A stretch of 64,000 nucleotides of DNA from an uncultured Granulosicoccaceae bacterium (GTDB lineage: Bacteria > Pseudomonadota > Gammaproteobacteria > Granulosicoccales > Granulosicoccaceae). A program made the translations under genes and the position numbers. Below are positions 1 to 64,000 of the stretch, piece after piece (the first letter of the stretch is position 1; the number at the start of each line of letters is the position of its first letter). Below the pieces are notes generated by a model. The model worked only from the letters and a program-made list of their open reading frames with translations. It was not told the DNA's origin and ran no database searches. The stretch lies in contig CALLBO010000071.1 in assembly GCA_937998875.1 (NCBI GenBank), positions 8,087-72,086 of the forward strand. Reading direction: 5' to 3'.

Positions 1-281
1 GCAGCGGCGATGTTCCGGATGATTTACTAACACTGTACACCGGCCTGCGGACCGAATACCCTCGCATCACACACTTGCAGTATCTCGTGGTGGCACTCGG
101 CGACAGCTCGTATGACCATTTCTGTGGTGGTGGTGTGACGATGGATGAAGCACTTGCCGATCTGGGTGCGACTCAGATCAAGCCACCACTTAAACTGGAT
201 GCACTGGAAGTCACTGAGCCTGAAGAGATTGCACCTGACTGGGTAGTCAACGCAATCGCCGAACATCAAGCATCAGGCTAA
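1..281 (+). CDS. flavodoxin-like domain protein, C-terminal part (5' end lies outside the window)
   Basis: The frame is open from the window edge to the stop at 279-281. The translation ...LQYLVVALGDSSYDHFCGGG...PDWVVNAI resembles the C-terminal half of a flavodoxin/MioC-type FMN domain. Confidence 0.55.
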   Translation, partial: SGDVPDDLLTLYTGLRTEYPRITHLQYLVVALGDSSYDHFCGGGVTMDEALADLGATQIKPPLKLDALEVTEPEEIAPDWVVNAIAEHQASG

Positions 282-317
282 CAAGAGCACAACACTTAAA
301 TACACAACGGCAGATCA

Positions 318-1196
318 ATGGAAAAAACTGAACAGGTAAGAGAATTTGGCGGTTGGTTAAAGCGCTACACTCACAAAAGTGAGGCATGTCACTGCGACAT
401 GACCTTCTCTATTTATCTGCCACCTGAGCTTAGTAAAAATGGGCTTAGTAAAAATGGGCTTGATAACCAGGCGGCAGAGACAGCAAAAGTACCGGTGTTG
501 TATTACTTATCAGGCCTTACCTGCACCGACGACAATGTGCGCACAAAGGCAGGTGCACAACGCTACGCAGCCGAGCACAATATCGCATTGGTGATGCCGG
601 ATACCAGCCCGCGCGGTGACGGCGTTCACGATGATCCGGATCGTTACGACCTTGGCATGGGCGCAGGATTTTATGTTAACGCCACGCAAAGTCCCTGGGC
701 GCCTCACTACAGCATGTTTAACTATGTGACGCAGGAATTGCCAGACCTGATCGAAGCCAACTTTCCGGTAACCGATGTACGATCGATCTGTGGTCATTCT
801 ATGGGTGGTCATGGCGCTATGATCGCTGCTCTGAAAAATCCCGGTCGGTATCAATCCGTTTCAGCGTTTGCGCCGATCGCAAATCCCGTTAACTGTGCGT
901 GGGGCGAAGGATGCTTCGGCGCTTATCTTGGTTCCAACAAAGCCACCTGGAAAGACTGGGACTCTGTTTGCCTGTTGGAAACCGGTGCAGAGTGCCCGCC
1001 ACTCTTGGTGGATCAGGGCGGTAGTGACAACTTTCTTGAACAACAGTTGTCATTTCCCGCACTCAACCAGGTTTGCAGCAGCCGCGGTCTGGATGCAACG
1101 TTACGTCTGCAGGATCACTACGACCATAGTTACCACTTTATCGCTTCATTTATTGGCGAACACTTTACCTTCCACGCGAAGCACCTGAAAACCTGA
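318..1196 (+). CDS. fghA: S-formylglutathione hydrolase (esterase D family)
   Basis: 292 aa. Contains the GHSMGGHGA serine-hydrolase motif, LYYLSGLTCTDDN, and a C-terminal DHSYHFI, all typical of FrmB/YeiG/esterase D. Confidence 0.9.
   Translation: MEKTEQVREFGGWLKRYTHKSEACHCDMTFSIYLPPELSKNGLSKNGLDNQAAETAKVPVLYYLSGLTCTDDNVRTKAGAQRYAAEHNIALVMPDTSPRGDGVHDDPDRYDLGMGAGFYVNATQSPWAPHYSMFNYVTQELPDLIEANFPVTDVRSICGHSMGGHGAMIAALKNPGRYQSVSAFAPIANPVNCAWGEGCFGAYLGSNKATWKDWDSVCLLETGAECPPLLVDQGGSDNFLEQQLSFPALNQVCSSRGLDATLRLQDHYDHSYHFIASFIGEHFTFHAKHLKT
428..461 (+). repeat. perfect 15-nt in-frame tandem duplication (gcttagtaaaaatgg x2.3) inside fghA
   Basis: Read directly from the DNA. It encodes LSKNGLSKNGL. 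Confidence 0.9.
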
Positions 1197-1468
1197 GAAG
1201 CCGGATTACTGCGTGTGCAGGCAGTTCACATTTTCACGTTACAAGCAGCCTCCTAACACCACCTGGACTGCAGTAAATGAGGTGGGGAATTCCCACTGAT
1301 GAACATTTCCATTCGTTAACCTGTTACCACATTACAGACGCACAAGATTTTTTCCCCTAGAATGCAACAGCGAACTTATTTGTCAGGACATTAAGGGCAA
1401 CGCAGATACCCTTATGGAAGCATTCCCAAGTTTCATCAACAGTCAATTAACACACGAGGTAACCACCC

Positions 1469-3013
1469 TTGACTACGCTTAAACAGATTATTGTAGTAAG
1501 CACACTTACGTTGTTCGGCGCGGTAGCGCAGACAGCGTTTGCGCAACTGCCAAACTGCCAATCGGCTTCTTCAGATACGGATGGAGACGGTTTCGGTTGG
1601 GAAAATAACCAATCATGCCGCGTTTCCAGCTCCACTGGCTCCACCAGCAGCAGCCTTGGTGTATGCGCAGACGCCGCCAGTGATCCCGATGGCGATGGCT
1701 TCGGCTGGGAGAACGGGGCTTCTTGCCGGGTTGCTGCTTCCGACGAAAATACGACCGGATCAACATCGTCCAGCCTGCCTTCCTGTGCCAGTGCAGCCAG
1801 TGATCCTGACGGCGATGGTTTCGGATGGGAAGACGGTGCATCTTGTCGGGTCGGTGCTTCTGCTGGCAATGCAACCGGTTCTACTTCATCGAGCCTTCCT
1901 GCATGTACCAGTTCAGCCAGCGACTCTGATGGCGATGGCTTTGGTTGGGAAAACGGCGCTTCATGTGTGGCGGACCGCACCGATGTAGGCAGCTCTACCT
2001 CTAATGGCATCATCAACGATGATGATCCTCCGACTACCACTCAAGGCGGCGAGTTCACTTCAGATGCCACAGGCACAGATGTAATTCGCGTATCCAGTCT
2101 GCCGCTCACCGCTGCAAGATCCATCACGGTTAACTCCGACGGGGGTGATCAATTCAGGACTGAGCAGGTTGGCGACTTCCAGCTAATGCAAAACGCATGG
2201 CGTGCATGGCGCGCAGCTCCAGGTTATGAATGGACGCAAACGATCTACACCAATAACGGCAGTGGAGCACCAGTTGGCTGGAGCTATGATTGGGGCCCGG
2301 GCGTACCTGGTGTCAATGGCCTTGCCTCGGACGACTTTTACGTTCGTTCTTACCCTGAGCTTATCTACGGCATCAAAGACGAGTTTCGTACCAGTGCAAC
2401 TAAAGCGCAGATCGGTTTCCCTGTCCGAGTTGATGCTATGCCAGCAATATCTATAGACTACGCCTACGACGCGCCGCTGTCTGGTCCCTCAAGACCAGTT
2501 ACTGCGTCCGTAAACACCAGCCGCTATCCGAATAACACCAGTCAGATTCAGGGCGAAAGAAATGTTGCCGTTGAGTCCTTCATGTATGAGTCTGTTGGTG
2601 GCGTCTGTGATGACACCCTGCCAGTAACCCGCACCGGTGGCTCAAATCACGTATATGAAGTAATGGTCTGGCTGGATTCAGGTGCTGAAAGACTACCCGC
2701 GGCTCAAAGCGGTTACGTCACCACCGTTTCCATACGCGGTGCAGACTACGACGTCTATACAAAATCGAGCGACAATCGCTACATCGCTTTTGTTGCCAGG
2801 AACCCTCAAACAACCGGCACTATTTACTGGAATGACTTTATCGACTGGGCACGTATAAATGCGCATCAGGTCCAGCAGGAATTCGGCGCCAGAAGTAATT
2901 CGGTGCAAATCCAGGATTCCTGGTGTGTCGCCAACATAATTGTCGGTACAGAGATCTTCTGGGGTGCCGGCAATTTTGACCTGCTGAATTGGACTATCAC
3001 CCAAAGTCAGTAA
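1469..3013 (+). CDS. secreted protein with signal peptide, 4 Cys-bracketed DPDGDGFGWEN modules and a C-terminal GH12-like glycoside hydrolase domain
   Basis: TTG start, with GAGG 9 nt upstream. N-terminal signal peptide ...AFAQ. The C-terminal domain has NVAVESF, YEVMVWL (candidate nucleophile Glu codon 2658-2660), YIAFVA and VGTEIFWG (candidate acid/base Glu codon 2951-2953), in the same order as in GH12 endoglucanases. Confidence 0.7.
   Translation: MTTLKQIIVVSTLTLFGAVAQTAFAQLPNCQSASSDTDGDGFGWENNQSCRVSSSTGSTSSSLGVCADAASDPDGDGFGWENGASCRVAASDENTTGSTSSSLPSCASAASDPDGDGFGWEDGASCRVGASAGNATGSTSSSLPACTSSASDSDGDGFGWENGASCVADRTDVGSSTSNGIINDDDPPTTTQGGEFTSDATGTDVIRVSSLPLTAARSITVNSDGGDQFRTEQVGDFQLMQNAWRAWRAAPGYEWTQTIYTNNGSGAPVGWSYDWGPGVPGVNGLASDDFYVRSYPELIYGIKDEFRTSATKAQIGFPVRVDAMPAISIDYAYDAPLSGPSRPVTASVNTSRYPNNTSQIQGERNVAVESFMYESVGGVCDDTLPVTRTGGSNHVYEVMVWLDSGAERLPAAQSGYVTTVSIRGADYDVYTKSSDNRYIAFVARNPQTTGTIYWNDFIDWARINAHQVQQEFGARSNSVQIQDSWCVANIIVGTEIFWGAGNFDLLNWTITQSQ
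1556..1966 (+). repeat. 4 tandem coding repeats (36-40 codon period) of the C-x5-D-x-D-G-D-G-F-G-W-E-[ND]-x3-C module joined by Ser/Thr linkers
   Basis: CQSASSDTDGDGFGWENNQSC, CADAASDPDGDGFGWENGASC, CASAASDPDGDGFGWEDGASC and CTSSASDSDGDGFGWENGASC. Confidence 0.9.
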
Positions 3014-3061
3014 ACCTTGCCAGTAAATCGCAGCAGGTAGCACCTGCTCGATAAGCAATGC

Positions 3062-3095
3062 GACGGCAACCGGGAATCCGGTTGCCGTTTTTTTT
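3062..3095 (+). terminator. rho-independent terminator
   Basis: 11-bp stem acggcaaccgg/ccggttgccgt with a gaat loop, followed by T8. Confidence 0.85.
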
Positions 3096-3201
3096 GCCTC
3101 TATATTTTGTTCAAACTTGCTTTTTAGCGTCATGACACATAAACTCCGTCTCAAGATTTAATTTTAACGCCAGCTTGATGGCGATATTCGGAGTCACATC
3201 A

Positions 3202-4965
3202 ATGAAGTCATACAAAATCCTGTTGGCGGTGCTAACCGCAGTGGCGGCTACCACAGGTTCATCTGTCACACACGCTCAAAGCTCGCTACCGGTTTGTCAG
3301 TCGGCATCTTCGGATCCGGACGGTGACGGTTTTGGTTGGGAGAACTCAGAATCCTGCCGTGTCAGCACTACTACCGATAACCCTCCTTCAACCGGTGCTG
3401 TGTTTTTCTGCCAGAGTGCAGACTCTGATTCAGATGGTGATGGTTTCGGCTGGGAGAATAATCAATCCTGTGTAGTCCCGGTAGACAGTGGTGACCTCGC
3501 TCCGGGTGCGGCACCTTTTCACCCAACCTGCAGTTCAGCTGACAGCGATCCGGATGGTGACGGATTCGGTTGGGAGAACAACGCAACCTGCGAGGTCAAC
3601 GGCAGCACAGCTTCAGACAACGCCGGTAACAACCAGACTACTGCAATCTGCCAATCGTCAGACAGTGATCCGGACGGTGATGGTTTTGGTTGGGAGAACA
3701 ACGCATCATGTGTTGTATCGACTGATCTCGGCACAGACGATGACGGAACAGGTAATGGATTTATACCGCGAGATATTTGCATACTCGCCAGCAGTGATCC
3801 GGACGGTGACGGCTTTGGATGGGAAGACGGCGCAACCTGTATTGTAGACAGCACGAGCGCGGGTGACGGCGGTGACCCCACAGAAGACAACAGCTTTCGT
3901 ACCATCAGACCATCGGGCTTACTCTCAACCGGCACGCCAACCTTCCAGTGGACAGCACTGAACAATGCCGAGATGTATACCCTGGCTATTGCAGACTCTC
4001 AAGGCAATGGCTACGCATTCGAAATTGATCCACTGGTTGCAGGTTGCGAGGGCGGAGGAACCTGTTCGGCAACACCGGACCTTGCCTACTATGACAATGA
4101 CCTTACATGGCGGGTCAAGTCTGTGGTTAACGGGTCAGACGGACCGGAAACTGCGCGAGTTGCAATCACCACTCCACGTAATTTAAACGTGCAGCCGGTC
4201 AAGTCCGGTGAATGTGAAGCATGGCCATCGGTGGCTTACGACAAATACATTGTTTTGAACAACACCTGGAACTCGCGAACCATGAACCGCAGTGACTGGT
4301 CACAAAAAATCTTTGTTAATGAAGATCGTTTTGGCAACGTCACACCCACATGGACTTACGACTGGCTGGGTCGATTCGACGGTGGCGAGATAGAAGTTAA
4401 AGCCTACCCGGAGGTTCTGTACGGACCGAAGTTAGGTACCCACATATCAGGTTCTAAAGCCGAAACCGGTCTGCCGGAACTGGTATCTAACCTGCCGGAG
4501 TTTGTAGTGGACTATGCTTACACTGAAACCGGTGATGCAGAACGCAATGTGGCGATTGAGGCATTCTTCCATGACTCCTGCAACATTGCCGGCCCGTGCG
4601 ATGAGGTTGATAACCGCGCTTACGAACTGATGATCTGGGTAGATAATCCGTCGATCAGAACACCAGGGCGATTGGCACTGACCGGCGTCATGATTGATAA
4701 CCAGTTGTGGAACGTCTACATCAAGCCAAACAGCAATAAGCACTACATTGCATTTACCGCTCAAAACCCCCAATCGACTGGCACGATAAACTGGAACCGC
4801 TTCGTCGAATGGACGGCGAACTGGACTGCTGAAAACGCAGCAGCGCTAGAGATAGACGTGCTAAAGCCTGAGTTCTGTATGGGTGCGATTGAGATGGGCA
4901 CCGAAATGTGGTGGGGTGCAGGATCGTTTACCCTGAACAAGTTCGATGTGTCATTTAGCCGGTAG
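3202..4965 (+). CDS. secreted protein with signal peptide, 5 DPDGDGFGWEN modules, an Ig/FN3-like middle domain and a C-terminal GH12-like domain (paralog of 1469-3013)
   Basis: The ATG at 3202 begins the signal peptide MKSYKILLAVLTAVAATTGSSVTHAQ. The C-terminal domain has NVAIEAFF, YELMIWV (Glu codon 4624-4626), YIAFTAQNPQSTGTINW and MGTEMWWG (Glu codon 4903-4905), collinear with the first paralog. Confidence 0.7.
   Translation: MKSYKILLAVLTAVAATTGSSVTHAQSSLPVCQSASSDPDGDGFGWENSESCRVSTTTDNPPSTGAVFFCQSADSDSDGDGFGWENNQSCVVPVDSGDLAPGAAPFHPTCSSADSDPDGDGFGWENNATCEVNGSTASDNAGNNQTTAICQSSDSDPDGDGFGWENNASCVVSTDLGTDDDGTGNGFIPRDICILASSDPDGDGFGWEDGATCIVDSTSAGDGGDPTEDNSFRTIRPSGLLSTGTPTFQWTALNNAEMYTLAIADSQGNGYAFEIDPLVAGCEGGGTCSATPDLAYYDNDLTWRVKSVVNGSDGPETARVAITTPRNLNVQPVKSGECEAWPSVAYDKYIVLNNTWNSRTMNRSDWSQKIFVNEDRFGNVTPTWTYDWLGRFDGGEIEVKAYPEVLYGPKLGTHISGSKAETGLPELVSNLPEFVVDYAYTETGDAERNVAIEAFFHDSCNIAGPCDEVDNRAYELMIWVDNPSIRTPGRLALTGVMIDNQLWNVYIKPNSNKHYIAFTAQNPQSTGTINWNRFVEWTANWTAENAAALEIDVLKPEFCMGAIEMGTEMWWGAGSFTLNKFDVSFSR
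3295..3840 (+). repeat. 5 coding repeats of the Cys-bracketed DGDGFGWEN module
   Basis: CQSASSDPDGDGFGWENSESC, CQSADSDSDGDGFGWENNQSC, CSSADSDPDGDGFGWENNATC, CQSSDSDPDGDGFGWENNASC and CILASSDPDGDGFGWEDGATC. Confidence 0.9.
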
Positions 4966-5352
4966 GCGTTACCGGTAACTGTGTATCCGGCAAATTTAAT
5001 GGATGGGCATGATCGTCGGCAGATGATCATACCCATCTGCCAAGTCTACCAATCCACGTATGACCACGGTATTTCACACCCTTAGCTGCCAGGCCGGAGA
5101 TGATGTGACCTTAGATGATAACGGCTGTAAACGTTAAAAAGTGCTTCGCTCAAGGGTAACGACGCAACTTTAGCTACCCATGAAGGCAATGTTCAGTAAA
5201 CTGACGCTAGTCTGGAGCCGAACTCCGACGTAGTGGATCGGCGCATCTGCCAGGATATGTCTTGCAAGCTGACCATCCACTTAGTTACCGTTGGCGTCCT
5301 GAACCATGTTGCTTACGAGCGTATCCAGTCCTTCAATAAGGAGCTAGTCCCG

Positions 5353-6594
5353 ATGTCTTTATCTTCTCGCGCGCGCCACTGCGCATTGCCGCTGATCGCG
5401 GCAGTTTCATTTTTACTACTTACACCTCCGTCTGCTATCGCCAACGATCCGCCACAAGTCACCGTTAATGGTGCTGCTGCCGGAATGCAGATCAATAATC
5501 CTGTGCGTTTTCAAGGTGTCACCAAAGACCCGCAAGGCATCCAGGAGATATTCGGTACCATTCAAAACTCCAGCACTAATGCCTACGTCACCCAGGATGG
5601 CGGCAGCAGTGAACAGCCTTCGCGGATTAAATTCAAGTTTACTGCGTCGCAGTCCACTCGCTGGATTTCACAGAGCTTCAATCTGCCACGCGGTCGTTAC
5701 ATATTTCGTATCCGGGTACGCGACAACCAGGGTGCAACATCACCGATGATGGAAGTACCATTCATTGCAACCGGTGCTAAAGGTCCGGCAGTTGCTGAAG
5801 CCCCTGCTACTAACCAGCGCTCAACCGCTGCGGTTGCAGGCGGGGCAGCTCCGCGTACCGCCATCCAGTTTCCAAAAAATGGCGCTAGTCTCAATACAGC
5901 AGCAGCATTCAGCGGAATCGCAAAAGATGACCAGGCCGTTGTTGGTGTCATCGCAACAATTATGGATACAGCTTCCGGGCAGTTCCTTACACCGAATGGC
6001 AAGTTCGCGCAAACCGGTCAGTTCAAGCTGCGCACTATTCAGGGTAAAAACGCACAGTGGACTACACCTCAGGTACAGCTACCGGCCGGTAACTACCTGC
6101 TATCTGTAAAGGCAATAGACAATAGCGGTCAGGAAGGCCCGTGGGCGCAAAGTAAATTCTCAATCGCCGCGGCGCCAGCTGCAGCGGCAACAGCTGTTGT
6201 TGCCGCGGGAGCGAGAGCTGCAAACGGTATGGCCTACTGCAGCAACCAGGGCATGGACGCAGACGGTGACGGCTTCGGCTGGCAGAATGAGGCCTCATGT
6301 GTGGTCGCTGGTTCCAAAGCAGACACGCACCCTACCTGTGCTTCATCGGCCTCAGATCCTGACGGCGACGGCTACGGCTGGGAAAACGAAAAATCCTGTA
6401 TCGTGGTCGTACATTGCACATCTGCCAATTCGGATGCAGATGGTGATGGCTTTGGTTGGGAAAACGAACGCAGCTGTATTGTGCTCGATCAAGCCAGCGC
6501 TTCACGCTTCCCGGCATGCAGCCAGGGTGCCGCGTCAGATCCCGACGGTGATGGCTACGGGTGGGAAAACAACGCCACATGTGTGGTTAAGTAG
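5353..6594 (+). CDS. secreted protein with signal peptide, two Ig-like domains, an Ala-rich linker and 4 C-terminal DGDG[FY]GW[EQ]N modules
   Basis: ATG at 5353 with AAGGAG at 5338-5343. Signal peptide ...PPSAIAND. There are two internally similar ~100-aa beta-rich segments, and the modules sit at the C-terminus instead of the N-terminus. Confidence 0.65.
   Translation: MSLSSRARHCALPLIAAVSFLLLTPPSAIANDPPQVTVNGAAAGMQINNPVRFQGVTKDPQGIQEIFGTIQNSSTNAYVTQDGGSSEQPSRIKFKFTASQSTRWISQSFNLPRGRYIFRIRVRDNQGATSPMMEVPFIATGAKGPAVAEAPATNQRSTAAVAGGAAPRTAIQFPKNGASLNTAAAFSGIAKDDQAVVGVIATIMDTASGQFLTPNGKFAQTGQFKLRTIQGKNAQWTTPQVQLPAGNYLLSVKAIDNSGQEGPWAQSKFSIAAAPAAAATAVVAAGARAANGMAYCSNQGMDADGDGFGWQNEASCVVAGSKADTHPTCASSASDPDGDGYGWENEKSCIVVVHCTSANSDADGDGFGWENERSCIVLDQASASRFPACSQGAASDPDGDGYGWENNATCVVK
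6238..6582 (+). repeat. 4 coding repeats of the same Cys-bracketed module
   Basis: CSNQGMDADGDGFGWQNEASC, CASSASDPDGDGYGWENEKSC, CTSANSDADGDGFGWENERSC and CSQGAASDPDGDGYGWENNATC. Confidence 0.9.
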
Positions 6595-6612
6595 TCTCAC
6601 AAGTTGCAGACC

Positions 6613-6646
6613 AAAGGCTGTCACATCCTGACAGCCTTTTTATTTG
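6613..6646 (+). terminator. rho-independent terminator
   Basis: 11-bp stem aaaggctgtca/tgacagccttt with a catcc loop, followed by ttatttg. Confidence 0.75.
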
Positions 6647-6757
6647 TGGCGTTGCCGTACAGAATCTGTAACGCTAGGTAGTTCTTTACTGACTGCTAAT
6701 TGGCGTTTTTCTGATTGAGCTCTACTATCACGGTATTAATACTGCCTGTGATACTCC

Positions 6758-7411
6758 GTGCACCCCACCACTTCCTGCGCTCAGCTTGCACTGCAGCTGA
6801 CAAGCCATCGATTCAAGCGCCAGCCATTAATCATAGGCGCGGTGTTGCTGGCAATCAGCTCGTGTTCTTCGCTGCCAATCAGTGCTACGCAAAACGTCTG
6901 TCATATTTTCAGCGAGAAAAATGGCTGGTATCGATCGGCCACGAGAATGCAGGAAAAGTGGGATATTCCGCTGCATGTACCAATGGCCGTCATGTATCAC
7001 GAGAGTAAGTTCCGACGTAAAGCCAAACCGCCCAGACGCTATATTCTAGGCGTTATACCCGGCAAACGACGAAGTTCGGCCTACGGCTATTCGCAGGCAC
7101 TGGATTCCACCTGGGAAGCCTATATCACACAGACTAAAAACTACGGCGCTAAACGCACCAGCTTTGATGATTCAATTGATTTTGTCGGTTGGTATATGAC
7201 CAAATCAACCAATCTTGCACGCATCCCCAAGACTGACCCCTACAACCAGTATCTGGCCTATCACGAAGGCTGGACGGGATATCGCAAGCAGTCCTACAAC
7301 AACAAACCGTGGTTGTTGAGAGTCGCGTCTGAGGTTGTGACTACGGCCGAAAACTATGAGCAACAACTCCGTGGATGTAACGCATCGTTAGAGCGCAGGC
7401 TGCGGCGATAA
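6758..7411 (+). CDS. lipoprotein with a lytic transglycosylase (SLT)-like domain
   Basis: Lipobox-like LLAISSC. The motif MYHESKF (Glu-Ser) followed by YGYSQ matches family-1 lytic transglycosylase motifs. The GTG start is uncertain. Confidence 0.5.
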   Translation: MHPTTSCAQLALQLTSHRFKRQPLIIGAVLLAISSCSSLPISATQNVCHIFSEKNGWYRSATRMQEKWDIPLHVPMAVMYHESKFRRKAKPPRRYILGVIPGKRRSSAYGYSQALDSTWEAYITQTKNYGAKRTSFDDSIDFVGWYMTKSTNLARIPKTDPYNQYLAYHEGWTGYRKQSYNNKPWLLRVASEVVTTAENYEQQLRGCNASLERRLRR

Positions 7412-7428
7412 TCCTTAGGGGATGTTTG

Positions 7429-8103
7429 CTAGACCCTGGTGCCCTCACCAGTGCCCCGTTCAAGATCACCGGCAATGTAGTACGCCATCAATCCACCGGC
7501 AATCGCACCAAACAGATGCCCCTCCCAGGACACAGCAGGTTGAGTCGGCAATACACCGAAAAACAGCGTTGAGCCATAGGTAATTGCTACCCCGATTGCG
7601 ATCAGCGCGGACAACAGTCTTTTTTCAAAAAAACCGGCGCACACCAGAAAACCAATTAACCCGAACACCAGCACGCTTGCGCCAATATGAATGGCATCTC
7701 TGCCGAACAACCACAACAGAACGCCGGCTATCACGCTGATATACACAACGATATCGATACTGTTGGCTCTGGACCCTGCGAGCAGACACAACAGCACCAC
7801 CAATGGCACCGTGTTCGCCATGATATGACCGAGGTCAGCATGCAGAAACGCAATGGTGACAATACCAATCAAACCTTTCAAACTGCGAGGCACGAGACCC
7901 AGTTGCTCAAGCGGCAGAAATCGATCGAGAATAAAGATCGCCCAGATCACCGCAATAAAAACGGCAATTCCGGTGAGATCCCGTTTAAAGGAATGCGCAT
8001 GCTCGACTGCAGTTAAAGGTCTCATCGCTTTGTCTACTCCCATACGTACTGCGTGACTGCTAACTTCGTATTCGGGTGGCCATTCGCGCTCACCGCGGAA
8101 CAA
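7429..8103 (-). CDS. rhomboid-family intramembrane serine protease
   Basis: Polytopic membrane protein with HADLGHIMANT, GASVLVFGLIG (GxSG) and a distal EGHLFGAIAG histidine. The true start may be an internal Met. Confidence 0.8.
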   Translation of the reverse strand: MFRGEREWPPEYEVSSHAVRMGVDKAMRPLTAVEHAHSFKRDLTGIAVFIAVIWAIFILDRFLPLEQLGLVPRSLKGLIGIVTIAFLHADLGHIMANTVPLVVLLCLLAGSRANSIDIVVYISVIAGVLLWLFGRDAIHIGASVLVFGLIGFLVCAGFFEKRLLSALIAIGVAITYGSTLFFGVLPTQPAVSWEGHLFGAIAGGLMAYYIAGDLERGTGEGTRV

Positions 8104-8291
8104 CTGTCGGTCTTGTATTATGCCTGTGATGAACCCGTTATGCGCTCTACCTGCCGCCTACCTGCCTCCCCCTACCTGAACTTATGCGTACCGACCGGTA
8201 TTACCGCTACGGTGCGACTTTTATACAACAATGCCAGCGGTGCAACATATTTCAACTATTGAATTTCACAGCAAGGCGATACAATGCGACG

Positions 8292-9653
8292 ATGAACAAT
8301 CTGTTTGATCTCGCGCAAGGTCTTGAGCGCAAAAAAGTCTCCAGCCGTGAACTGGTTGAGCACTGCCTGCATAACATCGAAGCACCGGACGGCGAAGGTC
8401 ACAACACCTTCCTGACGGTGAATAAAGAACGGGCCCTTGCCGAGGCCGACAGCATAGATGCGGCCCGAAAAGCCTCGATCAACCTGTCGCCATTCAGCGG
8501 CATTCCAATATCAATCAAGGATCTGTTCGACACGGCAGGTCAGGTGACCACCGCCGGCTCCCACGTGTTGGATGAACAGAGACCGGCACGCCACGATGCA
8601 CCCGCAATCAGTAAATTAAAGCAGGCTGGCTTTATTGTGATCGGCAAAACCAATATGACAGAGTTTGCCTACTCGGGCCTCGGTATCAATGCTCACTACG
8701 GCACACCGGCGTGCCCGTATGATCGACAAACGCGACGCATTCCGGGCGGTTCAAGTTCAGGTGCTGCGGTATCAGTAACAGATGAAATGGCTGCAGCGGC
8801 CATCGGCACAGACACAGGCGGATCAACCCGCATACCTGCAGCACTTTGCGGTCTTGTCGGATTCAAACCAACCGCACACAGAGTTTCAACTGACGGTTGT
8901 ATCCCATTATCCACCTCACTCGATTCCGTTGGCCCCATTGGCAACAGCGTCACCTGCTGTGCACTACTCGATGCGATTATGGCGGGTGATCCCGAAATTG
9001 AAACAGCACCGTTTCCCGAAGTCGGCCTGCGCCTCGGCGTGTTGAACGGGTTCGCCATGGAAGATCTTGATAACGACGTGGCCACTGCTTTTGATGACGC
9101 ACTGCAGCGCCTTGGTAAACGCGGCGTGCTGGTAAAGAGCCATAACCTCCTGGAGCTCGAGAGCTACGTTGCACATATCAATCGAGCCTGCCTGGTCGGA
9201 TCAGAAGCCTACGCTTATCATGAACAGATGCTGACTGACCGCGAGGAGTACTATGACCCCTGGGTTTACAGTCGCATAAAGGCGAGCGCTTCATTCACCG
9301 CAACCGACTACATAAACACACTGGACCGTCGGGCAAAGTGTCAACAGAAAACAGCAGAACGCAATATCGGTCTGGACGCCATCGTCTTACCAACGGTACC
9401 GCTGATTCCACAGCCAATTGCATCATTAATAGAAGACAACGAGTTATCACTGCGTGTTAACGGACTTAATCTACGCAATACCTCCATTGCCAATACACTG
9501 AATGCACCCGCCATCACAATACCGTGCCACAGCCCTGATCGACCACCGGTCGGGTTTATGCTTATCGGTAAGCACGGTAAAGACCGTGAATTACTATCGA
9601 TAGCACGCAGTATTGAACCCATCATTCGTCGCAATAGCCACGACAACAGATAG
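8292..9653 (+). CDS. amidase-signature family amidase
   Basis: Contains GGSSSGAAV and the Ser-cisSer-Lys context (IKDLF...). ATG at 8292 is preferred over the long N-terminal extension in the ORF track. Confidence 0.85.
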   Translation: MNNLFDLAQGLERKKVSSRELVEHCLHNIEAPDGEGHNTFLTVNKERALAEADSIDAARKASINLSPFSGIPISIKDLFDTAGQVTTAGSHVLDEQRPARHDAPAISKLKQAGFIVIGKTNMTEFAYSGLGINAHYGTPACPYDRQTRRIPGGSSSGAAVSVTDEMAAAAIGTDTGGSTRIPAALCGLVGFKPTAHRVSTDGCIPLSTSLDSVGPIGNSVTCCALLDAIMAGDPEIETAPFPEVGLRLGVLNGFAMEDLDNDVATAFDDALQRLGKRGVLVKSHNLLELESYVAHINRACLVGSEAYAYHEQMLTDREEYYDPWVYSRIKASASFTATDYINTLDRRAKCQQKTAERNIGLDAIVLPTVPLIPQPIASLIEDNELSLRVNGLNLRNTSIANTLNAPAITIPCHSPDRPPVGFMLIGKHGKDRELLSIARSIEPIIRRNSHDNR

Positions 9654-9682
9654 TCCGTTCAAACCTACAACCGGGTAGTGAT

Positions 9683-10285
9683 ATGAAGACAGTAAACTTT
9701 ACTGCCATGAAAGACGGCACCAGAGAAGAGTATGAATTTCTGCGCACGCAGGAACATGCCTTCAACACAATGACGGCCGATCGTATACTCAGAGAACTCG
9801 CGTCTCAGGCACAAGACACGATCGGTGGTTATAAGATCACCCGGTTGCAACACGCACTACAGTCTGCGACACGCGCAACACACGACGCAGCCGATGCAGA
9901 CTGGATAGTCGCCGCCTTGCTACACGACATCGGGGATGGGCTAGCACCGCAAAATCACGACAAGCTGGCAGCGGAGATTATCCGTCCGTTTGTTCGCGAA
10001 GAAGTTTCGTGGGTTGTTGAGCATCACGGTGTATTCCAGATGGTGTACTACGCACATCACTACGATGGCTGGAACCAGTTCGAGCGCGAGACTTATAAAG
10101 ACAGTCCTTACTATCAAAGCTGCGTTGACTTTTGCGAACGGTGGGATCAATCATCATTCGATCCTGACTACGACATGCTGCCACTCGAACACTTTGAGCC
10201 GATGGTGCGTGAGGTATTTGATCGCAAAGCTTATGATCAGGAGGTTTTGCAGCCTGGTGTTGTTCTCGGTCTACCGGCTATGTAG
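9683..10285 (+). CDS. HD-domain metal-dependent hydrolase/oxygenase family protein
   Basis: Contains LQHALQ...AALLHDIGD...EHHG histidine/aspartate motifs of the HD superfamily (PhnZ/MIOX-like arrangement). Confidence 0.65.
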   Translation: MKTVNFTAMKDGTREEYEFLRTQEHAFNTMTADRILRELASQAQDTIGGYKITRLQHALQSATRATHDAADADWIVAALLHDIGDGLAPQNHDKLAAEIIRPFVREEVSWVVEHHGVFQMVYYAHHYDGWNQFERETYKDSPYYQSCVDFCERWDQSSFDPDYDMLPLEHFEPMVREVFDRKAYDQEVLQPGVVLGLPAM

Positions 10286-10498
10286 GCGTTTCGCTACCCA
10301 CCTGATTTCGCCTGTTGCAACAGGGTCGCATTTGAGCGCATCAAGGGTATTCCGCTTAAAAATTGATCAAATTATACAACCCCACTTCCAAAGCAAACTA
10401 CACTTCGTACTCTCCCCGGGAGAATGTCTGTATGTGATCTTGTCACCACCAACGAGGCCGTTTGAAAACCTGGTTTACCACCCGTAAGAACACAGCAT

Positions 10499-10526
10499 TT
10501 GTCGTTCAAACACCGTGAACTATAAT
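10499..10526 (+). promoter_or_regulatory. candidate sigma70 promoter for the DUF368 gene
   Basis: TTGTCG, 16-nt spacer, perfect TATAAT (10521-10526), 52 nt upstream of the ATG at 10579. Confidence 0.25.
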
Positions 10527-10578
10527 TAGCCCTACCTTGCAGCAATCACCCCCGCCCTAATTCCAAGAAGCTTCCAAT

Positions 10579-11502
10579 ATGCTCTCGCAATCGATCTCTG
10601 TATTCTTAAAAGGCCTCGCCATGGGAGCAGCCAATGTCATCCCGGGTGTATCTGGCGGTACGATTGCGTTGATCACCGGCATCTACGAAAGACTGATTAA
10701 CGCGATAAAATCTATCGATCTCAAGGCACTAAAACTCTTACTGAATCAGCAGTGGCGTGCATTCTGGACAGAGATTGACGGCACGTTTTTAACCGCGCTG
10801 TTTGCAGGCATTGGCGTTAGTATCATCAGTTTAGCGAAACTACTCGAATTTCTGCTGGAAAAACACGAAACGCTGACGATGGCGTTCTTCTTCGGTCTGA
10901 TTTTAATTTCAGTATTCCTCGTGGCGCGTACTGTCCGAACATGGGGAGTTACTTCTTATATAGCGCTTGCTATCGGCACTGCCATCGCCATTGGCATTGC
11001 ACTACTTGCTCCAGCCACTGAAAACAGCGCTTTCTTGTATGTGTTTGCCTGCGGTATCGTCGCGATGTGCAGTATGATTCTACCGGGTTTATCCGGATCA
11101 TTCGTTCTGATAATAATGGGGAACTATGCGCTGATACTAGGCGCGATTGGCAGCTTTGACATGTCGATACTTATCCCGCTGGCACTAGGTTGCGGATTCG
11201 GGTTGATTGCCTTCTCACATGTACTGGCATGGGTGTTCAAAAACTTCCACGACCAGACTATCGCGCTAATGAGTGGGTTTATTCTTGGCTCACTGGCGAT
11301 AATATGGCCATGGAAAAACACACTGATAAATACTATTCAACGCGACGGCAAACCACCAAAAGAAGTCGTCACCGGATACGAGTGGTTTCTACCTTCGTTA
11401 GCCAGCGCAGCCACCTGGCTTGCCATTGCGCTAATAATCGCGGGCGCTGTGTCTCTATGGCTGATGGAAAAGAGCACCTCCAGTGAAAACGCCGAAAGCT
11501 GA
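10579..11502 (+). CDS. DUF368-family membrane protein (family linked to undecaprenyl-phosphate recycling)
   Basis: Contains GAANVIPGVSGGTIALITGIYERLI and a second ILPGLSGSF half-repeat. Polytopic. Confidence 0.8.
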   Translation: MLSQSISVFLKGLAMGAANVIPGVSGGTIALITGIYERLINAIKSIDLKALKLLLNQQWRAFWTEIDGTFLTALFAGIGVSIISLAKLLEFLLEKHETLTMAFFFGLILISVFLVARTVRTWGVTSYIALAIGTAIAIGIALLAPATENSAFLYVFACGIVAMCSMILPGLSGSFVLIIMGNYALILGAIGSFDMSILIPLALGCGFGLIAFSHVLAWVFKNFHDQTIALMSGFILGSLAIIWPWKNTLINTIQRDGKPPKEVVTGYEWFLPSLASAATWLAIALIIAGAVSLWLMEKSTSSENAES

Positions 11503-11504
11503 CA

Positions 11505-13364
11505 TTAAAGACCCTCATAGACCACCCGGAACCCGACACCACCGTCGCGAAAAAACACTCTCTCGTTACCCCGATAACTGACACGCGCGTAACTCGAATC
11601 GTTGTACCAGGCTCCACCGCGCAGCACGTGGCGCTCACAACCCTCTTGTTCAACTGCTGCTGAACTTTCTGTACGGCCACTGTAATTATCAGTCCAGCAG
11701 TCCTGCACCCACTCCCAGACATTACCGTGAGTGTCGTACAACCCAAATTCATTAGGATCAAAACTGCCTACCGGAGCTAGAGACTGTCCGGCCCATTGTC
11801 CACCACAGCCAACGCAGTTCGCAGCATTAACTAACGTCTCACCGGTAAAGAAATCCGTCGTGGTCCCGGCTCTTGCTGCATACTCCCACTCCGACTCGGT
11901 TGGCAGCCGGAAAAGTTTCCGGGTTTTCTTACTAAGCCACTCTGTATAGGCAACCGCATCCCGCCAACTGACATAGGTAGCTGGTAAAGTACTTTCCTCT
12001 GGCAAGTACTGCGGAACAGGTCGGCCGGTTGCGAGAGCGAACACACGATATTGCTGCAGTGTTATCTCATGCTTCGACATGCTGAATGCGTCTATCACAA
12101 CATTGTGTACAGGCTTCTCATCATCTGCACCGCTCTCACTGCCCATCATGAAACTACCGGCAGGAATGGCGACCATAACGGGTGCCACAAACTCAATGTC
12201 CGAAGATGGTTCTTCCAGTATTGCTGTTGTGCTGTCACTTTGGAGATAGCTCACCGCCGGGGCACTCTGTCCGGTTGCAGTCTTTGTGTTCTGTTCTGTA
12301 TTAAGCTGATTGGCAAGCTCCACCTCACGCGCTCTAGCACGCTCTTTGGCACGCTCTTTAGCAGCATCCGCAATTTGTTTTTTCAGTTCATCCTGACGCT
12401 CAACTTCCGGATTGAACTGGATAGCCTTTAACATGTGCTGACTTGCGCGCTCAAGATCACCTTGACTCAACGCTTTTCTACCCAACAGCATCAGGATTCG
12501 GGCAATGTAGTTTGTTCCATTGACAGAGTAGTCATGGGCCGGGTGGATTTCTTTCAGACGCCGGATCTTTTCAAATGCATTATCGCCGAGCGGTTCATGC
12601 AAGCGACGGCGCTCAAGGTCTCTCGTTATTCCTTCTACCAACTCGGTCTGTTCATCAGTGAATGTCTCGGTAGTAACTTTGCCGCTAAATTTCACTGGTT
12701 GATCAACGGCCTCAATCGATCGGGAGACCTGAGCAGTTTTGTCTGCTTCCGGTGGATCCGGTTTTCCCGGTTCGGTCACTACCGGGTTGCCGTTGCCTGA
12801 CTCACCCTTGTCAGTCTTACCGTCACCGACAGTGCTTTCATCGGCAGTGCTTTCATCGGCAGGAGTATCATCTGCGCTACCGTTTTGCTCAGCCGTGGCA
12901 ATACCGGCTTTAAGTTCTGACTGACGTTTTACTTGCGGGTCAAACTCTATCGCCTGCTGCAGACGCTGCGTCGCCAGTGCCAGATTGCCTTCGCGCAGCG
13001 ATTTCCGACCAAGCACCATCATGATACGGGCTATGTACTTTGATCCATTAACCGAGTAATCGTGTAGTGGATGCAGTTCTTTCAGACGCTGGATCTGCTC
13101 GTTGGCATTATTGCCCCGCGGTCGGGTTAGATTACGGCGTTTCAAATTCAGGGTTATCTGTGCTACCAACGCCGCTTGTTCTTCAGTATATGTGTCTGTT
13201 GTGACATCATCGGAAGATGCTTGCAACTGCTGCTCAACACTGCCAACCGACGTGTCAGACTCCAGGCAGACTTCTTCACCGCCTACACACTGCGCGGAAA
13301 GCGGTGACGTTAAGGACAGCAATAGCATAGCCGATGCGAGCGCTGAACGAACCAAACCTGACAT
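11505..13364 (-). CDS. secreted FGE/SUMF1-domain protein with a duplicated N-terminal helical module
   Basis: Signal peptide. The C-terminus has GNVWEWVQDCW...RGGAWY, characteristic of the formylglycine-generating-enzyme fold. Two 103-aa internal copies occupy aa 54-156 and 230-332. Confidence 0.8.
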   Translation of the reverse strand: MSGLVRSALASAMLLLSLTSPLSAQCVGGEEVCLESDTSVGSVEQQLQASSDDVTTDTYTEEQAALVAQITLNLKRRNLTRPRGNNANEQIQRLKELHPLHDYSVNGSKYIARIMMVLGRKSLREGNLALATQRLQQAIEFDPQVKRQSELKAGIATAEQNGSADDTPADESTADESTVGDGKTDKGESGNGNPVVTEPGKPDPPEADKTAQVSRSIEAVDQPVKFSGKVTTETFTDEQTELVEGITRDLERRRLHEPLGDNAFEKIRRLKEIHPAHDYSVNGTNYIARILMLLGRKALSQGDLERASQHMLKAIQFNPEVERQDELKKQIADAAKERAKERARAREVELANQLNTEQNTKTATGQSAPAVSYLQSDSTTAILEEPSSDIEFVAPVMVAIPAGSFMMGSESGADDEKPVHNVVIDAFSMSKHEITLQQYRVFALATGRPVPQYLPEESTLPATYVSWRDAVAYTEWLSKKTRKLFRLPTESEWEYAARAGTTTDFFTGETLVNAANCVGCGGQWAGQSLAPVGSFDPNEFGLYDTHGNVWEWVQDCWTDNYSGRTESSAAVEQEGCERHVLRGGAWYNDSSYARVSYRGNERVFFRDGGVGFRVVYEGL

Positions 13365-13610
13365 TTAATTTCCGTAGACTTATAGCAGCAGTTGTCGGAC
13401 CTGAGTTGATGACAATAAGCCCGAAGCTGTACCTGCCACAACTGATCCGCTGAGCCGGAATTGTAACGCCAATCCCACCTGGTTGCGAGCGCACGACACG
13501 ACTACTGTTGAACACAAACTGCCTGCTAGCATCAAGCGAATACAACCGTCAACCAGATACAGATACAACCTGTGTCCGGATACAACCGGGGTTACCGGCT
13601 ACACCCGGTG

Positions 13611-13979
13611 TTATCCGGCTACAACTGTTCCGGGCTTCGTCTGAGGTTTACCCAATGGCTTGGGTTTCACCTTGACTCCCAACCTCTGCAGCTCTAACTC
13701 AAGCGCTTTGACATCCCACGAAGTCAGGTAAAACTGCATCGGTACAGTGATACGAATTCTGCCGTGACCCTGCGGTGGTTTAACCCAATAGGTAGCAAGC
13801 TTACTCACAACAACTACACGATTCGGCAATTGTTTCGTATAACTCACTTTGATAGTTGATCCACCGAAAACGCTATGCTGCAACTCAGACGCATGAACAA
13901 CAACATCAGCAGAAACGGTTGACGACAACATAAGCAAACAGGCAACCAACGTTGAACATACTGAATTAAAGATTCTCAT
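13611..13979 (-). CDS. small secreted protein of unknown function
   Basis: 122 aa with a clear signal peptide (...SSTVSAD). The start overlaps the upstream stop by ATGA. Confidence 0.5.
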   Translation of the reverse strand: MRIFNSVCSTLVACLLMLSSTVSADVVVHASELQHSVFGGSTIKVSYTKQLPNRVVVVSKLATYWVKPPQGHGRIRITVPMQFYLTSWDVKALELELQRLGVKVKPKPLGKPQTKPGTVVAG

Positions 13980-14788
13980 TTGCTTTCCCCGCCTGTTGCC
14001 TGGGTTGCCGGTTGTTTGATCGCAGCCAGATCTGCAGTTTTTTGACCGGACCGATTCTTCGCTTTGCTGTTGTCCGGTTTTTCAGGGCTCGCATTCTTTT
14101 GGCGTGCTTTTTTCTTTTCTACTTCCTTCTGGTCTACTTTTTTCTGATCTACTTTTTTCTGATCTACTTTTTTCGGACTTGTTTTCTTCTGCCTGGCTCT
14201 ATTAGGGTTTTCACCTTTCTGCAACGACTCTTCAAGTCCACCAAAGATACCTTTAAAAGAAGTCAGCAGATGCGTTTCTGCAAAATGAACAAGCCTTTCA
14301 CTTCTACAAATACTGTACTCCATAGAATTGCCCATATGGCGTTCGCTGTAATCAATCAGACCATAGCGATCACCCACAATTGGTAGCGTTCTGTTAAGAA
14401 TTCGCTTTCTGGCGTTGCCACGCTGATCAGCCGATGCATCAGTTCCAACCATCGCGTCTACCAATCCACCGGCACTGTAGTGATCATTATTCAAAAGGCA
14501 TAGCAAGGAAATTAGATAAGTCTCAGATTCCAGCAATACTGATAGATGCTTTTTCTCATCTTTTGCCGAAGTCAGAGGTTGAATGCCAACTTCTTCGTAG
14601 ATAAAAAACTCAATACGGGACCACAGCGTAAACATCAACGCCAACTTTCCTATCTCGGCAGCACCATTAAACGAAGGAATCGTCGGGCGTTCCTCATACA
14701 CTCCCCAACCGGGAGTTACACCATGTTCTGCGGTGAACGGTGCGATGCTTTTCTTCACTGGCTTGTCACCAGAAACAGCTTCTCGCAT
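13976..14788 (-). CDS. hypothetical protein with a Lys-rich repetitive C-terminal tail
   Basis: 270 aa with no motif I recognise. The tail reads KKVDQKKVDQKKVDQKEVEKKKARQK. Confidence 0.5.
   Translation of the reverse strand: MREAVSGDKPVKKSIAPFTAEHGVTPGWGVYEERPTIPSFNGAAEIGKLALMFTLWSRIEFFIYEEVGIQPLTSAKDEKKHLSVLLESETYLISLLCLLNNDHYSAGGLVDAMVGTDASADQRGNARKRILNRTLPIVGDRYGLIDYSERHMGNSMEYSICRSERLVHFAETHLLTSFKGIFGGLEESLQKGENPNRARQKKTSPKKVDQKKVDQKKVDQKEVEKKKARQKNASPEKPDNSKAKNRSGQKTADLAAIKQPATQATGGESK
14119..14178 (-). repeat. 4 tandem 15-nt units (ctacttttttctgat and variants) encoding the KKVDQ repeats
   Basis: Read directly from the DNA. Confidence 0.85.
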
Positions 14789-14976
14789 GATTGACTCAGT
14801 GTTAACAACATATTTTCAAACTATAGTCTACGCGCAAAATCTCAAGTGCAAACGAGGGTAATAAATACCCCCGTTTACTTACTGACCGCCAGGTTTCAAT
14901 TTAGTTACACGGGCTACCGTACCCGGCCTTATCGTTACTCGATCGTACAGCTTAGGTTAAGTTTAAAACGCATTTG

Positions 14977-16449
14977 CTACTGTAGTGTCAGCGCGGAATA
15001 AAGCGGTGAATTACCGCGCTGTATCAACAGTGGCACTGGCGTGCCTGCGGGTACCTCACCTACCAGTGACGCAAGCTCGTCGACCGATGATACCTCTACG
15101 TGATTAAAAGAAATAACAACATCACCTGGCCGAATACCCGCTGCCGCAGCGGGACCTGATGGCTCAACTTGCTCAACCAATACCCCTTCTACTCCAAGCT
15201 CGTCTTTTTGCTCCTGTGTCATTGCAGAAACCACAAGTCCCAGCTTCGACTCATCCTGCTCTTCTTTGGCAGATGTCTTTACAGGTTTTGCCTGCGCATC
15301 TTCAAGCTCAGCAATGGTAACCGGCAAAACGATGCGCTCGCCTTGGCGCAGCACTTCCATCTCAGCTGTTTCACCTGCCGGCACTAGTCCTACCAGCGGA
15401 GGCAGGTTTGATGAACGCTCTATTTCCGCGTCGTTAAAAGACAGGATGATGTCTCCTGTTTTCACACCCGCCTTCTCCGCAGGACTGTTCTGCGTCACTT
15501 TTGAGACCAGCGCGCCGGTTGGACGATCCAGACCAAAAGATTGAGCCAGATCTTTATCAACGTTCTGAATCAGAACACCCAGCCATCCACGACTGACATA
15601 TCCGCTTTCTTTTAGTTGCGTCACAACCGACTTAACCACGTTAACAGGTATGGCAAACGATAAGCCCATATAGCCACCTGACTGGGAGAATATCTGTGAG
15701 TTCACACCGATAACTTCACCGTTGGTATCAAACAGTGGGCCGCCGGAATTACCTGGGTTAACTGCCGCATCTGTCTGAATAAATGGCACATAGTTTTCTT
15801 CAGGCAGGCTTCTGGACACTGCAGAAACAATTCCCTGTGTGGCGGTGTATTCGAAACCAAACGGCGAACCGATCGCCAACACCCATTGCCCGACGTTCAA
15901 TGAGCTTGAATCACCAAGCGTAAGAGTCGGCAAGCCGCTAGCGTCTACTTTTAATAGAGCGATGTCACTACGAGCGTCACTGCCAATCAAAGTAGCTACA
16001 AACTCCCGTCTGTCTGGTAACGCCACAGAAATTTCCGTCGCGTTATCCACAACGTGCGCATTGGTCACAATATATCCGTCTTCAGAAATAACAAATCCGG
16101 AACCAAATCCTGCACTTGGCCGGGAGTCAGGTTGTTGGGGCAGATTTTCAAAGTATCGCCGCAGAGGTTCCGGAAACTGCTGGCTATCAAAATCGGGGAC
16201 CGCAGCCCTAGCTTTTCCAACAACTGATACCTTTACCACCGCACTACCTTGCTCATTGACCAGCTTTTCAAAGTCCGGCACCTCCAGAGCCATTGATTTA
16301 CCCGGCATCAGCGTGGTCAGGAAAAGTGCCACCGCTATCATCAACCAGCCGCGCAATATAAAGACGTTGCTTTGACTATTGACCGGCGGATTCGACTCGT
16401 AGAGACATTGTTTATTCATCGGTTTTTCTCCATTGATTTGCATCATCAT
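14977..16449 (-). CDS. periplasmic serine endoprotease, DegP/DegQ/HtrA family (trypsin domain plus 2 PDZ domains)
   Basis: Contains TNAHVV, DIALLK and GNSGGPL (the catalytic triad context), followed by two PDZ-like segments. The start may be Met11 at 16419. Confidence 0.9.
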   Translation of the reverse strand: MMMQINGEKPMNKQCLYESNPPVNSQSNVFILRGWLMIAVALFLTTLMPGKSMALEVPDFEKLVNEQGSAVVKVSVVGKARAAVPDFDSQQFPEPLRRYFENLPQQPDSRPSAGFGSGFVISEDGYIVTNAHVVDNATEISVALPDRREFVATLIGSDARSDIALLKVDASGLPTLTLGDSSSLNVGQWVLAIGSPFGFEYTATQGIVSAVSRSLPEENYVPFIQTDAAVNPGNSGGPLFDTNGEVIGVNSQIFSQSGGYMGLSFAIPVNVVKSVVTQLKESGYVSRGWLGVLIQNVDKDLAQSFGLDRPTGALVSKVTQNSPAEKAGVKTGDIILSFNDAEIERSSNLPPLVGLVPAGETAEMEVLRQGERIVLPVTIAELEDAQAKPVKTSAKEEQDESKLGLVVSAMTQEQKDELGVEGVLVEQVEPSGPAAAAGIRPGDVVISFNHVEVSSVDELASLVGEVPAGTPVPLLIQRGNSPLYSALTLQ

Positions 16450-16585
16450 CGATGCCGTAACTTGATTAACGAAGGTGATAACTTCACGCGGATAACAATA
16501 GGGTTAATCGCATATTTTTCAAAACCGGTACTTTTAACCGGGTAAGTTTTACCCCCCGGCATCACGGGTCAGATATAATTGCCGG

Positions 16586-17404
16586 ATGAAAAATAAGACT
16601 GTCTTCACACTGCTTGGCTCAGGCTCGTCAGGAGGTGTTCCACGTATTGGAAATAACTGGGGTGCCTGCGATCCGGATAACCCCAAAAATCGGCGGCGCC
16701 GGTGTTCAATGCTGGTAGAAAAGATCGGCCCTGATGGTAAAACCTCTGTGCTTATTGACACGGGACCAGATATGCGAGAACAACTGCTAAGCGCGGAAGT
16801 CAGCTACCTTAATGCAGTTCTGCTTACGCACGAACATGCCGATCACATTGTTGGTCTGGATGACTTACGCCAGCTTTCAATTGCACACAGGGAAATGGTT
16901 AACGTATATATTGATAAAACCACTTCCGATCATGTTATGAAGGCATTTGGGTATTGCTTCACTCAGGCTGAAGGCAGCAGCTACCCGGCAGTTTGTCAGG
17001 AACATCGACTCAGCGCAGACAGTCCCGTTAACATCCATGGCGCTGGTGGTACAATCACCGCGCTGCCATTTGAGGTGAACCATGGTGATATTACTGCTCT
17101 GGGCTTCCGATTTGATGACCTGGTGTATCTGCCGGATGTAAAAACCGTGACAGCGTCATCAAGCCTGAAGGCACTGGAAGGTATTGATACGCTTATAATT
17201 GATGCACTGCGTTATACTGAACACCCGACACATATGAATGTTGCAGAGTCTTTAGCATTCATCGAACAGATCAAACCGGCACGCGCGATAATCACCAACA
17301 TGCATGTAGACATTGACTATCAAACAATTACTGCAGAGCTCCCGGCTGATGTAGTTGCCGCATACGATGGCATGACAATAAGCTACCCCGATCAGCCAAG
17401 CTGA
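16586..17404 (+). CDS. MBL-fold metallo-hydrolase (PhnP-like)
   Basis: Contains LGSGSSGGVPRIG...CDP..PKNRRRR and THEHADH (HxHxDH). Confidence 0.8.
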   Translation: MKNKTVFTLLGSGSSGGVPRIGNNWGACDPDNPKNRRRRCSMLVEKIGPDGKTSVLIDTGPDMREQLLSAEVSYLNAVLLTHEHADHIVGLDDLRQLSIAHREMVNVYIDKTTSDHVMKAFGYCFTQAEGSSYPAVCQEHRLSADSPVNIHGAGGTITALPFEVNHGDITALGFRFDDLVYLPDVKTVTASSSLKALEGIDTLIIDALRYTEHPTHMNVAESLAFIEQIKPARAIITNMHVDIDYQTITAELPADVVAAYDGMTISYPDQPS

Positions 17405-17475
17405 AATAGGTAAACGCCTAAATAACTAAACACACGAATCATATCTACACAATTTCAATTCCAGAGAAACACCTA

Positions 17476-17859
17476 ATGGCAAAAGAACAAAAGAACAGCA
17501 AAAAGAAAAAGTCAAAAAAGAAAAAAAACGATAAGAAAGCAAAAAGCACTATTGTAGATGGTGTGCCCACAGACCTCGTTTACGTTAAAAAAAGCAAGAC
17601 GCACGGCAAGGGGATGTTTGCGGCGAAGAAAATTAAAAAAGGCGTTGTACTTGGCCCGTTATTGGGCAGACCAACCAAAAAAGACGGCACTTACGTCTTG
17701 TGGCTCACTGATAAGAAGGGCCTGCGTGTCACCAACGACTATCGTTTTATCAATCACAGCTTTAAACCGAATTGCGCACTTACCGGCAAAGAAGTAGTGA
17801 CATTAAAATCTATAAAAAAGGATGAAGAGTTGTTTCATCACTATGGCTGGGAAGAGTAA
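17476..17859 (+). CDS. minimal SET-domain protein (putative lysine methyltransferase) with a poly-Lys N-terminal tail
   Basis: 127 aa. Contains HGKGMFA, RFINHSFKPNC and EELFHHYG (the SET GxG, NHS and ELxxxY motifs). The N-terminus is KNSKKKKSKKKKNDKKAK. Confidence 0.75.
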   Translation: MAKEQKNSKKKKSKKKKNDKKAKSTIVDGVPTDLVYVKKSKTHGKGMFAAKKIKKGVVLGPLLGRPTKKDGTYVLWLTDKKGLRVTNDYRFINHSFKPNCALTGKEVVTLKSIKKDEELFHHYGWEE

Positions 17860-17933
17860 GTTGATAACAATCGCTGTAGCGTTGCGGTGTTTGTAAGCCT
17901 TCGCTGGGGATCTTACCCTCACCGCTTTGCTCG

Positions 17934-18539
17934 CTATCTCGCAGCGTACACCGCACTTTCAGTGACGACTTTATGCAAAGGGATATCCCACGGTTGGGGA
18001 GTCAGAGAAGGTTCCTTCTGACAATCGTGCGCCACACCAATAAGGATCGGTCGGGCCACAGGATTCGCTGAGCGTCGGGTAAACTCAAAAGTTCTGTCGT
18101 AGTACCCGCCACCCTGGCCTATCCGGTTACAGAACGCATCAAACACCACCAGCGGGCTTAACACCAGATCAAGGCTAGATGGATCAATCCAGTCTGACTC
18201 CGAACAGTCCGGCTCGAGCAGCCCGAATTTCTTTTTTTGCAAAGGTGCGTCGGGATGCCAAGGTGCAAACGCCATTGCATCACCGCGCAGCACCGGAAGA
18301 TAAAATTGTTTACCTGCAATTGCACCACTGCGAATAACAGGCTCTACACTGATTTCACCCAATATCGCAATATAGGCTGCAATGTGATCCGCTGATTGAT
18401 ACTCCGGCAACTCAACGAGTTTATTCTCTAGTTTTATCGCATGTTCCTGCAGTACATCGTCGCTAAGCTCACGTCTCAGGTTCCTGTGCTTATTACGCAA
18501 ACTATTGATTTCAATTTTCAGCTGTTCTTCGCTACTCAT
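17934..18539 (-). CDS. 5-formyltetrahydrofolate cyclo-ligase
   Basis: 201 aa. Contains GQGGGYYDR and the LPVL... motifs of the MTHFS/YgfA family. Confidence 0.85.
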   Translation of the reverse strand: MSSEEQLKIEINSLRNKHRNLRRELSDDVLQEHAIKLENKLVELPEYQSADHIAAYIAILGEISVEPVIRSGAIAGKQFYLPVLRGDAMAFAPWHPDAPLQKKKFGLLEPDCSESDWIDPSSLDLVLSPLVVFDAFCNRIGQGGGYYDRTFEFTRRSANPVARPILIGVAHDCQKEPSLTPQPWDIPLHKVVTESAVYAAR

Positions 18540-18544
18540 CGGCT

Positions 18545-19855
18545 TTACTTACTATCAATTATTCGTATGATGCTGCTTTCGTGATCAACACCGGGTGGTA
18601 CCTCAAATTGCTGAGGGTCCATCAGATATTGTCCTAGATTAGCGTAGATAAAAAGCCGGTGGTTAAAATACTTATGACGGCTGCTCTCATATATGTCATC
18701 AACATAGCTGTTGAGATCGGTCAGCTCAGCGCTGCGCTCAGCAACGTAACGCTCGGCAGAATTACCTAGCGCCAGTAAAGACAACAGAGTAATTACTCCA
18801 CCCACAAAGCAGAGTGCGGTCCAGCTATTCACCAGCCATCGCGGCATCTCAACCTGTAACAGCAACAGCAACAACGCGACAATAAGAAAGCGTTCACCCA
18901 GATTCACCACACCGAAAGTATTACTGCCTGCGATCAGCCACATTACGAGCAGTATCGCAACTGATATCAATACAGCAGACGGCCCGGAATCAAAATTACT
19001 AACGGTCTTTCTGCGCAGTAGCATCCAGGCAATGCTTAAAAACCAGCAGCCAATCAGAATCGCAACTACGAAATTTACACCGAAGCCGATCAGGTAGATT
19101 GCATGGAGATCTGCCAGAAAACTCTGCCCGTCAGGCTGTATTAGATTATGAAACGGTCCCTGTTTTGCCAGTGTGTATATCTTATACTGCAACCACTGCA
19201 TCCATGAGCCAACACCGGTGTTAAAACCATCGTTTGCCATGATCTTCACACTGCTATACCAAAACAACATAGCGACTGATGGCATTAACGCCACAAATGC
19301 TGTCACTCTGCGTTGATCTAATAACTCATACAAAACGACATAAATAATAAAACCGGCAAAAACCGACGCGTGTGAAAAATACAGTAGCACCGAAAACAGT
19401 AGTATCCACAAAACGCTGCTACGCGCATTGACAATTACAAACAGCGCCAGTAACAGCACACCAAACTGAAAATTGATGTAGCCGTTAAAAAAACCCGGTC
19501 CAAAAGCAATTATCAACAGGAAGAGCAGTTGCCTGGCTCCGCCTGTGCTTTGCCTCTCGATGGAAGTATCCCGCCGGCGGGTGGCAGCAACTGAGGTTAC
19601 AAGCGCCAGCAACAAATAGACGGCCAGCCAGATCTTGCCTGCCCATATCGGAGAGACAACAATATTTAACAGCGCTATCGCTATCTGGGTAATCGCATTG
19701 GGGACCGGCACCGGTACTACTTCGTACAGGCCCATATAAGTCGATTCACCAGATAACAATGACCAGAATATATGCCCCTGATACATCCATTCAGGGTAAT
19801 CATGTAAAACCGGAAACGGCTGCCATACCAACAGCACCAGACCGACCATGGCCAC
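18545..19855 (-). CDS. polytopic membrane protein of unknown function
   Basis: 436 aa with at least 10 predicted hydrophobic helices. No diagnostic motif recognised. Confidence 0.5.
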   Translation of the reverse strand: MAMVGLVLLVWQPFPVLHDYPEWMYQGHIFWSLLSGESTYMGLYEVVPVPVPNAITQIAIALLNIVVSPIWAGKIWLAVYLLLALVTSVAATRRRDTSIERQSTGGARQLLFLLIIAFGPGFFNGYINFQFGVLLLALFVIVNARSSVLWILLFSVLLYFSHASVFAGFIIYVVLYELLDQRRVTAFVALMPSVAMLFWYSSVKIMANDGFNTGVGSWMQWLQYKIYTLAKQGPFHNLIQPDGQSFLADLHAIYLIGFGVNFVVAILIGCWFLSIAWMLLRRKTVSNFDSGPSAVLISVAILLVMWLIAGSNTFGVVNLGERFLIVALLLLLLQVEMPRWLVNSWTALCFVGGVITLLSLLALGNSAERYVAERSAELTDLNSYVDDIYESSRHKYFNHRLFIYANLGQYLMDPQQFEVPPGVDHESSIIRIIDSK

Positions 19856-19956
19856 AAATAGTACCGATGCCAGTCGCAGAGCAAATTGGATTGGAAGAGC
19901 AGAGTTTGAGATGGCTTACCTGCAGCCCGAATAAACGAGGGATGAATTACACCACC

Positions 19957-20853
19957 TTATAGCACAACGCGTTCCTCGCAAGCAGTTTCAGCCTTGAATC
20001 GATTCACCGATTCAGAACCCAGCAGCGCCAGTTTACGCTCAAGCCCCCAATGGTATCCGCCCAGCATTCCGTCCTCTCGAATCACACGGTGGCAGGGGAT
20101 CAGAACTGCAACCGGATTTTTTCCAACTGCACTGCCGACAGCACGACTGGCACCCGGACTGCCAACCGATTCTGCAAGCTGTTTATAACTCGTGCGACCA
20201 CCGACAGGGATGCGCAACAGTGCCTCCCATACCTTGATCTGGAACGGGGTACCTTTCACCAGTACAGATAAACCAGACCCGGATTTAGGCACCGCAGCCC
20301 GACCGCCGTCAAATATTTGATCACACAACTCCTGTGTCCGTTGCGGGTTGTTGTGATAGCTGGCAGCGGGGAGTCGATTGATCATACCCGCCAATGCACT
20401 TTCTTTGTCATTAGGGGTACAAAACTCCAGGCCTGACAAACCACGATCTGTCACACCAATAAGGCAAAGACCAAACGCGGTGTCATGGAAACCGTAATCC
20501 ACAACAAGCCCTCGGCCTTTTTGTTTGTATTCAGCAGGGGTAACTGACTCGAGTCGTACAAACAGTTCATTCAGTCTGGCAGGAGCGGATAAACCACTAT
20601 CAAGCGCGGCATCAATCACACTCATGTCAGAACGCAGACACTGCCTAGCATGATCCAGAGTCAGATACTGTAAAAACTGTTTTGGGGATACCCCCGCCCA
20701 GCGTTTGAACAAACGCTGAAAGTGCGCTTCGCTTAAATGCACCGAGTCGGCAATCTCGGCTAGATCCGGCTGGCTTTTATAGTTCGATGCTACGAAACGC
20801 ATAGCTTCTTCTATACGCTGGTAATCTCGCTCGGATGTGCTTGTTTGTCTCAT
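19957..20853 (-). CDS. AraC-type HTH fused to O6-alkylguanine-DNA alkyltransferase (Ada-like regulator/repair protein)
   Basis: AraC HTH (HLSEAHFQRLFKRWAGVSPKQF) plus the C-terminal IPCHRVI active site. Start taken at the internal Met (MRQTST...). Confidence 0.85.
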   Translation of the reverse strand: MRQTSTSERDYQRIEEAMRFVASNYKSQPDLAEIADSVHLSEAHFQRLFKRWAGVSPKQFLQYLTLDHARQCLRSDMSVIDAALDSGLSAPARLNELFVRLESVTPAEYKQKGRGLVVDYGFHDTAFGLCLIGVTDRGLSGLEFCTPNDKESALAGMINRLPAASYHNNPQRTQELCDQIFDGGRAAVPKSGSGLSVLVKGTPFQIKVWEALLRIPVGGRTSYKQLAESVGSPGASRAVGSAVGKNPVAVLIPCHRVIREDGMLGGYHWGLERKLALLGSESVNRFKAETACEERVVL

Positions 20854-20965
20854 AAGACTGAAACCCTGTTTTATGTCACCGGAGCAGTTTATCGACAACA
20901 CGGCCGCAATAGATAACGGATTCCTGCGCTATTGTTTTCTAGTGGGCTGTTTACTGGCGATTCAA

Positions 20966-21427
20966 TTATCCCGCTACATCTACGCGAAAAGCCGCCAGAA
21001 ACAGACAGACAGCGACAACAAAGCTCAGGTGCACTCGCATCTTAAGGTAGTCTGGCGACACGAAATCGGAGAGTAGCCAGCGATCAACAAATAACATTGC
21101 CACAATTGTCAGCCCCAAACCAAGGAGAGAAACCTTCAAACTAAAAAACATTAGTAACCAAGCCACCAACACGGGTATGACACTGTAGACAAATAACAGA
21201 TTTCTTTTACTGCTTGTGATTTGCAATGCCACACCCCAGTGTACCGCGCCAATAAAGCTGATAATAACCGCGGCATAGACAAGCAATGCACCGGCTGCGT
21301 CCGCAATGCCCAGGGTAGCCAGGTTAATCCCTGTTGCCTCACACGCCGACAGCACCACAAATGGGATTAACCCACCGTAGCCCAGTGCCTTTGCAAGTAG
21401 TGGGAAGGATTGTCTCTGTGTATTCAT
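20966..21427 (-). CDS. DUF3429-like small membrane protein
   Basis: 153 aa with 4-5 TM helices. Contains LGYGGLIPFV and GAVHWG motifs. Confidence 0.55.
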   Translation of the reverse strand: MNTQRQSFPLLAKALGYGGLIPFVVLSACEATGINLATLGIADAAGALLVYAAVIISFIGAVHWGVALQITSSKRNLLFVYSVIPVLVAWLLMFFSLKVSLLGLGLTIVAMLFVDRWLLSDFVSPDYLKMRVHLSFVVAVCLFLAAFRVDVAG

Positions 21428-21500
21428 CGTTACGTCTTAGACCATGTAATCCAGTAATATTAACGACACTCGCCGATGCCTGCTACCGACACAGCCATCT

Positions 21501-22412
21501 CTAACTGCTTGTACCAATCTGCCAGAATGAATTCACCAGCGGGTTATCAAGATTCTTCTTTAAAACGACCAGACCAACGTTATAGGGTGCCAATTCCGGC
21601 TTTACATTAATAATCCGGATTTTGTCTGCGAGTAAACTGTTGTCGAGAACAATTTTAGGCACAACGCCAACGCCGAGCCCGAGGCTCACCATGCTGACGA
21701 TTGCCTCGTTACCCGCCACCTGTGCATATATTCGCGGAGTCACCCCCAGATCTCTGAACCATTTGTTCACCCGTGTTCGCGCTATGCCGCCTTCGGACAG
21801 AATCATCGGCATTTCAGCCCAATCTTGTTTGTCGCGTGGTTGGTTGTAAAGAGCATTGGCCTTCGGTACAGACCCCAATACGGACTTTTCAGTCTCGCTG
21901 GCTGTTATAAACACCAGCGGGGATTTCGTTATCCCACTGAACACGACCCCGCGTGGAGGGCTATCCGGCAACGCTGCTATCGCAATCTCCTCATGGCCGG
22001 CAACCACCCTGCTAATAGCAAGTTCCGGATCACCGGTGTGAAGCTTTATTTCTATTCCCGGGTAGTCAGATCGGAAACGGTTGAGCAAATCAAACAGAAT
22101 ACTGTGACTGGCTGTCACCGAACAATAAAGGCTGATTTCACCCTGCAGATCATCGTGATCATCTTTTAATTCGTGACAAATCGCTCGCCATTGAAGCGTT
22201 GCAGTCTTTGCGTACTGCAGAAATTGCTGACCCTTGTGTGTTAACGCAACCGCCCGGTTATCACGATCAAACAGGCGCACCCCGACTTCGGCTTCGAGTT
22301 GGCGGATGCTCCGCGACAACGCGGAAATACTGATATTGCAGGCAACACTCGCCTGACCGAAATGAAGATGATTAGCCAGGGCGAGGAAGTGAGCTAAAGA
22401 GCGAACGTTCAT
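21501..22412 (-). CDS. ilvY: LysR-family transcriptional regulator, IlvY-like
   Basis: N-terminal LysR HTH (MNVRSLAHFLALANHLHFGQAS). Divergent from ilvC, as in the enterobacterial ilvYC arrangement. Confidence 0.75.
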   Translation of the reverse strand: MNVRSLAHFLALANHLHFGQASVACNISISALSRSIRQLEAEVGVRLFDRDNRAVALTHKGQQFLQYAKTATLQWRAICHELKDDHDDLQGEISLYCSVTASHSILFDLLNRFRSDYPGIEIKLHTGDPELAISRVVAGHEEIAIAALPDSPPRGVVFSGITKSPLVFITASETEKSVLGSVPKANALYNQPRDKQDWAEMPMILSEGGIARTRVNKWFRDLGVTPRIYAQVAGNEAIVSMVSLGLGVGVVPKIVLDNSLLADKIRIINVKPELAPYNVGLVVLKKNLDNPLVNSFWQIGTSS

Positions 22413-22436
22413 GATTGGCGAATTATAAAACACTTC

Positions 22437-22475
22437 ATTGCAATTATTGAAATATTGCGTTGCATTTATTGCAAT
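22437..22475. promoter_or_regulatory. candidate IlvY operator: two ATTGCAAT palindromes flanking ATTGCGTTGCAT
   Basis: ATTGCAAT at 22437-22444 and 22468-22475, and a related box at 22454-22465, all in the ilvY-ilvC divergent region. Confidence 0.35.
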
Positions 22476-22572
22476 TTACGACACACAACTGCTTGGTTAC
22501 ACTGCCTCCCAATTGCCGTCACCGACACCCGGGACCGGTATTCCTCTACCCACTCCAGAACGGAGAATCGAC

Positions 22573-24048
22573 ATGTCCGAGAATTACTTCAACTCACTAT
22601 CGCTGCGAGAGCAGCTCGAGCAGCTCGGCAAGTGCCGATTCATGCACCTTGACGAATTCGGTGATGGCGTCGAGGCGCTGAAAGGCAAGAAAATGGTTGT
22701 CATCGGTTGTGGCGCACAGGGGCTTAATCAGGGTTTAAACCTGCGAGACAGCGGTCTCGATGTGTCATACACGCTTCGCGACGCTGCTATACAAGAACAA
22801 CGACAGTCCTGGAAGAATGCAACCGAGAATGGATTCACAGTAGGCACGTACGAAGAGTTGATTCCGACCGCAGACGTCGTGCTGAATCTAACGCCGGACA
22901 AACAACACACCGCTGTAGTCAACGCAGTGATGCCATTAATGAAAAAAGGTGCCTGCCTCTCCTACTCCCACGGATTTAATATAGTTGAAGAAGGGATGAA
23001 AATTCGTGATGACCTCACCGTCATTATGGTTGCACCTAAGTGCCCGGGCTCGGAAGTACGAGCTGAGTATGTGCGCGGCTTCGGCGTTCCAACGCTCATT
23101 GCTGTGCACGAAGACAACGACCCGAACGGTGAAGGTCTGGCTATTGCCAAAGCTTACGCTGTCGGTACTGGCGGCCACAAAGCCGGGGTTCTGATGTCAT
23201 CATTTATTGCCGAAGTTAAGTCTGATCTCATGGGCGAGCAGACAATCCTGTGCGGCATGCTGCAGACGGGTTCATTGCTTTGCTTCGATAAAATGATTGA
23301 AGAAGGTATTGATGCAGGTTACGCATCAAAGCTTATTCAGTACGGTTGGGAAACGGTTACTGAAGCACTGAAGTACGGCGGCGTTACCAATATGATGGAT
23401 CGATTATCAAACCCTGCAAAAATCAAGGCATTTGAACTTGCAGAAGAAATGAAAAACATCATGCGTCCTCTGTATAACAAACACCAGGACGATATCATGA
23501 CCGGTCATTTCTCAGCCACAATGATGGCAGACTGGGCTAACGATGATAAAGAACTACTCGGCTGGCGTGCAGACACCGCAGAATCCGCATTCGAGAAGAC
23601 CCCGGCCGGTGATGTGGAAATCTCTGAGCAGGAGTACTTCGATCATGGAATCCTGATGGTGGCAATGGTCAAAGCCGGTGTTGAACTCGCATTTGAAACT
23701 ATGACCGCAGCCGGCATCATTGCAGACTCGGCCTACTATGAATCACTGCATGAAACACCGCTTATAGCTAACACCATTGCCCGCAAAAAACTGTTTGAAA
23801 TGAACTCTACCATCTCGGACACCGCGGAATACGGCTGCTACCTTTACAATCACGCCTGTGTGCCATTGTTAGGCGACTTCATGAAAAATATCAAAACTGA
23901 TGTTATCGGTGCGGGATTGCAGCTCAATGACGAAGGCGTTGACAATGCCCGCTTAATCGAAGTCAATGAAGCCATCAGATCTCACCCGGTAGAAGCCATT
24001 GGCGCTACGCTCAGGGGCTACATGTCTGATATGAAGAAAATCGTTTAA
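22573..24048 (+). CDS. ilvC: ketol-acid reductoisomerase, class II (long form)
   Basis: [15 protein letters not shown]... and [17 protein letters not shown] (NADPH site), ~491 aa. ATG at 22573 is preceded by GGAG. Confidence 0.95.
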
Positions 24049-24080
24049 CCCAGGCGTTAAAGGATATTACTCAACCTTGA

Positions 24081-24108
24081 GGCCGGTGACTGATACCGGC
24101 CTTTTTTT
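24081..24108 (+). terminator. rho-independent terminator of ilvC
   Basis: 7-bp stem ggccggt/accggcc with a 7-nt loop, followed by T7. Confidence 0.8.
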
Positions 24109-24134
24109 GGACTGGTCAATTTTCAAAAGACGTC

Positions 24135-25589
24135 ATGCCCCTGCCCTATTCCATCAGAGTAACCAATGCCACTGTCGAGTTTGACAAAGGTTTCGTTTGC
24201 AAACAGATTAACTGGGTGGTTCATCCGGAACACCACTGGTTGATCTGTGGCAACAATGGTTCCGGCAAATCCGCACTCGCAGCCATTCTGGCAGGCGCCG
24301 GCGAAGTTCAGATGGGCATTGTAAAAGACCTGCCACAACGCGTTGGCATAGTGTCATTTGAAGCGCAGCAGGAGTTGATTGAAGCAGAACGCCGCAAGGA
24401 CGATGCAGACATCATGGATGTCATTGCAGAGGGCACACCGGTTACAGAAATAATCGCAGCAGTGGCCAAAGACAAACCTCTGGCAGACGCCCTATGTGAA
24501 AAATTCGGCCTGACTCCACTGCTCGACAGAGCATTCAGAAAACTCTCTACCGGAGAATCACGCAAGGTCATGTTGATCCGCGCGCTGGCCTGCAAACCGG
24601 ATTTACTAATCCTTGATGAACCGTTTGAAGGACTTGATGTTGAAAGCCTGGCAGCACTGCAGTCACACTTAACCAACATTGCCGCAACCACCACAATGAT
24701 ACTGGTTTTAAATCGATTGGATCAGTGTCCCAACTTTATTAGTCATCTTGCCTACATGGATCAAGGCCAGCTGACGCAACAGGTATCTCGCAAGGAAACT
24801 GAAGCATGGCAGCAGTTGCATGGATTGCTGCATCTGAAAAAGTCCGAACTGAAAGTCCCGCCATCCGATGCAGACACCGCACTTCCACCGCTTGATCCTG
24901 ACGCGCCATTGGTTCGCATCACCAACGGCGCGATCAAGTATGGTGATACGGTTATATTTGAAAATCTTAACTGGACAATAAATCAAGGCGAGCACTGGCA
25001 ACTAACTGGTCCTAACGGTTGTGGGAAAACAGCTTTGTTATCACTGATCACCGGTGATCATCCACAATGCTACATTAACGATATATTCGTATTCGGGTTT
25101 CACCGCGGCAGCGGTGAGAGTATCTGGCAGATCAAACAATTTATCGGCTACGTGTCCACCGCCTTGCAATGGGAATATACCGTTGGCACCAGTCTACGTA
25201 ACGTAATAATCTCCGGCTTCTATGACAGTATCGGTTTATACAGCAAGCCGACAGACAATCAGCGTAAGCTCGCTGATGAATGGCTGGAGGTACTGGGAAT
25301 GAAGGCACGCGCTGATGAAACGTTCGCCAGTCAATCCTATGGGGATCAGCGCCTGTTGTTGATTGCACGATCAATGGTTAAACACCCACCCCTGTTAATA
25401 CTGGATGAGCCATGCCTGGGCCTCGATGATATGAACAGACAACGCGTACTCGCTTTAATAGAGCTTATCTGTGAGCGCAGCGACTCGACTGTTTTATATG
25501 TCAATCATCACGCAGAGGATCGAATAAGCGGCATTGAAAATTACCTGGCTCTCGGCGACTTAAGCAATGCCAGCAATCAAGGCTCCTGA
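24135..25589 (+). CDS. tandem-ATPase ABC protein without a membrane domain, ModF-like
   Basis: Two Walker A motifs (GNNGSGKS and GPNGCGKT), two signature/Walker B contexts (LSTGESRK..LILDEP and QSYGDQRL..LILDEP), 484 aa. Confidence 0.75.
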   Translation: MPLPYSIRVTNATVEFDKGFVCKQINWVVHPEHHWLICGNNGSGKSALAAILAGAGEVQMGIVKDLPQRVGIVSFEAQQELIEAERRKDDADIMDVIAEGTPVTEIIAAVAKDKPLADALCEKFGLTPLLDRAFRKLSTGESRKVMLIRALACKPDLLILDEPFEGLDVESLAALQSHLTNIAATTTMILVLNRLDQCPNFISHLAYMDQGQLTQQVSRKETEAWQQLHGLLHLKKSELKVPPSDADTALPPLDPDAPLVRITNGAIKYGDTVIFENLNWTINQGEHWQLTGPNGCGKTALLSLITGDHPQCYINDIFVFGFHRGSGESIWQIKQFIGYVSTALQWEYTVGTSLRNVIISGFYDSIGLYSKPTDNQRKLADEWLEVLGMKARADETFASQSYGDQRLLLIARSMVKHPPLLILDEPCLGLDDMNRQRVLALIELICERSDSTVLYVNHHAEDRISGIENYLALGDLSNASNQGS

Positions 25590-26095
25590 TCAACCGACCG
25601 CTACCTTAGCATTTAGCGTAGCGAGAGCTCGAGACTGAGCCCAAGATAGTTTATTCCATCCGTGCTATCGGCAAACAGTCCGAACGCGGAAGAGCGGTGC
25701 CAGATACTGTAACCGAGGTAGACGTCTTCTACACCAGGTGAGAATTTTCCGTCTGGTACACCCAACAGATAATTCACCGAAATCTGCAATGAATAATCCA
25801 TGTAGTAAATCAGTTTTCGTGATTGATAAGGTGCGAACTCTCCAACTAAAGCAGCATCAATCCGTGATTTGACATGACAGCTTAAATTGAACCTGATCTC
25901 AAAGAAAGCAAACTACTATAAACTAGCCGGTTTGATTCTTGAGAAGCAAGCGTAGCGTGCGGGGCAGCTACTGCAACAACAAGGATTTCACAGCGAATTC
26001 TATTAATGCATCTCTTGCTTTATATGGATCATATTTATGGCTCTGGCGTCCTGAAATTCACAAGTGAATAAATTCGCTGCTGATAATCAGAAATA

Positions 26096-27247
26096 CTATG
26101 TCGCCGTGACGATACGGTTCCGATAAACAAACATCATGGAAACTACAGAAACACACGCCATCGCAATTACCGCACTGGCAGCCATCCAGAAATTCTCAGC
26201 ACCACCGAGTGCTATTATAATTGCACTCGCAATGCCGCCTGTCGCCATCTGCCACGCCCCTACAATGCCGGTACCTGTACCGCGATGTGTACCGGATGCA
26301 GAGATTGCACCGACAGTAGTATTGGCAATAACAATTCCGTTGGCAAACCCGAACAAACAACAAGGCAGTGCAAGTGAAAGCGCATGGGTAAAGCCCATTT
26401 TCTGGGTGGCAAACATAGCGATGCCTGACAGTAAGCCCAGCAGGCAACCGATTAGTGCTGCCCGCTCGATACCTTTCTGAACAAACCAGTTCCGATTAAA
26501 TGTATTTCCCAGAAGATAAAACAAGGGAGTCAGAGCAAACCACATCCCGAACTCTGATGCTGTATATCCATTTCTTTGATATTGATAGGCCAGAAAGCTG
26601 TTGAGACAGAAAAACATACCAACCTGCATACCACTGGCCAGCGTCCAACAAACGAATAGCGGATTGCCTAATACTGAGCCGTATGCTTCATATAGTGTTT
26701 TTACATTAATACTGTCCAGTTTTTTCTGGTTAGTCTCTCTGGCCACACGCCAGGTACATAACAACAACAGTAATCCACCAATCACCAGAATCACAATCGT
26801 GCTTTTCCAGCCAACTCGTTCCGCAAACCAACCGGAGAATGCCAATGACAACGCCGGTGCGACAGACAGCACCATACTGATGGTCGACATCTGTCTTGCC
26901 GCCTCAGTTCTTGCAAACGCATCATTAACCATTGCACGAGCCATAGCCATGCAGGCAGCAGCACCAAAACCTTGCAGCCACCTGAATGCGATCAGCCACC
27001 TGATTTCAGTCAGTAACATCACTGCAATGCCACCAATCACAAATAACGCTGCACCTATAAATAACACAGGACGTCTGCCATGGCGGTCTGATAACGGCCC
27101 CCATATCAGCTGACCAAGCGCTAACGCGAGGAGATAGCCGGAAAACATCTGTTGTACCGACGCACTCGATACATCCAGATCTTCTGTTATTAGAGGCAGG
27201 ATAGGCGTCAATACAGTTAAGCCGACAACACCAACTGCCGAACACAA
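26096..27247 (-). CDS. MFS drug efflux transporter, Bcr/CflA-like
   Basis: 12-TM profile with GPLSDRHGRRPVL (MFS motif A). The TTG start is uncertain because the frame stays open upstream. Confidence 0.75.
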   Translation of the reverse strand: MCSAVGVVGLTVLTPILPLITEDLDVSSASVQQMFSGYLLALALGQLIWGPLSDRHGRRPVLFIGAALFVIGGIAVMLLTEIRWLIAFRWLQGFGAAACMAMARAMVNDAFARTEAARQMSTISMVLSVAPALSLAFSGWFAERVGWKSTIVILVIGGLLLLLCTWRVARETNQKKLDSINVKTLYEAYGSVLGNPLFVCWTLASGMQVGMFFCLNSFLAYQYQRNGYTASEFGMWFALTPLFYLLGNTFNRNWFVQKGIERAALIGCLLGLLSGIAMFATQKMGFTHALSLALPCCLFGFANGIVIANTTVGAISASGTHRGTGTGIVGAWQMATGGIASAIIIALGGAENFWMAASAVIAMACVSVVSMMFVYRNRIVTAT

Positions 27248-27447
27248 AGCGAGAAACCAAACCGGTGGCGCATAGTCAGGGGATGTAGCCGCAGAGTCAG
27301 CAGTCAGGCCGGGTTGCTCCGGCTTCCGGATTGACGATACAGAGGTTTTAATCAGCGTTGTCCATACGGATTGCCCAATAAAAGTGAACCAGTGGAAGTG
27401 AACCGGTAGACGTGCGCCGGCGCAGTGAGACGGAAAGTCCGCCAGTA

Positions 27448-28401
27448 TTATTGTCGGTGATGCAGGATACGCCCGATCACATTCATAAGCACCTGTGCCG
27501 CAAGGGTACTGGTAGAACTTGTCGGATCATAATCCGGAGCCACTTCAACGAGATCAAGCCCGACGATACTCCCACGCTTGCAAAGTCCATCAAGCAGTTC
27601 AAGAATTTCATAATAATAAAACCCGCCATGGCTCGGCGTTCCGGTTCCCGGTGCAATTGATGGATCAAAAGCATCGATATCAATCGTAATATAGTACCGA
27701 ACCCCCTCAGGTATCCGCGCGAGCATGCCTTCAACACCGAGTTTGCGAAACTGCCTTACCGACTGAATATCTGAACCCATCCTGCGCGCATCTTCATAAC
27801 CGTCTTTGGCGGTTGACGATACATTGCGAATCCCGATCTGGCTGAGTCCGGTTACATAGTCCTTCTCTGCTGCACGTCGCATGGGATTACCATGACCGTA
27901 CTTCACACCATGTCTTTCATCAACAAAATCGAGATGTGCATCAATCTGTACCAAATGAAACGGTTCTTCATTAGAAAAGGCGTTAATACACGGAATATTT
28001 ACCGAGTGATCGCCACCCATGACCACCGGGATCGCCCCGGCTTGCAGAATTTTACGCACCCCGAACTCAACATTCGCATGACTCTTCATGGTGTCTGTGT
28101 GGATAATATCGGCATCACCAATGTCTACAATACGCGTCTTGTCTGCTGGTAAATAGACAATGTCATCCTCGTGGTCATAGGCACCGGCGTGGCCGAACGA
28201 AAACAGAGTGGATGCCTCACGGATACCACGTGGCCCCATACGCGCACCGGATCGCCACTGGCATCCAAAATCAAATGGCGCACCAAGAACAGCCACATCT
28301 GCATCTATCGCATCCCAGTCTGATACGTAGTGATACTTGCCAAAGGTGCAGATACCAACAAACGGCAGATCGAGTCTGCCTTCTTCATAGCCATGCGCCA
28401 C
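27448..28401 (-). CDS. ureohydrolase of the agmatinase/guanidino-acid hydrolase family
   Basis: Contains the GGDHS, DAHLD and DIDAFDP Mn-binding motifs of the arginase fold. Confidence 0.85.
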   Translation of the reverse strand: MAHGYEEGRLDLPFVGICTFGKYHYVSDWDAIDADVAVLGAPFDFGCQWRSGARMGPRGIREASTLFSFGHAGAYDHEDDIVYLPADKTRIVDIGDADIIHTDTMKSHANVEFGVRKILQAGAIPVVMGGDHSVNIPCINAFSNEEPFHLVQIDAHLDFVDERHGVKYGHGNPMRRAAEKDYVTGLSQIGIRNVSSTAKDGYEDARRMGSDIQSVRQFRKLGVEGMLARIPEGVRYYITIDIDAFDPSIAPGTGTPSHGGFYYYEILELLDGLCKRGSIVGLDLVEVAPDYDPTSSTSTLAAQVLMNVIGRILHHRQ

Positions 28402-28632
28402 CAGATACCCTCACCGTTGTAATTTTAAAGCCGGAGTTTGCCACATTTAATTAGTCCGCGATATCTATTGCCGACCATCCAGCTCGCCTTGCGCGGGATA
28501 CGAATCAGACCATGACTACTATCAACGGCATGACAATTCAACAACGCGGATTGTATACAGTATTAAGTCTCACAGTGGTTGATTTTGTAAAGTATCCGCG
28601 GGAGCAGGCAAGCGTTAAAGCACAACACGCCA

Positions 28633-29301
28633 TTACACTTGCGGATCATCCTCACATAACCGCTCAGACACCGCGAGCAAAGCGGCCTGAACACGCGTCT
28701 GCACACCAAGCTTCTTTAAAACTGCTCTCACATGTAGTTTAACAGTGCCATCAACAATACCCAGCTCACTCGCAATATGCTTGTTGCTCTCCCCTCTCGC
28801 TATGTGCTTAAGAATATCCATTTCCCGTGGCGTCAGGTTGTAGGCATTCCTGCTACCAACATCACCCTTAACCACTGCCGCACGCGCCAACAGTCCAGTG
28901 AACTCCTGCGCTACAACTGTTTCACCTTCTTTAGCTTTATTGATCTGCTCAACAAGCTGATCGGGATCCATATCTTTCAACAGGTAACCAGCGGCGCCGA
29001 GCCTTAATGACTGCAACACATCTCCCTTATTGGTGCTGGTTGTTAGTATGATCACGCGCTGATCAGGTATTTGCTTATTGATCTGCTGCAACACTTCAAG
29101 ACCACCCACCTCCCCCATACGCAAATCAAGTAGTGTGATATCCGGTCTATGCGTCTGGATGAGATCGACAGATTCTCCCGGATCACTTGTCATACCCACT
29201 ACTTCAAGGCCGCGTCGTTCCAGCAATTCATATAAGCCGGTTCGAAACAACGTGTGATCATCTATTACAACCAGCCTGACATTACCCATGTGAATTTTCA
29301 C
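28633..29301 (-). CDS. NarL/LuxR-family response regulator
   Basis: REC domain (VIDDH...DITLLDLRM) plus a C-terminal LuxR HTH (LTPREMDILKHIARGESNKHIASEL). Confidence 0.85.
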   Translation of the reverse strand: MKIHMGNVRLVVIDDHTLFRTGLYELLERRGLEVVGMTSDPGESVDLIQTHRPDITLLDLRMGEVGGLEVLQQINKQIPDQRVIILTTSTNKGDVLQSLRLGAAGYLLKDMDPDQLVEQINKAKEGETVVAQEFTGLLARAAVVKGDVGSRNAYNLTPREMDILKHIARGESNKHIASELGIVDGTVKLHVRAVLKKLGVQTRVQAALLAVSERLCEDDPQV

Positions 29302-30799
29302 TGATTAGCGTATGCGGTGGAAGCTTAAGGGTTATGCGGGTACCCTCATCCGGTTCGGAATCAACAGTGAGTATTGCACCAATGCTCTGCGCGCGATCCC
29401 TCATTATCGCAAGCCCGATATGATCACCGAAACCAGTATCCGTCTGGTTATTGGATTTATCCTGAAAGCCGATACCGTCATCTTCTATTAACAAACTTCG
29501 AACACCGGAATGCTCTACCCTGAGATACACACGAATGTTATTCGCCTGTGAATACTTGTTGGCGTTGACCAATGACTCTCGAAGAATACGCAGTATCACT
29601 GATCCCTCTCTGGCGGTAACCTGTAGCTGAGGATTGTCGTTCTGGTAAAAAACTGGAATACTGCCGGAACCGTTGAACTCATCAATCATGCTACTGATAG
29701 AGTCAACATAATCCTGATCATAAGTTGGCTGCCTGGTCTGCCCGATCAAGTCACGAACCTCTACATTTGCCTCATCAATCGTGCTCTCCAGTCGACGGAT
29801 ATCTTTTAAAACGACCGATGCCGGATCGTTCTCCAGAGTTTCACGCAACATCCGCAGCTGGTACTTGCTGGCAAGTAGTGTTTGTGCCAGAGAATCATGT
29901 ATTTCCGCTCCCAGTCGAACGCGTTCTGCAACAACGCGCGCCTGCTGCACAGATTCCACTGCATAGTTTTTAGCGACGAACATACCGAGTTGCTCTGAAA
30001 CCGTATTAAACACACGCATGGATTCGACAGATTTCACTGAATCGTTATCGATACCAACGATTTGTACCATCCCGGTCAGTTCACTACCACGGGATATAGG
30101 AATTCTTACAACGTCAGCTTTAGCTGTAACTGCTGTGACCAGTTCACTCGCCGGGCACTGCTCAGGAAACGTGAAAACTCCGGCTGCAGATCCGGCTGTC
30201 GCCTGAAGCTTGAATTGTTCGTTTGCCACTAAATAAGCACCGACCGGCACATCCCCAAGCCAGCCAGACAGAGAAAGACAGACTTTCTCCAATACGGATT
30301 GTTGATCTATCTCGTGTGCGACGTCCGAAGTAAGCTGAAACAACAGCGATAATACCTGATTGCGGCTTTCAAGCCTTTGAGTCTGGCTGGTTACCAGCGT
30401 CTCCATCTCGTCAGACAGTTGCTTTAGCGACGATCCGACATTTCGGGTATGGAAATTCAGCTCAGTGAAGTGCGGATGATTCTCTGACAACTCTATAGTT
30501 GATTCAAATTCTCCGTCACATATTTGTTGTAACCATTTTCTGGTTGCAAGGTCCGGCTGGACAAGGTGCACCGAGATATAATGCCAGAGGAACACTGCAC
30601 CAACACTCACGACTATCACACCGGAAAACACCGCCAACAAAGGTGGCAAATAAAGCCCCGCAATCAATACGACCAAAGTCGCAGCTGCCATTGCAGCAAG
30701 TGTCAGCTTAACCTTATTGGCAGCATTTAATGCGCGACCAAAAGTAGACAGCTCACCTCGCCTGCGCGTGTAGTCTTTATCGAGCAGACTCGTTTCCAT
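29282..30799 (-). CDS. NarX/NarQ-like sensor histidine kinase (2 TM, HAMP, GAF, HisKA_3, HATPase)
   Basis: H-box RLGAEIHDSLAQTL and N/G boxes in the C-terminus. Start taken at METSLL. Overlaps the response regulator gene by 20 nt and dsrR by 23 nt. Confidence 0.8.
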   Translation of the reverse strand: METSLLDKDYTRRRGELSTFGRALNAANKVKLTLAAMAAATLVVLIAGLYLPPLLAVFSGVIVVSVGAVFLWHYISVHLVQPDLATRKWLQQICDGEFESTIELSENHPHFTELNFHTRNVGSSLKQLSDEMETLVTSQTQRLESRNQVLSLLFQLTSDVAHEIDQQSVLEKVCLSLSGWLGDVPVGAYLVANEQFKLQATAGSAAGVFTFPEQCPASELVTAVTAKADVVRIPISRGSELTGMVQIVGIDNDSVKSVESMRVFNTVSEQLGMFVAKNYAVESVQQARVVAERVRLGAEIHDSLAQTLLASKYQLRMLRETLENDPASVVLKDIRRLESTIDEANVEVRDLIGQTRQPTYDQDYVDSISSMIDEFNGSGSIPVFYQNDNPQLQVTAREGSVILRILRESLVNANKYSQANNIRVYLRVEHSGVRSLLIEDDGIGFQDKSNNQTDTGFGDHIGLAIMRDRAQSIGAILTVDSEPDEGTRITLKLPPHTLISENSHG

Positions 30800-31118
30800 C
30801 TGCGGGATCTTCTTTCGGTGGAACAAACGTTGGATCGTTAGGGTTAAGGAATATGAAGTGCATCTCACCACCTTCCATTTCCACGTAATCGAGTTCGGTA
30901 CCGGCTAGCAAGGGTTTGTGCTCTTTGGCAATAACTACATCAATACCGGCACTGGCAACCATTGCATCACCCGGACCTGCTTCATCAAAACCCATCTGAT
31001 ACTCGATTGCACCCTCAGCAGTCTTTTGTGCAGCAACACGCAGCGGCATGTCATCAAAATCGTGATGTATCATGCTGCGCTTTAGCTCTGTTGCTGCCGC
31101 TTTGGTGACTTTGAACAC
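30777..31118 (-). CDS. dsrR: DsrR, an IscA/HesB-like protein lacking the cluster-ligating cysteines
   Basis: GTG at 31118, with GAGG 10 nt upstream and 7 nt after the dsrN stop. FKVTKAAATELKR...PLRV...LDYVEMEGGEMHFIFLNPN aligns with the IscA fold, and the protein contains no Cys. Its position after dsrN matches A. vinosum. Confidence 0.7.
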   Translation of the reverse strand: MFKVTKAAATELKRSMIHHDFDDMPLRVAAQKTAEGAIEYQMGFDEAGPGDAMVASAGIDVVIAKEHKPLLAGTELDYVEMEGGEMHFIFLNPNDPTFVPPKEDPADGNESAR

Positions 31119-31125
31119 GTTGTGG

Positions 31126-32517
31126 TTACCTCGATAGCCTGGTCTTAAACAACCTGTGTTTTGGTACATCGCTTTCTTCAATTTTCCGCAGAAAATCATC
31201 AATCCACGGCGACCTGCGAGTATGCCTGAAGTGAGAGTAGCCCGCATAGGCATTGTTGACGCAGACACCGTCGCATTTCCCATCAATACCATGGCCTCGC
31301 TCCACCTCGAATACATACTCAACCGGTGACTGAAACTCAATGCTTGAGTGATGGAATTCATGTGCTGGAACCGTTTGCTCTTCACCTGGCCGACGAAGTA
31401 ATGCGTACCCGCGACCTACAGGTTTCTCCTGCATCGTTACATTAGCCAGGAGGCTGCCGACCATTTCATAACTCTGCCCGGCAACATTAAGCTGTTCACA
31501 GAGGTACATTAAACCAGCGCACTCTGCATGCACCACCAAACCGTTATCAATAGCTCGATGTAGTGATGCACGAAACGATTCGTTTTTCATCAACTCGGCT
31601 GCATATCGCTCTGGAAATCCGCCACCAATGAGTAAGCCGTCAAGATCTGCTGGCAGCTCATCCCTTAGTGGTGAGACTTCGATCAGCTCAACACCGCACG
31701 CACTAAAGTAGTCGAGATCATCCTGATAATAAAAATGAAATGCTGCATCTCTTGCAATGCCAACCTTATATCGAGGCGGACTTGCAGGGGGCGATTGTGA
31801 CGACGGTGTATTTTTCTCAATACCGTCAAGCAGCGTGTCCACATCGCAGTGTTCAGTAACCAGATCAGCGATTGTGTCGACACACCGCTGTGCCTCATCG
31901 TGTTCAGGCGCCGGTGTAAGACCCAGCTGTTTTTCTTCTATACAAACGCAATCGGTTTCCGGAATCTCACCAAGCATCGCCATATCGCAGTACTCATCAA
32001 TCGCCTGTCGGATCTTACCCGCATGTCGCGGTGATCGAAGCCGGTTTAAAATTACCCCAGCAAATGCAACGTTCTGGTCAAACTGCAGTAGTCCGTTTAC
32101 CAAAGCCGCGATCGTTCTATGCATTCCCCGACAGTCAACCACGAGCAGCACTTTCAGTCCGAGTAATTTCGCGACTGAGGCGTTGCTGTCGGTCCCATCG
32201 CTACTTAGGCCATCGTGCAATCCCATGGTGCCTTCAACCAGTGCAAAGGTTCCGGGTGTTACATGACTCGAGAAAGTTGTCGCAAGTTCATCGGGCTCCT
32301 GAAACCACGGATCAAGATTGTAGCAATTACTACCACTTGCAAACGAAAGCCACAAAGGATCAATATAATCAGGGCCCTTTTTAAACGGTTGTATAGATTT
32401 TCCACGACGATGGGCTTCGCGGGCTAATCCAATGCTCACCATTGTTTTACCACTTGAACGCCATGGTGCGGATACCATATATCCGTTGTCACTTAAGCCT
32501 GAATTCGAAGATGGCAC
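31126..32517 (-). CDS. dsrN: DsrN, a cobyrinic acid a,c-diamide synthase-like siroheme amidase
   Basis: CobB/CbiA-like P-loop (SSGKT) and a C-terminal glutamine amidotransferase part (HAECAG). Lies in the dsr operon context. Confidence 0.85.
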   Translation of the reverse strand: MPSSNSGLSDNGYMVSAPWRSSGKTMVSIGLAREAHRRGKSIQPFKKGPDYIDPLWLSFASGSNCYNLDPWFQEPDELATTFSSHVTPGTFALVEGTMGLHDGLSSDGTDSNASVAKLLGLKVLLVVDCRGMHRTIAALVNGLLQFDQNVAFAGVILNRLRSPRHAGKIRQAIDEYCDMAMLGEIPETDCVCIEEKQLGLTPAPEHDEAQRCVDTIADLVTEHCDVDTLLDGIEKNTPSSQSPPASPPRYKVGIARDAAFHFYYQDDLDYFSACGVELIEVSPLRDELPADLDGLLIGGGFPERYAAELMKNESFRASLHRAIDNGLVVHAECAGLMYLCEQLNVAGQSYEMVGSLLANVTMQEKPVGRGYALLRRPGEEQTVPAHEFHHSSIEFQSPVEYVFEVERGHGIDGKCDGVCVNNAYAGYSHFRHTRRSPWIDDFLRKIEESDVPKHRLFKTRLSR

Positions 32518-32519
32518 GA

Positions 32520-33734
32520 CTAGGTGACTTGGTCCGAAATATCCGCCACCGGCTCTATCACGTGTGCGCTAACCGGTAGTACACGCAAGAAAAAGCCAAG
32601 TAGCAACATCGACAGCGCCACGCCACCCATTCCCAGCCCCCACTCCCAGACACTCGGAAAGTAACTGGCAAAGCCAGCATCACCAAAGGTACTTGATGTA
32701 ACTTCCTTTCCAGGAAAAAGGTTTTGCGGGATAAGTTGTGACCCGATAATTGTGCTGTAGAGAATCATTGCACTGCCAAACAGTGCAGCCACACAGCTTA
32801 GTAACCATTGCTTTTGGTTAATTGCCTCGATAATTCGCTGTCTGCTCACCAGCCAGACGCATACGCCAAAGAGTGTAATATGACCCAGCCAGAACGGCAG
32901 TGCCATCGGCCCGGTAAACATGGTGCGTTCATCACTGCTATGTTCTGACACATATAAATTGGTCAGGTGATGAACCACAGAGAAATATAGTAAGGCCAAC
33001 AAACACCAAAGCATAAGTTTGGAAAACTGTCTGATGGTATTCGCAGGAACTGGTGTACCCTGCCAGCGCGAAACCAGCGCCACCACCAGCGCGAAGACAG
33101 CCGATCCCATCACCAGAGATAAAGCGATAAACAATGGGGCCAGAATGGCCGTGTCGAGTGCACTGCGCCCAACCAGAAAGCCGAAAATACTACCGGTACC
33201 CGTGGTGAGAACAATACGCCATAAAAGTGCTAACGCCCCGATCGACGCGATATATCTGTTTAATGATCGATCAAGCAGAGTCGCAAGATAAACCACACAA
33301 ACCGCGATAAAGCCGGTATACAAGAAAATATTCCATGAGAATATTGACCGGAAATTATAAGTGGTCATTGCAATGAAAAGCCGATCCGGACGACCCAGGT
33401 CCAGCACTAAAACCAGTAGTCCGCTTATTAGCAGGCAGATAGCTAACACTACTGACAATCGCGCCCAGGGTTTATGCATCGATTGATTGAAAACGGAAGA
33501 CAATGTGGCACTATTAAGCGCACCGGAGGCAGCGAGTATCAGTGAGATGGCAAACACATGTGGTAAACCCCAGACAACACGGTTGTTCATACCACTGATG
33601 TGGTGCCCTTCATGCTCCATTGTATAAGCACAGTAGCCGCCAATGACAACCAGCAATGCCATTGCGAGCATCCAGACCAGGTAATTGCCACGTATCGGTT
33701 TAACGATCTGATGATCTGCGATAATGGAGGCCAT
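32520..33734 (-). CDS. dsrP: DsrP, a NrfD/PsrC-like integral membrane subunit
   Basis: ~10 TM helices. Start at MASIIADHQ, 10 nt after the dsrO stop. Operon context. Confidence 0.85.
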   Translation of the reverse strand: MASIIADHQIVKPIRGNYLVWMLAMALLVVIGGYCAYTMEHEGHHISGMNNRVVWGLPHVFAISLILAASGALNSATLSSVFNQSMHKPWARLSVVLAICLLISGLLVLVLDLGRPDRLFIAMTTYNFRSIFSWNIFLYTGFIAVCVVYLATLLDRSLNRYIASIGALALLWRIVLTTGTGSIFGFLVGRSALDTAILAPLFIALSLVMGSAVFALVVALVSRWQGTPVPANTIRQFSKLMLWCLLALLYFSVVHHLTNLYVSEHSSDERTMFTGPMALPFWLGHITLFGVCVWLVSRQRIIEAINQKQWLLSCVAALFGSAMILYSTIIGSQLIPQNLFPGKEVTSSTFGDAGFASYFPSVWEWGLGMGGVALSMLLLGFFLRVLPVSAHVIEPVADISDQVT

Positions 33735-33744
33735 AGATGCTCTG

Positions 33745-34491
33745 TTACAAACCCTGGTAGCGGACACCGGTATTGAGTTGCAAATCAGCGCGAATCTGAC
33801 TGCCACCCAGGGTGTTTAACTTTTGCGAAATAGAACTGTCCGGATCATTCAGATCACCAAAGGTAATTGCACTGTGTGCTTCCTCAGTGCATTTCACCGC
33901 ACAGGCCGGCTGCCTATCCTGCTCTTCATCTATTCGATGAACGCAGAGTGTACAACTCTCTACCGTGCCCTTTCCCCTGGGTGCAGATGGCTTTTGTTCA
34001 GTCAGTGTTTCATGAATAAAAGATCGCGCCTTATAAGGACACGCCATCATACAATAACGACAACCAATACACGTGTGCTTGTTGACCAATACAACACCAT
34101 CAGCACGCTTAAACGATGCACCGGTCGGACAGACATCAACACAAGGCGCTGATTCACAGTGCTGGCACATCACAGGTAGTGAGGTTTCGTTGCCGGTTAG
34201 TTCGTCTTTAAGATCAATTTTTCGAATCCATTGGGCGCGGGTAAGATCGTCACCGGCGTCGTCTATACCGTGCTCCTCGTTACAACCCCGAACGCAGGCA
34301 TCGCAACCACTGCTGCACTTTTCGGTCTCTATTAACAATCCCCAGCGCTTATCTGATGAAGCCGGGGTTTTGGCCTTAACCTCGAGCAATGAATAAGACA
34401 TTGATGCCATACCCGCGAGACCAAGTCCCTGCAGAAACCGGCGACGTGCCTGCAAAGATTTTTCATTATCTGCGACCGGGACTCTACTCAT
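33745..34491 (-). CDS. dsrO: DsrO, a periplasmic 4Fe-4S ferredoxin subunit (Tat signal)
   Basis: RRRFLQGLG twin-arginine motif and several CxxCxxCxxxCP clusters. Confidence 0.85.
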   Translation of the reverse strand: MSRVPVADNEKSLQARRRFLQGLGLAGMASMSYSLLEVKAKTPASSDKRWGLLIETEKCSSGCDACVRGCNEEHGIDDAGDDLTRAQWIRKIDLKDELTGNETSLPVMCQHCESAPCVDVCPTGASFKRADGVVLVNKHTCIGCRYCMMACPYKARSFIHETLTEQKPSAPRGKGTVESCTLCVHRIDEEQDRQPACAVKCTEEAHSAITFGDLNDPDSSISQKLNTLGGSQIRADLQLNTGVRYQGL

Positions 34492-34981
34492 TGGCTTCTT
34501 TGTTCAATAGGTACGAAACCAGGGTATGCGGGTTATCTCGCATAAGGTGCGGCTCTGCATTGCCAATCACTTCCATCGCCGCAGGCTTTGCCGCATGACA
34601 GGTGAAGCAATCAATCTTGACCGCGGCATAGCTATGGCAACTCTCGCAGAACTGACCCTCGGCATCTATTCGAATTGCCTGGCCACTGGTATCAGTTTGC
34701 GCATGGCAATTGACGCAACTGACCAGACTATACGGTTCACTTCTAATCCCTTCAATGACAGTTTCATCGCGCTGATGATTCAGCAGACTCATGTGGTCTT
34801 TGCGCATGATCTCCGTATCTGCGACACACTGATCACCTTTGCTGGCTTTAGGAATCACAGGCCTGTTTTCTGCCTGACTACCGGCACGTTGTAACAATAG
34901 TCCCTGCGCGGTAGCAGCACCAAACGCGCACAATGGCAAACAGACTATTAGCGCCGTTATACGCATAGACTGGTTTTCCAT
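34484..34981 (-). CDS. dsrJ: DsrJ, a periplasmic triheme cytochrome c
   Basis: Three heme motifs: CVNCH, CESCH and CFTCH. Signal peptide MRITALIVCLPLCAFGAATAQG. The start is 34981 or 34966. Confidence 0.85.
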   Translation of the reverse strand: MENQSMRITALIVCLPLCAFGAATAQGLLLQRAGSQAENRPVIPKASKGDQCVADTEIMRKDHMSLLNHQRDETVIEGIRSEPYSLVSCVNCHAQTDTSGQAIRIDAEGQFCESCHSYAAVKIDCFTCHAAKPAAMEVIGNAEPHLMRDNPHTLVSYLLNKEANE

Positions 34982-35162
34982 CCTGCTAACAGTTGCCGGC
35001 ACTGAATCTGTAAAGCCACCCTCCCTTTGGGAGGGTCCGACTCTAAGCTTGGGTCGTCCACAAGCCATACGAAGATCCGTCCCCGGCGCTTAGACGCCGA
35101 CCCTTCCGTGAGCGGGAGGGCGTCAATAGGAGCTACTGCCTGTTCGGTAGCAGGATAGAACA

Positions 35163-37121
35163 CTAGTGACCCATGCCCATATCAATGTAGCCGGACGGAC
35201 AAACGTCCGCACAAATGTGACAACCAATACATTTGTCATAGTCAGTATCTACATAACGCCCTGTGGTGCTCTTGTCTTTCTTTACCCGGAATACCGCATC
35301 CTGTGGGCAGTAAATCACACAGTTATCGCACTCAAAACACATACCGCAACTCATGCAACGACCGGCCTCAGCCTTAACCTGCTCTTCAGTCAACAACTCC
35401 ATGCGTTCTTCAAAATGACTGAGAACTTCCTCACCGGATGGTACGTTCTCTTCGCGTTTATTGCGATCCTCTTCTTTCCAATGTCCTAAAAACAAACCTT
35501 CTGCATTTGCTATCTCACTGGCAGAGCGATCTTCATAGTTATGTACCGCAAACTCTGCCGCATCTGTACCCCAGTCTGCCGGCCGATCATATTCAGCCAC
35601 CGAAAGATTGGCTTCGTTAAGTTTTTCCATCAGATTAAAATGATAAACATCAATTTTTGGGCGCTTATGCATTGACTGATCAGTCAGGTAGTTCTCAATG
35701 GTGGTAGCAACCACTGTTGCCTGGCCAATCGCTGTCGTAAGCAAATGTGGCCGGATGATATCACCGGCAACAAAGTGCCCGGGTCGATCATCCACCTGAT
35801 AGTAAGCATCGGCATTAATCAGTCCGCGACCGTTATCGAGTTCTTCCAAGCCTTCAAGGTTACCACCCTGACCGATAGCCGAGACAATCAAGTCAGCTTT
35901 GATCTCATACTCTGACCCTTCAACAGGCTCAGGCACTCCCTCCTTACTGACAGTACATTCACACATGACCACGCTCACAGCACGGCCACTATCATCCTTG
36001 TTAACACGCACTGGCATGACGCTGTTCTGGATATCTACACCTTCTGTCAGTGCATCATGGACTTCATGTTCTGCTGCAGTCATCGCAGTCCGAGGCAACA
36101 GTGAAGTCAGCGTGACGTTGGCGCCAATTCTCTGGGCTGCCATCGCAACATCGTGCGCAACGTGACCGTGTACAACGAGCTCCGGTCGTTCAAGTGCGTT
36201 TTGTTTGGTGATCTTACCAAGGCGGCGTGCGACCGATACAACATCAATCGACGTATCACCACCCCCGACGCAAACTACATTGTCAGTGGTAGTTTGCAAT
36301 CGACCGGTATTAAAAGCCTCAAGAAACTTAACACCGGAAACACAGTTGGGCGCATCACCGCCTTCCACCGGCAACGCTCTGCCAGACTGACAGCCTATTG
36401 ACCACAGAATGGCATCGTAGCCCTTCTCAAGCTGTTCAATAGTAATGTCAGTGCCGACTCTGGTGCCGAGCACAACTTCTATGTCACCCATCTTAACGAT
36501 GCGATTGATTTCGGCATCAAGCATTTTTCTCGGTGTTCTGTAGCCTGGAATACCGTAGCGCATCATGCCACCGAGCTCATCGTGCTCATCGATAATTGTA
36601 CAGGCTATTCCCTTGCGCCGAAGCTGATACGCGGCAGCCATACCGGCAGGGCCTCCACCAATAATCGCTACACGTTTACTGGTTTTCAGTGGCCCTGACT
36701 CAAAGGCAAATTCTTCTTTAATGGCAGTATCACCGATGTATTGCTCCACCGCATTGATACCAACAAAATCATCTACCTCATTGCGATTACAACCCGCCTC
36801 ACACGGCGCCGGGCACACCCGTCCCATCTGTGACGGAAACGGATTCGCATCGGTAGAACGACGGAATGCATACTCCTGCCAACTGATGCCTTCCGGTGGT
36901 TTTTCAATACCGTTGGCAATCTGTAACCAGCCGCGAATATCCTCACCTGACGGACAACTCCCCTGACAAGGTGGAGTACGGTTAACATAAACCGGACACT
37001 TGTGCGATTCATCCGCATTAAAGATGTCGTCGGTCCAGCTTTTCCATTTGTGGTCACCGTCTTTGTACTTGCGAAACGTATGGTTCTCAGACTTTTCAGT
37101 TTTACTCCATGGAGTCGTCAT
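35163..37121 (-). CDS. dsrL: DsrL, a GltD-like NAD(P)H:acceptor oxidoreductase with a C-terminal ferredoxin domain
   Basis: Contains IIGGGPAGMAAAY (FAD), VCVGGGDTSIDV (NAD(P)H), N-terminal Cys clusters and a C-terminal CMSCGMCFECDNC...CIGCHICADVCP. Confidence 0.85.
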   Translation of the reverse strand: MTTPWSKTEKSENHTFRKYKDGDHKWKSWTDDIFNADESHKCPVYVNRTPPCQGSCPSGEDIRGWLQIANGIEKPPEGISWQEYAFRRSTDANPFPSQMGRVCPAPCEAGCNRNEVDDFVGINAVEQYIGDTAIKEEFAFESGPLKTSKRVAIIGGGPAGMAAAYQLRRKGIACTIIDEHDELGGMMRYGIPGYRTPRKMLDAEINRIVKMGDIEVVLGTRVGTDITIEQLEKGYDAILWSIGCQSGRALPVEGGDAPNCVSGVKFLEAFNTGRLQTTTDNVVCVGGGDTSIDVVSVARRLGKITKQNALERPELVVHGHVAHDVAMAAQRIGANVTLTSLLPRTAMTAAEHEVHDALTEGVDIQNSVMPVRVNKDDSGRAVSVVMCECTVSKEGVPEPVEGSEYEIKADLIVSAIGQGGNLEGLEELDNGRGLINADAYYQVDDRPGHFVAGDIIRPHLLTTAIGQATVVATTIENYLTDQSMHKRPKIDVYHFNLMEKLNEANLSVAEYDRPADWGTDAAEFAVHNYEDRSASEIANAEGLFLGHWKEEDRNKREENVPSGEEVLSHFEERMELLTEEQVKAEAGRCMSCGMCFECDNCVIYCPQDAVFRVKKDKSTTGRYVDTDYDKCIGCHICADVCPSGYIDMGMGH

Positions 37122-37150
37122 ATCGTTTTCACCTAATCCTATTCAAGACA

Positions 37151-38662
37151 CTATGCGTCGGCTGAAAAAACCAGTGCATCACCCACCAATTGATGCACGC
37201 TGATTATCTGATCCATTTCGAAACCGTAGTACGGCAATACTTTTGAGAACTGGCTTTTACATATGGCGCAGATAGCTGCCATGTGTGTGACCTGGTGTTG
37301 CTCATGTACATCTTTCAGCGCCTGCATTCTTGGCTTTGCACCTTTAACTCGCAGCTCCAGCAAATCATCGGTTAGTAAACCACCGCCACCACCACAACAG
37401 AATGTCCCCTCCCCAATAGTGTCACGCGGCATATCAAAAAAGTGATTACAGCTGGCTTTGATAACGTCACGTGGCAACGTGAGCTGTCCACCCGGCTTGT
37501 TTCCCATACGTGATGCACGCGCGACATTGCAGGAGTCGTGAAACGTTACACGTTTATCGTCGTTAGCAGACTTGTCGAGTTTTAACCGACCCTGTTCCAT
37601 CAGGTCGTGGGTGACTTCAATAATATGTTGCGGCACCGGATACCGGCTATCGAGAAAATCAAACGGCCCGGCCAATGTATTGAGAAAGCTGTACGCGACT
37701 CGCCAGGCATGACCACATTCCCCAAAAACAATTCTTTTAACGCCCAGTTCAAGGGCAGCTTCACGGATGCGTACCGCAACCTGCTTCATGTTGTCGACAC
37801 TGCCAATAAAAAGACCGAAGTTCGCTGCCTCTGAAGCATGCGACGACAACGTCCAGCTGATTCCTGCCTGATGGAATACTTTGCCATATCCAATGAGACC
37901 ATCAATATGTGGCTCTGCAAAGAAATCTGCCGACGGAGTAACCAGCATAACTTCCGCACCTTTGACATCAAGCGGGAATTTAACCTTAACATTGATCTCT
38001 TCTTCGACGTCTTCCTCTAAACCCTCAAGCGTATCGGCAAGTGCGGGTTCCGGCAGTCCGAGGTTGTTACCCAGCTTGTGTACTTTGCCGATAATCTCGT
38101 TACAGTACTTTTGACCTTTTCCAATGGTATCCATGATCTCGCGGGCAGCCATAGAAACCTCCGCGGTATCTATGCCGTAGGGGCAATACACAGAACAACG
38201 TCTGCACTGAGAACATTGATGAAAATACTTATACCATTTGTCGAGCATCTCCTCATCGAGATCTTTAGCGCCGACAAGCTTTGGCAGATACTTACCCGCC
38301 ACCGTGTAGTGTCGGCGGTAGACGGAACGCAATAAGTCCTGTCTTGCGACTGGCATGTTATTCGGATCTCCGGTACCGAGAAAGTAATGACACTTGTCTG
38401 TACAGGCACCACACTTAACGCAGCTATCAAGATAGACTCGCAACGCGCGCGAGTTATCTACCAGCTCACCAAGCTTTGTTACCGCCACTTCCTGCCAGTT
38501 ATCAACCAGCTCACCGGGAAAGCCGATGGCTTCATTGATTGCAGCCTTGGCAACGAAGGGCTGGCTGTGATCCATCGACCCCGGTGTGACCGCAGGAACT
38601 TCGGTGTAGTCACCCAGTACCGGTGTTTCGAACTCAGGTTTTTTTTCAGGCTTTTTTGCCAT
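37151..38662 (-). CDS. dsrK: DsrK, the HdrD-like catalytic subunit (Fe-S and CCG domains)
   Basis: Contains CVKCGACTDKC and CSQCRRCSVYCP, plus CCG-type motifs (FHDSCN..., TFCCGGGGG). The start overlaps the dsrM end by 17 nt. Confidence 0.9.
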   Translation of the reverse strand: MAKKPEKKPEFETPVLGDYTEVPAVTPGSMDHSQPFVAKAAINEAIGFPGELVDNWQEVAVTKLGELVDNSRALRVYLDSCVKCGACTDKCHYFLGTGDPNNMPVARQDLLRSVYRRHYTVAGKYLPKLVGAKDLDEEMLDKWYKYFHQCSQCRRCSVYCPYGIDTAEVSMAAREIMDTIGKGQKYCNEIIGKVHKLGNNLGLPEPALADTLEGLEEDVEEEINVKVKFPLDVKGAEVMLVTPSADFFAEPHIDGLIGYGKVFHQAGISWTLSSHASEAANFGLFIGSVDNMKQVAVRIREAALELGVKRIVFGECGHAWRVAYSFLNTLAGPFDFLDSRYPVPQHIIEVTHDLMEQGRLKLDKSANDDKRVTFHDSCNVARASRMGNKPGGQLTLPRDVIKASCNHFFDMPRDTIGEGTFCCGGGGGLLTDDLLELRVKGAKPRMQALKDVHEQHQVTHMAAICAICKSQFSKVLPYYGFEMDQIISVHQLVGDALVFSADA

Positions 38663-39359
38663 GACCACTCAGTGACGGGTTGTGTTGTCGTTCCCGCGGA
38701 TTGTCGACCTGATTTCTGGAAGGGCTGAAAAATAGCCCTGGAGCATGCAATAACTTGGAGAACGGAAATATCAACAGCAGAATCGCCACAAGTATGAGAT
38801 GCATGAACAACACAAAACTACCGGGCAGTGAAGCGAACTGAAATGAAAGCAGACCTTGTGCAAACTGTTTTACTGCAACGATATCTGTGTGCCAGAAAAA
38901 GCGCATCAATAAACCGCTGGCTGCAATGCCAAGTATAAGAAACAACATCAGGAAATCAGATGGAGCAGATATCGCCCGAACCCGGTCAACCACCACTCTA
39001 CGTGCAAGAAGACCGATCAGGCCGACTAACATCGCTAGCCCTGCAAACTTGCTAAACGGTGCAAGTAACGCAACCCAACCCCAGACAGGGTCGGTGAAAT
39101 AACGCAAATGGCATAACAGCGCGACCAACATACCGGCATGGAACAACCAGCTGAAAATCCAGGTTGGTTTAGATGCCTTAAACAGACTGTCAAAAAAGAC
39201 CACTTCTCTTGCCATGCGCCACACCACACCCGCGCGTGTGGTCGGTGCTGGTGTGGTAGGTATCTTAAGTGGAGCCGGGGTAGTTGCGTACTGGTAGATT
39301 TTTCGACCAACGCCAAGTACCAATACCACCAAAGACAGGTATAGCATTGCACTCATCAT
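38646..39359 (-). CDS. dsrM: DsrM, a NarI-like diheme b membrane subunit
   Basis: 5 TM helices with conserved His residues. Position is between dsrC and dsrK. Confidence 0.85.
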   Translation of the reverse strand: MMSAMLYLSLVVLVLGVGRKIYQYATTPAPLKIPTTPAPTTRAGVVWRMAREVVFFDSLFKASKPTWIFSWLFHAGMLVALLCHLRYFTDPVWGWVALLAPFSKFAGLAMLVGLIGLLARRVVVDRVRAISAPSDFLMLFLILGIAASGLLMRFFWHTDIVAVKQFAQGLLSFQFASLPGSFVLFMHLILVAILLLIFPFSKLLHAPGLFFSPSRNQVDNPRERQHNPSLSGHGKKA

Positions 39360-39398
39360 GGCGTTGGCGCGTCCTGTTCAGATGTCTGCAACAGGCTC

Positions 39399-39737
39399 TT
39401 AAACGCAACCGGTTGGCTTTGGCAGGCCGGCGTACTTACAGGCCTGCTTGGCCGGTCCATAAGGATACAATTCATAAAGATATTTGCCGTTGCCGTATTC
39501 TTTACCAAGCTTCTTGCCAATCGCTTTGGTCAGAACACGTACCGCAGGTGCGATTTGATATTCCTCATAATACTCACGCAGGAAGTTGATCACCTCCCAG
39601 TGATTGTCCGTGAGTTCACAATCGTCGATCTCAGCCATGACGTTGGCCACACCAGGCTCCCAGTCGGCGAGGTTTTCAAGATAACCCTCTTCGTCAGTCG
39701 CCAGCTCTTTGCCGTTTACTTCGATACTGTTAGACAT
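39399..39737 (-). CDS. dsrC: DsrC with both C-terminal redox-active cysteines
   Basis: 112 aa. Ends ...AKQACKYAGLPKPTGCV, with a penultimate Cys and a second Cys 10 residues upstream. Contains NHWEVINFLREYY. Confidence 0.95.
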   Translation of the reverse strand: MSNSIEVNGKELATDEEGYLENLADWEPGVANVMAEIDDCELTDNHWEVINFLREYYEEYQIAPAVRVLTKAIGKKLGKEYGNGKYLYELYPYGPAKQACKYAGLPKPTGCV

Positions 39738-39796
39738 ATGTAGTCTCCGCTTTGTCGGCAGTGCTCAGTGATGCCGAACTTTAGATATGGTGCTCA

Positions 39797-40105
39797 TCAG
39801 AGCCAAGAGTGCACTCTATCATGCTCGGTAACCAGAGCAACGAAACCTTTGTAATCGACCGCAGTCAGCCCGTCGAGAAGTGACCTGTCAGCCAGCCCAC
39901 GTGCCTCCAGGTCAGGGGTTAGGACATAGAGTTTTTTATCTGCAGTTGCAGTCTTAAGCTGAGAGTCGTATGAGGTGCCACTCATTGCAACAACAACAGC
40001 ATCTTCTATTAAAATCACCGCATCATCTTTGCTGATCCGCGACAGACACTGATCAAGTGTACGTTTTTCAAACGGTGACTTATTGATTATGTTCAGTGTA
40101 GACAT
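39797..40105 (-). CDS. dsrH: DsrH (TusB-like)
   Basis: 102 aa, with DAVILIEDAVV motif. Operon position follows dsrF. Confidence 0.85.
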   Translation of the reverse strand: MSTLNIINKSPFEKRTLDQCLSRISKDDAVILIEDAVVVAMSGTSYDSQLKTATADKKLYVLTPDLEARGLADRSLLDGLTAVDYKGFVALVTEHDRVHSWL

Positions 40106-40107
40106 GA

Positions 40108-40491
40108 TTAGAAACTCAGTACTACGTCTTGCTGATCGATCAGCTCATTAACCCTGGCACGATCTATCATTTCAACGCCTACCAGTAAATCATCTGCGCT
40201 AAGGCCGCGCTCCTGTAGTGATTCTGTCTCTACGTAGAGCTTTTCAACGTCGTACATTTCAAGCGCCCGGTAGGCTTTTGAGAAATTCTTGAACTCTATT
40301 GATTCTGTATTTTGATCTTTCTTCAGCTGAAATACGCCATCATCAATAAATAGCATACTGACATCCTGATCAAATGCAGCGCCGATTAACACTGTTTCCA
40401 GTGATTCAATTGCATACGCAGTGCCATGTGGAACACGCCTGTTGATGTAGATAAACTTTTTCTCTACACCGCCACTGTATTCTTCTTCCAT
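40108..40491 (-). CDS. dsrF: DsrF (TusC-like)
   Basis: 127 aa. Contains FIYINRRVPHGTAYAIESLE...FIDDGVFQL. Confidence 0.85.
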   Translation of the reverse strand: MEEEYSGGVEKKFIYINRRVPHGTAYAIESLETVLIGAAFDQDVSMLFIDDGVFQLKKDQNTESIEFKNFSKAYRALEMYDVEKLYVETESLQERGLSADDLLVGVEMIDRARVNELIDQQDVVLSF

Positions 40492-40501
40492 CTTTGTCTT
40501 C

Positions 40502-40894
40502 TTAGTCTCCGAATGTCACTAGACGATCAGACTCGATACCGGCCTCTATCAACTGACCAAGCCCGGAGATACGAAACCCGTCAGCAACGTTGGTGGCGTC
40601 TTTCTTATTGCGATCTCGCTCACCTTCATCAACCATACCTCGCCGTTGACACGCAGCGACACACAATACCAGATCAACCCCCTTTTCCTGTGCAAGTGCC
40701 GACCATCGCTTTTGTATGTGGCGATCATCCTGTGGCGGGGTAGTCAGGTTAGTGCCGTTATTAACCCCGTCGTGATAGAAAAACACACGCGGTACTTCAT
40801 GGCCCGATTCGAGCGCTGCCAAGGCAAACTGATAAGCGCTGTCAGATGCCTGATGCTGATACGGACCTTCATTAACAAGAATCGATATTTTCAA
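40502..40894 (-). CDS. dsrE: DsrE (TusD-like), sulfur-transfer subunit
   Basis: 130 aa. Contains MKISILVNEGPY... and the active-site context LVLCVAACQRRG. Confidence 0.9.
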   Translation of the reverse strand: MKISILVNEGPYQHQASDSAYQFALAALESGHEVPRVFFYHDGVNNGTNLTTPPQDDRHIQKRWSALAQEKGVDLVLCVAACQRRGMVDEGERDRNKKDATNVADGFRISGLGQLIEAGIESDRLVTFGD

Positions 40895-40909
40895 CAGAGA
40901 CGACTCGAA

Positions 40910-42022
40910 TCAAAAACGGATATGACTTGAGGAATTAAGGCTCTTGCGAGCACCACGCCAGTTATCAATATGGAACTTGGTAAACGGCAGTTCGGTGATC
41001 TCAAAGAACCGCGGCCAGCCGATACGATCAATCCAGTCATTGATTCGCTCCCAGTCGCGTGCGTCTTCCTTATAGGCATAGAGAATTTTCTTGACCACCG
41101 CCGTGGCTTCAGGCCAGCGCGGCGGATTATTGGGTATGCCTGCTGCGACGAGTTTTTGAAACGAAGGTTTGCTGCGGGCATTGGAATGATTACCCCCAAC
41201 CCAGACAGCAAGCTTAGAATGCTCCGGGTCATTGATTTGCATCGGCGGACACGGCGGATAGCAGGCACCACAACAAATGCACTTTTTCTCATCAACCTCG
41301 AGAGATGGCTTACCGTTCACCATGGCTGGTCGAATCGCCGCTACCGGGCAACGGGCAACCACTGAAGGTCGCTCACAAACGTTAGCAACAAGATCATGAT
41401 TAATCTTCGGCGGCTTGGTGTGCTGTATATTGATAGCGATATCACCCTGCCCGCCACAGTTAATTTGACAGCACGATGTAGTGATATGTACCCGATTTGG
41501 CATCTCTGCGTGGGTGAACTCATGAATAAGCTCATCCATCATCGACTTAACAATACCTGACGCATCGGTTCCCGGAATATCGCAATGCAACCAGCCCTGG
41601 GTATGGGAAATCATTGCCACAGTGTTTTGCGTACCACCAACAATAAAGCCTGCGTCAGTGAGTGCTTTGATTAACGGTTGAACCTTGGCTTCAGCATCCA
41701 CCATGTATTCTATATTTGAGCGAATGGTAAAACGAACATGCCCGTCGCCATACTCATCACCAATATCACAGAGCTTTCTGAGAGTGTAGACATCAAGGAT
41801 ACGCTGAGTACCAGCCCGAACAGTCCAGATAGACTCACCGCTTGCAGCGGTATGGCATAACACTCCAGGTTGCGGATGTGTGTGACTTTCCCACTGGCCA
41901 AAGTTTCTTAGCATCACCGGATGGACATATTGCATACCATCCGGGCAACCGCTCTCAATGGCTGGTCGCATTTGCTTTTTGGCAGGTTTGCTTGCTGATT
42001 TCCCGGCAGGTGTAGTCGCCAT
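40910..42022 (-). CDS. dsrB: dissimilatory sulfite reductase beta subunit (oxidative type)
   Basis: The ATG lies 1 nt after the dsrA TAA, with GGAGG inside the dsrA end. Contains siroheme/Fe-S Cys motifs and a ferredoxin insert KCICCGACYPPCP. Confidence 0.95.
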   Translation of the reverse strand: MATTPAGKSASKPAKKQMRPAIESGCPDGMQYVHPVMLRNFGQWESHTHPQPGVLCHTAASGESIWTVRAGTQRILDVYTLRKLCDIGDEYGDGHVRFTIRSNIEYMVDAEAKVQPLIKALTDAGFIVGGTQNTVAMISHTQGWLHCDIPGTDASGIVKSMMDELIHEFTHAEMPNRVHITTSCCQINCGGQGDIAINIQHTKPPKINHDLVANVCERPSVVARCPVAAIRPAMVNGKPSLEVDEKKCICCGACYPPCPPMQINDPEHSKLAVWVGGNHSNARSKPSFQKLVAAGIPNNPPRWPEATAVVKKILYAYKEDARDWERINDWIDRIGWPRFFEITELPFTKFHIDNWRGARKSLNSSSHIRF

Positions 42023-42023
42023 G

Positions 42024-43307
42024 TTACGCACCTCCTGCTGCAGCGTCTTTGTCCTGCTCTTTGCGCTCAAACCATTTAGCTGCTTCGGCGTCCCACTCAT
42101 CCATTCTGACGTAGGAGCTTTCACGTGGATGATCGATCATTGCAGGGTCGACTTCGACACCAATACCTTCAAGGAAATTCACCAGACCGATACGTTCAAT
42201 CATCTCGCCGGTACGTTCGTGCTCAAGCGCATTTTCTGCAAAGAAGTCGATGGTCTCTTCCGCTATCTCTGTAATGCGCTCAAAGTCTTCATCTGTTTCA
42301 AGCTTCATGAATGGCACAATGACTGTACCGAACAGGTCACCGATTTTTAGCGTTCGTTTACCACCAATTAAAATACTAACGCCTTTATCGTCACCCGGGC
42401 TGAATGCCGTTGGCACAACATTGAGACAGTGCATACAACGTACACAGTTGCGATTATCTACTTCAATACTGTCATCATCTTTTAAAGCCAGCGCCTTGGT
42501 TGGACAGCGGGTGATGATGTTGTCGATCACGTGTTGTCTGCCCTTTCGATCGACATAGTCTTTAAATGCTTCCTGATCGACTTTCATGTCATCACGCCAT
42601 GTACCAATGACTGCAAAGTCAGCGCGTTCGATCGAGTTCATGCAGTCATTCGGGCAACCTGAGACCTTAAACTTGAACTTGTATGGCAACGCAGGGCGAT
42701 GAATGTCGTCAACAAAGTTGTTTACCAACTCACGATGCACGCGGTGCTCATTGGTGCATGACATTTCGCAACGCGCACTTCCAACACAAGACATAGCCGT
42801 TCGCACACAGGGCCCGGCCCCCCCCAGGTCAAACCCGTAGTCGTTGATCTCATCAAAGAAGTGCTGTGTGTTTTCGGTCGTTGAACCGATGAACATAATA
42901 TTGCCGGTCTGACCGTGAAAGGTCACCAGGCCTGAGCCGTGTTTCTCCCAGCTATCTGCAAGCGTGCGCAACACGTCTGTACTGTAGTGGTTGCCAGCCG
43001 GAGGCTGAACGCGCAAGGTGTGGAATTCTCGCGACTCCGGAAACATATCGCCGACTTCTGAGAATCTGGGAATAATTCCGCCACCATAGCCATAAACACT
43101 GACAGTGCCGCCCTTCCAATATCCTTTACGGGTCTTATAAGAGTGCTCGAGCTGACCGAGAAGATCATTGGCCATGCCGTTGACCCGGTCACTCGGGTGA
43201 TCATCACGCAGACGTTTAATACCAGAGACAAAACTCGGCCAGGGCCCCGTCTCGAGGTGATCCAGCATCGGCGTGTCGTGTTTTTTCCCGGACTCCGAAT
43301 CTGTCAT
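42024..43307 (-). CDS. dsrA: dissimilatory sulfite reductase alpha subunit (oxidative type)
   Basis: Contains CVGSARCEMSC (Cx5C...Cx3C), GCPNDC and the ferredoxin insert CVRCMHC. 427 aa. Confidence 0.95.
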   Translation of the reverse strand: MTDSESGKKHDTPMLDHLETGPWPSFVSGIKRLRDDHPSDRVNGMANDLLGQLEHSYKTRKGYWKGGTVSVYGYGGGIIPRFSEVGDMFPESREFHTLRVQPPAGNHYSTDVLRTLADSWEKHGSGLVTFHGQTGNIMFIGSTTENTQHFFDEINDYGFDLGGAGPCVRTAMSCVGSARCEMSCTNEHRVHRELVNNFVDDIHRPALPYKFKFKVSGCPNDCMNSIERADFAVIGTWRDDMKVDQEAFKDYVDRKGRQHVIDNIITRCPTKALALKDDDSIEVDNRNCVRCMHCLNVVPTAFSPGDDKGVSILIGGKRTLKIGDLFGTVIVPFMKLETDEDFERITEIAEETIDFFAENALEHERTGEMIERIGLVNFLEGIGVEVDPAMIDHPRESSYVRMDEWDAEAAKWFERKEQDKDAAAGGA

Positions 43308-43350
43308 CTACTCTGCCTCTCTGTTGCCGGTTTCCCAGGTCATTTTAGAT

Positions 43351-43377
43351 CTTATAGTCTTGCGTAATTCCTGCCAA
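43351..43377 (-). promoter_or_regulatory. candidate sigma70 promoter of the dsr operon
   Basis: On the minus strand: TTGGCA, 15-nt spacer, TATAAG, ~45 nt upstream of the dsrA ATG. Confidence 0.25.
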
Positions 43378-43513
43378 TAACCCTTTGTGCAAACGCCCGT
43401 CCAGTGACCTATCTCCAAAGGCATAGGCACATATCGCATCGTAAAACGCCTCGACTACGCTGGTTGAGAGGATAGCACCAGCAGTGTATCGTGACTCAGC
43501 TTTCCGATGAACA

Positions 43514-44434
43514 GTGAGCAATAAAGACTTGTTACTTCCTGCCTCTGCATTTCTCTCACAACCCGCGGGCTTTGTCCGATGGAGAGAGCTCAGGCTTGCC
43601 ATCCAGCGCGAGATGCAGCCGACAGTGGTTCAACTCAGCCCATCATTAACCACTGATGACGACGTACAAAATCTAAAACGGCTTTGCAGTCAGGTCGCAG
43701 CGATTGGTTTCTGCGTTTATGAATGGACTGAAGCAACAGAAGAGACAAACCGGGAGGTCCTGGCGCTTCACAGACGCTTATCGCTGGGAACCAGCGATCG
43801 GGGAGTTGTACAACAATCCGATGGCTTGTCACTGTTAGCCGATCTGTCTGATACTGATCAAGGACGCTTTGTGCCCTACACAGCTCGCGCAATGGGCTGG
43901 CATACAGATGGTTACTACAACCCTACGGATCAAAACGTAAGATGCTTCACACTCCACTGCTTGCAACCAGCTGCTACCGGGGGCGCACTTTCTCTCATGG
44001 ATGACCAGTTGTTGATCATCAAACTAATAGAAAAAGCACCGGAACTTGTCGACCTACTGAGCCACCCTGAGGCGATGATGATACCGGGCAACACCGACGA
44101 GCTCGGTCACGACCGTCCAGACTGCTATACACCGGTACTGTTTACCCACGCTGACGGGATACCGGCAACCCGCTTCACAACCAGACTCAGAAACATTAAG
44201 TGGCGAAACGATGAGACTAAAACCGCTGCTGAAACGATGAAGCAATTAATAGAATCGGGCACTGATCAGCACCACACTGTGAGGCTTCAGGCAAATCAGG
44301 GCATGGTGACCAGAAACATTCTGCATCGCCGGGAAGCTTTTACTGATGATCATCTTCACCGCAGGCAAATGCTGCGTGGCCGGTATCTGCAGTTACCACA
44401 ATTAACAGATAATCAGTTAGCGGGTGCATACTAG
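43514..44434 (+). CDS. Fe(II)/2-oxoglutarate dioxygenase of the TauD/gamma-butyrobetaine hydroxylase type
   Basis: WHTDGYY (HxD) and ...NILHRREAF (distal His plus Arg), spaced as in the clavaminate-synthase-like fold. The start is uncertain (GTG 43514 or ATG 43613). Confidence 0.65.
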   Translation: MSNKDLLLPASAFLSQPAGFVRWRELRLAIQREMQPTVVQLSPSLTTDDDVQNLKRLCSQVAAIGFCVYEWTEATEETNREVLALHRRLSLGTSDRGVVQQSDGLSLLADLSDTDQGRFVPYTARAMGWHTDGYYNPTDQNVRCFTLHCLQPAATGGALSLMDDQLLIIKLIEKAPELVDLLSHPEAMMIPGNTDELGHDRPDCYTPVLFTHADGIPATRFTTRLRNIKWRNDETKTAAETMKQLIESGTDQHHTVRLQANQGMVTRNILHRREAFTDDHLHRRQMLRGRYLQLPQLTDNQLAGAY

Positions 44435-44625
44435 TGCTGCATGTGAGTGATTTGTTATTGCAGCACCGCGAAGTCAACACGTTTGAAGAGTTTGTTGAAG
44501 TCGTCAAATTACGTGCCCTGGATGAAATGTTTTTCCGTATTGATCTTAAACCGCCATTCCCGGACACTCCTGAAAACTGGGACATGGTCCTCGAGGCCGC
44601 CTTCAGTAGCGCAAACAAACCGTGA
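44434..44625 (+). CDS. 63-aa hypothetical protein, translationally coupled on both sides
   Basis: The GTG start overlaps the upstream TAG (TAGTG). Its TGA overlaps the next GTG start (GTGA). Confidence 0.4.
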   Translation: MLHVSDLLLQHREVNTFEEFVEVVKLRALDEMFFRIDLKPPFPDTPENWDMVLEAAFSSANKP

Positions 44626-45371
44626 TTCACAGCACTGAAAATAACTCTGCAGATGAACTGAAGCTATCTGCTGCAGAACGTCTGTTGATGGATGATGCAG
44701 GCTACGCCGACAGACAGGATCGTCTTGAGACACTTAAAGAACAATCAAAACAGATCAATAACCCTGTTGAGCTCGCCGCCATTAACCTGGAAATGGCCGG
44801 TCTGCACCTCGACCTGGACGAAAAAAAACAGGCGGCTGTCAAGCTTAACGGACTAGTTGAAATCTTCATTCAACATGCGCAGTTTGAAGACGCAGCAAGA
44901 GCATGTCAGTACCGCTATCTATGTGAAGAGGAAGATTCGATCAGTGCTATCGGACAAGCCGCATGGTTATCAGTTACCTACCCGGTTGATCCCAATTTAA
45001 CGGTAAGCGTTCTTGATCAAATTATTGATGAGACACCGGACGAGTCTGATGGCGCTGCTGTTGCTGCAGCCACCGCCCACTATATTGTTGACCTGCGGTG
45101 CGACCCTGCAGAGAAAAAACATCTGCAACTATTTACCGGCTCGATGCTTGCGCGGGTTGCCAAACGACACAGCAAGATAGAGGATGATGACCAGTTTCAA
45201 CTTTGGGTCCGCACGATGGAACTCGACGAGCCAGAGAAGTTTCTGGTGAGACTGCGCAATGTGATTGACGTTTTGGTACAAACAGACTGGCTGTTTGATC
45301 GTGAGATCCTGCAAAAGCAATTGCCGGACAATCCCGATCATGACATCGACAATACCGGTGCAGATCTCTGA
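44622..45371 (+). CDS. acidic, predicted helical hypothetical protein
   Basis: 249 aa with no recognisable motif. Coupled to its neighbours by GTGA and TGATG overlaps. Confidence 0.5.
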   Translation: MIHSTENNSADELKLSAAERLLMDDAGYADRQDRLETLKEQSKQINNPVELAAINLEMAGLHLDLDEKKQAAVKLNGLVEIFIQHAQFEDAARACQYRYLCEEEDSISAIGQAAWLSVTYPVDPNLTVSVLDQIIDETPDESDGAAVAAATAHYIVDLRCDPAEKKHLQLFTGSMLARVAKRHSKIEDDDQFQLWVRTMELDEPEKFLVRLRNVIDVLVQTDWLFDREILQKQLPDNPDHDIDNTGADL

Positions 45372-46054
45372 TGAATTTATGGCAGGAGAATAGCGACGAA
45401 GTTTCCACCGCCCGGTCATCAAGCATGGCGGATGTGGTATTTAAAATTGAATGCAGACAGCTACCGGTTGACCATGCCGCCGAACTCGCAGAGGCACTTT
45501 GCAAAACGGCACCCTGGATAAAAGACCTGCCAGGAGCCGGTATTCATCCGATACACGTAGCAGGATCCCAAAACGGCTGGCAACGCCCTGACTCCTCAGG
45601 CAACGAACCATTGATTCTATCCAAAAGAACCCGCCTACGGGTTCGCTGCCCTGTTGATCGCGCAAAAGATCTTGTTGACGCGTTAACGGGTAGTCAACAT
45701 AGAATAGGCGCAGAAAATCTAGATATCCTTTCAGGTAGACCGGTACAGCTACAGCAATCTGCAGCTTTATTCTCACGCTACCTTACCTATAAAAACCCAC
45801 CTAAAGATGAAGACGAACTTTTAAGAAATGTTTTAGATGAGTGCGCTGCACTAAACTTTCAACCAACCAAACTGCTGTGTGGCAAGTCCACTATAGTCTC
45901 CACCGCTCAAGGCGACCTCGAAGCGAGAAGCCTGCTAATAGCGGACGTGCCACCCGGTTTCTCACTACAGTTACAAGAAAACGGACTCGGCGATTTTCGG
46001 TTAATGGGTTGCGGAATAATCATTCCACACAAAGATACTGAAGCAGTTAGCTGA
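45371..46054 (+). CDS. orphan Cas6/Cmx6-like RAMP-fold protein
   Basis: N-terminal DVVFKIECRQLPVDHAAELAEAL, central SKRTRLRVRCP, and a C-terminal glycine-rich loop LQENGLGDFRLMGCGIIIP. From memory these resemble Cas6 of subtype I-MYXAN. The start is either 45371 (TGATG coupling) or ATG 45425. Confidence 0.5.
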   Translation: MNLWQENSDEVSTARSSSMADVVFKIECRQLPVDHAAELAEALCKTAPWIKDLPGAGIHPIHVAGSQNGWQRPDSSGNEPLILSKRTRLRVRCPVDRAKDLVDALTGSQHRIGAENLDILSGRPVQLQQSAALFSRYLTYKNPPKDEDELLRNVLDECAALNFQPTKLLCGKSTIVSTAQGDLEARSLLIADVPPGFSLQLQENGLGDFRLMGCGIIIPHKDTEAVS

Positions 46055-46118
46055 ATCACGCCCGGCACACATCCATAGCGCTTTACTTTCAGCGCCCGAA
46101 TTTACCCCAAGATGAAGA

Positions 46119-46775
46119 TCAAGAAACCCCGATAGTGTTTTCACTTCTGTTAACACTGATCTCTGCCTCAGCAAACCTTTCTACAATGCCCTGCAGCACG
46201 GATAAGCGCTCTAACGGATCACTCATCGCGATTACACTATCGCGCTCACCTACAGTCATCGGCAGTAGTTCAGTTAACCGATTACTCACCCACGCGGCAT
46301 CTGCATAATTTGAGCTTGCATACTCAATGAAAGGCTTCACACGATTATAAACACGCCGTAACAGGTCAGATAGTTCGCGATGACACGACGGAAGCGCAAC
46401 TTTCTTCTCAGGTGGCAGCATTTCGACTTCTCCGATTACCAACCCGTTTGAATTGGCCAGTCCTTTTGAATTGGCCAGTCCTTGTGAATTGGAGTGTGCC
46501 TCTACAACACAGAATCTCTGCAAACCTTCTACCACTATAACCAACAGACCATCACCTTCACGATCCCAATCGACAATATTCACCATTGTTCCGTGTCGGA
46601 TGACCTGTGCTGCGCAGGCTTCCGACGCGCCGTTGTCCAGATAGGAGCCGAATCCGCCACCATGCCTGACACACGCACTAACCATTGCGATATGGTGTTG
46701 CTCAATTATCTTTACGCGAAGATAACCTCCAGGAAGCACAAGACTCTTGAAAGGAAACAGCGGCAGTCTTCTCAT
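46119..46775 (-). CDS. LON N-terminal (substrate-binding) domain protein
   Basis: MRRLPLFPFKSLVLPGGYLRVKIIE matches the LPLFPL..V.FPG...L.IFE signature. Standalone Lon-N domain of ~218 aa. Confidence 0.75.
   Translation of the reverse strand: MRRLPLFPFKSLVLPGGYLRVKIIEQHHIAMVSACVRHGGGFGSYLDNGASEACAAQVIRHGTMVNIVDWDREGDGLLVIVVEGLQRFCVVEAHSNSQGLANSKGLANSNGLVIGEVEMLPPEKKVALPSCHRELSDLLRRVYNRVKPFIEYASSNYADAAWVSNRLTELLPMTVGERDSVIAMSDPLERLSVLQGIVERFAEAEISVNRSENTIGVS
46453..46488 (-). repeat. two tandem 18-nt units (ttggccagtccttttgaa / ttggccagtccttgtgaa) inside the Lon-N gene
   Basis: Encodes GLANSKGLANS within SNSQGLANSKGLANSNGL. Confidence 0.85.
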
Positions 46776-48162
46776 AAGCCGTCCACTGTCTCGATATAAA
46801 TGGTGATTCGCCGCCTGCGTCTCTTCACTGCTATTGACGCTATATGATTTTAAACATCCACTGTGCATGGGTTCTCCTTATACACTGACCAAGTTTTCAA
46901 TGACCGCTATTTATTAGTTTCTCCTAACAACATTATTATAGGGTCGCACCCACGAGTAACTGATTGTGCTGAGGTAAACTAGTGTCAATGCACGAGCTGT
47001 TTTTTGCTGGATTTCTGTATCTATTGTTTCAATTTTGCTGCATTCATACTTCAGGAGAACGACATTGTTAAATTCCATTTCATAAGCAAAACACAGGTCG
47101 ATTGCAATAGCCTATTACGAACGGAAATACAAAGACAGGGGAAACCACTGTAGGCCAGTGTTATTGGACTTTACCAGGAATGTCACTCCAGAAAATTTTG
47201 AAAATCCTTGTGAACTGACTAATTACCCAAGGTCCTTATGGAGTGTTATTTGCCTGTTGTGCTTTGAGTTGATTGCGGAGGCTACCAGTTAAGCTGCATT
47301 GAGAAAGATGCTTTCACGTAATGAATACAGCTACCGAGACAAGCCCTTTAAGGTAAAAGAACGTTGGTGTCGCCCAGAGCATTGTTGTAACAATCAATAC
47401 TCTCATCAATCTCTGAAGTGCACATCTCTTCTGTAAAGGTCCGGATACCCCAACTCGAACTAAAGCTGATTTCAGCATTATCTATTCTCAACCTTGCATT
47501 ATCGCCTGAACGGCAAAACCATTGAATCGCACCACAGTTTTTAGAAGCGTTTACTCCATCCAGTATTGTGACGTGATTGAATACCTTATCCCCTCTCCCC
47601 TCCAGACCCCATCCCAGCCGCGCTGGCTGGAATTACTGCCCCCCCTTTAACACCGGGTTTTCTAAACTTCCAATGGCGCTAAAGCCACCGTCGACGCTAA
47701 TAGTGGACTCGGGCGCATTTCAATTTCAGTACCGGGTTCAATCTGAAGTGAGCCATCGGCCACGCTTACCTCACAAACGCACGCACGGGCGAGTAACAGG
47801 CTGCTGCATCGTCGCTACAGCACGCCACGGCGCCGCCCGGTGTTGCGAGCCTGAAAAAGAAATTCAAGCATTCGACGCCGCTAACCCCACCACGAAGTGC
47901 AATTCACATTGAGGCTATATGTATGACAATGGGAATTTATTCTCATTGACACTACAGATTTTTCTCCGTAGAGTTCTAATTACAGTATCAGAGGGTATTT
48001 TTTCCCTTTATTTCTGCTGTAGTTGTGATTGCAACTACCGGGATGGACTGAATCTTTTGCTACCCGGTCGCACCGCAGACCAGTCGGCGTGGCGCACCGA
48101 CTAAGAACGCAGGCTAACGGCATTGACTACCCAATAGTCAGCCAAAGGAGAGGAGCTTCACC

Positions 48163-48534
48163 ATGGCATCATCAAATCCACTATCTATTGACCAACTTGA
48201 ACAGTTGGCAACACCCGCGAAAACCAACTACTTTGATCCGACTTTACAAAATCCAGTTAAGGAAAAGCGGGTCGACAGCGAAGGTAGATCATGGTGGGCA
48301 GTCATGTTTGGGCCTCTCTACCGATTGTTTCACGCAGTGCAACAACATCGGCAGGAACGGGAAACCTGCCTTTATTTACTATCGCTTGATGACTGTCACC
48401 TGGATGACATAGGTATTAACCGCGCCGATGTTGTATGGGCAATGCGTCAGCACAATCCCCTGTTGAGTGCATCTGCAGAACTCAATAAGTTGGTTCACGG
48501 AGATCGCAGGTCCGGTCCATCACCAAAAAAATAA
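48163..48534 (+). CDS. DUF1127-domain protein (unusually long)
   Basis: Strong RBS AAAGGAGAGGAG. The C-terminal LLSLDDCHLDDIGINRADV matches the DUF1127 signature. Confidence 0.7.
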   Translation: MASSNPLSIDQLEQLATPAKTNYFDPTLQNPVKEKRVDSEGRSWWAVMFGPLYRLFHAVQQHRQERETCLYLLSLDDCHLDDIGINRADVVWAMRQHNPLLSASAELNKLVHGDRRSGPSPKK

Positions 48535-48794
48535 AAAGAACCGGACACGCTTAGGTGTCATTGCAAGTGATTAATACTCACTCCTCCGATAACCGCGGCA
48601 AGCGTGAAGCAGAAGCGATGTATGAAGATCTTTAGCTGCCAGCGTCGGCGTACGCTGTGCAGTGTCGAAGCCCCAATTCTGCATTGAAAGGCGCAAACAA
48701 TATTGCAACTCGCTATCCAGTAGAAATTTTCAGTGTTTTTCGCGACTTTGCAGCAACTGCTTTTGGATGTTAATAGCCTGCATGTCGCTATACA

Positions 48795-49190
48795 TCACAG
48801 CAAACTCTCTTCCGGTATTGCACCCCAGAATATTAAAATATTCCCATCTAAATCCACTACATCCAATTGAAAAAGATTTCTCTCCCAGACGACTTCGAAT
48901 GGAGGTGCAGTAACTTTTGCTCCCCGGCGTTTAAATTCACAGTGCAAATCTCCAAGTCGCTCCTTCTGATTAAGTGTCATGCTGAGAACGGCAGGTACCG
49001 AAGACTTCGGGATGACACTGTGAGAATCCAACAGTATTTCCAACCCGTTCCGACCTACTTGCGCGATAACAGGAATATCTGAGGGATGACTCCACATTTT
49101 AGTAAAGCCAAGTTGTTCGCAGTAATATCGAATGCTAGCCGATACATCACGAACCGTTAAAACTGGCCGGGCGTAGAATTCTGCAGGCAT
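48795..49190 (-). CDS. glyoxalase/bleomycin-resistance (VOC) family protein
   Basis: 131 aa. Contains PVLTVRDVSASIRYYCEQLGF and paired beta-alpha-beta-beta-beta modules. Confidence 0.8.
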   Translation of the reverse strand: MPAEFYARPVLTVRDVSASIRYYCEQLGFTKMWSHPSDIPVIAQVGRNGLEILLDSHSVIPKSSVPAVLSMTLNQKERLGDLHCEFKRRGAKVTAPPFEVVWERNLFQLDVVDLDGNILIFWGAIPEESLL

Positions 49191-49476
49191 TTATCAATCA
49201 CTCGCGCTCTGATTATCCATAGTCACATACATCGTGTTACAAGCCAGCTTCTCTACAATTTGCTCAGATACTTTGAGCAGTGGTAGAGGTGAACTGTTAA
49301 TTTTTACGCATCTCTCGAGACAAAAGAAATCGCCAGAACTATTCGCAACGTGATTCTGATCAACCACGATAAGATGTCTTCCGGATTACTCAATATCACG
49401 TTCCTCTTCAGCTTGCGCGTTGTCGAGCAACTCCACAATAAACGCCTCATTTTTTCAATCAGATGGCTACAACACG

Positions 49477-50658
49477 TTAACTCTCATCACATCGCTTCAC
49501 TCCAAGCAGATTGGATGCAAAAAACAGCATCAACATTACAACCGGGAACACAGCAAGCAGACGAACTGCTGCTCTCAGTCCTATCCAGTCGCCAATACTG
49601 CCTATTGCATAAGGAATCACTAACAGAGCTACTCCCACAGCAAGTGTGGCACCTCTGGTTACATCCGTCGCGCGCGTGGGCACCTTCTCATTCGCCAATG
49701 CCAGAATCAGCGGAAAAAAATTACCCAGACATGCACCACTAATGAAAAGCGCACCAATCGTGATTTTATGGTTCACCGCCTCTGCAAGAACAACTACAGA
49801 GAAGCCACCCATCGTAATAATTGCTACCAGAATGGCACGTAGTGAAAACATCAGGAGTAACCTACTCGCGACTACCCGCCCGAAAATTGTTCCACCAAAA
49901 AATATAGACATTGATGTAACAGCTTCCTCCGTGCTTACCGATAGCGCTGACTCCAGAAACAGCGCCCCCCAAAATCCAATACCCCATTCGGTTGCTATTC
50001 CAAATAGAATCATACTAAGGACAACAAGGACTGCTAAAGGCAATCCTCTATCCGGGCTATGACTTGCTGAAATTTCGTTTGATACTTGCGTATGGAAATT
50101 CTTTTCTGCTGAAAATATGGCGTTAATCAGTAACAACGCCACAAATGGTAAAGCTAAAGCACCTTGCCAACCGATACCGTGCCCTGCAGAGAACCCAATT
50201 GTCAGCGGACCGAGGCACACACCAATTGCTGCGAGTACATTAGCCTCTACCAATGCGACAGGTCGATGAGACTGATGATGCATTGAAAGCTTCGACAGCA
50301 CTAAAATTTGTACGGTGCCTCCAGTGAGTCCAAGTAATAAAGCCAGGCCCAGAGTTACCACGACAAAAGTGGTGCTAACGGCAAACAACAATATCGCGGC
50401 GACCATAGCGAACGCTGATGATTTTAGCGTTGATGTTAGCCCAGGATTTACCGCGAAACATTTTACAACACGCACAGACACGATAAGCCCAAGTGCATAA
50501 ATGGAAAAGTGCCATCCAATTTCAATAGCACTAAGATTCATCGCGTCTCTAATGAACGGCAGCACCGAACCCAAAAGAGACTGCTTAAATCCAACCAATG
50601 CCAATATCAGGTACAGGTAAACTGTATACCGGTCGCGCTGGAACGTGGCTGTATACAC
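49477..50658 (-). CDS. MFS transporter
   Basis: 393 aa with a 12-TM profile. Confidence 0.8.
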   Translation of the reverse strand: MYTATFQRDRYTVYLYLILALVGFKQSLLGSVLPFIRDAMNLSAIEIGWHFSIYALGLIVSVRVVKCFAVNPGLTSTLKSSAFAMVAAILLFAVSTTFVVVTLGLALLLGLTGGTVQILVLSKLSMHHQSHRPVALVEANVLAAIGVCLGPLTIGFSAGHGIGWQGALALPFVALLLINAIFSAEKNFHTQVSNEISASHSPDRGLPLAVLVVLSMILFGIATEWGIGFWGALFLESALSVSTEEAVTSMSIFFGGTIFGRVVASRLLLMFSLRAILVAIITMGGFSVVVLAEAVNHKITIGALFISGACLGNFFPLILALANEKVPTRATDVTRGATLAVGVALLVIPYAIGSIGDWIGLRAAVRLLAVFPVVMLMLFFASNLLGVKRCDES

Positions 50659-50741
50659 GTTAAATGTCTTCGTAACAGTGGTTGGCGACTAACAGGTAAG
50701 TACCATCTTGAATAGGCCCTGCATTACAGCAGATCATAAAA

Positions 50742-51506
50742 TCAAGACCTGCCTGATACATGAACATCAAGTCCTAACTTGCGAATGCTTTTTGAAAAAC
50801 CCTTCGATGCACCACTATCCAGAACAATGGCGGAAGCACTGTCTACCGGCATAATGACATAAGGGGATGCTACTTCCAGCTTCTCGCAAGATGCCATCAC
50901 TACGGTATCTGCAGCACGACTACTTAAAGCTTTTTTTATATGCGCCTCTTCAAAATCACCAGTCGTTAACCCTGCACTCACGTCTACACCGGTAACGCCC
51001 ATGAAGAAAGTATCAGCATGAAAGTGCGATACAGCCTCCACGGCCGCTGCACCGACGTTTACCATTGAATGACGGAACAGCACACCCCCAATCATTATCA
51101 CCGTAATTGCTGGAAGAGAGCTGAGTGCTACCGCAATCGTAGGACTGTGGGTGATTACTGTATTACGCTGATCAACGGACAGATTGCTGACTAGCTGCAG
51201 CGCGGTTGTTCCGCCATCAATTATCACGACTTGCTCCGGCTTAATCAGCCTGGCAGCGGCCATCCCCACTTCACTTTTGGACTTTGCCGAGATGTTCTTT
51301 CGAGCATCTAAATCCGCATCAGCTTCAGACTTCGGCAAAGCGCCACCGTGCACTCGCTGCAGCTTGCCCGCTGCCGCTAGCTCACGGAGATCCCGCCTGA
51401 TCGTATCGTTCGATATTCCCAGCTCTGCCGCGGCCTGCCTTGCCTCGATCTTTCCTTCCTGTTTAAGCCGTTGGAGCAGGAGTCTCTTTCGTTCAGTTGT
51501 CAGCAT
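50742..51506 (-). CDS. DeoR/GlpR-family transcriptional regulator
   Basis: N-terminal HTH (ERKRLLLQRLKQEGKI...SNDTIRRDLRELA) plus a DeoR C-terminal sensor domain. Confidence 0.85.
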   Translation of the reverse strand: MLTTERKRLLLQRLKQEGKIEARQAAAELGISNDTIRRDLRELAAAGKLQRVHGGALPKSEADADLDARKNISAKSKSEVGMAAARLIKPEQVVIIDGGTTALQLVSNLSVDQRNTVITHSPTIAVALSSLPAITVIMIGGVLFRHSMVNVGAAAVEAVSHFHADTFFMGVTGVDVSAGLTTGDFEEAHIKKALSSRAADTVVMASCEKLEVASPYVIMPVDSASAIVLDSGASKGFSKSIRKLGLDVHVSGRS

Positions 51507-51645
51507 ACAACTTAGACTACACGATAAAACGCGTTTTTGCACGTTTTTGCACGTTTGAATTCACTGAGTCTGACCAGCTGCGCCCGCTGCCCCAGCCATA
51601 GCTAAGCCGGGAGGCCGGGGATTGTCCAATCCGTTTTTTCGAGTT

Positions 51646-52572
51646 TCAAACCGAACCGGATCTGCCTTTAAACTTATCTAACAGTCTGCCATCAGTAATA
51701 GCTAAGCCGACGGCAATAATTCCAAACCCCAATATCGCTTCGAATCCGAGCTTTTCATCAAGAAACACAATCCCCAAAGCTACGGCGACCGGAGGTATCA
51801 ATAGCGTTACCAACATCAGGTTCGCAGAACCGGCTCGCACAAGGATCCTGAAATACAAAAGATAAGCGAATGCGGTTGAAAAAATTGCCACAGCGATTAG
51901 AGATGCCCAGACCTCAGCAGCCAGACTCATCACCGGCATGCCATCACTAACGACTGCAACGGGTATCATCAAAATAGTGCTTCCAACCAACATCCCGAAG
52001 GCGTTCATGATAGGTGGATAACCTGAAAGAAAACGTTTACCCCACACCCCGGCAAACGAATATGACAACGCAGCACCCATTACCGCAAGCTGACCCAGAT
52101 TCTGTAAATTGAAATTCGTAAGCGCCTCCACTCCCATGATGACCGCCACACCAAACACACCGAACAACGCGCCAATGATTTTTCGTGATGTTAGTGGTTC
52201 ATCCACGAGCAACAAACCCGCTACAACAGCACCAAACACGGCCGTTGTACCATTCAAAATAGAGGCGAGACCGCTGCTGATACTCGTCTGTCCCCAGAAT
52301 ATCAGTGAAAAAGGAATAGCGTTATTTAACGCTCCCATCATCAGATAGCAGATCCACGCTTGAATCGTTTTAGGTATTTCAATACCTTGCCACCAAACAA
52401 CCAGCGCCAGCACCGGAACAGCCCAGAAAACACGATGAAGTACAATCGTCAACGGTGGTACTTCCCGCAACGCAACCTCTGCAAAAAAGAATGACCCGCC
52501 CCAGACAGTCGCCAGCGCGAGTAACAGCAGTGCTGCAGTCAGGTCAATCGTCGGTGTTTGAGGTTGTGACAT
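51646..52572 (-). CDS. DMT-superfamily (EamA-type) transporter
   Basis: 308 aa with 10 TM helices in two EamA halves. Confidence 0.85.
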   Translation of the reverse strand: MSQPQTPTIDLTAALLLLALATVWGGSFFFAEVALREVPPLTIVLHRVFWAVPVLALVVWWQGIEIPKTIQAWICYLMMGALNNAIPFSLIFWGQTSISSGLASILNGTTAVFGAVVAGLLLVDEPLTSRKIIGALFGVFGVAVIMGVEALTNFNLQNLGQLAVMGAALSYSFAGVWGKRFLSGYPPIMNAFGMLVGSTILMIPVAVVSDGMPVMSLAAEVWASLIAVAIFSTAFAYLLYFRILVRAGSANLMLVTLLIPPVAVALGIVFLDEKLGFEAILGFGIIAVGLAITDGRLLDKFKGRSGSV

Positions 52573-52910
52573 TTAAGTATCGATTATTGATGCCTTCAGA
52601 GCACCCATATAGAAGCATTCCAAAATTTTACATAACTCTGTAACCTGTAACTGACTTTGTTACGGCTCACCTCCACCATACTATTGATCAAAGGTGCGGC
52701 TGAATTAGTTCAGAGTGTTCTACACATATTTAGATTCAATAGCGAATATTTTCCCAGGGGACCTCACAACATTCCGTGCTTATCTAGGATTTTCCATTTA
52801 ATATCTGTCGCCGGTGCATCGGCCATTTGTAACTGCCAGATCAAACGCACCCCGAAAAAACCATCTGCCAGACGATGGCTGTTCGGCGTCACTTACTGCG
52901 GAGTCAGTCT

Positions 52911-53522
52911 ATGCCATCAATGATTGTCTACTACGCTCATCCTGGCCATCGGCACTCGACGGTAAACGCTGCGATGCAGTCCGGACTGGATGCACTCAGC
53001 AATCTCACGCGAGTTGATCTGTATCACGAATATCCGCGCCACAACATCAATATAGAAACAGAGCAAAACAGACTGCTCGAGCACGACATTATCGTATTTC
53101 AGTTTCCTTTTTTCTGGTACTCCACTCCCTCGATACTTAAAGAGTGGCAGGACCTGGTACTTGAATACGGATTTGCTTACGGACCCGGAGGTGACAAACT
53201 TGCCGGCAAAACGATTTTAGCGGCCACAAGTACCGGTGGCGAAGTACAGGACTATAGCCTGGAAGGTAAGCACCAAACCGACATACGCGGGTTATTGAAA
53301 CCACTGGAATGTACTGCGCGTCTTTGCCAAATAAACTTTGCAGCCCCTTATGTTTTGTTCAACGCGTTGTCGAAAGACAATGCTACTGAAAAGCAATCCC
53401 ACATTGATGGTTACGTAAAGCTATTGTCCACGCTACAAAGCGGCGCATTGCCTGTTGACCAGATAATTTCAAATAATACGCTTGGCTGGAGAGATGTAGA
53501 CCAGTTAATGGAGACAAAATGA
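52911..53522 (+). CDS. kefG: KefG/KefF-type ancillary flavodoxin-like quinone oxidoreductase
   Basis: Contains IVYYAHPGHRHSTVN...IVFQFPFFWYSTPSILKEWQDLVLEYGFAYG. ATGA overlap with the next gene. Confidence 0.8.
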   Translation: MPSMIVYYAHPGHRHSTVNAAMQSGLDALSNLTRVDLYHEYPRHNINIETEQNRLLEHDIIVFQFPFFWYSTPSILKEWQDLVLEYGFAYGPGGDKLAGKTILAATSTGGEVQDYSLEGKHQTDIRGLLKPLECTARLCQINFAAPYVLFNALSKDNATEKQSHIDGYVKLLSTLQSGALPVDQIISNNTLGWRDVDQLMETK

Positions 53523-55495
53523 CAAGCCTGCTGTTAGTTGCTTTTCTATTCTTGATAGCCGGAGTAATTGCGGTACCTATCGCATCTCGCTTTGGCCTTG
53601 GCTCTGTGCTCGGCTACCTGCTTGCAGGCATTGCAATTAGCCCGATACTTTATGCACTAAACATAGACGTTATCAGTATTCAGCATATCGCGGAATTTGG
53701 CGTGGTGATGATGCTATTTCTGGTTGGGCTGGAACTGGAACCGCGCATGTTATGGCAAATGAAAACCCGGCTTATCGGTCTTGGTGGTCTGCAGGTATGT
53801 GTGACGACGGCACTGATAACCGGTATTGCTATGCTGTTCGGGTTTTACTGGACCATTGCACTTGCAATCGGCCTGGTGCTCTGTCTTTCTTCAACTGCCA
53901 TTGTTTTACAGTCTTTAAATGAAAAAGGTCTCATGAAGTCCGATGGTGGTCAGGCAGGTTTCTCAGTACTTCTGTTTCAAGACATCGCAGTAATACCAAT
54001 GCTGGCGTTGATACCGTTGCTGGCAATGCCCGAGCTAATGGATACCGCATCATCTGCTGCGGAACATGTCAGTGGCACAGGCTCACACAGTGAAACAGAG
54101 GGTGGTCACGGCGTTGGTGATGAGGCTGATCACGATTCCGGCCACGAATCAGGATTGAGTCTGGTCGAACACCTGCACGGTTGGCAACGCGCTGCCGTGA
54201 CCCTTGGTGCGATTGCAGCAGTAATTGTCTGCGGCTATTTCCTAGTCAGGCCATTGTTTCGCTACATTGCCATGGCTAACCTGCGAGAGATTTTTGTAGC
54301 AACCGCGTTAATGCTGGTGGTTGGCATTGCACTGCTGATGTCACTGGTCGGTCTGTCCCCCGCCCTGGGCACCTTTCTGGCAGGCGTTGTACTCGCCACC
54401 AGCGAATACAGGCATGAACTCGAAAGTGACATCGATCCATTCAAGGGACTATTGCTCGGGCTGTTCTTCATTACGGTTGGTGCGTCTATCAACTTTTCAC
54501 TACTGGGTGAGAATTTGTTATTGATTCTCGGGCTGACAATCGGCTTGATTCTGTTGAAAGCCTTCGTACTACTAGTGCTGTCATTTATATTCAAGGTCAA
54601 TGGCGGTGACCGGTGGCTGTTTTCGCTCAGTCTTGCACAGGCCGGTGAATTCGGCTTTGTGCTGCTCAGCTTCACTGTTGCAAATCAGGTTATTCCTGAA
54701 AGTGTTGCAGATAAACTATTGCTCTGCGTTGCATTATCGATGCTGCTTACACCACTGCTGTTTGTCGCATACGATCGGCTTATTGCACCGAGATTTGTAA
54801 AATCAGATGCCCGGGAGCCCGATACCATCGATGAAAAAGGTAAGGTCATCATCGCGGGCATTGGTCGCTTTGGTGGCGTCATTAACCGAATCCTTAAATC
54901 AGCCGGTCATAACACCGTTGTGGTTGACCACAATGCCGCAAGCCTTGAAACCTTTAGAAAATTTGGCATTCATGCCTACTACGGAGATGCAACCAGACCT
55001 GATCTCCTGCACGCTGCGGGTATAGACGAAGCAGATTTATTGGTTGTGGCTATTGATGACGAATCGCAGATAAACAGCATCGTTCACTACGTGCGCCACA
55101 ACTATCCTGACATTCACATAGTCGCACGGGCTATTTCAAGGCACCATGTGTACGCACTATATGCCGCAGGTGCAAATGACATTATTCGAGATACTTTTGA
55201 TAGCGCCACACGAGCAGGTCGCAGTGCGCTTGAGGCGCTTGGAGTTCATAGTTATGAAGCTGAAAAACTGATAAAGGGGTTTGTTGAGTTCGATCAATAC
55301 GCACTGCGCGAAGTCGCCAGCGTTTTCGATGAAAATATTCCGGCCGGCGAGAACCAAGCGTACATTGATAAAGTAAAATCAATCATGCCCTTACAGGATG
55401 CAGCAATGCAGGGTAAAACAGATATGTTTAGCGGATCTTATGGGCGTGGTTGGATACCACCGGGCAAAACAACAGACCAGGACAGCGAGCAGTGA
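53519..55495 (+). CDS. kefC: glutathione-gated K+ efflux system protein (CPA2 antiporter plus KTN/TrkA-N domain), KefB/KefC-like
   Basis: CPA2 membrane domain, IIAGIGRFGG Rossmann motif, and a kefG partner upstream. Confidence 0.9.
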   Translation: MTSLLLVAFLFLIAGVIAVPIASRFGLGSVLGYLLAGIAISPILYALNIDVISIQHIAEFGVVMMLFLVGLELEPRMLWQMKTRLIGLGGLQVCVTTALITGIAMLFGFYWTIALAIGLVLCLSSTAIVLQSLNEKGLMKSDGGQAGFSVLLFQDIAVIPMLALIPLLAMPELMDTASSAAEHVSGTGSHSETEGGHGVGDEADHDSGHESGLSLVEHLHGWQRAAVTLGAIAAVIVCGYFLVRPLFRYIAMANLREIFVATALMLVVGIALLMSLVGLSPALGTFLAGVVLATSEYRHELESDIDPFKGLLLGLFFITVGASINFSLLGENLLLILGLTIGLILLKAFVLLVLSFIFKVNGGDRWLFSLSLAQAGEFGFVLLSFTVANQVIPESVADKLLLCVALSMLLTPLLFVAYDRLIAPRFVKSDAREPDTIDEKGKVIIAGIGRFGGVINRILKSAGHNTVVVDHNAASLETFRKFGIHAYYGDATRPDLLHAAGIDEADLLVVAIDDESQINSIVHYVRHNYPDIHIVARAISRHHVYALYAAGANDIIRDTFDSATRAGRSALEALGVHSYEAEKLIKGFVEFDQYALREVASVFDENIPAGENQAYIDKVKSIMPLQDAAMQGKTDMFSGSYGRGWIPPGKTTDQDSEQ

Positions 55496-56961
55496 CTCCA
55501 GGCTCGCCCTACACCAAAGGGCCTGTTTTTAAGCACATCAGAGAGCTTGCACTTACATCTGCCGTAGGGTTGTTCGCGATATTTATAGTCGATCTGGTCG
55601 ACATGTTTTTTATATCACTATTAGGTGAACCACAACTGGCCGCCGCAGTCGGGTTTGCGGGACTGGGCCTGTTTCTTGGTGCATCGGTTTGTATCGGTTT
55701 ATCCGTTGCTGTCGCCACACTCGTGTCACAAGCCATCGGCGAATACGGTTCGCAGCACAATAATACTACAAAAGACAACACTGCAGATGAAGACAACAAG
55801 AACCAGCTGGGACCAGAAGCAAAACGACTGGCAACACATGGATTGCTGTACTCACTCTGCTGGACTATTCCTATAACACTACTGACGCTGGTTTACGCAG
55901 AGAAACTGTTACAGCTTTTTGGCGCGCAGGGTGAAGTCCTTGCAATGTCTGCGTCGTACTTCAGAATTGTCGGTGTTACGCTGCCAGTTCTGGGTATCGC
56001 CTTTATCGCCAACAGCCTGCTACGATCAGTTGGTGCTGCCCGCATGTCTATGTGGACGACTCTGTGGGGAGGGATTGTTAACGCCATATTCGATCCGATT
56101 TTTATTTTCGGCTTCGGCCTGGGCCTGACGGGTGCTGCACTTGCCTCTGTGCTTTCACGGTTCACTATTGCAGGGATTGCTCTTTACGACATCACAAAAA
56201 AGTACAATCTTTTCACGATACCGCGATATGGTAAGTTTTATAACGATGTAAAGACATTTAATTCCATTGCACTACCGTCAATCCTGACTAACCTTAGCGC
56301 CCCGTTGAGCTCGGCTTTTGCAACCGCCCAGATGGCAAAGTTCGGTACCGAAGCTGTTGCAGCAGCGTCCGTGATCGGTCGAATAACACCGGTATTGTTT
56401 GCCGGGCTTTACGGTTTAAGCGGCGCCATAGGGCCGGTGGCATCGCAAAATTTTGGTGCCAAAGAGATGCATCGCGTACACGAAACATTATTCGCTGGTG
56501 CACGATTCGTTATCATATATGTAGTGCCTGTGACGATACTGATGTTTTTCCTTCACGAAAAACTCTCAGATATTTTCTCACTGGGAGAATCAGCATCTGA
56601 ATTACTAAGATTCTACTCAGTATTTATCGTCGGCTCCTATCTTTTGTTTGGTTTACAACTGACTGCCAACCCGATGTTTACCGCCCTGCGCCACCCTGGC
56701 TACGGAACCGTAAGCAACATATTTAGAGACCTCGCCATGGCAATACCACTAATAGCACTGTTTTCTTCAATGTACGGCGCTAAAGGGGTTCTGGCAGGTC
56801 AGGCACTGGCCAATGCAATTGCGGGAATAGTGGCGTTCGCCGTAGCACACTGGCTGGCTGGCCGCGTGGAGAACGGTAAATCGATCGACTTAAAGTGGTC
56901 TTCACTACACTTAAACCATCACACGCATGTAATCCCCGGTATCAATCACCGTGGGCACTAG
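55492..56961 (+). CDS. MATE-family efflux transporter
   Basis: 12-TM profile. The candidate GTG start overlaps the kefC TGA (GTGA). Confidence 0.8.
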   Translation: MTPGSPYTKGPVFKHIRELALTSAVGLFAIFIVDLVDMFFISLLGEPQLAAAVGFAGLGLFLGASVCIGLSVAVATLVSQAIGEYGSQHNNTTKDNTADEDNKNQLGPEAKRLATHGLLYSLCWTIPITLLTLVYAEKLLQLFGAQGEVLAMSASYFRIVGVTLPVLGIAFIANSLLRSVGAARMSMWTTLWGGIVNAIFDPIFIFGFGLGLTGAALASVLSRFTIAGIALYDITKKYNLFTIPRYGKFYNDVKTFNSIALPSILTNLSAPLSSAFATAQMAKFGTEAVAAASVIGRITPVLFAGLYGLSGAIGPVASQNFGAKEMHRVHETLFAGARFVIIYVVPVTILMFFLHEKLSDIFSLGESASELLRFYSVFIVGSYLLFGLQLTANPMFTALRHPGYGTVSNIFRDLAMAIPLIALFSSMYGAKGVLAGQALANAIAGIVAFAVAHWLAGRVENGKSIDLKWSSLHLNHHTHVIPGINHRGH

Positions 56962-57042
56962 CCCGAACAATGCCGAGCGATAAAAACAAAAAAACAGGGT
57001 ATGGCTAATCTAACGCTTTTAAATCAAAAAAAAGCGCTTGCC

Positions 57043-57489
57043 TCAGCTGGTCTTAAACTCAGCAGGGTCAAAGCCCGCCCGTTGGTAGTAATCCAGAGCG
57101 CGGGCTTCATCTTTTTCTGTACCCTGCCCTTCCATAAAAATCATACCCAGCGTGGTCCACGCTCCGGCAAGACCACGGGCACCGGCAAGTTCTAATAGCC
57201 GGATCGCTTCACCGGTGTCTTGATCCACCCCTTCGCCATAAAGATAGCAAACACCCAGTGAGTGCTGAGCCAACCCCATTTCTTTGTCAGCAGCACTTTG
57301 TAAAAGCATGGCGGCTTTTTTGGGTTGCGCTATTACCCCGAGGCCGTTTTGCAGCATGATGGCGCAACGGTACTGAGCATCTGCGTTGTCCGCGTCAGAA
57401 AGTGGCTCGAGCAATTGCCAGGCGCGCCTGAACTCCTTGGCCTCAAATGCCGCAATACCACTGGCCAGCTGCATGTCTTCATCGTTCAT
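57043..57489 (-). CDS. Sel1-repeat (SLR) protein
   Basis: Three or four Sel1-like units (AQYRCAIMLQNGLGV..., AQHSLGVCYLYGEGV..., AWTTLGMIFMEGQGT...). Confidence 0.8.
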   Translation of the reverse strand: MNDEDMQLASGIAAFEAKEFRRAWQLLEPLSDADNADAQYRCAIMLQNGLGVIAQPKKAAMLLQSAADKEMGLAQHSLGVCYLYGEGVDQDTGEAIRLLELAGARGLAGAWTTLGMIFMEGQGTEKDEARALDYYQRAGFDPAEFKTS

Positions 57490-57605
57490 TGTTTCTGTTG
57501 ATCCAAAGCCAGTTCATGTGTGAGATAATATCATAGCCCGCAGAGACTGGATGATGGCACGCGGGTGTTTCTAATAGTCTTCTTCATCTTAACCAGTTGC
57601 AACTT

Positions 57606-57926
57606 ATGACTCAAAAAGTAAAGGTTTGTCACCTGCAGGATGTGCCACTGCGTGAAATGCGATGTGTATCTCTTTCAGACAGAAACGTATTGGTCGCGCA
57701 CACAGCAGAAGGATGGTTTGTAGCTGATGAAATGTGCACTCATGAGGATGCACGACTTTGCGATGGCAATCTGAACGGCACACTCGTTAAGTGCCCGCTA
57801 CACGGCAGCCGGTTCGATCTGACTACTGGTGCCGTGCTTGATGATCCCGCAGACGAACCATTGAATATTTATCAAGTGATCACTGAAGGTGACATCGTAT
57901 ATGTCACACTGGACGAGAGTAACTAA
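57606..57926 (+). CDS. Rieske [2Fe-2S] ferredoxin-type protein
   Basis: Contains CTHEDARL...CPLHGSRF (CxH...CxxH). ~106 aa. Confidence 0.8.
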   Translation: MTQKVKVCHLQDVPLREMRCVSLSDRNVLVAHTAEGWFVADEMCTHEDARLCDGNLNGTLVKCPLHGSRFDLTTGAVLDDPADEPLNIYQVITEGDIVYVTLDESN

Positions 57927-59069
57927 ATGGCAAAGCATGATGTAGATGTACCACCAACAGCGGGACCGGAATTGATTCACTCCGTACTGCAACGCGTGGC
58001 AACCGGGCCTGAACTCAGCAAAAACATTTCTCATGAAGAATCGCATTCCATGATGAATGCACTGCTTGAAAACAAGATTGACCCTGTTCAGGCTGCAGTG
58101 TTCCTTATTGGCTTGCGCATGAAGCGTGAGACAGACACAGAGCTGAAAGGCCTGCTTGATGCGATACGGGATAATACTACTTACGCAATGGCTGACTGCG
58201 AAGATGTTATAGCATTTTCGGACCCGTACAACGGTTTCAACAGAACAATACACGCTTCCTTGTTTGTATTGCCAGTATTGGCAGCCTGTGGCGTCAATGC
58301 CTACTCGCACGGTGTAGAGCTGGCGGGTCCGAAGTACGGTGTGACGCATCATCAGATCATCAAGGCACTGGGTGGTGATCCTGAGATGTCCATGAATTCG
58401 GTAGCGCGGCAACTATCTGATCCCAAGATAGGCTGGGGCTACGCAGATCAATCTAAATTCTGCAGCAGCTTGTATGGATTACTCGGCTTACGATCAAAGA
58501 TCGTAAAGAGACCGGCGCTCACAACAACCGAAGTGATGCTGACTCCGATCACCGGTAGTGCAAGAACGCATTTGGTTACCGGTTACGTACATAAGCCATA
58601 CCGGGAAACCTACGCCATGCTGGCGCAGCACATGAAACTTGATTCACTGCTACTTATCAGAGGTACTGAAGGTGGTGTGATCCCTTCTTTCCGTGCAAAA
58701 GCACACTTTGTCCGGTATCAGATTGACCGTGCTACCGAGGAGCACGATGTAGCGCTTGAACCTATGCAGTTAAATCGTGACTATCGTGCTGAAGATATTC
58801 CTGAGACGTTTGCCAAACCTAAATCTCCGTTACAGCACCTGGGTATGAAATGGGACAACGAAAAGCTCGCCAATCTGTGTGCTGAGAAAGGCGTAAATGC
58901 ATTGCGAGGTGAGGCGGGTGCAGCGTATGACGCCGCAGTAATTGGCACTGCTTTGACCCTCTGGCATCTTGGAAAAGCCTCCACGCTGGTTGAGGCAGCA
59001 GACACAGCGAGAAAAGCCATTCAATCAGGTAACGCGCTGGCACGACTGAACGCAGGACTGCAAAGCTAA
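57927..59069 (+). CDS. anthranilate phosphoribosyltransferase-fold (TrpD2-like) protein lacking the GTGGD PRPP motif
   Basis: The N-terminal helical domain plus alpha/beta domain is collinear with TrpD. The motif positions read SDPYNG and SHGVELAGPKYG in place of GTGGD and KHGNR. Confidence 0.65.
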   Translation: MAKHDVDVPPTAGPELIHSVLQRVATGPELSKNISHEESHSMMNALLENKIDPVQAAVFLIGLRMKRETDTELKGLLDAIRDNTTYAMADCEDVIAFSDPYNGFNRTIHASLFVLPVLAACGVNAYSHGVELAGPKYGVTHHQIIKALGGDPEMSMNSVARQLSDPKIGWGYADQSKFCSSLYGLLGLRSKIVKRPALTTTEVMLTPITGSARTHLVTGYVHKPYRETYAMLAQHMKLDSLLLIRGTEGGVIPSFRAKAHFVRYQIDRATEEHDVALEPMQLNRDYRAEDIPETFAKPKSPLQHLGMKWDNEKLANLCAEKGVNALRGEAGAAYDAAVIGTALTLWHLGKASTLVEAADTARKAIQSGNALARLNAGLQS

Positions 59070-59168
59070 CTCAATTTACCAGTCGCTTTGATGATGCTGA
59101 TTTCTTCTGCTATGTTGATCAAAGGAACCCATTTCCAACTGACCGGGATCCAAACAGGAGGACTTTAC

Positions 59169-60248
59169 ATGAAGATGCATCAGATTCGACTTTTTTCCAT
59201 TTCCACTATATTTTTAGTATTGCTAACCGCCTCCCCTCACGCAGCGGCACAAGTAGATAAACAGGCAGATAAGCATGGAGAATTTATGGGTGCTATGGAG
59301 ACCGTCTATCCCGACTGGTTCAAGACCAGTTTTATGGAACTGGAAGAAGACATTCTCGAAGCAAAGGAAGCCGGCAAACGGTTAATGCTGGTCTTTCATC
59401 AGGATGGATGCCCTTACTGCAACGCTTTTGTCGAGAACAACCTTGCACAGAAGGACATTGAAGAAACCGTTAGGGAAAATTTCGATGTCATTGAAATCAA
59501 TATGTGGGGTGACCGTGAAGTTACCAGCGTAGAAGGCCAGGAGTTTACTGAAAAACTATTCGCAGAACGGCTGGGAGTTCAGTTCACCCCGACGGTTTTG
59601 GTATTTGATGAGTCAGGACAGCAAACATTGAGAATAAACGGATACTACCCACCTGATAAATTTAGGCTTGCACTGGAGTATGCAACCAATAAGGCGCAGC
59701 AATCGCAAAGCTTCAACGAGTTCATTGCAGAGCGATACAAAGAACCGGGAAACACTCCACCTTTTAACCCTGAACTACAAGAACATATCGATGGCGATGC
59801 AAGTTCACTTGCAAAACTATCCAGACAAGACAAGCCACTGCTTTTACTATTTGAGCAAAGTGATTGCAAAAATTGCAAAGAATTGACCGATAACATTCTG
59901 CTGCTGGATGACACCCTGGAACTTCTTGCCGAATACAATGTAGTGAGAATAGACATGTGGGGTCGAACAGAGTTTGAAGATCTCAACGGGCAAACCGTCA
60001 CCGAGCGTGAGTTCGCAAGGAATTTGAACGTCAGCTACGCACCGACACTGATTTTCTACGCCTCAAATGAAGAACAGAAAAAGGAAGTTATCCGTTCGGA
60101 GGCGTGGTTCAAACGCTTTCATACACAGTCTATGCTCGACTACGTGCTGTCCGGGGGATGGGAACGGCAACCAAGCTTCCAACGCTACATTTCAGCCCGC
60201 GCCGACGAGATTCGCGAATCCGGTACCGATGTGGATATATTTGACTGA
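59169..60248 (+). CDS. periplasmic protein with two thioredoxin-like domains (SoxW-like)
   Basis: RBS AGGAGG and a signal peptide. Two CxxC motifs (CPYC and CKNC), each in a HQDGC/EQSDC thioredoxin context. Confidence 0.7.
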   Translation: MKMHQIRLFSISTIFLVLLTASPHAAAQVDKQADKHGEFMGAMETVYPDWFKTSFMELEEDILEAKEAGKRLMLVFHQDGCPYCNAFVENNLAQKDIEETVRENFDVIEINMWGDREVTSVEGQEFTEKLFAERLGVQFTPTVLVFDESGQQTLRINGYYPPDKFRLALEYATNKAQQSQSFNEFIAERYKEPGNTPPFNPELQEHIDGDASSLAKLSRQDKPLLLLFEQSDCKNCKELTDNILLLDDTLELLAEYNVVRIDMWGRTEFEDLNGQTVTEREFARNLNVSYAPTLIFYASNEEQKKEVIRSEAWFKRFHTQSMLDYVLSGGWERQPSFQRYISARADEIRESGTDVDIFD

Positions 60249-60396
60249 CAACCGGCCGGACAGCAGATGCCAGTGTTGACCCGGGTCAGTCCGAGAACGT
60301 CGCTGTACCGCGGCATTCGGCTCAAAGTGTGATCAAATCAGTCCGCTCAGGCACGCCTCAATTGAGAGGAATACCCGGGTACGCTATTATGCATAC

Positions 60397-60747
60397 ATGC
60401 AAATACGCGAATCTATTACAGCAGCGCTTGTAACGCTGGCCTGTTTCTGCCTTCCAGCCAAAGCGGCCGAATTGCTGATTGTCGAATCAGACGACTGCCC
60501 CTATTGCCAACGCTTTCATGCTGAAATCGGGGTGGCCTATCCAAAAACCGAAGAAGGCAAGCTGGCACCGCTAAGAATACTTCAACTAGGTGATCCGATG
60601 CCGGATGAATACCGGAATATAAAACCCGCCACCGTCACACCGACCTTTATACTCGTTGACAACAACACAGAAGTCGACCGATTACTCGGCTATCCGGGAG
60701 ATGAATACTTCTGGTTCCTGCTTGGCCAAATGCTGGAAAAACTTTGA
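60397..60747 (+). CDS. small periplasmic thioredoxin-like protein (SoxS-like)
   Basis: Signal peptide and a single CPYC motif. 116 aa. Immediately upstream of an ArsR-family gene. Confidence 0.6.
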   Translation: MQIRESITAALVTLACFCLPAKAAELLIVESDDCPYCQRFHAEIGVAYPKTEEGKLAPLRILQLGDPMPDEYRNIKPATVTPTFILVDNNTEVDRLLGYPGDEYFWFLLGQMLEKL

Positions 60748-61091
60748 TGTTACCAAAACTAAATCCAGACGCATCAGCCGAAGAAGTAAAAGCGTTAATG
60801 GCGCAGGCAGCAAAAGCCAGCAAGTTATTACGCTCACTGTCACATGAGACTCGCCTGTTAATTCTCTGCCTGCTCACTGAGCGCGATGAAATGTCTGTCA
60901 CTGAAATTGAAGAGATTGTGAAACTACCGCAAGCAACAGTCTCACAACAGCTTGCACGTCTACGTCTCGAAAATCTGGTAATGACCCGGCGTGAGGGCCG
61001 AACGATTTACTATCGAATAGCAGACAAGGACGTAAGCAATATCATCGAATCTTTATACGAACTATTCTGTAAGCCTGTACGCAATCGCTGA
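60747..61091 (+). CDS. ArsR/SmtB-family transcriptional regulator (SoxR-like position)
   Basis: Winged HTH: LLRSLSHETRLLILCLL...SVTEIEEIVKLPQATVSQQLARLR. The ATG overlaps the upstream TGA. Confidence 0.85.
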   Translation: MLPKLNPDASAEEVKALMAQAAKASKLLRSLSHETRLLILCLLTERDEMSVTEIEEIVKLPQATVSQQLARLRLENLVMTRREGRTIYYRIADKDVSNIIESLYELFCKPVRNR

Positions 61092-61096
61092 TCACT

Positions 61097-62170
61097 TTGA
61101 TCGACATTATCGCAGACGCGCCATGGTTTTTACCGATTGCAGGATTCGCAGTCGGCATACTGTTGGGTGCTGCAGCGCGATGGAGTGACTTCTGCACACT
61201 CACAGCTCTTGAGCGCTATTGGTATGCCAATGATGCGACCGGCGTGAGAACCTGGGTACTCGCGGCAGCCGTTGCTTTGGCATCAACCCAGCTGCTGATC
61301 ATTCTTCAGCTAATGGATATTACAGAAAGCTTTTATCTCAACCCGCGTTTATCGTTGCTTGGCGGCATTATTGGCGGAGTTCTATTCGGTGTTGGTATGG
61401 CATTGGTAGGCACTTGTAGTTTCGGTGCACTGGTAAGGCTGGGCAGCGGCAGCCTGCGCTCTTTAATCATTGTGATCATAGTCGGGTTATCTGCACTGTT
61501 TACACAACGCGGATGGCTTTCGCAATGGCGAACTTCAATAATTGAACCTCAGGCGTTTGAATTGAACGCTATAAGCCAGTCTCTGCCGTCATTGCTTCAG
61601 TCAGCCGCGGGTTTTGATTCGCGCGTGTTGCTGACAATCCTAATCAGTGGTGCATTGTTCAGCTGGATTTTTTCAAGTGCGGACTATCGCGGCAAACTGC
61701 CCCATATTCTGACTGGTGTGGTGGTAGGACTGTGCATAACCAGCGGCTGGGTGATCACCAGTAAGTTGAGTGAGGTTATGTACCGTCAGGTACAAATCGA
61801 ATCCGCCTCATTTGTGCTTCCTCCGGGTGAGCTAATCAATAATTTAACTTCGGCTACCGCCTCAGCCGCAGACTATGGAATCGGGCTTCTGCTCGGTGTC
61901 GTATTCGGTGCGTTTTTTATTGCAGCATTAAAACGACAAATACACTGGGAGGCATGTGACGATGCACGAGAGTTGGGAAGACACCTGGTGGGCTCGACAC
62001 TAATGGGCATCGGCGGCGTTCTCGCAGCCGGCTGCACCATTGGTCAGGGTGTATCTGCATTCTCAACCATGGCCATCTCGGCCCCGATAGTCGTGCTAAG
62101 CATCTGCATCGGAGCCCGCATGGGATTGCGAATGTTGTTTGAAGGTTTGCCGTTTATGCACAGGGCTTAA
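61097..62170 (+). CDS. YeeE/YedE-family sulfur-compound (thiosulfate) transporter (SoxT-like)
   Basis: Two homologous halves, each with a conserved Cys context (WSDFCTLTAL, GTCSFGAL, AAGCTIGQG). Confidence 0.85.
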   Translation: MIDIIADAPWFLPIAGFAVGILLGAAARWSDFCTLTALERYWYANDATGVRTWVLAAAVALASTQLLIILQLMDITESFYLNPRLSLLGGIIGGVLFGVGMALVGTCSFGALVRLGSGSLRSLIIVIIVGLSALFTQRGWLSQWRTSIIEPQAFELNAISQSLPSLLQSAAGFDSRVLLTILISGALFSWIFSSADYRGKLPHILTGVVVGLCITSGWVITSKLSEVMYRQVQIESASFVLPPGELINNLTSATASAADYGIGLLLGVVFGAFFIAALKRQIHWEACDDARELGRHLVGSTLMGIGGVLAAGCTIGQGVSAFSTMAISAPIVVLSICIGARMGLRMLFEGLPFMHRA

Positions 62171-62241
62171 CGTACAGACTTGAGAGATCGGCTTTAACGA
62201 TAATCTTTTGTCGCAGTGCACGAAAATTTTTATGGTAGCTT

Positions 62242-62393
62242 CACGTAGGGGGGATAAGCTTGCGCATCCACCAAACAACCGCTACCAACGCCACAGAAGT
62301 TACAGCGAATTAAATTGCCAGATTAACCGGTAGTTCTAAATCTGATGTGCTAAACATTGCTGGATGCGCAAGCTTATCCCCCACCCCTACGTG
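62242..62393. repeat. long inverted repeat (22-bp perfect core, ~29-33-nt arms, 90-nt spacer) between convergent genes
   Basis: Left arm cacgtaggggggataagcttgcgcatcca (62242-62270). Right arm tggatgcgcaagcttatcccccacccctacgtg (62361-62393). Confidence 0.85.
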
Positions 62394-62555
62394 GATTACG
62401 GGGACGCTTTTAAACAAACGGGCATGTGAGTAACGGATACTCTTCCAACACTTTTTATCTGCGATAAGCAGCTTCGGTTATGTAGCGGGTCTGCACACTA
62501 TTCCGAATAGCTCTGCCTGAGGATCTGCCATACACAACACGCCGCGTGTACTCCT

Positions 62556-63917
62556 CTACTCAAACTCCATCGCCCGATAGATTCGATCAGCATTTAATCC
62601 CGCCAACTCATCATAGGTATCCAGATGAGAAAACGCTGACTGGTCAATCTTGTAGGCGTCAATTAATGAACCGCCATCATCAAGAATCGCTGCAATTTCC
62701 GATCGCATATACTCGAGGTATCCGATAGTCCATTCAGTCACAACATCTATCGTTGTAGGATGGCCATGGCCGGGGATAACTACCTCGGGTTTAAGATTCT
62801 CAAACTCTTTCCACGTTTCCAGCCAGCCCGCAGTATCGCTATCATCAAAAACCGGTAACAGCCTTTCATGAAAGGCGAGATCGCCCGCAATCATGAGCTT
62901 ATGCTCCGGCAACCAAACCTGCGTATCACCCGGGCTGTGGGACGGGCCGAGATACAGTACTTCTACCTGCATATCCCCAAGATCTACCAAGTGAATGGTC
63001 TCAAAACTGATATCGGGTGTAGAGATTTCGGTTCCCATCGCTTTATCACGATTACGAAATTGCATACGCTCAAGTGTAGTGTTTCCGCGCTCTTCAATTA
63101 CATCAAATGTATCTACATGTGCAATGATTTCTGCGCCCTGCTGTTGCCAGTAATTCATGCCCAGCATCGCGTGTCCCTGCCCGTTTTCCAGCACCACATA
63201 TCTAACCGGCAGTGAAGTGTGCTTTTTAATTTCATCGTGTAAGGACTTAGCGAGCAGATAATTATCTGATGCATTGACGACCATCACTGCTTCTTTACCA
63301 ATGATGAAGGAAAGATTGTTGTTGTGGCCGGAGTTTTCATAGGTTGCTGGCGCCGTGGCACCGATAGCCGACCATACACCGTCTACAACTTGTATCGGCA
63401 TCCGGTACAACATTGAACCGACATACTCGTCACTCGGCTGCACTGGATGTCCGGCCTCAGGCCAGGCTGGAAAGCCGTCGGGGTAATTGAACACATTTTT
63501 GTAACCCATTCTTTGCAGCGTGGCAGCTGCCAGGGGGCTGCGCCGGTTCGTTCCACAATAAACGACTATCGGGGTTTCAAGATCCGGTATGCGGTCCGTG
63601 ACCTGAAACTCCAACCAACCCCGGTTTATATGATGGGTGCGTCGACCGGCTTTAATCATACCTCCGGTTAAAGCGATCTCGCGCTCGGTGCGTACGTCTA
63701 CCAATTCAAGACCAGGGTTCTCCCCAGCCATTTTGACTAATACTTCAGTACTAATGTTATTGATGCTGGCTTCAATTTCCTGAATAAATTCCTCACCTGT
63801 CACAACAGATTCTTCAGAACTTTGCGCTATCGCAAATGGAATCAACCCCATCGTCATGCCAGCCAGCAGAGTTGCGTAACCAATCCTGCAACGCAGTGTT
63901 CTAGTTTTCTTCGCCAT
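62556..63917 (-). CDS. periplasmic rhodanese domain fused to an MBL-fold domain with a degenerate first metal motif
   Basis: Signal peptide. Rhodanese loop VVYCGTNRRS. MBL motifs GPSHSPGD, IAGDLAF and IPGHGHP are present, but HxHxDH reads ENGQGH. Confidence 0.7.
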   Translation of the reverse strand: MAKKTRTLRCRIGYATLLAGMTMGLIPFAIAQSSEESVVTGEEFIQEIEASINNISTEVLVKMAGENPGLELVDVRTEREIALTGGMIKAGRRTHHINRGWLEFQVTDRIPDLETPIVVYCGTNRRSPLAAATLQRMGYKNVFNYPDGFPAWPEAGHPVQPSDEYVGSMLYRMPIQVVDGVWSAIGATAPATYENSGHNNNLSFIIGKEAVMVVNASDNYLLAKSLHDEIKKHTSLPVRYVVLENGQGHAMLGMNYWQQQGAEIIAHVDTFDVIEERGNTTLERMQFRNRDKAMGTEISTPDISFETIHLVDLGDMQVEVLYLGPSHSPGDTQVWLPEHKLMIAGDLAFHERLLPVFDDSDTAGWLETWKEFENLKPEVVIPGHGHPTTIDVVTEWTIGYLEYMRSEIAAILDDGGSLIDAYKIDQSAFSHLDTYDELAGLNADRIYRAMEFE

Positions 63918-64000
63918 GTTTTCTGCCTCTGCTCAAAGCCGGTTTACGCAGGTCCGGCCAATATGCCGATTGTTCAACTCAAGGGTTCTCACTCACCATC

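Follow-up and report, generated by a model that had tools for sequence, protein, structure and literature searches.

In the window (the whole 64,000-nucleotide stretch of DNA analysed), four open reading frames with overlapping stop and start codons occupy positions 43514-46054 and are divergent from dsrA. The first, g1, runs from 43514 to 44434 on the forward strand and encodes 306 aa from a GTG start (the public gene call begins it at a TTG at 43529, five codons further downstream); it is followed on the same strand by g2 (44434-44625, 63 aa), g3 (44622-45371, 249 aa) and g4 (45371-46054, 227 aa). The ORF list and the sequence bear out the positions and the three overlap junctions claimed in the sequence-only reading (TAGTG at 44432-44436, GTGA at 44622-44625 and TGATG at 45369-45373), and overlapping start and stop codons are found in locus L001 as well. 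The dsrA ORF call, the module's constant partner gene, lies on the reverse strand at 42024-43307, separated from g1 by a divergent spacer of 206 bp (43308-43513), and a gene for a Lon N-terminal domain (46119-46868, reverse strand; PF02190, E 6.5e-16) is convergent with the cassette, both as that reading had described. The DsrA of the window is 74-94% identical to the DsrA proteins of related loci, where the dsrA gene calls carry PF01077/PF03460. All four cassette proteins are conserved at 38-84% identity and in the same gene order in dozens of genomes, and because of this the proposal of one conserved four-gene cassette is confirmed, on sequence comparison, as lying far beyond chance.

The g1 protein matches the TauD family of Pfam (PF02668, E 4.8e-15), and the motifs WHTDGYY and NILHRREAF, from which a TauD-type dioxygenase had been proposed, are both present within an intact HxD...H...R site. 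An alignment of 37 orthologs shows no variation at W129-H130-T131-D132-G-Y-Y-N136, H271 or R284/R288/R290, and the HxD...H triad and 2OG-binding Arg were seen again in a second alignment (A5); g1 is an Fe(II)/2OG oxygenase of the TauD/TfdA superfamily. It matches the TMLH, BBOX and TmpA models weakly, and the best solved relative of its profile is TmpA (6npb, E 2e-9), followed by FrbJ and BBOX. A single-sequence search of the PDB gave no significant match, no TauD-specific NCBIfam equivalog was matched, and taurine dioxygenase TauD proper is not among its best characterised relatives. According to PMC7596348, a tauD-like gene divergent from dsrA was named dsrQ by Lenk et al. 2012, and dsrQ is described there from Roseobacter-clade fosmids, aerobic chemotrophic sulfur oxidisers and Myxococcales SURF_8. 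Since g1 is tauD-like and is the first gene upstream of dsrA, in divergent orientation, it is a dsrQ, and this part of the cassette is already known, not new.

The last gene of the cassette, g4, encodes a genuine Cas6-fold (RAMP) protein of the PF09559/Cmx6 lineage, orthologous to Alvin_1248. It matches PF09559 (Cas6) with E 3.8e-49 and 167.7 bits against a cut-off of 26.7, its profile matches type I-B Cas6 (8fcj_B, E 1.3e-17), and its AF2 model (pLDDT 87.7) retrieves 8fcu_B/8fcj_B in Foldseek with E 1e-16 and TM 0.76-0.80, ahead of Pfu Cas6 and Cse3. The two tandem RRM/ferredoxin-like domains of Cas6 appear in the predicted structure. The glycine-rich C-terminal loop noticed at the outset reads G205-L-G207-D-F-R-L-M-G213-C-G215, with G205, G207 and G213 invariant in 84 orthologs and G215 present in all 83 that have a residue there. 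Automatic annotation names the protein a type I-MYXAN Cas6/Cmx6, and PADLOC Cas6 models match it too, while its score against the NCBIfam equivalog TIGR02807 (92.6 bits) is under the cut-off of 98.85. The description of g4 as an orphan Cas6-like protein also holds: TRF and a k-mer array scan, covering the 64-kb window and 88 loci (1.43 Mb in total, window included), found no CRISPR array, PADLOC found no other Cas-model match in the cassette, and within the loci the neighbours of g4 are dsr genes and g2/g3, not cas genes.

The g4 clade has features of its own. C28 (82 of 84 orthologs), H35 (84/84), H62 (83/84) and C170 (84/84) are clade residues, none of them present in 8fcj_B, and an insert, H62-V-A-G-S-Q-N-G-W-x-R-P73, is absent from the 8fcj Cas6. 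Several Cas6 enzymes have their catalytic His between strand 1 and helix 1; the invariant D34-H35 pair of g4 lies between these two elements, and the 8fcj_B residue equivalent to H35 is Asn. Six basic residues are invariant (R72, R86, R92, R136, K167 and K221). Unlike a true Cas6, g4 no longer carries a net positive charge, as judged from a pI of 5.6 (family median 5.95) against a net charge of about +5 counted by hand over the aligned part of 8fcj_B.

Between these two lie proteins of orphan families, which, as the sequence-only reading had it, match nothing recognisable. Neither g2 nor g3 has a family match in Pfam, NCBIfam, PADLOC or PHROGs, neither has cysteines conserved family-wide, and searches of the PDB returned no match for g2 and nothing significant by sequence for g3. 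The g2 protein is acidic (pI 4.6) and orthologous to Alvin_1250, which is among its 3971 database homologs; its motif FFRMDVKPPYPDTPENWEDRLEAAFSG is conserved in 20 aligned orthologs. The NCBI/UniRef label of g2 as a DsrC fragment was rejected, as hhalign against a DsrC/RspA alignment gave a probability of 0.2% and no Pfam or NCBIfam model matched. The ortholog of Alvin_1249 is g3, an acidic (pI 4.5), all-helical protein with 1351 homologs, every one annotated as hypothetical; its profile matches only 182 clusters among 1.84 billion representatives. An AF2 model of g3 (pLDDT 90) has 14 helices, and its best Foldseek matches, to TPR, Sel1 and KLC repeats, are weak (E 0.04-0.3, low TM). No Cascade large or small subunit and no TorD/NarJ-type chaperone was among the Foldseek matches listed, so these candidates were set aside. 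The weakest matches of g3 fall in the TPR regions at the C-terminus of STAND NTPases. One membrane spermidine-synthase-like protein (P0270) has a g3-like C-terminus; as clues to function, it and the weakly matching STAND-TPR proteins were uninformative.

The neighbourhoods compared were those of the 80 loci most similar to the window protein. In the Granulosicoccaceae and Chromatiaceae, g2-g3-g4 adjoin dsrAB in divergent orientation in 72 of the 74 loci that are informative, that is, with enough upstream sequence, while g4 identity across the dsrAB-linked loci is only 38-57%. The three genes also stand beside dsrAB in Thioalbus denitrificans, in locus L089 and in Allochromatium vinosum DSM 180, where they are Alvin_1250/1249/1248. 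The link between cassette and dsrAB is strong, and g4 relatives with the clade-specific motifs are found in 419 species genomes. The idea that all four genes co-occur needs amending: g2-g3-g4 are kept together, but the Cas6-like protein need not be accompanied by the 2OG dioxygenase, which is intact in 38 of the 72 loci, absent from the other 34 and from the A. vinosum cassette, and a decaying pseudogene or relic in two Thiocystis loci (L037 and L075). For this reason the conserved unit is g2-g3-g4, and dsrQ is an add-on. One metagenome-assembled genome (L032) carries an in-frame dsrQ-g2 fusion; as Rosetta-stone evidence the fusion was dropped, as it occurs in that genome only and L019 has a stop codon. 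In one locus without dsr (L044), the g4 motif is degraded (GCG to GFG, and H220N), as expected if g4 function depends on dsr. The results show g2-g3-g4 to be a conserved, co-transcribed unit dedicated to reverse-Dsr sulfur oxidation, not to CRISPR immunity, and the largest part of it that can be recognised is the Cas6-derived g4.

The cassette had also been called self-contained, which is true in the window but not of most Chromatiaceae and Thioalbus, where a fifth gene, encoding a cysteine-less DsrC/RspA-type paralog, follows g4 (49 Chromatiaceae-type loci). Neither the window nor A. vinosum has this gene, nor does any of the 20 Granulosicoccaceae-type loci, so it is accessory to the module, an optional back-end.

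The shared control region contains a predicted sigma-70-type promoter for each direction, both from a consensus scan. That of dsrA (43349-43377, reverse strand) has a -35 of TTGGCA and a -10 of TAAGAT, and alignment of the intergenic regions of Granulosicoccaceae loci shows the two hexamer blocks to be conserved; that of the cassette (43464-43492, forward strand) has TTGAGA and TATCGT, and TTGTCA...TGTATCGT/TGTATCTT is conserved at its place in three loci (L006-L008). Between the two lies an operator-like palindrome, CTATCTCCAAAGGCATAG (43409-43426; family consensus TATCCC-N4-GGGATA), which is the sole perfect match to the degenerate pattern in the window, a second site having 2 mismatches. 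In 63 of the 72 loci, and in A. vinosum and Thioalbus too, one copy occurs in the 500 nt upstream of dsrA, compared with 28 matches over 1.18 Mb of other sequence, and the palindrome stays with dsrA despite a 3 kb insertion in two loci (L016 and L023). Because mismatches at stem position 4/13 are frequent, we treat it as a candidate DNA operator rather than an RNA stem; an RNA hairpin was rejected, as the mismatches are not compensated and the site is upstream of both predicted promoters.

An RNA substrate for g4 was sought in the cassette, its flanks and the gaps between dsr genes by repeat and inverted-repeat searches, by folding of the intergenic stretches and in Rfam. Nothing rose above background: there was no conserved hairpin or repeat, no structure of significant stability (z-scores above -1.1) and no Rfam match. 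The suggestion of RNA hydroxylation found nothing in its support, there being no conserved RNA structure or repeat and the positive charge of g4 being lost; the alternative offered in the sequence-only reading, an exapted RAMP with another ligand or role, may still hold.

Expression data from A. vinosum also run against simple co-regulation with dsrA, which had been suggested from the shared control region. On elemental sulfur relative to sulfide, Alvin_1250, Alvin_1249 and Alvin_1248 rise 17.7-, 6.3- and 12.5-fold, while dsrA and dsrB fall to 0.24 and 0.17, in ratios that third parties re-derived from 2013 microarrays and in which the dsrAB changes are only marginally significant (p ~0.06-0.07; PMC11267869 Table S2). 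On pyrite relative to sulfide, the same table has the three genes unchanged and dsrA down to 0.038.

Our favoured explanation, to which we give an even chance, is that g2-g3-g4 form a module dedicated to dsr, with an exapted Cas6 at its centre and a role that is most likely regulatory. The acidic, TPR-like g3 would act as a scaffold on which g2, small and likewise acidic, and the Cas6-derived g4 come together in one complex in the cytoplasm, and this complex would most likely tune the dsr system to sulfur status rather than serve as a stoichiometric part of the enzyme. It might do so through dsr transcripts, by binding Dsr proteins, or through a regulator at the shared control region. DsrQ, as an O2- and 2OG-dependent oxygenase, would be an optional front-end gene, which in aerobes might add an O2-dependent hydroxylation input on g2, on another partner or on a small molecule. 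We lean toward regulation because module and dsrA are transcribed divergently from promoters that flank a strongly conserved palindrome, and because Alvin_1248-1250 rise while dsrA and dsrB fall. Counting against it, the Pfam, NCBIfam, PHROGs and PDB searches revealed no regulatory domain, DNA-binding or otherwise, in any of the three proteins, the search for a conserved hairpin or repeat that might be a Cas6 substrate was negative, and the strict linkage to dsrAB and the gained Cys/His residues fit a structural or sulfur-handling accessory equally well.

Such an accessory is the best of the other explanations, although we think it unlikely. The module would then act at the protein level, as a maturation factor or chaperone for DsrAB or as an extra station in the TusA-DsrEFH-DsrC sulfur relay, with g3 as docking scaffold and the Cas6 cleft rebuilt as a Cys/His site that binds a metal, a cofactor or persulfide sulfur. 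The near-absolute dsrAB linkage across two families speaks for it, as do the degraded g4 copy of the dsr-less locus, the gain of C28, H35, H62 and C170, and the loss of positive charge from g4, which argues against RNA as the main ligand. The DsrC-family gene that adjoins the module in most Chromatiaceae would fit as well, but this paralog is without both redox cysteines, and g2 and g3 have no family-wide conserved cysteines to offer. In A. vinosum, moreover, mRNA levels of the module change inversely to those of dsrAB or without relation to them, which is unusual for a stoichiometric helper.

That inverse pattern would suit an RNase destabilising dsr mRNA, and g4 might still be a Cas6 that binds or cuts RNA, acting on a single cellular hairpin such as one in a dsr transcript. 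It would then switch the long dsr operon post-transcriptionally, modulated by g2 and g3. The retained Cas6 fold with its invariant GhGx5GhG loop, the six invariant basic residues and the D34-H35 pair at the usual place of the catalytic His (an argument from position, drawn from general knowledge) are all consistent with this. We consider it improbable, however, as the searches described above gave no conserved RNA structure and no Rfam match, g4 is acidic overall where 8fcj_B is positively charged, and the sole conserved palindrome precedes both predicted promoters and is tolerant of mismatches in its stem.

We give very little credence to a role in organosulfonate scavenging, in which the TauD-like DsrQ would free sulfite from a sulfonate with g2-g4 as helpers. 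Sulfite release from sulfonates by DsrQ is speculated upon in passages of PMC7596348 and PMC9371685, and its Fe/2OG site is intact; yet g2-g3-g4 persist without dsrQ in many loci and in A. vinosum, the closest characterised relatives (TmpA, FrbJ, BBOX and TMLH) are phosphonate or trimethylammonium hydroxylases, not TauD, and the cassette has no transporter or sulfonate-related gene. That g4 is an ordinary orphan cas6, a decayed type I-MYXAN/I-B remnant or a helper of a distant array that stands beside dsr by accident, has in its favour the automatic label and the PADLOC Cas6 matches but is next to negligible and effectively refuted by synteny, given that, at 38-57% identity, over 70 genomes from two families have the same g2/g3 neighbours and dsrA position, clade-specific invariant residues indicating purifying selection for a new function, a score under the equivalog cut-off, and no array or other Cas match by TRF, k-mer array scan, Rfam or PADLOC.

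A full-text literature search found no description of g2-g4, although the downstream ORFs may figure in Lenk et al. 2012, and our best reading is that the three genes are an undescribed dsr module. The Dsr pathway is the main route of stored-sulfur oxidation in many bacteria and animal symbionts, and its regulation and assembly are poorly understood; three uncharacterised genes beside dsrA in Granulosicoccaceae, Chromatiaceae and Thioalbus are a concrete, testable addition to this long-studied pathway, the more so as Alvin_1248-1250 sit in the genetically tractable A. vinosum and respond to sulfur source. The mislabelling of g2-g4 in databases as "Cas6/Cmx6", "DsrC" and "hypothetical" flags hundreds of false "CRISPR-associated" or "DsrC" calls. 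More tentatively, we suggest that a type I CRISPR-Cas system was the source of a Cas6 that, joined by two proteins from new families, was remodelled as a dedicated control or accessory device of dissimilatory sulfur oxidation, either a hairpin-specific RNA switch on dsr transcripts or a RAMP fold now binding a non-RNA ligand (such as sulfur, a metal or a cofactor). For CRISPR biology g4 is a clean candidate for recruitment of Cas6 to a non-defence function; if true, the reading would clearly exemplify the recruitment of a Cas protein into core energy metabolism and would give A. vinosum three unrecognised dsr genes.

Compared with known systems, g1 is placed exactly as in accounts of dsrQ, a TauD-superfamily gene transcribed divergently from dsrA, although the passages that describe it mention a tauD-like gene only, whereas here dsrQ heads an operon with three more-conserved members. 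DsrQ resembles the branch of TmpA, gamma-butyrobetaine hydroxylase and trimethyllysine hydroxylase in its best profile matches (6npb as given above, BBOX 1e-5, TIGR02410 2e-9) and in the conserved triad and 2OG-binding Arg, but it scores far under the equivalog cut-offs (37 vs 268 bits), and these ~380-aa enzymes align only over the catalytic C-terminal part of the ~300-aa DsrQ. The gene after g4 in the Chromatiaceae and Thioalbus belongs to the DsrC/RspA family (PF04358), with both C-terminal redox cysteines missing and an end of KQGTKIAGLPxVxRKGGY.

As an all-helical, repeat-like protein with TPR, Sel1 and kinesin-light-chain as its nearest folds, g3 may be akin to the TPR/Sel1-type adaptors, and its Thioalbus ortholog is labelled a tetratricopeptide repeat protein in UniRef; it differs in having no significant structural match (E > 0.04) or Pfam TPR match, and its motifs IDETPDxSDGAAVAAATAHY, FLVRLRNVIDV and DWWFDR are family-specific. 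Finally, g4 shares with the type I-B/I-MYXAN Cas6 proteins (8FCJ/8FCU chain B, of the type I-B CAST Cascade) the double ferredoxin/RRM fold, sequence homology (E 1e-17), the GhGx5GhG loop and a similar length. It differs from them in its lack of a CRISPR array or other cas gene at its loci, its score under the TIGR02807 cut-off, its HVAGSQNGWxRP loop and gained Cys and His residues, and its acidic rather than basic character, and in that its partners, g2 and g3, and its position beside dsrAB are fixed.

All four open reading frames that the sequence-only reading had placed at window 43514-46054 were recovered at exactly those coordinates: a TauD-family oxygenase gene (g1, or dsrQ), a gene for a 63-aa acidic protein (g2), one for an acidic all-helical protein (g3) and one for a Cas6-fold protein (g4). 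The stop/start overlaps it had described are genuine at each of the three junctions (TAGTG at 44432-44436, GTGA at 44622-44625 and TGATG at 45369-45373). Its account of the flanks also held, with the cassette divergent from dsrA (42024-43307, minus strand) across a 206-bp spacer and convergent with a gene for a Lon N-terminal domain (PF02190; 46119-46868, minus strand). The cassette is identical in two independent sequencing runs. The mechanically called dsrB ORF (40910-42124) begins at a GTG about 100 nt within dsrA; translation probably begins instead at the ATG of MATTPAGK, close to the dsrA stop. The Lon-N gene contains an 18-nt tandem repeat (46447-46492, 2.6 copies) encoding the repeated peptide SQGLANSKGLANSNGL, and at 1676-1956, where ORFs occupy both strands, there is a tandem repeat with a 120-nt unit (77% matches over 2.3 copies).

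The cassette represents a conserved, dsr-linked, non-CRISPR operon centered on a Cas6-derived protein; two further products belong to new families, and dsrQ is an optional leading gene. When one genome per species was scanned, 419 species genomes proved to encode a g4 relative with the clade-specific motifs; the best 80 of the 419, those most similar to g4 and all from Granulosicoccaceae and Chromatiaceae, were fetched as loci and searched with the proteins of the window. Among these best 80, g2-g3-g4 adjoin dsrAB, divergently, in 72 loci, and in seven further loci the contig ends within or just ahead of the cassette. Insertions of 1.7-6.2 kb separate dsrA from dsrQ in five loci. The same architecture recurs in Thioalbus denitrificans and locus L089; Allochromatium vinosum DSM 180 shares it too, with Alvin_1250, Alvin_1249 and Alvin_1248 beside dsrA (Alvin_1251).

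In just two loci is g4 unaccompanied by g2, g3 and dsr despite available upstream sequence. In a Granulosicoccaceae MAG (L044, 2273-2974), no g2, g3, dsrQ or dsrAB is near g4, whose glycine loop has decayed (GFG replaces GCG, and N replaces H220) but whose downstream Sel1/Rieske neighbors are still those found in L001 and L003. This copy has the look of a remnant from a locus that lost dsr. In a Candidatus Thiosymbion ectosymbiont (L052, 9078-10323), nadC and a gene of the RspA type (a cysteine-less DsrC-family gene) flank a g4 homolog whose motif is intact, with no g2, g3 or dsrA within 9 kb upstream, and this is a second dsr-detached setting, here of the g4-rspA pair.

The sequence-only reading had treated the four genes as one unit; the linkage of g2-g3-g4 to dsrAB bears this out in part, but dsrQ is intact in only 38 of the 72 loci and absent from the other 34. 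Those lacking it include Thiohalocapsa, Lamprocystis and Thiorhodococcus, and A. vinosum lacks it as well. Remnants of dsrQ, frame-shifted or in fragments, persist between dsrA and g2 in Thiocystis minor DSM 178 (L037, 8026-8837) and in L075 (8298-8757), indicating that the oxygenase was lost recently in some purple sulfur bacteria. An RspA-type gene without both redox cysteines, its product ending in KQGTKIAGLPxVxRKGGY, follows g4 on the same strand in 49 Chromatiaceae-type loci (for example L030 10869-11207 and L070 10846-11184, from L026-L085), and such a gene is also present in L086 (9552-9890) and L089 (9203-9541). It is found in most Chromatiaceae and in Thioalbus, and is absent after g4 from every Granulosicoccaceae-type locus, the window and A. 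vinosum. Thus, the conserved core is g2-g3-g4, to which particular lineages have added dsrQ or rspA.

That a tauD-like gene diverges from dsrA was already known; the literature names it dsrQ, assigns it no function and suggests sulfonate cleavage as speculation only (PMC7596348, PMC9371685). Its product matches PF02668 TauD (E 4.8e-15), and the predicted Fe(II)/2OG site is kept, with W129-H130-T131-D132-G-Y-Y-N136, H271 and R284/R288/R290 invariant in 37 orthologs, as the HxD...H plus Arg arrangement noted earlier would lead one to expect. The closest characterized relatives are TmpA (6npb, E 2e-9), FrbJ, BBOX and TMLH rather than TauD proper. One Chromatiales MAG (L032, 2265-3377) has dsrQ and g2 fused in frame as a 370-aa ORF, a hint, from a single unverified case, of joint action by their products.

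Neither g2 nor g3, both unrecognized in the sequence-only reading, matched any family in Pfam, NCBIfam, PADLOC or PHROGs. The g2 protein (63 aa, pI 4.6) is strongly conserved (FFRMDVKPPYPDTPENWEDRLEAAFSG) and has 3971 homologs. Such proteins (e.g. P0471, P0500 and P0504, the last being Alvin_1250) are widely labeled "sulfur relay protein DsrC"; the label appears to be wrong, and g2 is unrelated to DsrC. The g3 protein (pI 4.5) is confidently modeled (pLDDT 90) with 14 helices; a fold search gave no significant match, and even the nearest folds (TPR, Sel1 and KLC repeats) had E > 0.04. A g3 profile matched just 182 clusters among 1.84 billion representatives, with a weak tail in TPR regions of STAND NTPases. 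A g3-like gene also stands alone in a Gallionella MAG (L087, 3708-4412), flanked by cNMP-binding genes, and one 1039-aa membrane spermidine-synthase-like protein (P0270) carries a g3-like C-terminal domain.

Aligned dsrA-cassette spacers contain three conserved blocks, two of which coincide with divergent sigma-70 promoters predicted from consensus. Between these promoters, and so upstream of both, lies the palindrome CTATCTCCAAAGGCATAG (window 43409-43426; consensus TATCCC-N4-GGGATA). Allowing up to two substitutions, 63 of the 72 loci have exactly one copy in the 500 nt preceding dsrA, against 28 matches in 1.18 Mb elsewhere in the loci. It is also present in Thioalbus and A. vinosum (L088, 7693-7708); across Granulosicoccaceae, Chromatiaceae and Thioalbus, about 105-360 nt separate it from the start of dsrA downstream. 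Because the palindrome remains with dsrA where DNA has been inserted, precedes both predicted promoters, and has uncompensated mismatches at stem position 4/13, it looks like a putative DNA operator for a dsr regulator rather than an RNA hairpin.

Expression data for every A. vinosum gene are available in Table S2 of PMC11267869. In its elemental sulfur/sulfide ratios, which are second-hand, having been re-derived there from the Weissgerber 2013 arrays, Alvin_1250, Alvin_1249 and Alvin_1248 stand at 17.7, 6.3 and 12.5 (p 0.002-0.009), while the ratio is 0.24 for dsrA, 0.17 for dsrB and 0.43 for Alvin_1247, which comes next. By RNA-seq, pyrite versus sulfide left Alvin_1248-1250 unchanged (0.9-1.1) with dsrA down to 0.038 (PMC11267869). 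Since the three genes rise together on elemental sulfur while dsrAB fall, they are expressed, act as a unit and change with the source of sulfur, and they show no positive co-regulation with dsrAB, contrary to the earlier suggestion of co-regulation with sulfur oxidation.

As the sequence-only reading had proposed, g4 is Cas6/Cmx6-like: it matches PF09559 (E 3.8e-49), and the RAMP glycine-rich loop is invariant in its family. Its AF2 model (pLDDT 87.7) superposes best on the type I-B Cas6 of 8FCJ (TM 0.76-0.80), and Pfu Cas6 and Cse3 rank next. Neither a CRISPR array nor an Rfam match was found in the window, and no CRISPR-like array turned up when 1.43 Mb of loci was scanned along with it. 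Publicly, g4 proteins (e.g. P0006, P0040) are labeled "type I-MYXAN Cas6/Cmx6"; this appears to be wrong, because g4 scores slightly under the NCBIfam Cmx6 equivalog cut-off (92.6 bits against 98.85) and lacks CRISPR context.

We regard a regulatory or modulatory role for this conserved dsr-linked operon as the likeliest reading, held with middling confidence, because the genes diverge around a conserved putative operator, have an RspA-type neighbor, include a TPR-like adaptor and are expressed oppositely to dsrAB. We infer that g3 would serve as a scaffold joining g2 and g4 in one complex. The main rival, an accessory acting at the protein level in the sulfur relay or in DsrAB maturation, seems less likely to us, though the strict dsrAB linkage and the invariant Cys and His newly gained in g4 favor it. 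Less probable again is that g4 retains an RNA-hairpin function; searches of the cassette, its flanks and the dsr intergenic gaps turned up no supporting RNA element. Sulfonate cleavage as the task of the whole cassette is unlikely, as is g4 being an orphan cas6.

Our full-text searches found neither g2-g4 nor a Cas6-like gene tied to dsr, and mention in figures or tables of subscription papers is possible. What appears new here is a Cas6-family protein in a non-defense genomic role, together with new dsr-associated genes. Although homologous to the 8FCJ Cas6 (profile E 1.3e-17), the g4 clade differs from it in an added invariant loop, H62-VAGSQNGW-x-RP73, and in the gain of C28, H35 and C170, of which H35 and C170 are each conserved in 84 of 84 orthologs. 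Counted by hand over the aligned part only, the net charge of the 8FCJ enzyme comes to about +5, whereas g4 is acidic, with a pI of 5.6 and a family median of 5.95.

Follow-up and report, generated by a model that had tools for sequence, protein, structure and literature searches.

The 64-kb stretch of DNA analysed here (the window) holds a sulfite reductase gene cluster and, divergent from it, an operon that ends in a Cas6-like ORF, cas6L (Table 1). The cluster extends to position 43307 with dsrA on the minus strand and the operon starts at 43514 on the plus strand. Since dsrE, dsrF and dsrL are present, the cluster is of the oxidative type; an earlier reading of the sequence (the preliminary description) had overlooked that the neighbouring locus is an oxidative dsr cluster.

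Table 1. Features of the dsr locus and of the divergent operon, in window coordinates.
Feature	Position	Strand	Remarks
Oxidative-type dsr operon dsrABEFHCMKLJOPN	31126..43307	-	divergent from the cas6L operon
dsrN	31126-32517	-	CobB-like DsrN
dsrP	32520-33806	-	DsrP match
dsrJ/dsrO	within dsr operon	-	by position and gene order only
dsrL	35163-37121	-	NAD(P)-binding, DsrL-like
dsrK	37151-38668	-	DsrK match
dsrM	38646-39359	-	DsrM match
dsrC	39420-39755	-	PF04358
dsrH	between dsrF and dsrC	-	listed by place in cluster
dsrF	40108-40491	-	TusC/DsrF match
dsrE	40502-40894	-	TusD/DsrE match
dsrB	~40910-42000	-	
dsrA	42024-43307	-	TIGR02064, 609 bits
18-bp palindrome CTATCTCCAAAGGCATAG	43409..43426		shared dsrA/dsrQ control region
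dsrQ	43514..44434	+	TauD-family Fe(II)/2-oxoglutarate dioxygenase-like; PF02668, E 4.8e-15; first operon gene
s63	44434..44625	+	63-aa acidic ORF; conserved ...DVKPPYPDTPENWE..LEAAF
p249	44622..45371	+	249 aa, acidic, all-alpha, TPR-like repeat; no Pfam family
cas6L	45371..46054	+	227 aa; two ferredoxin-like (RRM) domains; last operon gene

The operon runs away from dsrA in the order dsrQ, s63, p249, cas6L and is translationally coupled: the start of s63 overlaps the stop of dsrQ, the stop of s63 overlaps the start of p249, and the p249 stop and the cas6L ATG overlap as TGATG. Its first gene takes its name from Lenk et al. 2012, who introduced 'dsrQ' for the tauD-like gene that lies upstream of dsrA in divergent orientation, as related in the dsrQ text of PMC7596348; we found dsrQ at 36 of 70 genome loci and 30 of 33 metagenome loci. 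The s63 ORF, which had so far gone unnoticed and is also predicted by independent gene callers, gave tblastn matches in 71/80 genome loci and is present in 67/75 genome loci and 61/63 distant-branch loci with enough upstream sequence. It has no relative in Pfam, NCBIfam or the PDB. For p249, 1351 homologues were found, all unnamed, and an AlphaFold2 (AF2) model (pLDDT 90.8) predicts 14 helices; searches returned no Pfam, NCBIfam or PADLOC match and no significant PDB fold match. The gene lies immediately 5' of cas6L in 68 of 75 genome loci, and in only 20 of 63 loci of the distant branch. Both small partners are strongly acidic (pI 4.6 for s63, 4.5 for p249). In most other lineages a cysteine-less paralogue of DsrC follows 3' of cas6L, and a DsrC-family paralogue is the directly downstream gene in 45/73 and 30/47 loci. 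One divergent cas6L member sits within a DUF6967-Cas6-DsrC-rhodanese cluster. DUF6967 takes the place of p249 in Endothiovibrio, but the two proteins are unrelated.

Profile searches place the product of cas6L firmly among Cas6 proteins, bearing out the Cas6/Cmx6-like assignment of the preliminary description. Residues 21-221 (201 residues) match positions 2-190 of the 191 in the Pfam Cas6/Cmx6 profile PF09559 at E 3.8e-49 (167.7 bits; cutoff 26.7), and six PADLOC Cas6 models also match, with up to 162.6 bits. The strings quoted in that description are all found in the 227-aa ORF (DVVFKIECRQLPVDHAAELAEAL begins at residue 21, SKRTRLRVRCP spans 84-94, and LQENGLGDFRLMGCGIIIPHK lies close to the C-terminus). 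The 18 residues taken there for an optional leader are genuine protein, in which W4 and an M-x-x-W-Q-E motif are kept among homologues. An AF2 model (pLDDT 91.1) shows a beta-alpha-beta topology in each half, and a structure comparison of the kind proposed earlier superposes it on the Cas6 of a type I-B CRISPR-associated transposon (CAST): the best Foldseek matches in the PDB are 8fcu_B/8fcj_B (TM 0.74-0.79), and 33 of the 35 top matches are Cas6-family proteins (Cas6, Cse3 or CasE). The G-rich loop, GLGDFRLMGCG at residues 205-215, fits G-h-G-x5-G-h-G; profile and structure uphold its reading as a Cas6/RAMP hallmark, and it aligns with the loop of CasE. By sequence profile and predicted fold, cas6L is thus a genuine Cas6-fold protein of the Cas6/Cmx6 family. 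The narrower match to subtype I-MYXAN Cas6 (Cmx6) suggested earlier stands at the level of the shared family PF09559 and falls just short at that of the equivalog: TIGR02807 is covered from 3 to 197 of 197 at 92.6 bits, below its cutoff of 98.85. Relatives at dsr loci score 92-119 bits, on both sides of this cutoff, and some of those above it carry the NCBI name Cmx6. Because its own score lies below the equivalog cutoff, we class cas6L as a CRISPR-independent, dsr-linked Cas6 paralogue.

No CRISPR array was detected in the 64-kb window by Tandem Repeats Finder, a direct-repeat search or a k-mer chain scan, and Rfam gave nothing at its gathering threshold over 64 kb and nothing at E<=1 over 43200-48300. 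The sole tandem repeat near cas6L (18 nt x 2.6) lies within a coding ORF at 46447-46492. PADLOC identified no other cas gene among the 56 large ORFs of the window (at least 120 aa, a length that a cas2 may fall short of); one weak generic WYL match was returned besides cas6L. These results confirm what the preliminary description had reported, the absence of an array and of further cas genes, and its view of cas6L as an orphan is upheld by profile, structure and repeat searches alike. The stretch at 46869-48162 showed no nucleotide conservation in related loci and no RNA family, and its largest ORF has no Pfam match. Beyond the window, 78 of 80 related loci had no array-like repeats up to 10 kb on either side, the other two having weak three-copy coding repeats. 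For eight further members whose context is DNA-backed over several kilobases, Pfam annotation of the neighbourhood showed no cas genes. From the window and these related loci we conclude that cas6L is not part of a CRISPR-Cas system.

The neighbourhood that cas6L does keep is the dsr locus. Counting loci with at least 5 kb of upstream sequence, in species-representative genomes and in a more distant metagenomic branch, we found an opposite-strand dsrA within 9 kb upstream of cas6L at 61 of 64 genome loci and 14 of 16 metagenome loci. The dsr-linked carriers span several gammaproteobacterial families and include Granulosicoccaceae, Chromatiaceae, Thiosymbion, Sedimenticola, Acidiferrobacterales and Endothiovibrio; divergent members (P0366, P0372) show the same pattern. 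In sulfur-oxidising bacteria the cas6L branch is therefore an accessory gene conserved at the locus for the oxidative (reverse) dissimilatory sulfite reductase; for this link between Cas6 and dsr, full-text literature searches returned no paper. As the branch adjoins dsr genes in many sulfur bacteria and CRISPR is absent nearby, cas6L has the appearance of a CRISPR protein that has taken on a different function.

The same linkage bears on whether cas6L could be a normal cas6 that has moved away from a CRISPR-Cas locus in another part of the genome (e.g. type I-C/MYXAN-like) and processes its array in trans. The closest characterised relatives of cas6L are true Cas6 proteins and some dsr-linked homologues exceed the TIGR02807 cutoff under the name Cmx6; Cas6 genes are known to occur apart from cas operons or at their margins (PMC1462988), and a type I-C system that lacks cas6 is on record for at least one purple sulfur bacterium (PMC5944118). 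A trans-acting cas6, however, would not hold the same operon partners and the dsrA-adjacent position across Granulosicoccaceae, Chromatiaceae, Acidiferrobacterales, Sedimenticola, Endothiovibrio and the distant metagenomic branch. Type I-C systems, moreover, normally need no Cas6, their crRNA being processed by Cas5, and the cas6L clade has an insertion and terminal motifs of its own, while the window protein stays under the equivalog cutoff. We consider displacement highly improbable. Of the two possibilities raised in the preliminary description, a RAMP protein domesticated within the neighbouring operon is strongly favoured over a displaced cas6, because cas6L is translationally coupled upstream and has a fixed position by dsrA across families.

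Within the Cas6/Cmx6 family, the dsr-linked cas6L genes make up a large branch of their own, with ~190 clusters at 50% identity (E<1e-30). Its members share an N-terminal W-Q-E motif, a C-terminal P-H-K motif and an NGW loop insertion, which in cas6L is part of the clade-specific loop H59-x2-H62-VAGSQNGW-x-RP. An alignment of 76 homologues of cas6L (44-81% identity) contains 22 invariant columns. G205, G207, G213, C214 and G215 of the G-rich loop are invariant, as are R86, R92 and K221; H220, W49 and W70 are nearly so, also in the broad family. Cas6 enzymes cut RNA independently of metal through a catalytic His/Tyr/Lys set. H35, a candidate histidine at the start of helix 1, is at least 90% conserved in the close clade; the wider family has Y, N or Q at this position, and CAST Cas6 does not keep the histidine either. 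The pI of cas6L is 5.6 and the family median 6.0-6.5; only 5-18% of members exceed pI 8. In its isolation from arrays and other cas genes, cas6L might be taken for the decaying relic of a lost CRISPR-Cas locus, devoid of current function, but its reading frame is intact, the invariant columns persist at the identities given, hundreds of species keep it in the same operon, and its AF2 model is confident and well folded. The conservation pattern effectively refutes the relic reading, the likelihood of which we regard as negligible.

Between the two transcription units lies the palindrome of Table 1, which differs by one mismatch from the consensus CTATCCC-N4-GGGATAG. The consensus is exact and single-copy in 20 related loci and occurs with at most two mismatches in 62 of 68 dsrA-upstream regions; at several Chromatiaceae loci it abuts a TTGACC -35-like hexamer. 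Judged from sequence, it is probably an operator of the divergent dsrA and dsrQ promoters. The window also encodes a dsr-linked regulator of the NarL type, at 28633-29301. A Cas6-type RNA hairpin was considered as an alternative and appears less likely: a DNA operator fits better because -35-like hexamers lie downstream of the palindrome in both directions.

Searches for an RNA target of cas6L were negative at each place examined. The dsrA leader folds no better than shuffled sequences (z = 0.49), and neither repeated hairpins nor direct repeats stand out in the dsr operon. Upstream of the dsrC paralogue that follows cas6L, no hairpin is conserved at a fixed distance, and across 96 loci the mean pairing probability of the 100 nt preceding this gene equals that of the shuffled control; the RBS-like motif GACGAGAGGAGC located there shows no enrichment in the window. 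Only two short conserved blocks emerged when 25 long intergenic regions between dsrA and s63 were aligned with MAFFT, and apart from the palindrome the intergenic primary sequence is little conserved. A scan for shared 9-mers was uninformative because of noise in the GC-rich genomes.

Our working model starts from the surface that cas6L may have retained from Cas6, namely the G-rich loop and the conserved Arg, Lys, His and Trp residues; the invariant loop together with R86, R92, K221, H220, W49 and W70 is consistent with RNA binding. The protein would recognise a specific RNA structure in a transcript of the dsr locus and bind or cleave it, tuning the stability, processing or translation of dsr mRNA, and the small acidic proteins s63 and p249 would be its subunits or modulators. 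The outcome would be post-transcriptional control of sulfur oxidation. That structure-specific RNA binding or processing by cas6L controls expression of the dsr locus is a tentative proposal, to which we assign somewhat less than an even chance. Several observations run against it: no RNA target was found, the cas6L family is mildly acidic, H35 is not widely conserved, and the TPR-like, small acidic and DsrC-like partners would equally suit a purely protein-binding role.

Such a role would turn the Cas6 fold to a new use, as a module for protein binding or assembly that plays no part in RNA metabolism. A complex of cas6L, s63, p249 and the cysteine-less DsrC paralogue would then act on Dsr proteins (e.g. 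DsrC, DsrEFH or DsrAB), chaperoning them, regulating them or, together with the TauD-like DsrQ, modifying them. The acidic-to-neutral family with its strongly acidic partners points in this direction, as do the TPR-like helical repeat of p249, typical of protein-protein scaffolds, the DsrC paralogue so often directly 3' of cas6L, the DUF6967-Cas6-DsrC-rhodanese cluster and the negative target searches. Against it, the invariance of the G-rich loop, the hallmark RNA contact of RAMP proteins, and the retention of Arg, Lys, His and Trp over ~190 clusters are hard to explain if RNA binding was lost; an acidic overall charge is also compatible with a local basic groove. We see the protein module as possible and rather unlikely.

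Returning to the RNA model, its widest form would make the whole Cas6 branch (~190 clusters at 50% identity), which automatic annotation now labels 'type I-MYXAN Cas6/Cmx6', an exapted regulator that is built into the reverse-Dsr locus, binds or cleaves RNA and, together with s63, p249 and the cysteine-less DsrC paralogue, acts on dsr expression at the post-transcriptional level. We advance this generalisation with considerable doubt. If true, it would be the first CRISPR processing nuclease recruited to core energy metabolism and, for CRISPR biology, a widespread and vertically conserved re-use of Cas6 outside immunity. The Pfam/NCBI label 'Cas6/Cmx6' is systematically misleading in sulfur-oxidising bacteria, so that CRISPR-Cas counts in genome surveys can be inflated. 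The reverse-Dsr locus, for its part, gains three conserved and unstudied genes (s63, p249 and cas6L), along with a DsrC paralogue devoid of cysteine and a conserved putative operator, and with these come concrete candidates for the control of dsr expression. Because the same module is found in cultured Chromatiaceae, with Allochromatium, Thiocystis and Lamprocystis as examples of cultured carriers, the hypothesis is directly testable.

Among known systems, dsrQ of the literature heads the divergent operon to which cas6L belongs and is described as dsr-linked in aerobic chemotrophic sulfur oxidisers; the dsrQ text of PMC7596348 deals with the tauD-like gene only, and s63, p249 and Cas6-like genes are absent from it. 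The literature searched yielded no mention of these three genes after dsrQ. RAMP families without a link to CRISPR do exist, e.g. COG1851 (Makarova et al. 2006, PMC1462988), which is a different family from cas6L and has no reported link to sulfur metabolism. Cas6e (CasE/Cse3) and Pyrococcus Cas6 share the fold of cas6L at Foldseek E values of 1e-8 to 1e-4. The G-rich loop of CasE aligns residue for residue with that of cas6L, whereas the rest of the sequence does not: hhalign aligned the G-loop only, and an equivalent of the catalytic histidine of CasE could not be demonstrated in cas6L. E. coli CasE, the only reference Cas6 checked, is presumably basic (pI 9.6), in contrast to the pI of 5.6 of cas6L. 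The best match in both sequence and structure is the type I-B CAST Cas6 (PDB 8FCJ/8FCU chain B), at E 1.9e-18 with the cas6L family profile and 3e-16 in Foldseek, with 24% identity over ~216 columns. The two proteins have the two-RRM architecture and the G-rich loop in common. CAST Cas6 is a Cascade subunit with bound crRNA, whereas neither an array nor Cascade genes lie close to cas6L. CAST Cas6 also lacks the six-residue S-Q-N-G-W-x of the NGW loop (in the cas6L clade, part of the conserved 15-residue H-x2-H-x-AGSQNGW-x-RP) and both terminal features of cas6L, the WQE extension at the N-terminus and the PHK motif at the C-terminus, and has D-N where cas6L has D-H. Cmx6 of subtype I-MYXAN (TIGR02807/PF09559), finally, belongs to the same Pfam family as cas6L, but the genomic context of cas6L is dsr, not cas.

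The Cas6-like gene of the window (cas6L) is a CRISPR-independent Cas6 paralogue that belongs to the core of an accessory module conserved at the reverse-Dsr locus. Its assignment to the Cas6 family is solid, resting both on profile matches and on matches of its predicted structure in the PDB. Residues 21–221 match the Pfam family PF09559 ('Cas6 Crispr') with an E-value of 3.8e-49 and 167.7 bits (cutoff 26.7 bits), six PADLOC Cas6 models also match, and the score against TIGR02807, the NCBIfam equivalog model for type I-MYXAN Cas6/Cmx6, is 92.6 bits, slightly below the cutoff of 98.85. A profile built from 76 cas6L homologues recovered the Cas6 of a type I-B CAST (PDB 8fcj_B) at E = 1.9e-18 and aligned the glycine-rich loop with that of E. 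coli CasE. The AlphaFold2 model built from the same 76-homologue alignment is confident (pLDDT 91.1, pTM 0.87), and its top PDB matches are the type I-B CAST Cas6 entries 8fcu_B and 8fcj_B (E = 3e-16, TM 0.74–0.79), followed by Pyrococcus Cas6, Cse3 and CasE. The Cas6/Cmx6-like identity proposed in the preliminary description is thus borne out, and the sequence strings quoted there all occur in the 227-aa translation. The 18-aa leader, which it had regarded as optional, instead belongs to the protein. Homologues conserve W4 and an M-x-x-W-Q-E motif, and the ATG start shares bases with the stop codon of the preceding gene (TGATG).

Neither Tandem Repeats Finder nor a direct-repeat search detected a CRISPR array in the window, Rfam gave no match at gathering thresholds over the 64 kb or at E ≤ 1 over 43200–48300, and a PADLOC scan of 56 large ORFs returned Cas matches for cas6L alone, with one further weak match to a generic WYL model; the absence of an array and of other cas genes had been read correctly from the sequence. 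Of 80 related genome loci, 78 are free of CRISPR-like repeats over 10 kb on either side, and none of eight Pfam-annotated, DNA-backed neighbourhoods of multi-kilobase length, the window's own contig included, contains cas genes. We consider it very improbable that cas6L is a displaced CRISPR cas6.

The same PADLOC scan gave single-member matches to mad3 (4.8e-33), mad8 (1.3e-16), RT-Protease_XI (8.7e-19) and AriA (8.6e-11), which may be generic domain matches only. The 1.3-kb, lower-GC (about 0.46) stretch at 46869–48162, earlier described as lacking a convincing gene, indeed holds no recognisable gene or RNA, with no Rfam match, no ORF with a family match and no nucleotide conservation among related loci. 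Beside cas6L lies a gene for a Lon N-terminal-domain protein (PF02190), not conserved there in other loci, in which an 18-nt unit, repeated in tandem 2.6 times (96% matches), encodes GLANSK-type repeats. Elsewhere in the window, a ~40-aa repeat encoding ..C..SDPDGDGFGWEN..SC.. occurs 13 times in three large ORFs, with a start-to-start spacing of ~100–130 nt and a conserved 67-nt core; the ORFs look like a secreted repeat protein family.

Directly left of the operon that ends with cas6L, and overlooked in the preliminary description, lies a complete oxidative-type dsr cluster, in which dsrH, dsrJ and dsrO were assigned from position and gene order alone. The four-gene operon diverges from dsrA, and stop and start codons overlap at each of its junctions, implying coupled translation. 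Its first gene is of the TauD family; according to PMC7596348, Lenk et al. 2012 gave the name dsrQ to the tauD-like gene that lies upstream of dsrA and diverges from it. No relative of the second, s63, turned up in Pfam, NCBIfam or the PDB, but independent gene callers do predict it. The third, p249, has 1351 homologues, all unnamed, and no Pfam family; its model is confident, all-helical and TPR-like, and yielded no significant match in a PDB search. A NarX/NarQ-like histidine kinase and a NarL/LuxR-type response regulator directly follow dsrN, a trio that recurs in Endothiovibrio.

Features of the window and of related loci (L numbers)
Feature	Location	Strand	Remark
dsrA		−	TIGR02064, 609 bits
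dsr cluster		−	dsrA, dsrB, dsrE, dsrF, dsrH, dsrC, dsrM, dsrK, dsrL, dsrJ, dsrO, dsrP, dsrN
TauD-family gene (dsrQ)	43514-44434	+	first operon gene
s63	44434-44625	+	63-aa ORF
p249	44622-45371	+	249-aa protein
cas6L	45371-46054	+	last operon gene, 227 aa
DsrC paralogue	L018 9007-9342; L031 10751-11086; L073 10734-11069		about 70 more loci; absent from window
Palindrome CTATCCC-N4-GGGATAG	43409-43426		18 bp, one mismatch; dsrA/dsrQ intergenic region
Palindrome, other loci	L021 8309-8326; L059 5055-5072; L003 7881-7898
Histidine kinase	29282-30871	−	NarX/NarQ-like
Response regulator	28633-29301	−	NarL/LuxR-type
dsrN-kinase-regulator trio	L083 12168-14624		Endothiovibrio
DUF6967 protein	L083 7792-7992		66 aa, Endothiovibrio diazotrophicus
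Lon N-terminal-domain gene	46119-46868	−	PF02190
18-nt tandem repeat	46447-46492		inside the Lon-domain ORF
Repeat-protein ORFs	1469-6594	+	three large ORFs

The arrangement is conserved across lineages. Scanning a single genome for each GTDB species yielded at least 573 loci with a cas6L relative, the best 80 of which come from Granulosicoccaceae, many Chromatiaceae genera (including Allochromatium, Thiocystis, Thiohalocapsa, Lamprocystis, Thiorhodococcus, Halochromatium and Imhoffiella), Candidatus Thiosymbion, Sedimenticola and Acidiferrobacterales. Among these 80, 64 loci have 5 kb or more of sequence upstream, and in 61 of them dsrA is found upstream, on the opposite strand and no more than 9 kb away; s63 (67/75), p249 (68/75) and the TauD-like gene (36/70) recur as well. 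A second scan, seeded with distant members 33–41% identical to the window protein, gave 80 metagenomic loci with the same gene order: dsrA in 14 of 16 with enough upstream sequence, s63 in 61/63, the TauD-like gene in 30/33 and p249 in only 20/63. Pfam-annotated neighbourhoods of the window's own contig and nine further members follow the same pattern; dsr genes occur in seven of the eight with DNA-backed, multi-kilobase context, the eighth being a 2.5-kb contig with the operon genes alone (a ninth, a 1.1-kb contig, was left out as uninformative, and the tenth is that of P0387, described below). That a gene so placed is a dead relic has next to no probability. In Endothiovibrio diazotrophicus, a DUF6967 protein takes the place of p249; kinship between the two was rejected (hhalign probability 0.2%).

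Outside the window's own lineage, most lineages have a 112-aa DsrC-family paralogue (PF04358; 45/73 genome loci from the best 80, 30/47 metagenome loci) directly downstream of cas6L; it ends in AGLPxVxRKGGY, without the two conserved C-terminal cysteines. The paralogue is often provided with a promoter-like motif of its own (..CATAAAATT.. / ..CTAATATT..).

Searching 1.84 billion cluster representatives with a profile returned 190 clusters at E < 1e-30 and 620 at E < 1e-10. Common to the 150 matches listed are an N-terminal WQE, (P/L)-x-D-H-A, the G-loop, a C-terminal P-H-K and an inserted loop, H-x-I-H-x-A-x-S-(G/Q)-N-G-W-x-R-P. The dsr-linked homologues score 92–119 bits against TIGR02807, either side of its cutoff, which accounts for the NCBI name 'type I-MYXAN CRISPR-associated protein Cas6/Cmx6' that some of them bear although they sit at dsr loci. 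Some dsr-linked homologues exceed the cutoff (P0390/L083, P0463/L166 and P0394/L084; 99–119 bits), two of which, P0390 and P0463, carry that name; no cas genes were found within 8–10 kb at these loci. The naming is probably a systematic misannotation. The most Cmx6-like representative, P0387 (152.9 bits), is among just three matches listed without the NGW loop; called genes on its 4.7-kb contig (Logan SRR26421363) form a DUF6967–Cas6–DsrC–rhodanese cluster and include neither dsr nor cas genes, so the link between Cas6 and the DsrC family reaches beyond dsrAB loci.

A full-text literature search of incomplete coverage found no description of Cas6 or Cmx6 linked with dsr genes, and we therefore go no further than calling the dsr-linked branch probably undescribed. 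In the full text of two recent papers on Dsr evolution, one with synteny analyses in its abstract, a search for 'Cas6' gave no occurrence; Makarova et al. 2006 (PMC1462988) state that COG1853/COG5551 genes often lie outside or at the edge of cas operons, and no more.

Twenty related loci carry a single, exact copy of the intergenic palindrome, and 62 of 68 have it with at most two mismatches. Because several Chromatiaceae have a TTGACC hexamer directly next to it on the operon's strand, and because in the window's relatives it is placed upstream of a block resembling a dsrA promoter, we read it as probably a DNA operator of the divergent promoters; the same placement disfavours a Cas6-type RNA hairpin. 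The NarL/LuxR-type regulator is a candidate for its binder. Chromatiaceae have a second element, aTTCCAC-N4-GGGaGGG, 25–45 nt from the palindrome towards dsrA.

Judged from sequence and context, cas6L would be a regulator that binds or processes transcripts of the dsr locus, a tentative reading to which we give slightly less than an even chance. In its favour, the G-rich loop, R86, R92 and K221 do not vary across the broad family, H220, W49 and W70 hardly vary, and the operon and dsrA have a control region in common. Against it, the dsrA leader is not unusually structured, intergenic regions have almost no common sequence, no positional hairpin signal was found upstream of the DsrC paralogue and no repeated hairpins within the dsr operon, H35 (start of helix 1) is not conserved across the wider family, and the family is mildly acidic (median pI 6.0–6.5; window protein 5.6). 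Set against the invariant residues, the lack of an RNA target, the acidity and the variable H35 leave appreciable weight on a role in scaffolding or assembly that involves protein alone, together with s63, p249 (both strongly acidic) and the DsrC paralogue, which we rate as less likely; the remaining probability falls to something not yet imagined. As for known Cas6 proteins, E. coli CasE has a pI of 9.6, and only its G-loop can be aligned by sequence with the cas6L family. The CAST Cas6 has a six-residue gap where the cas6L loop reads SQNGWx.
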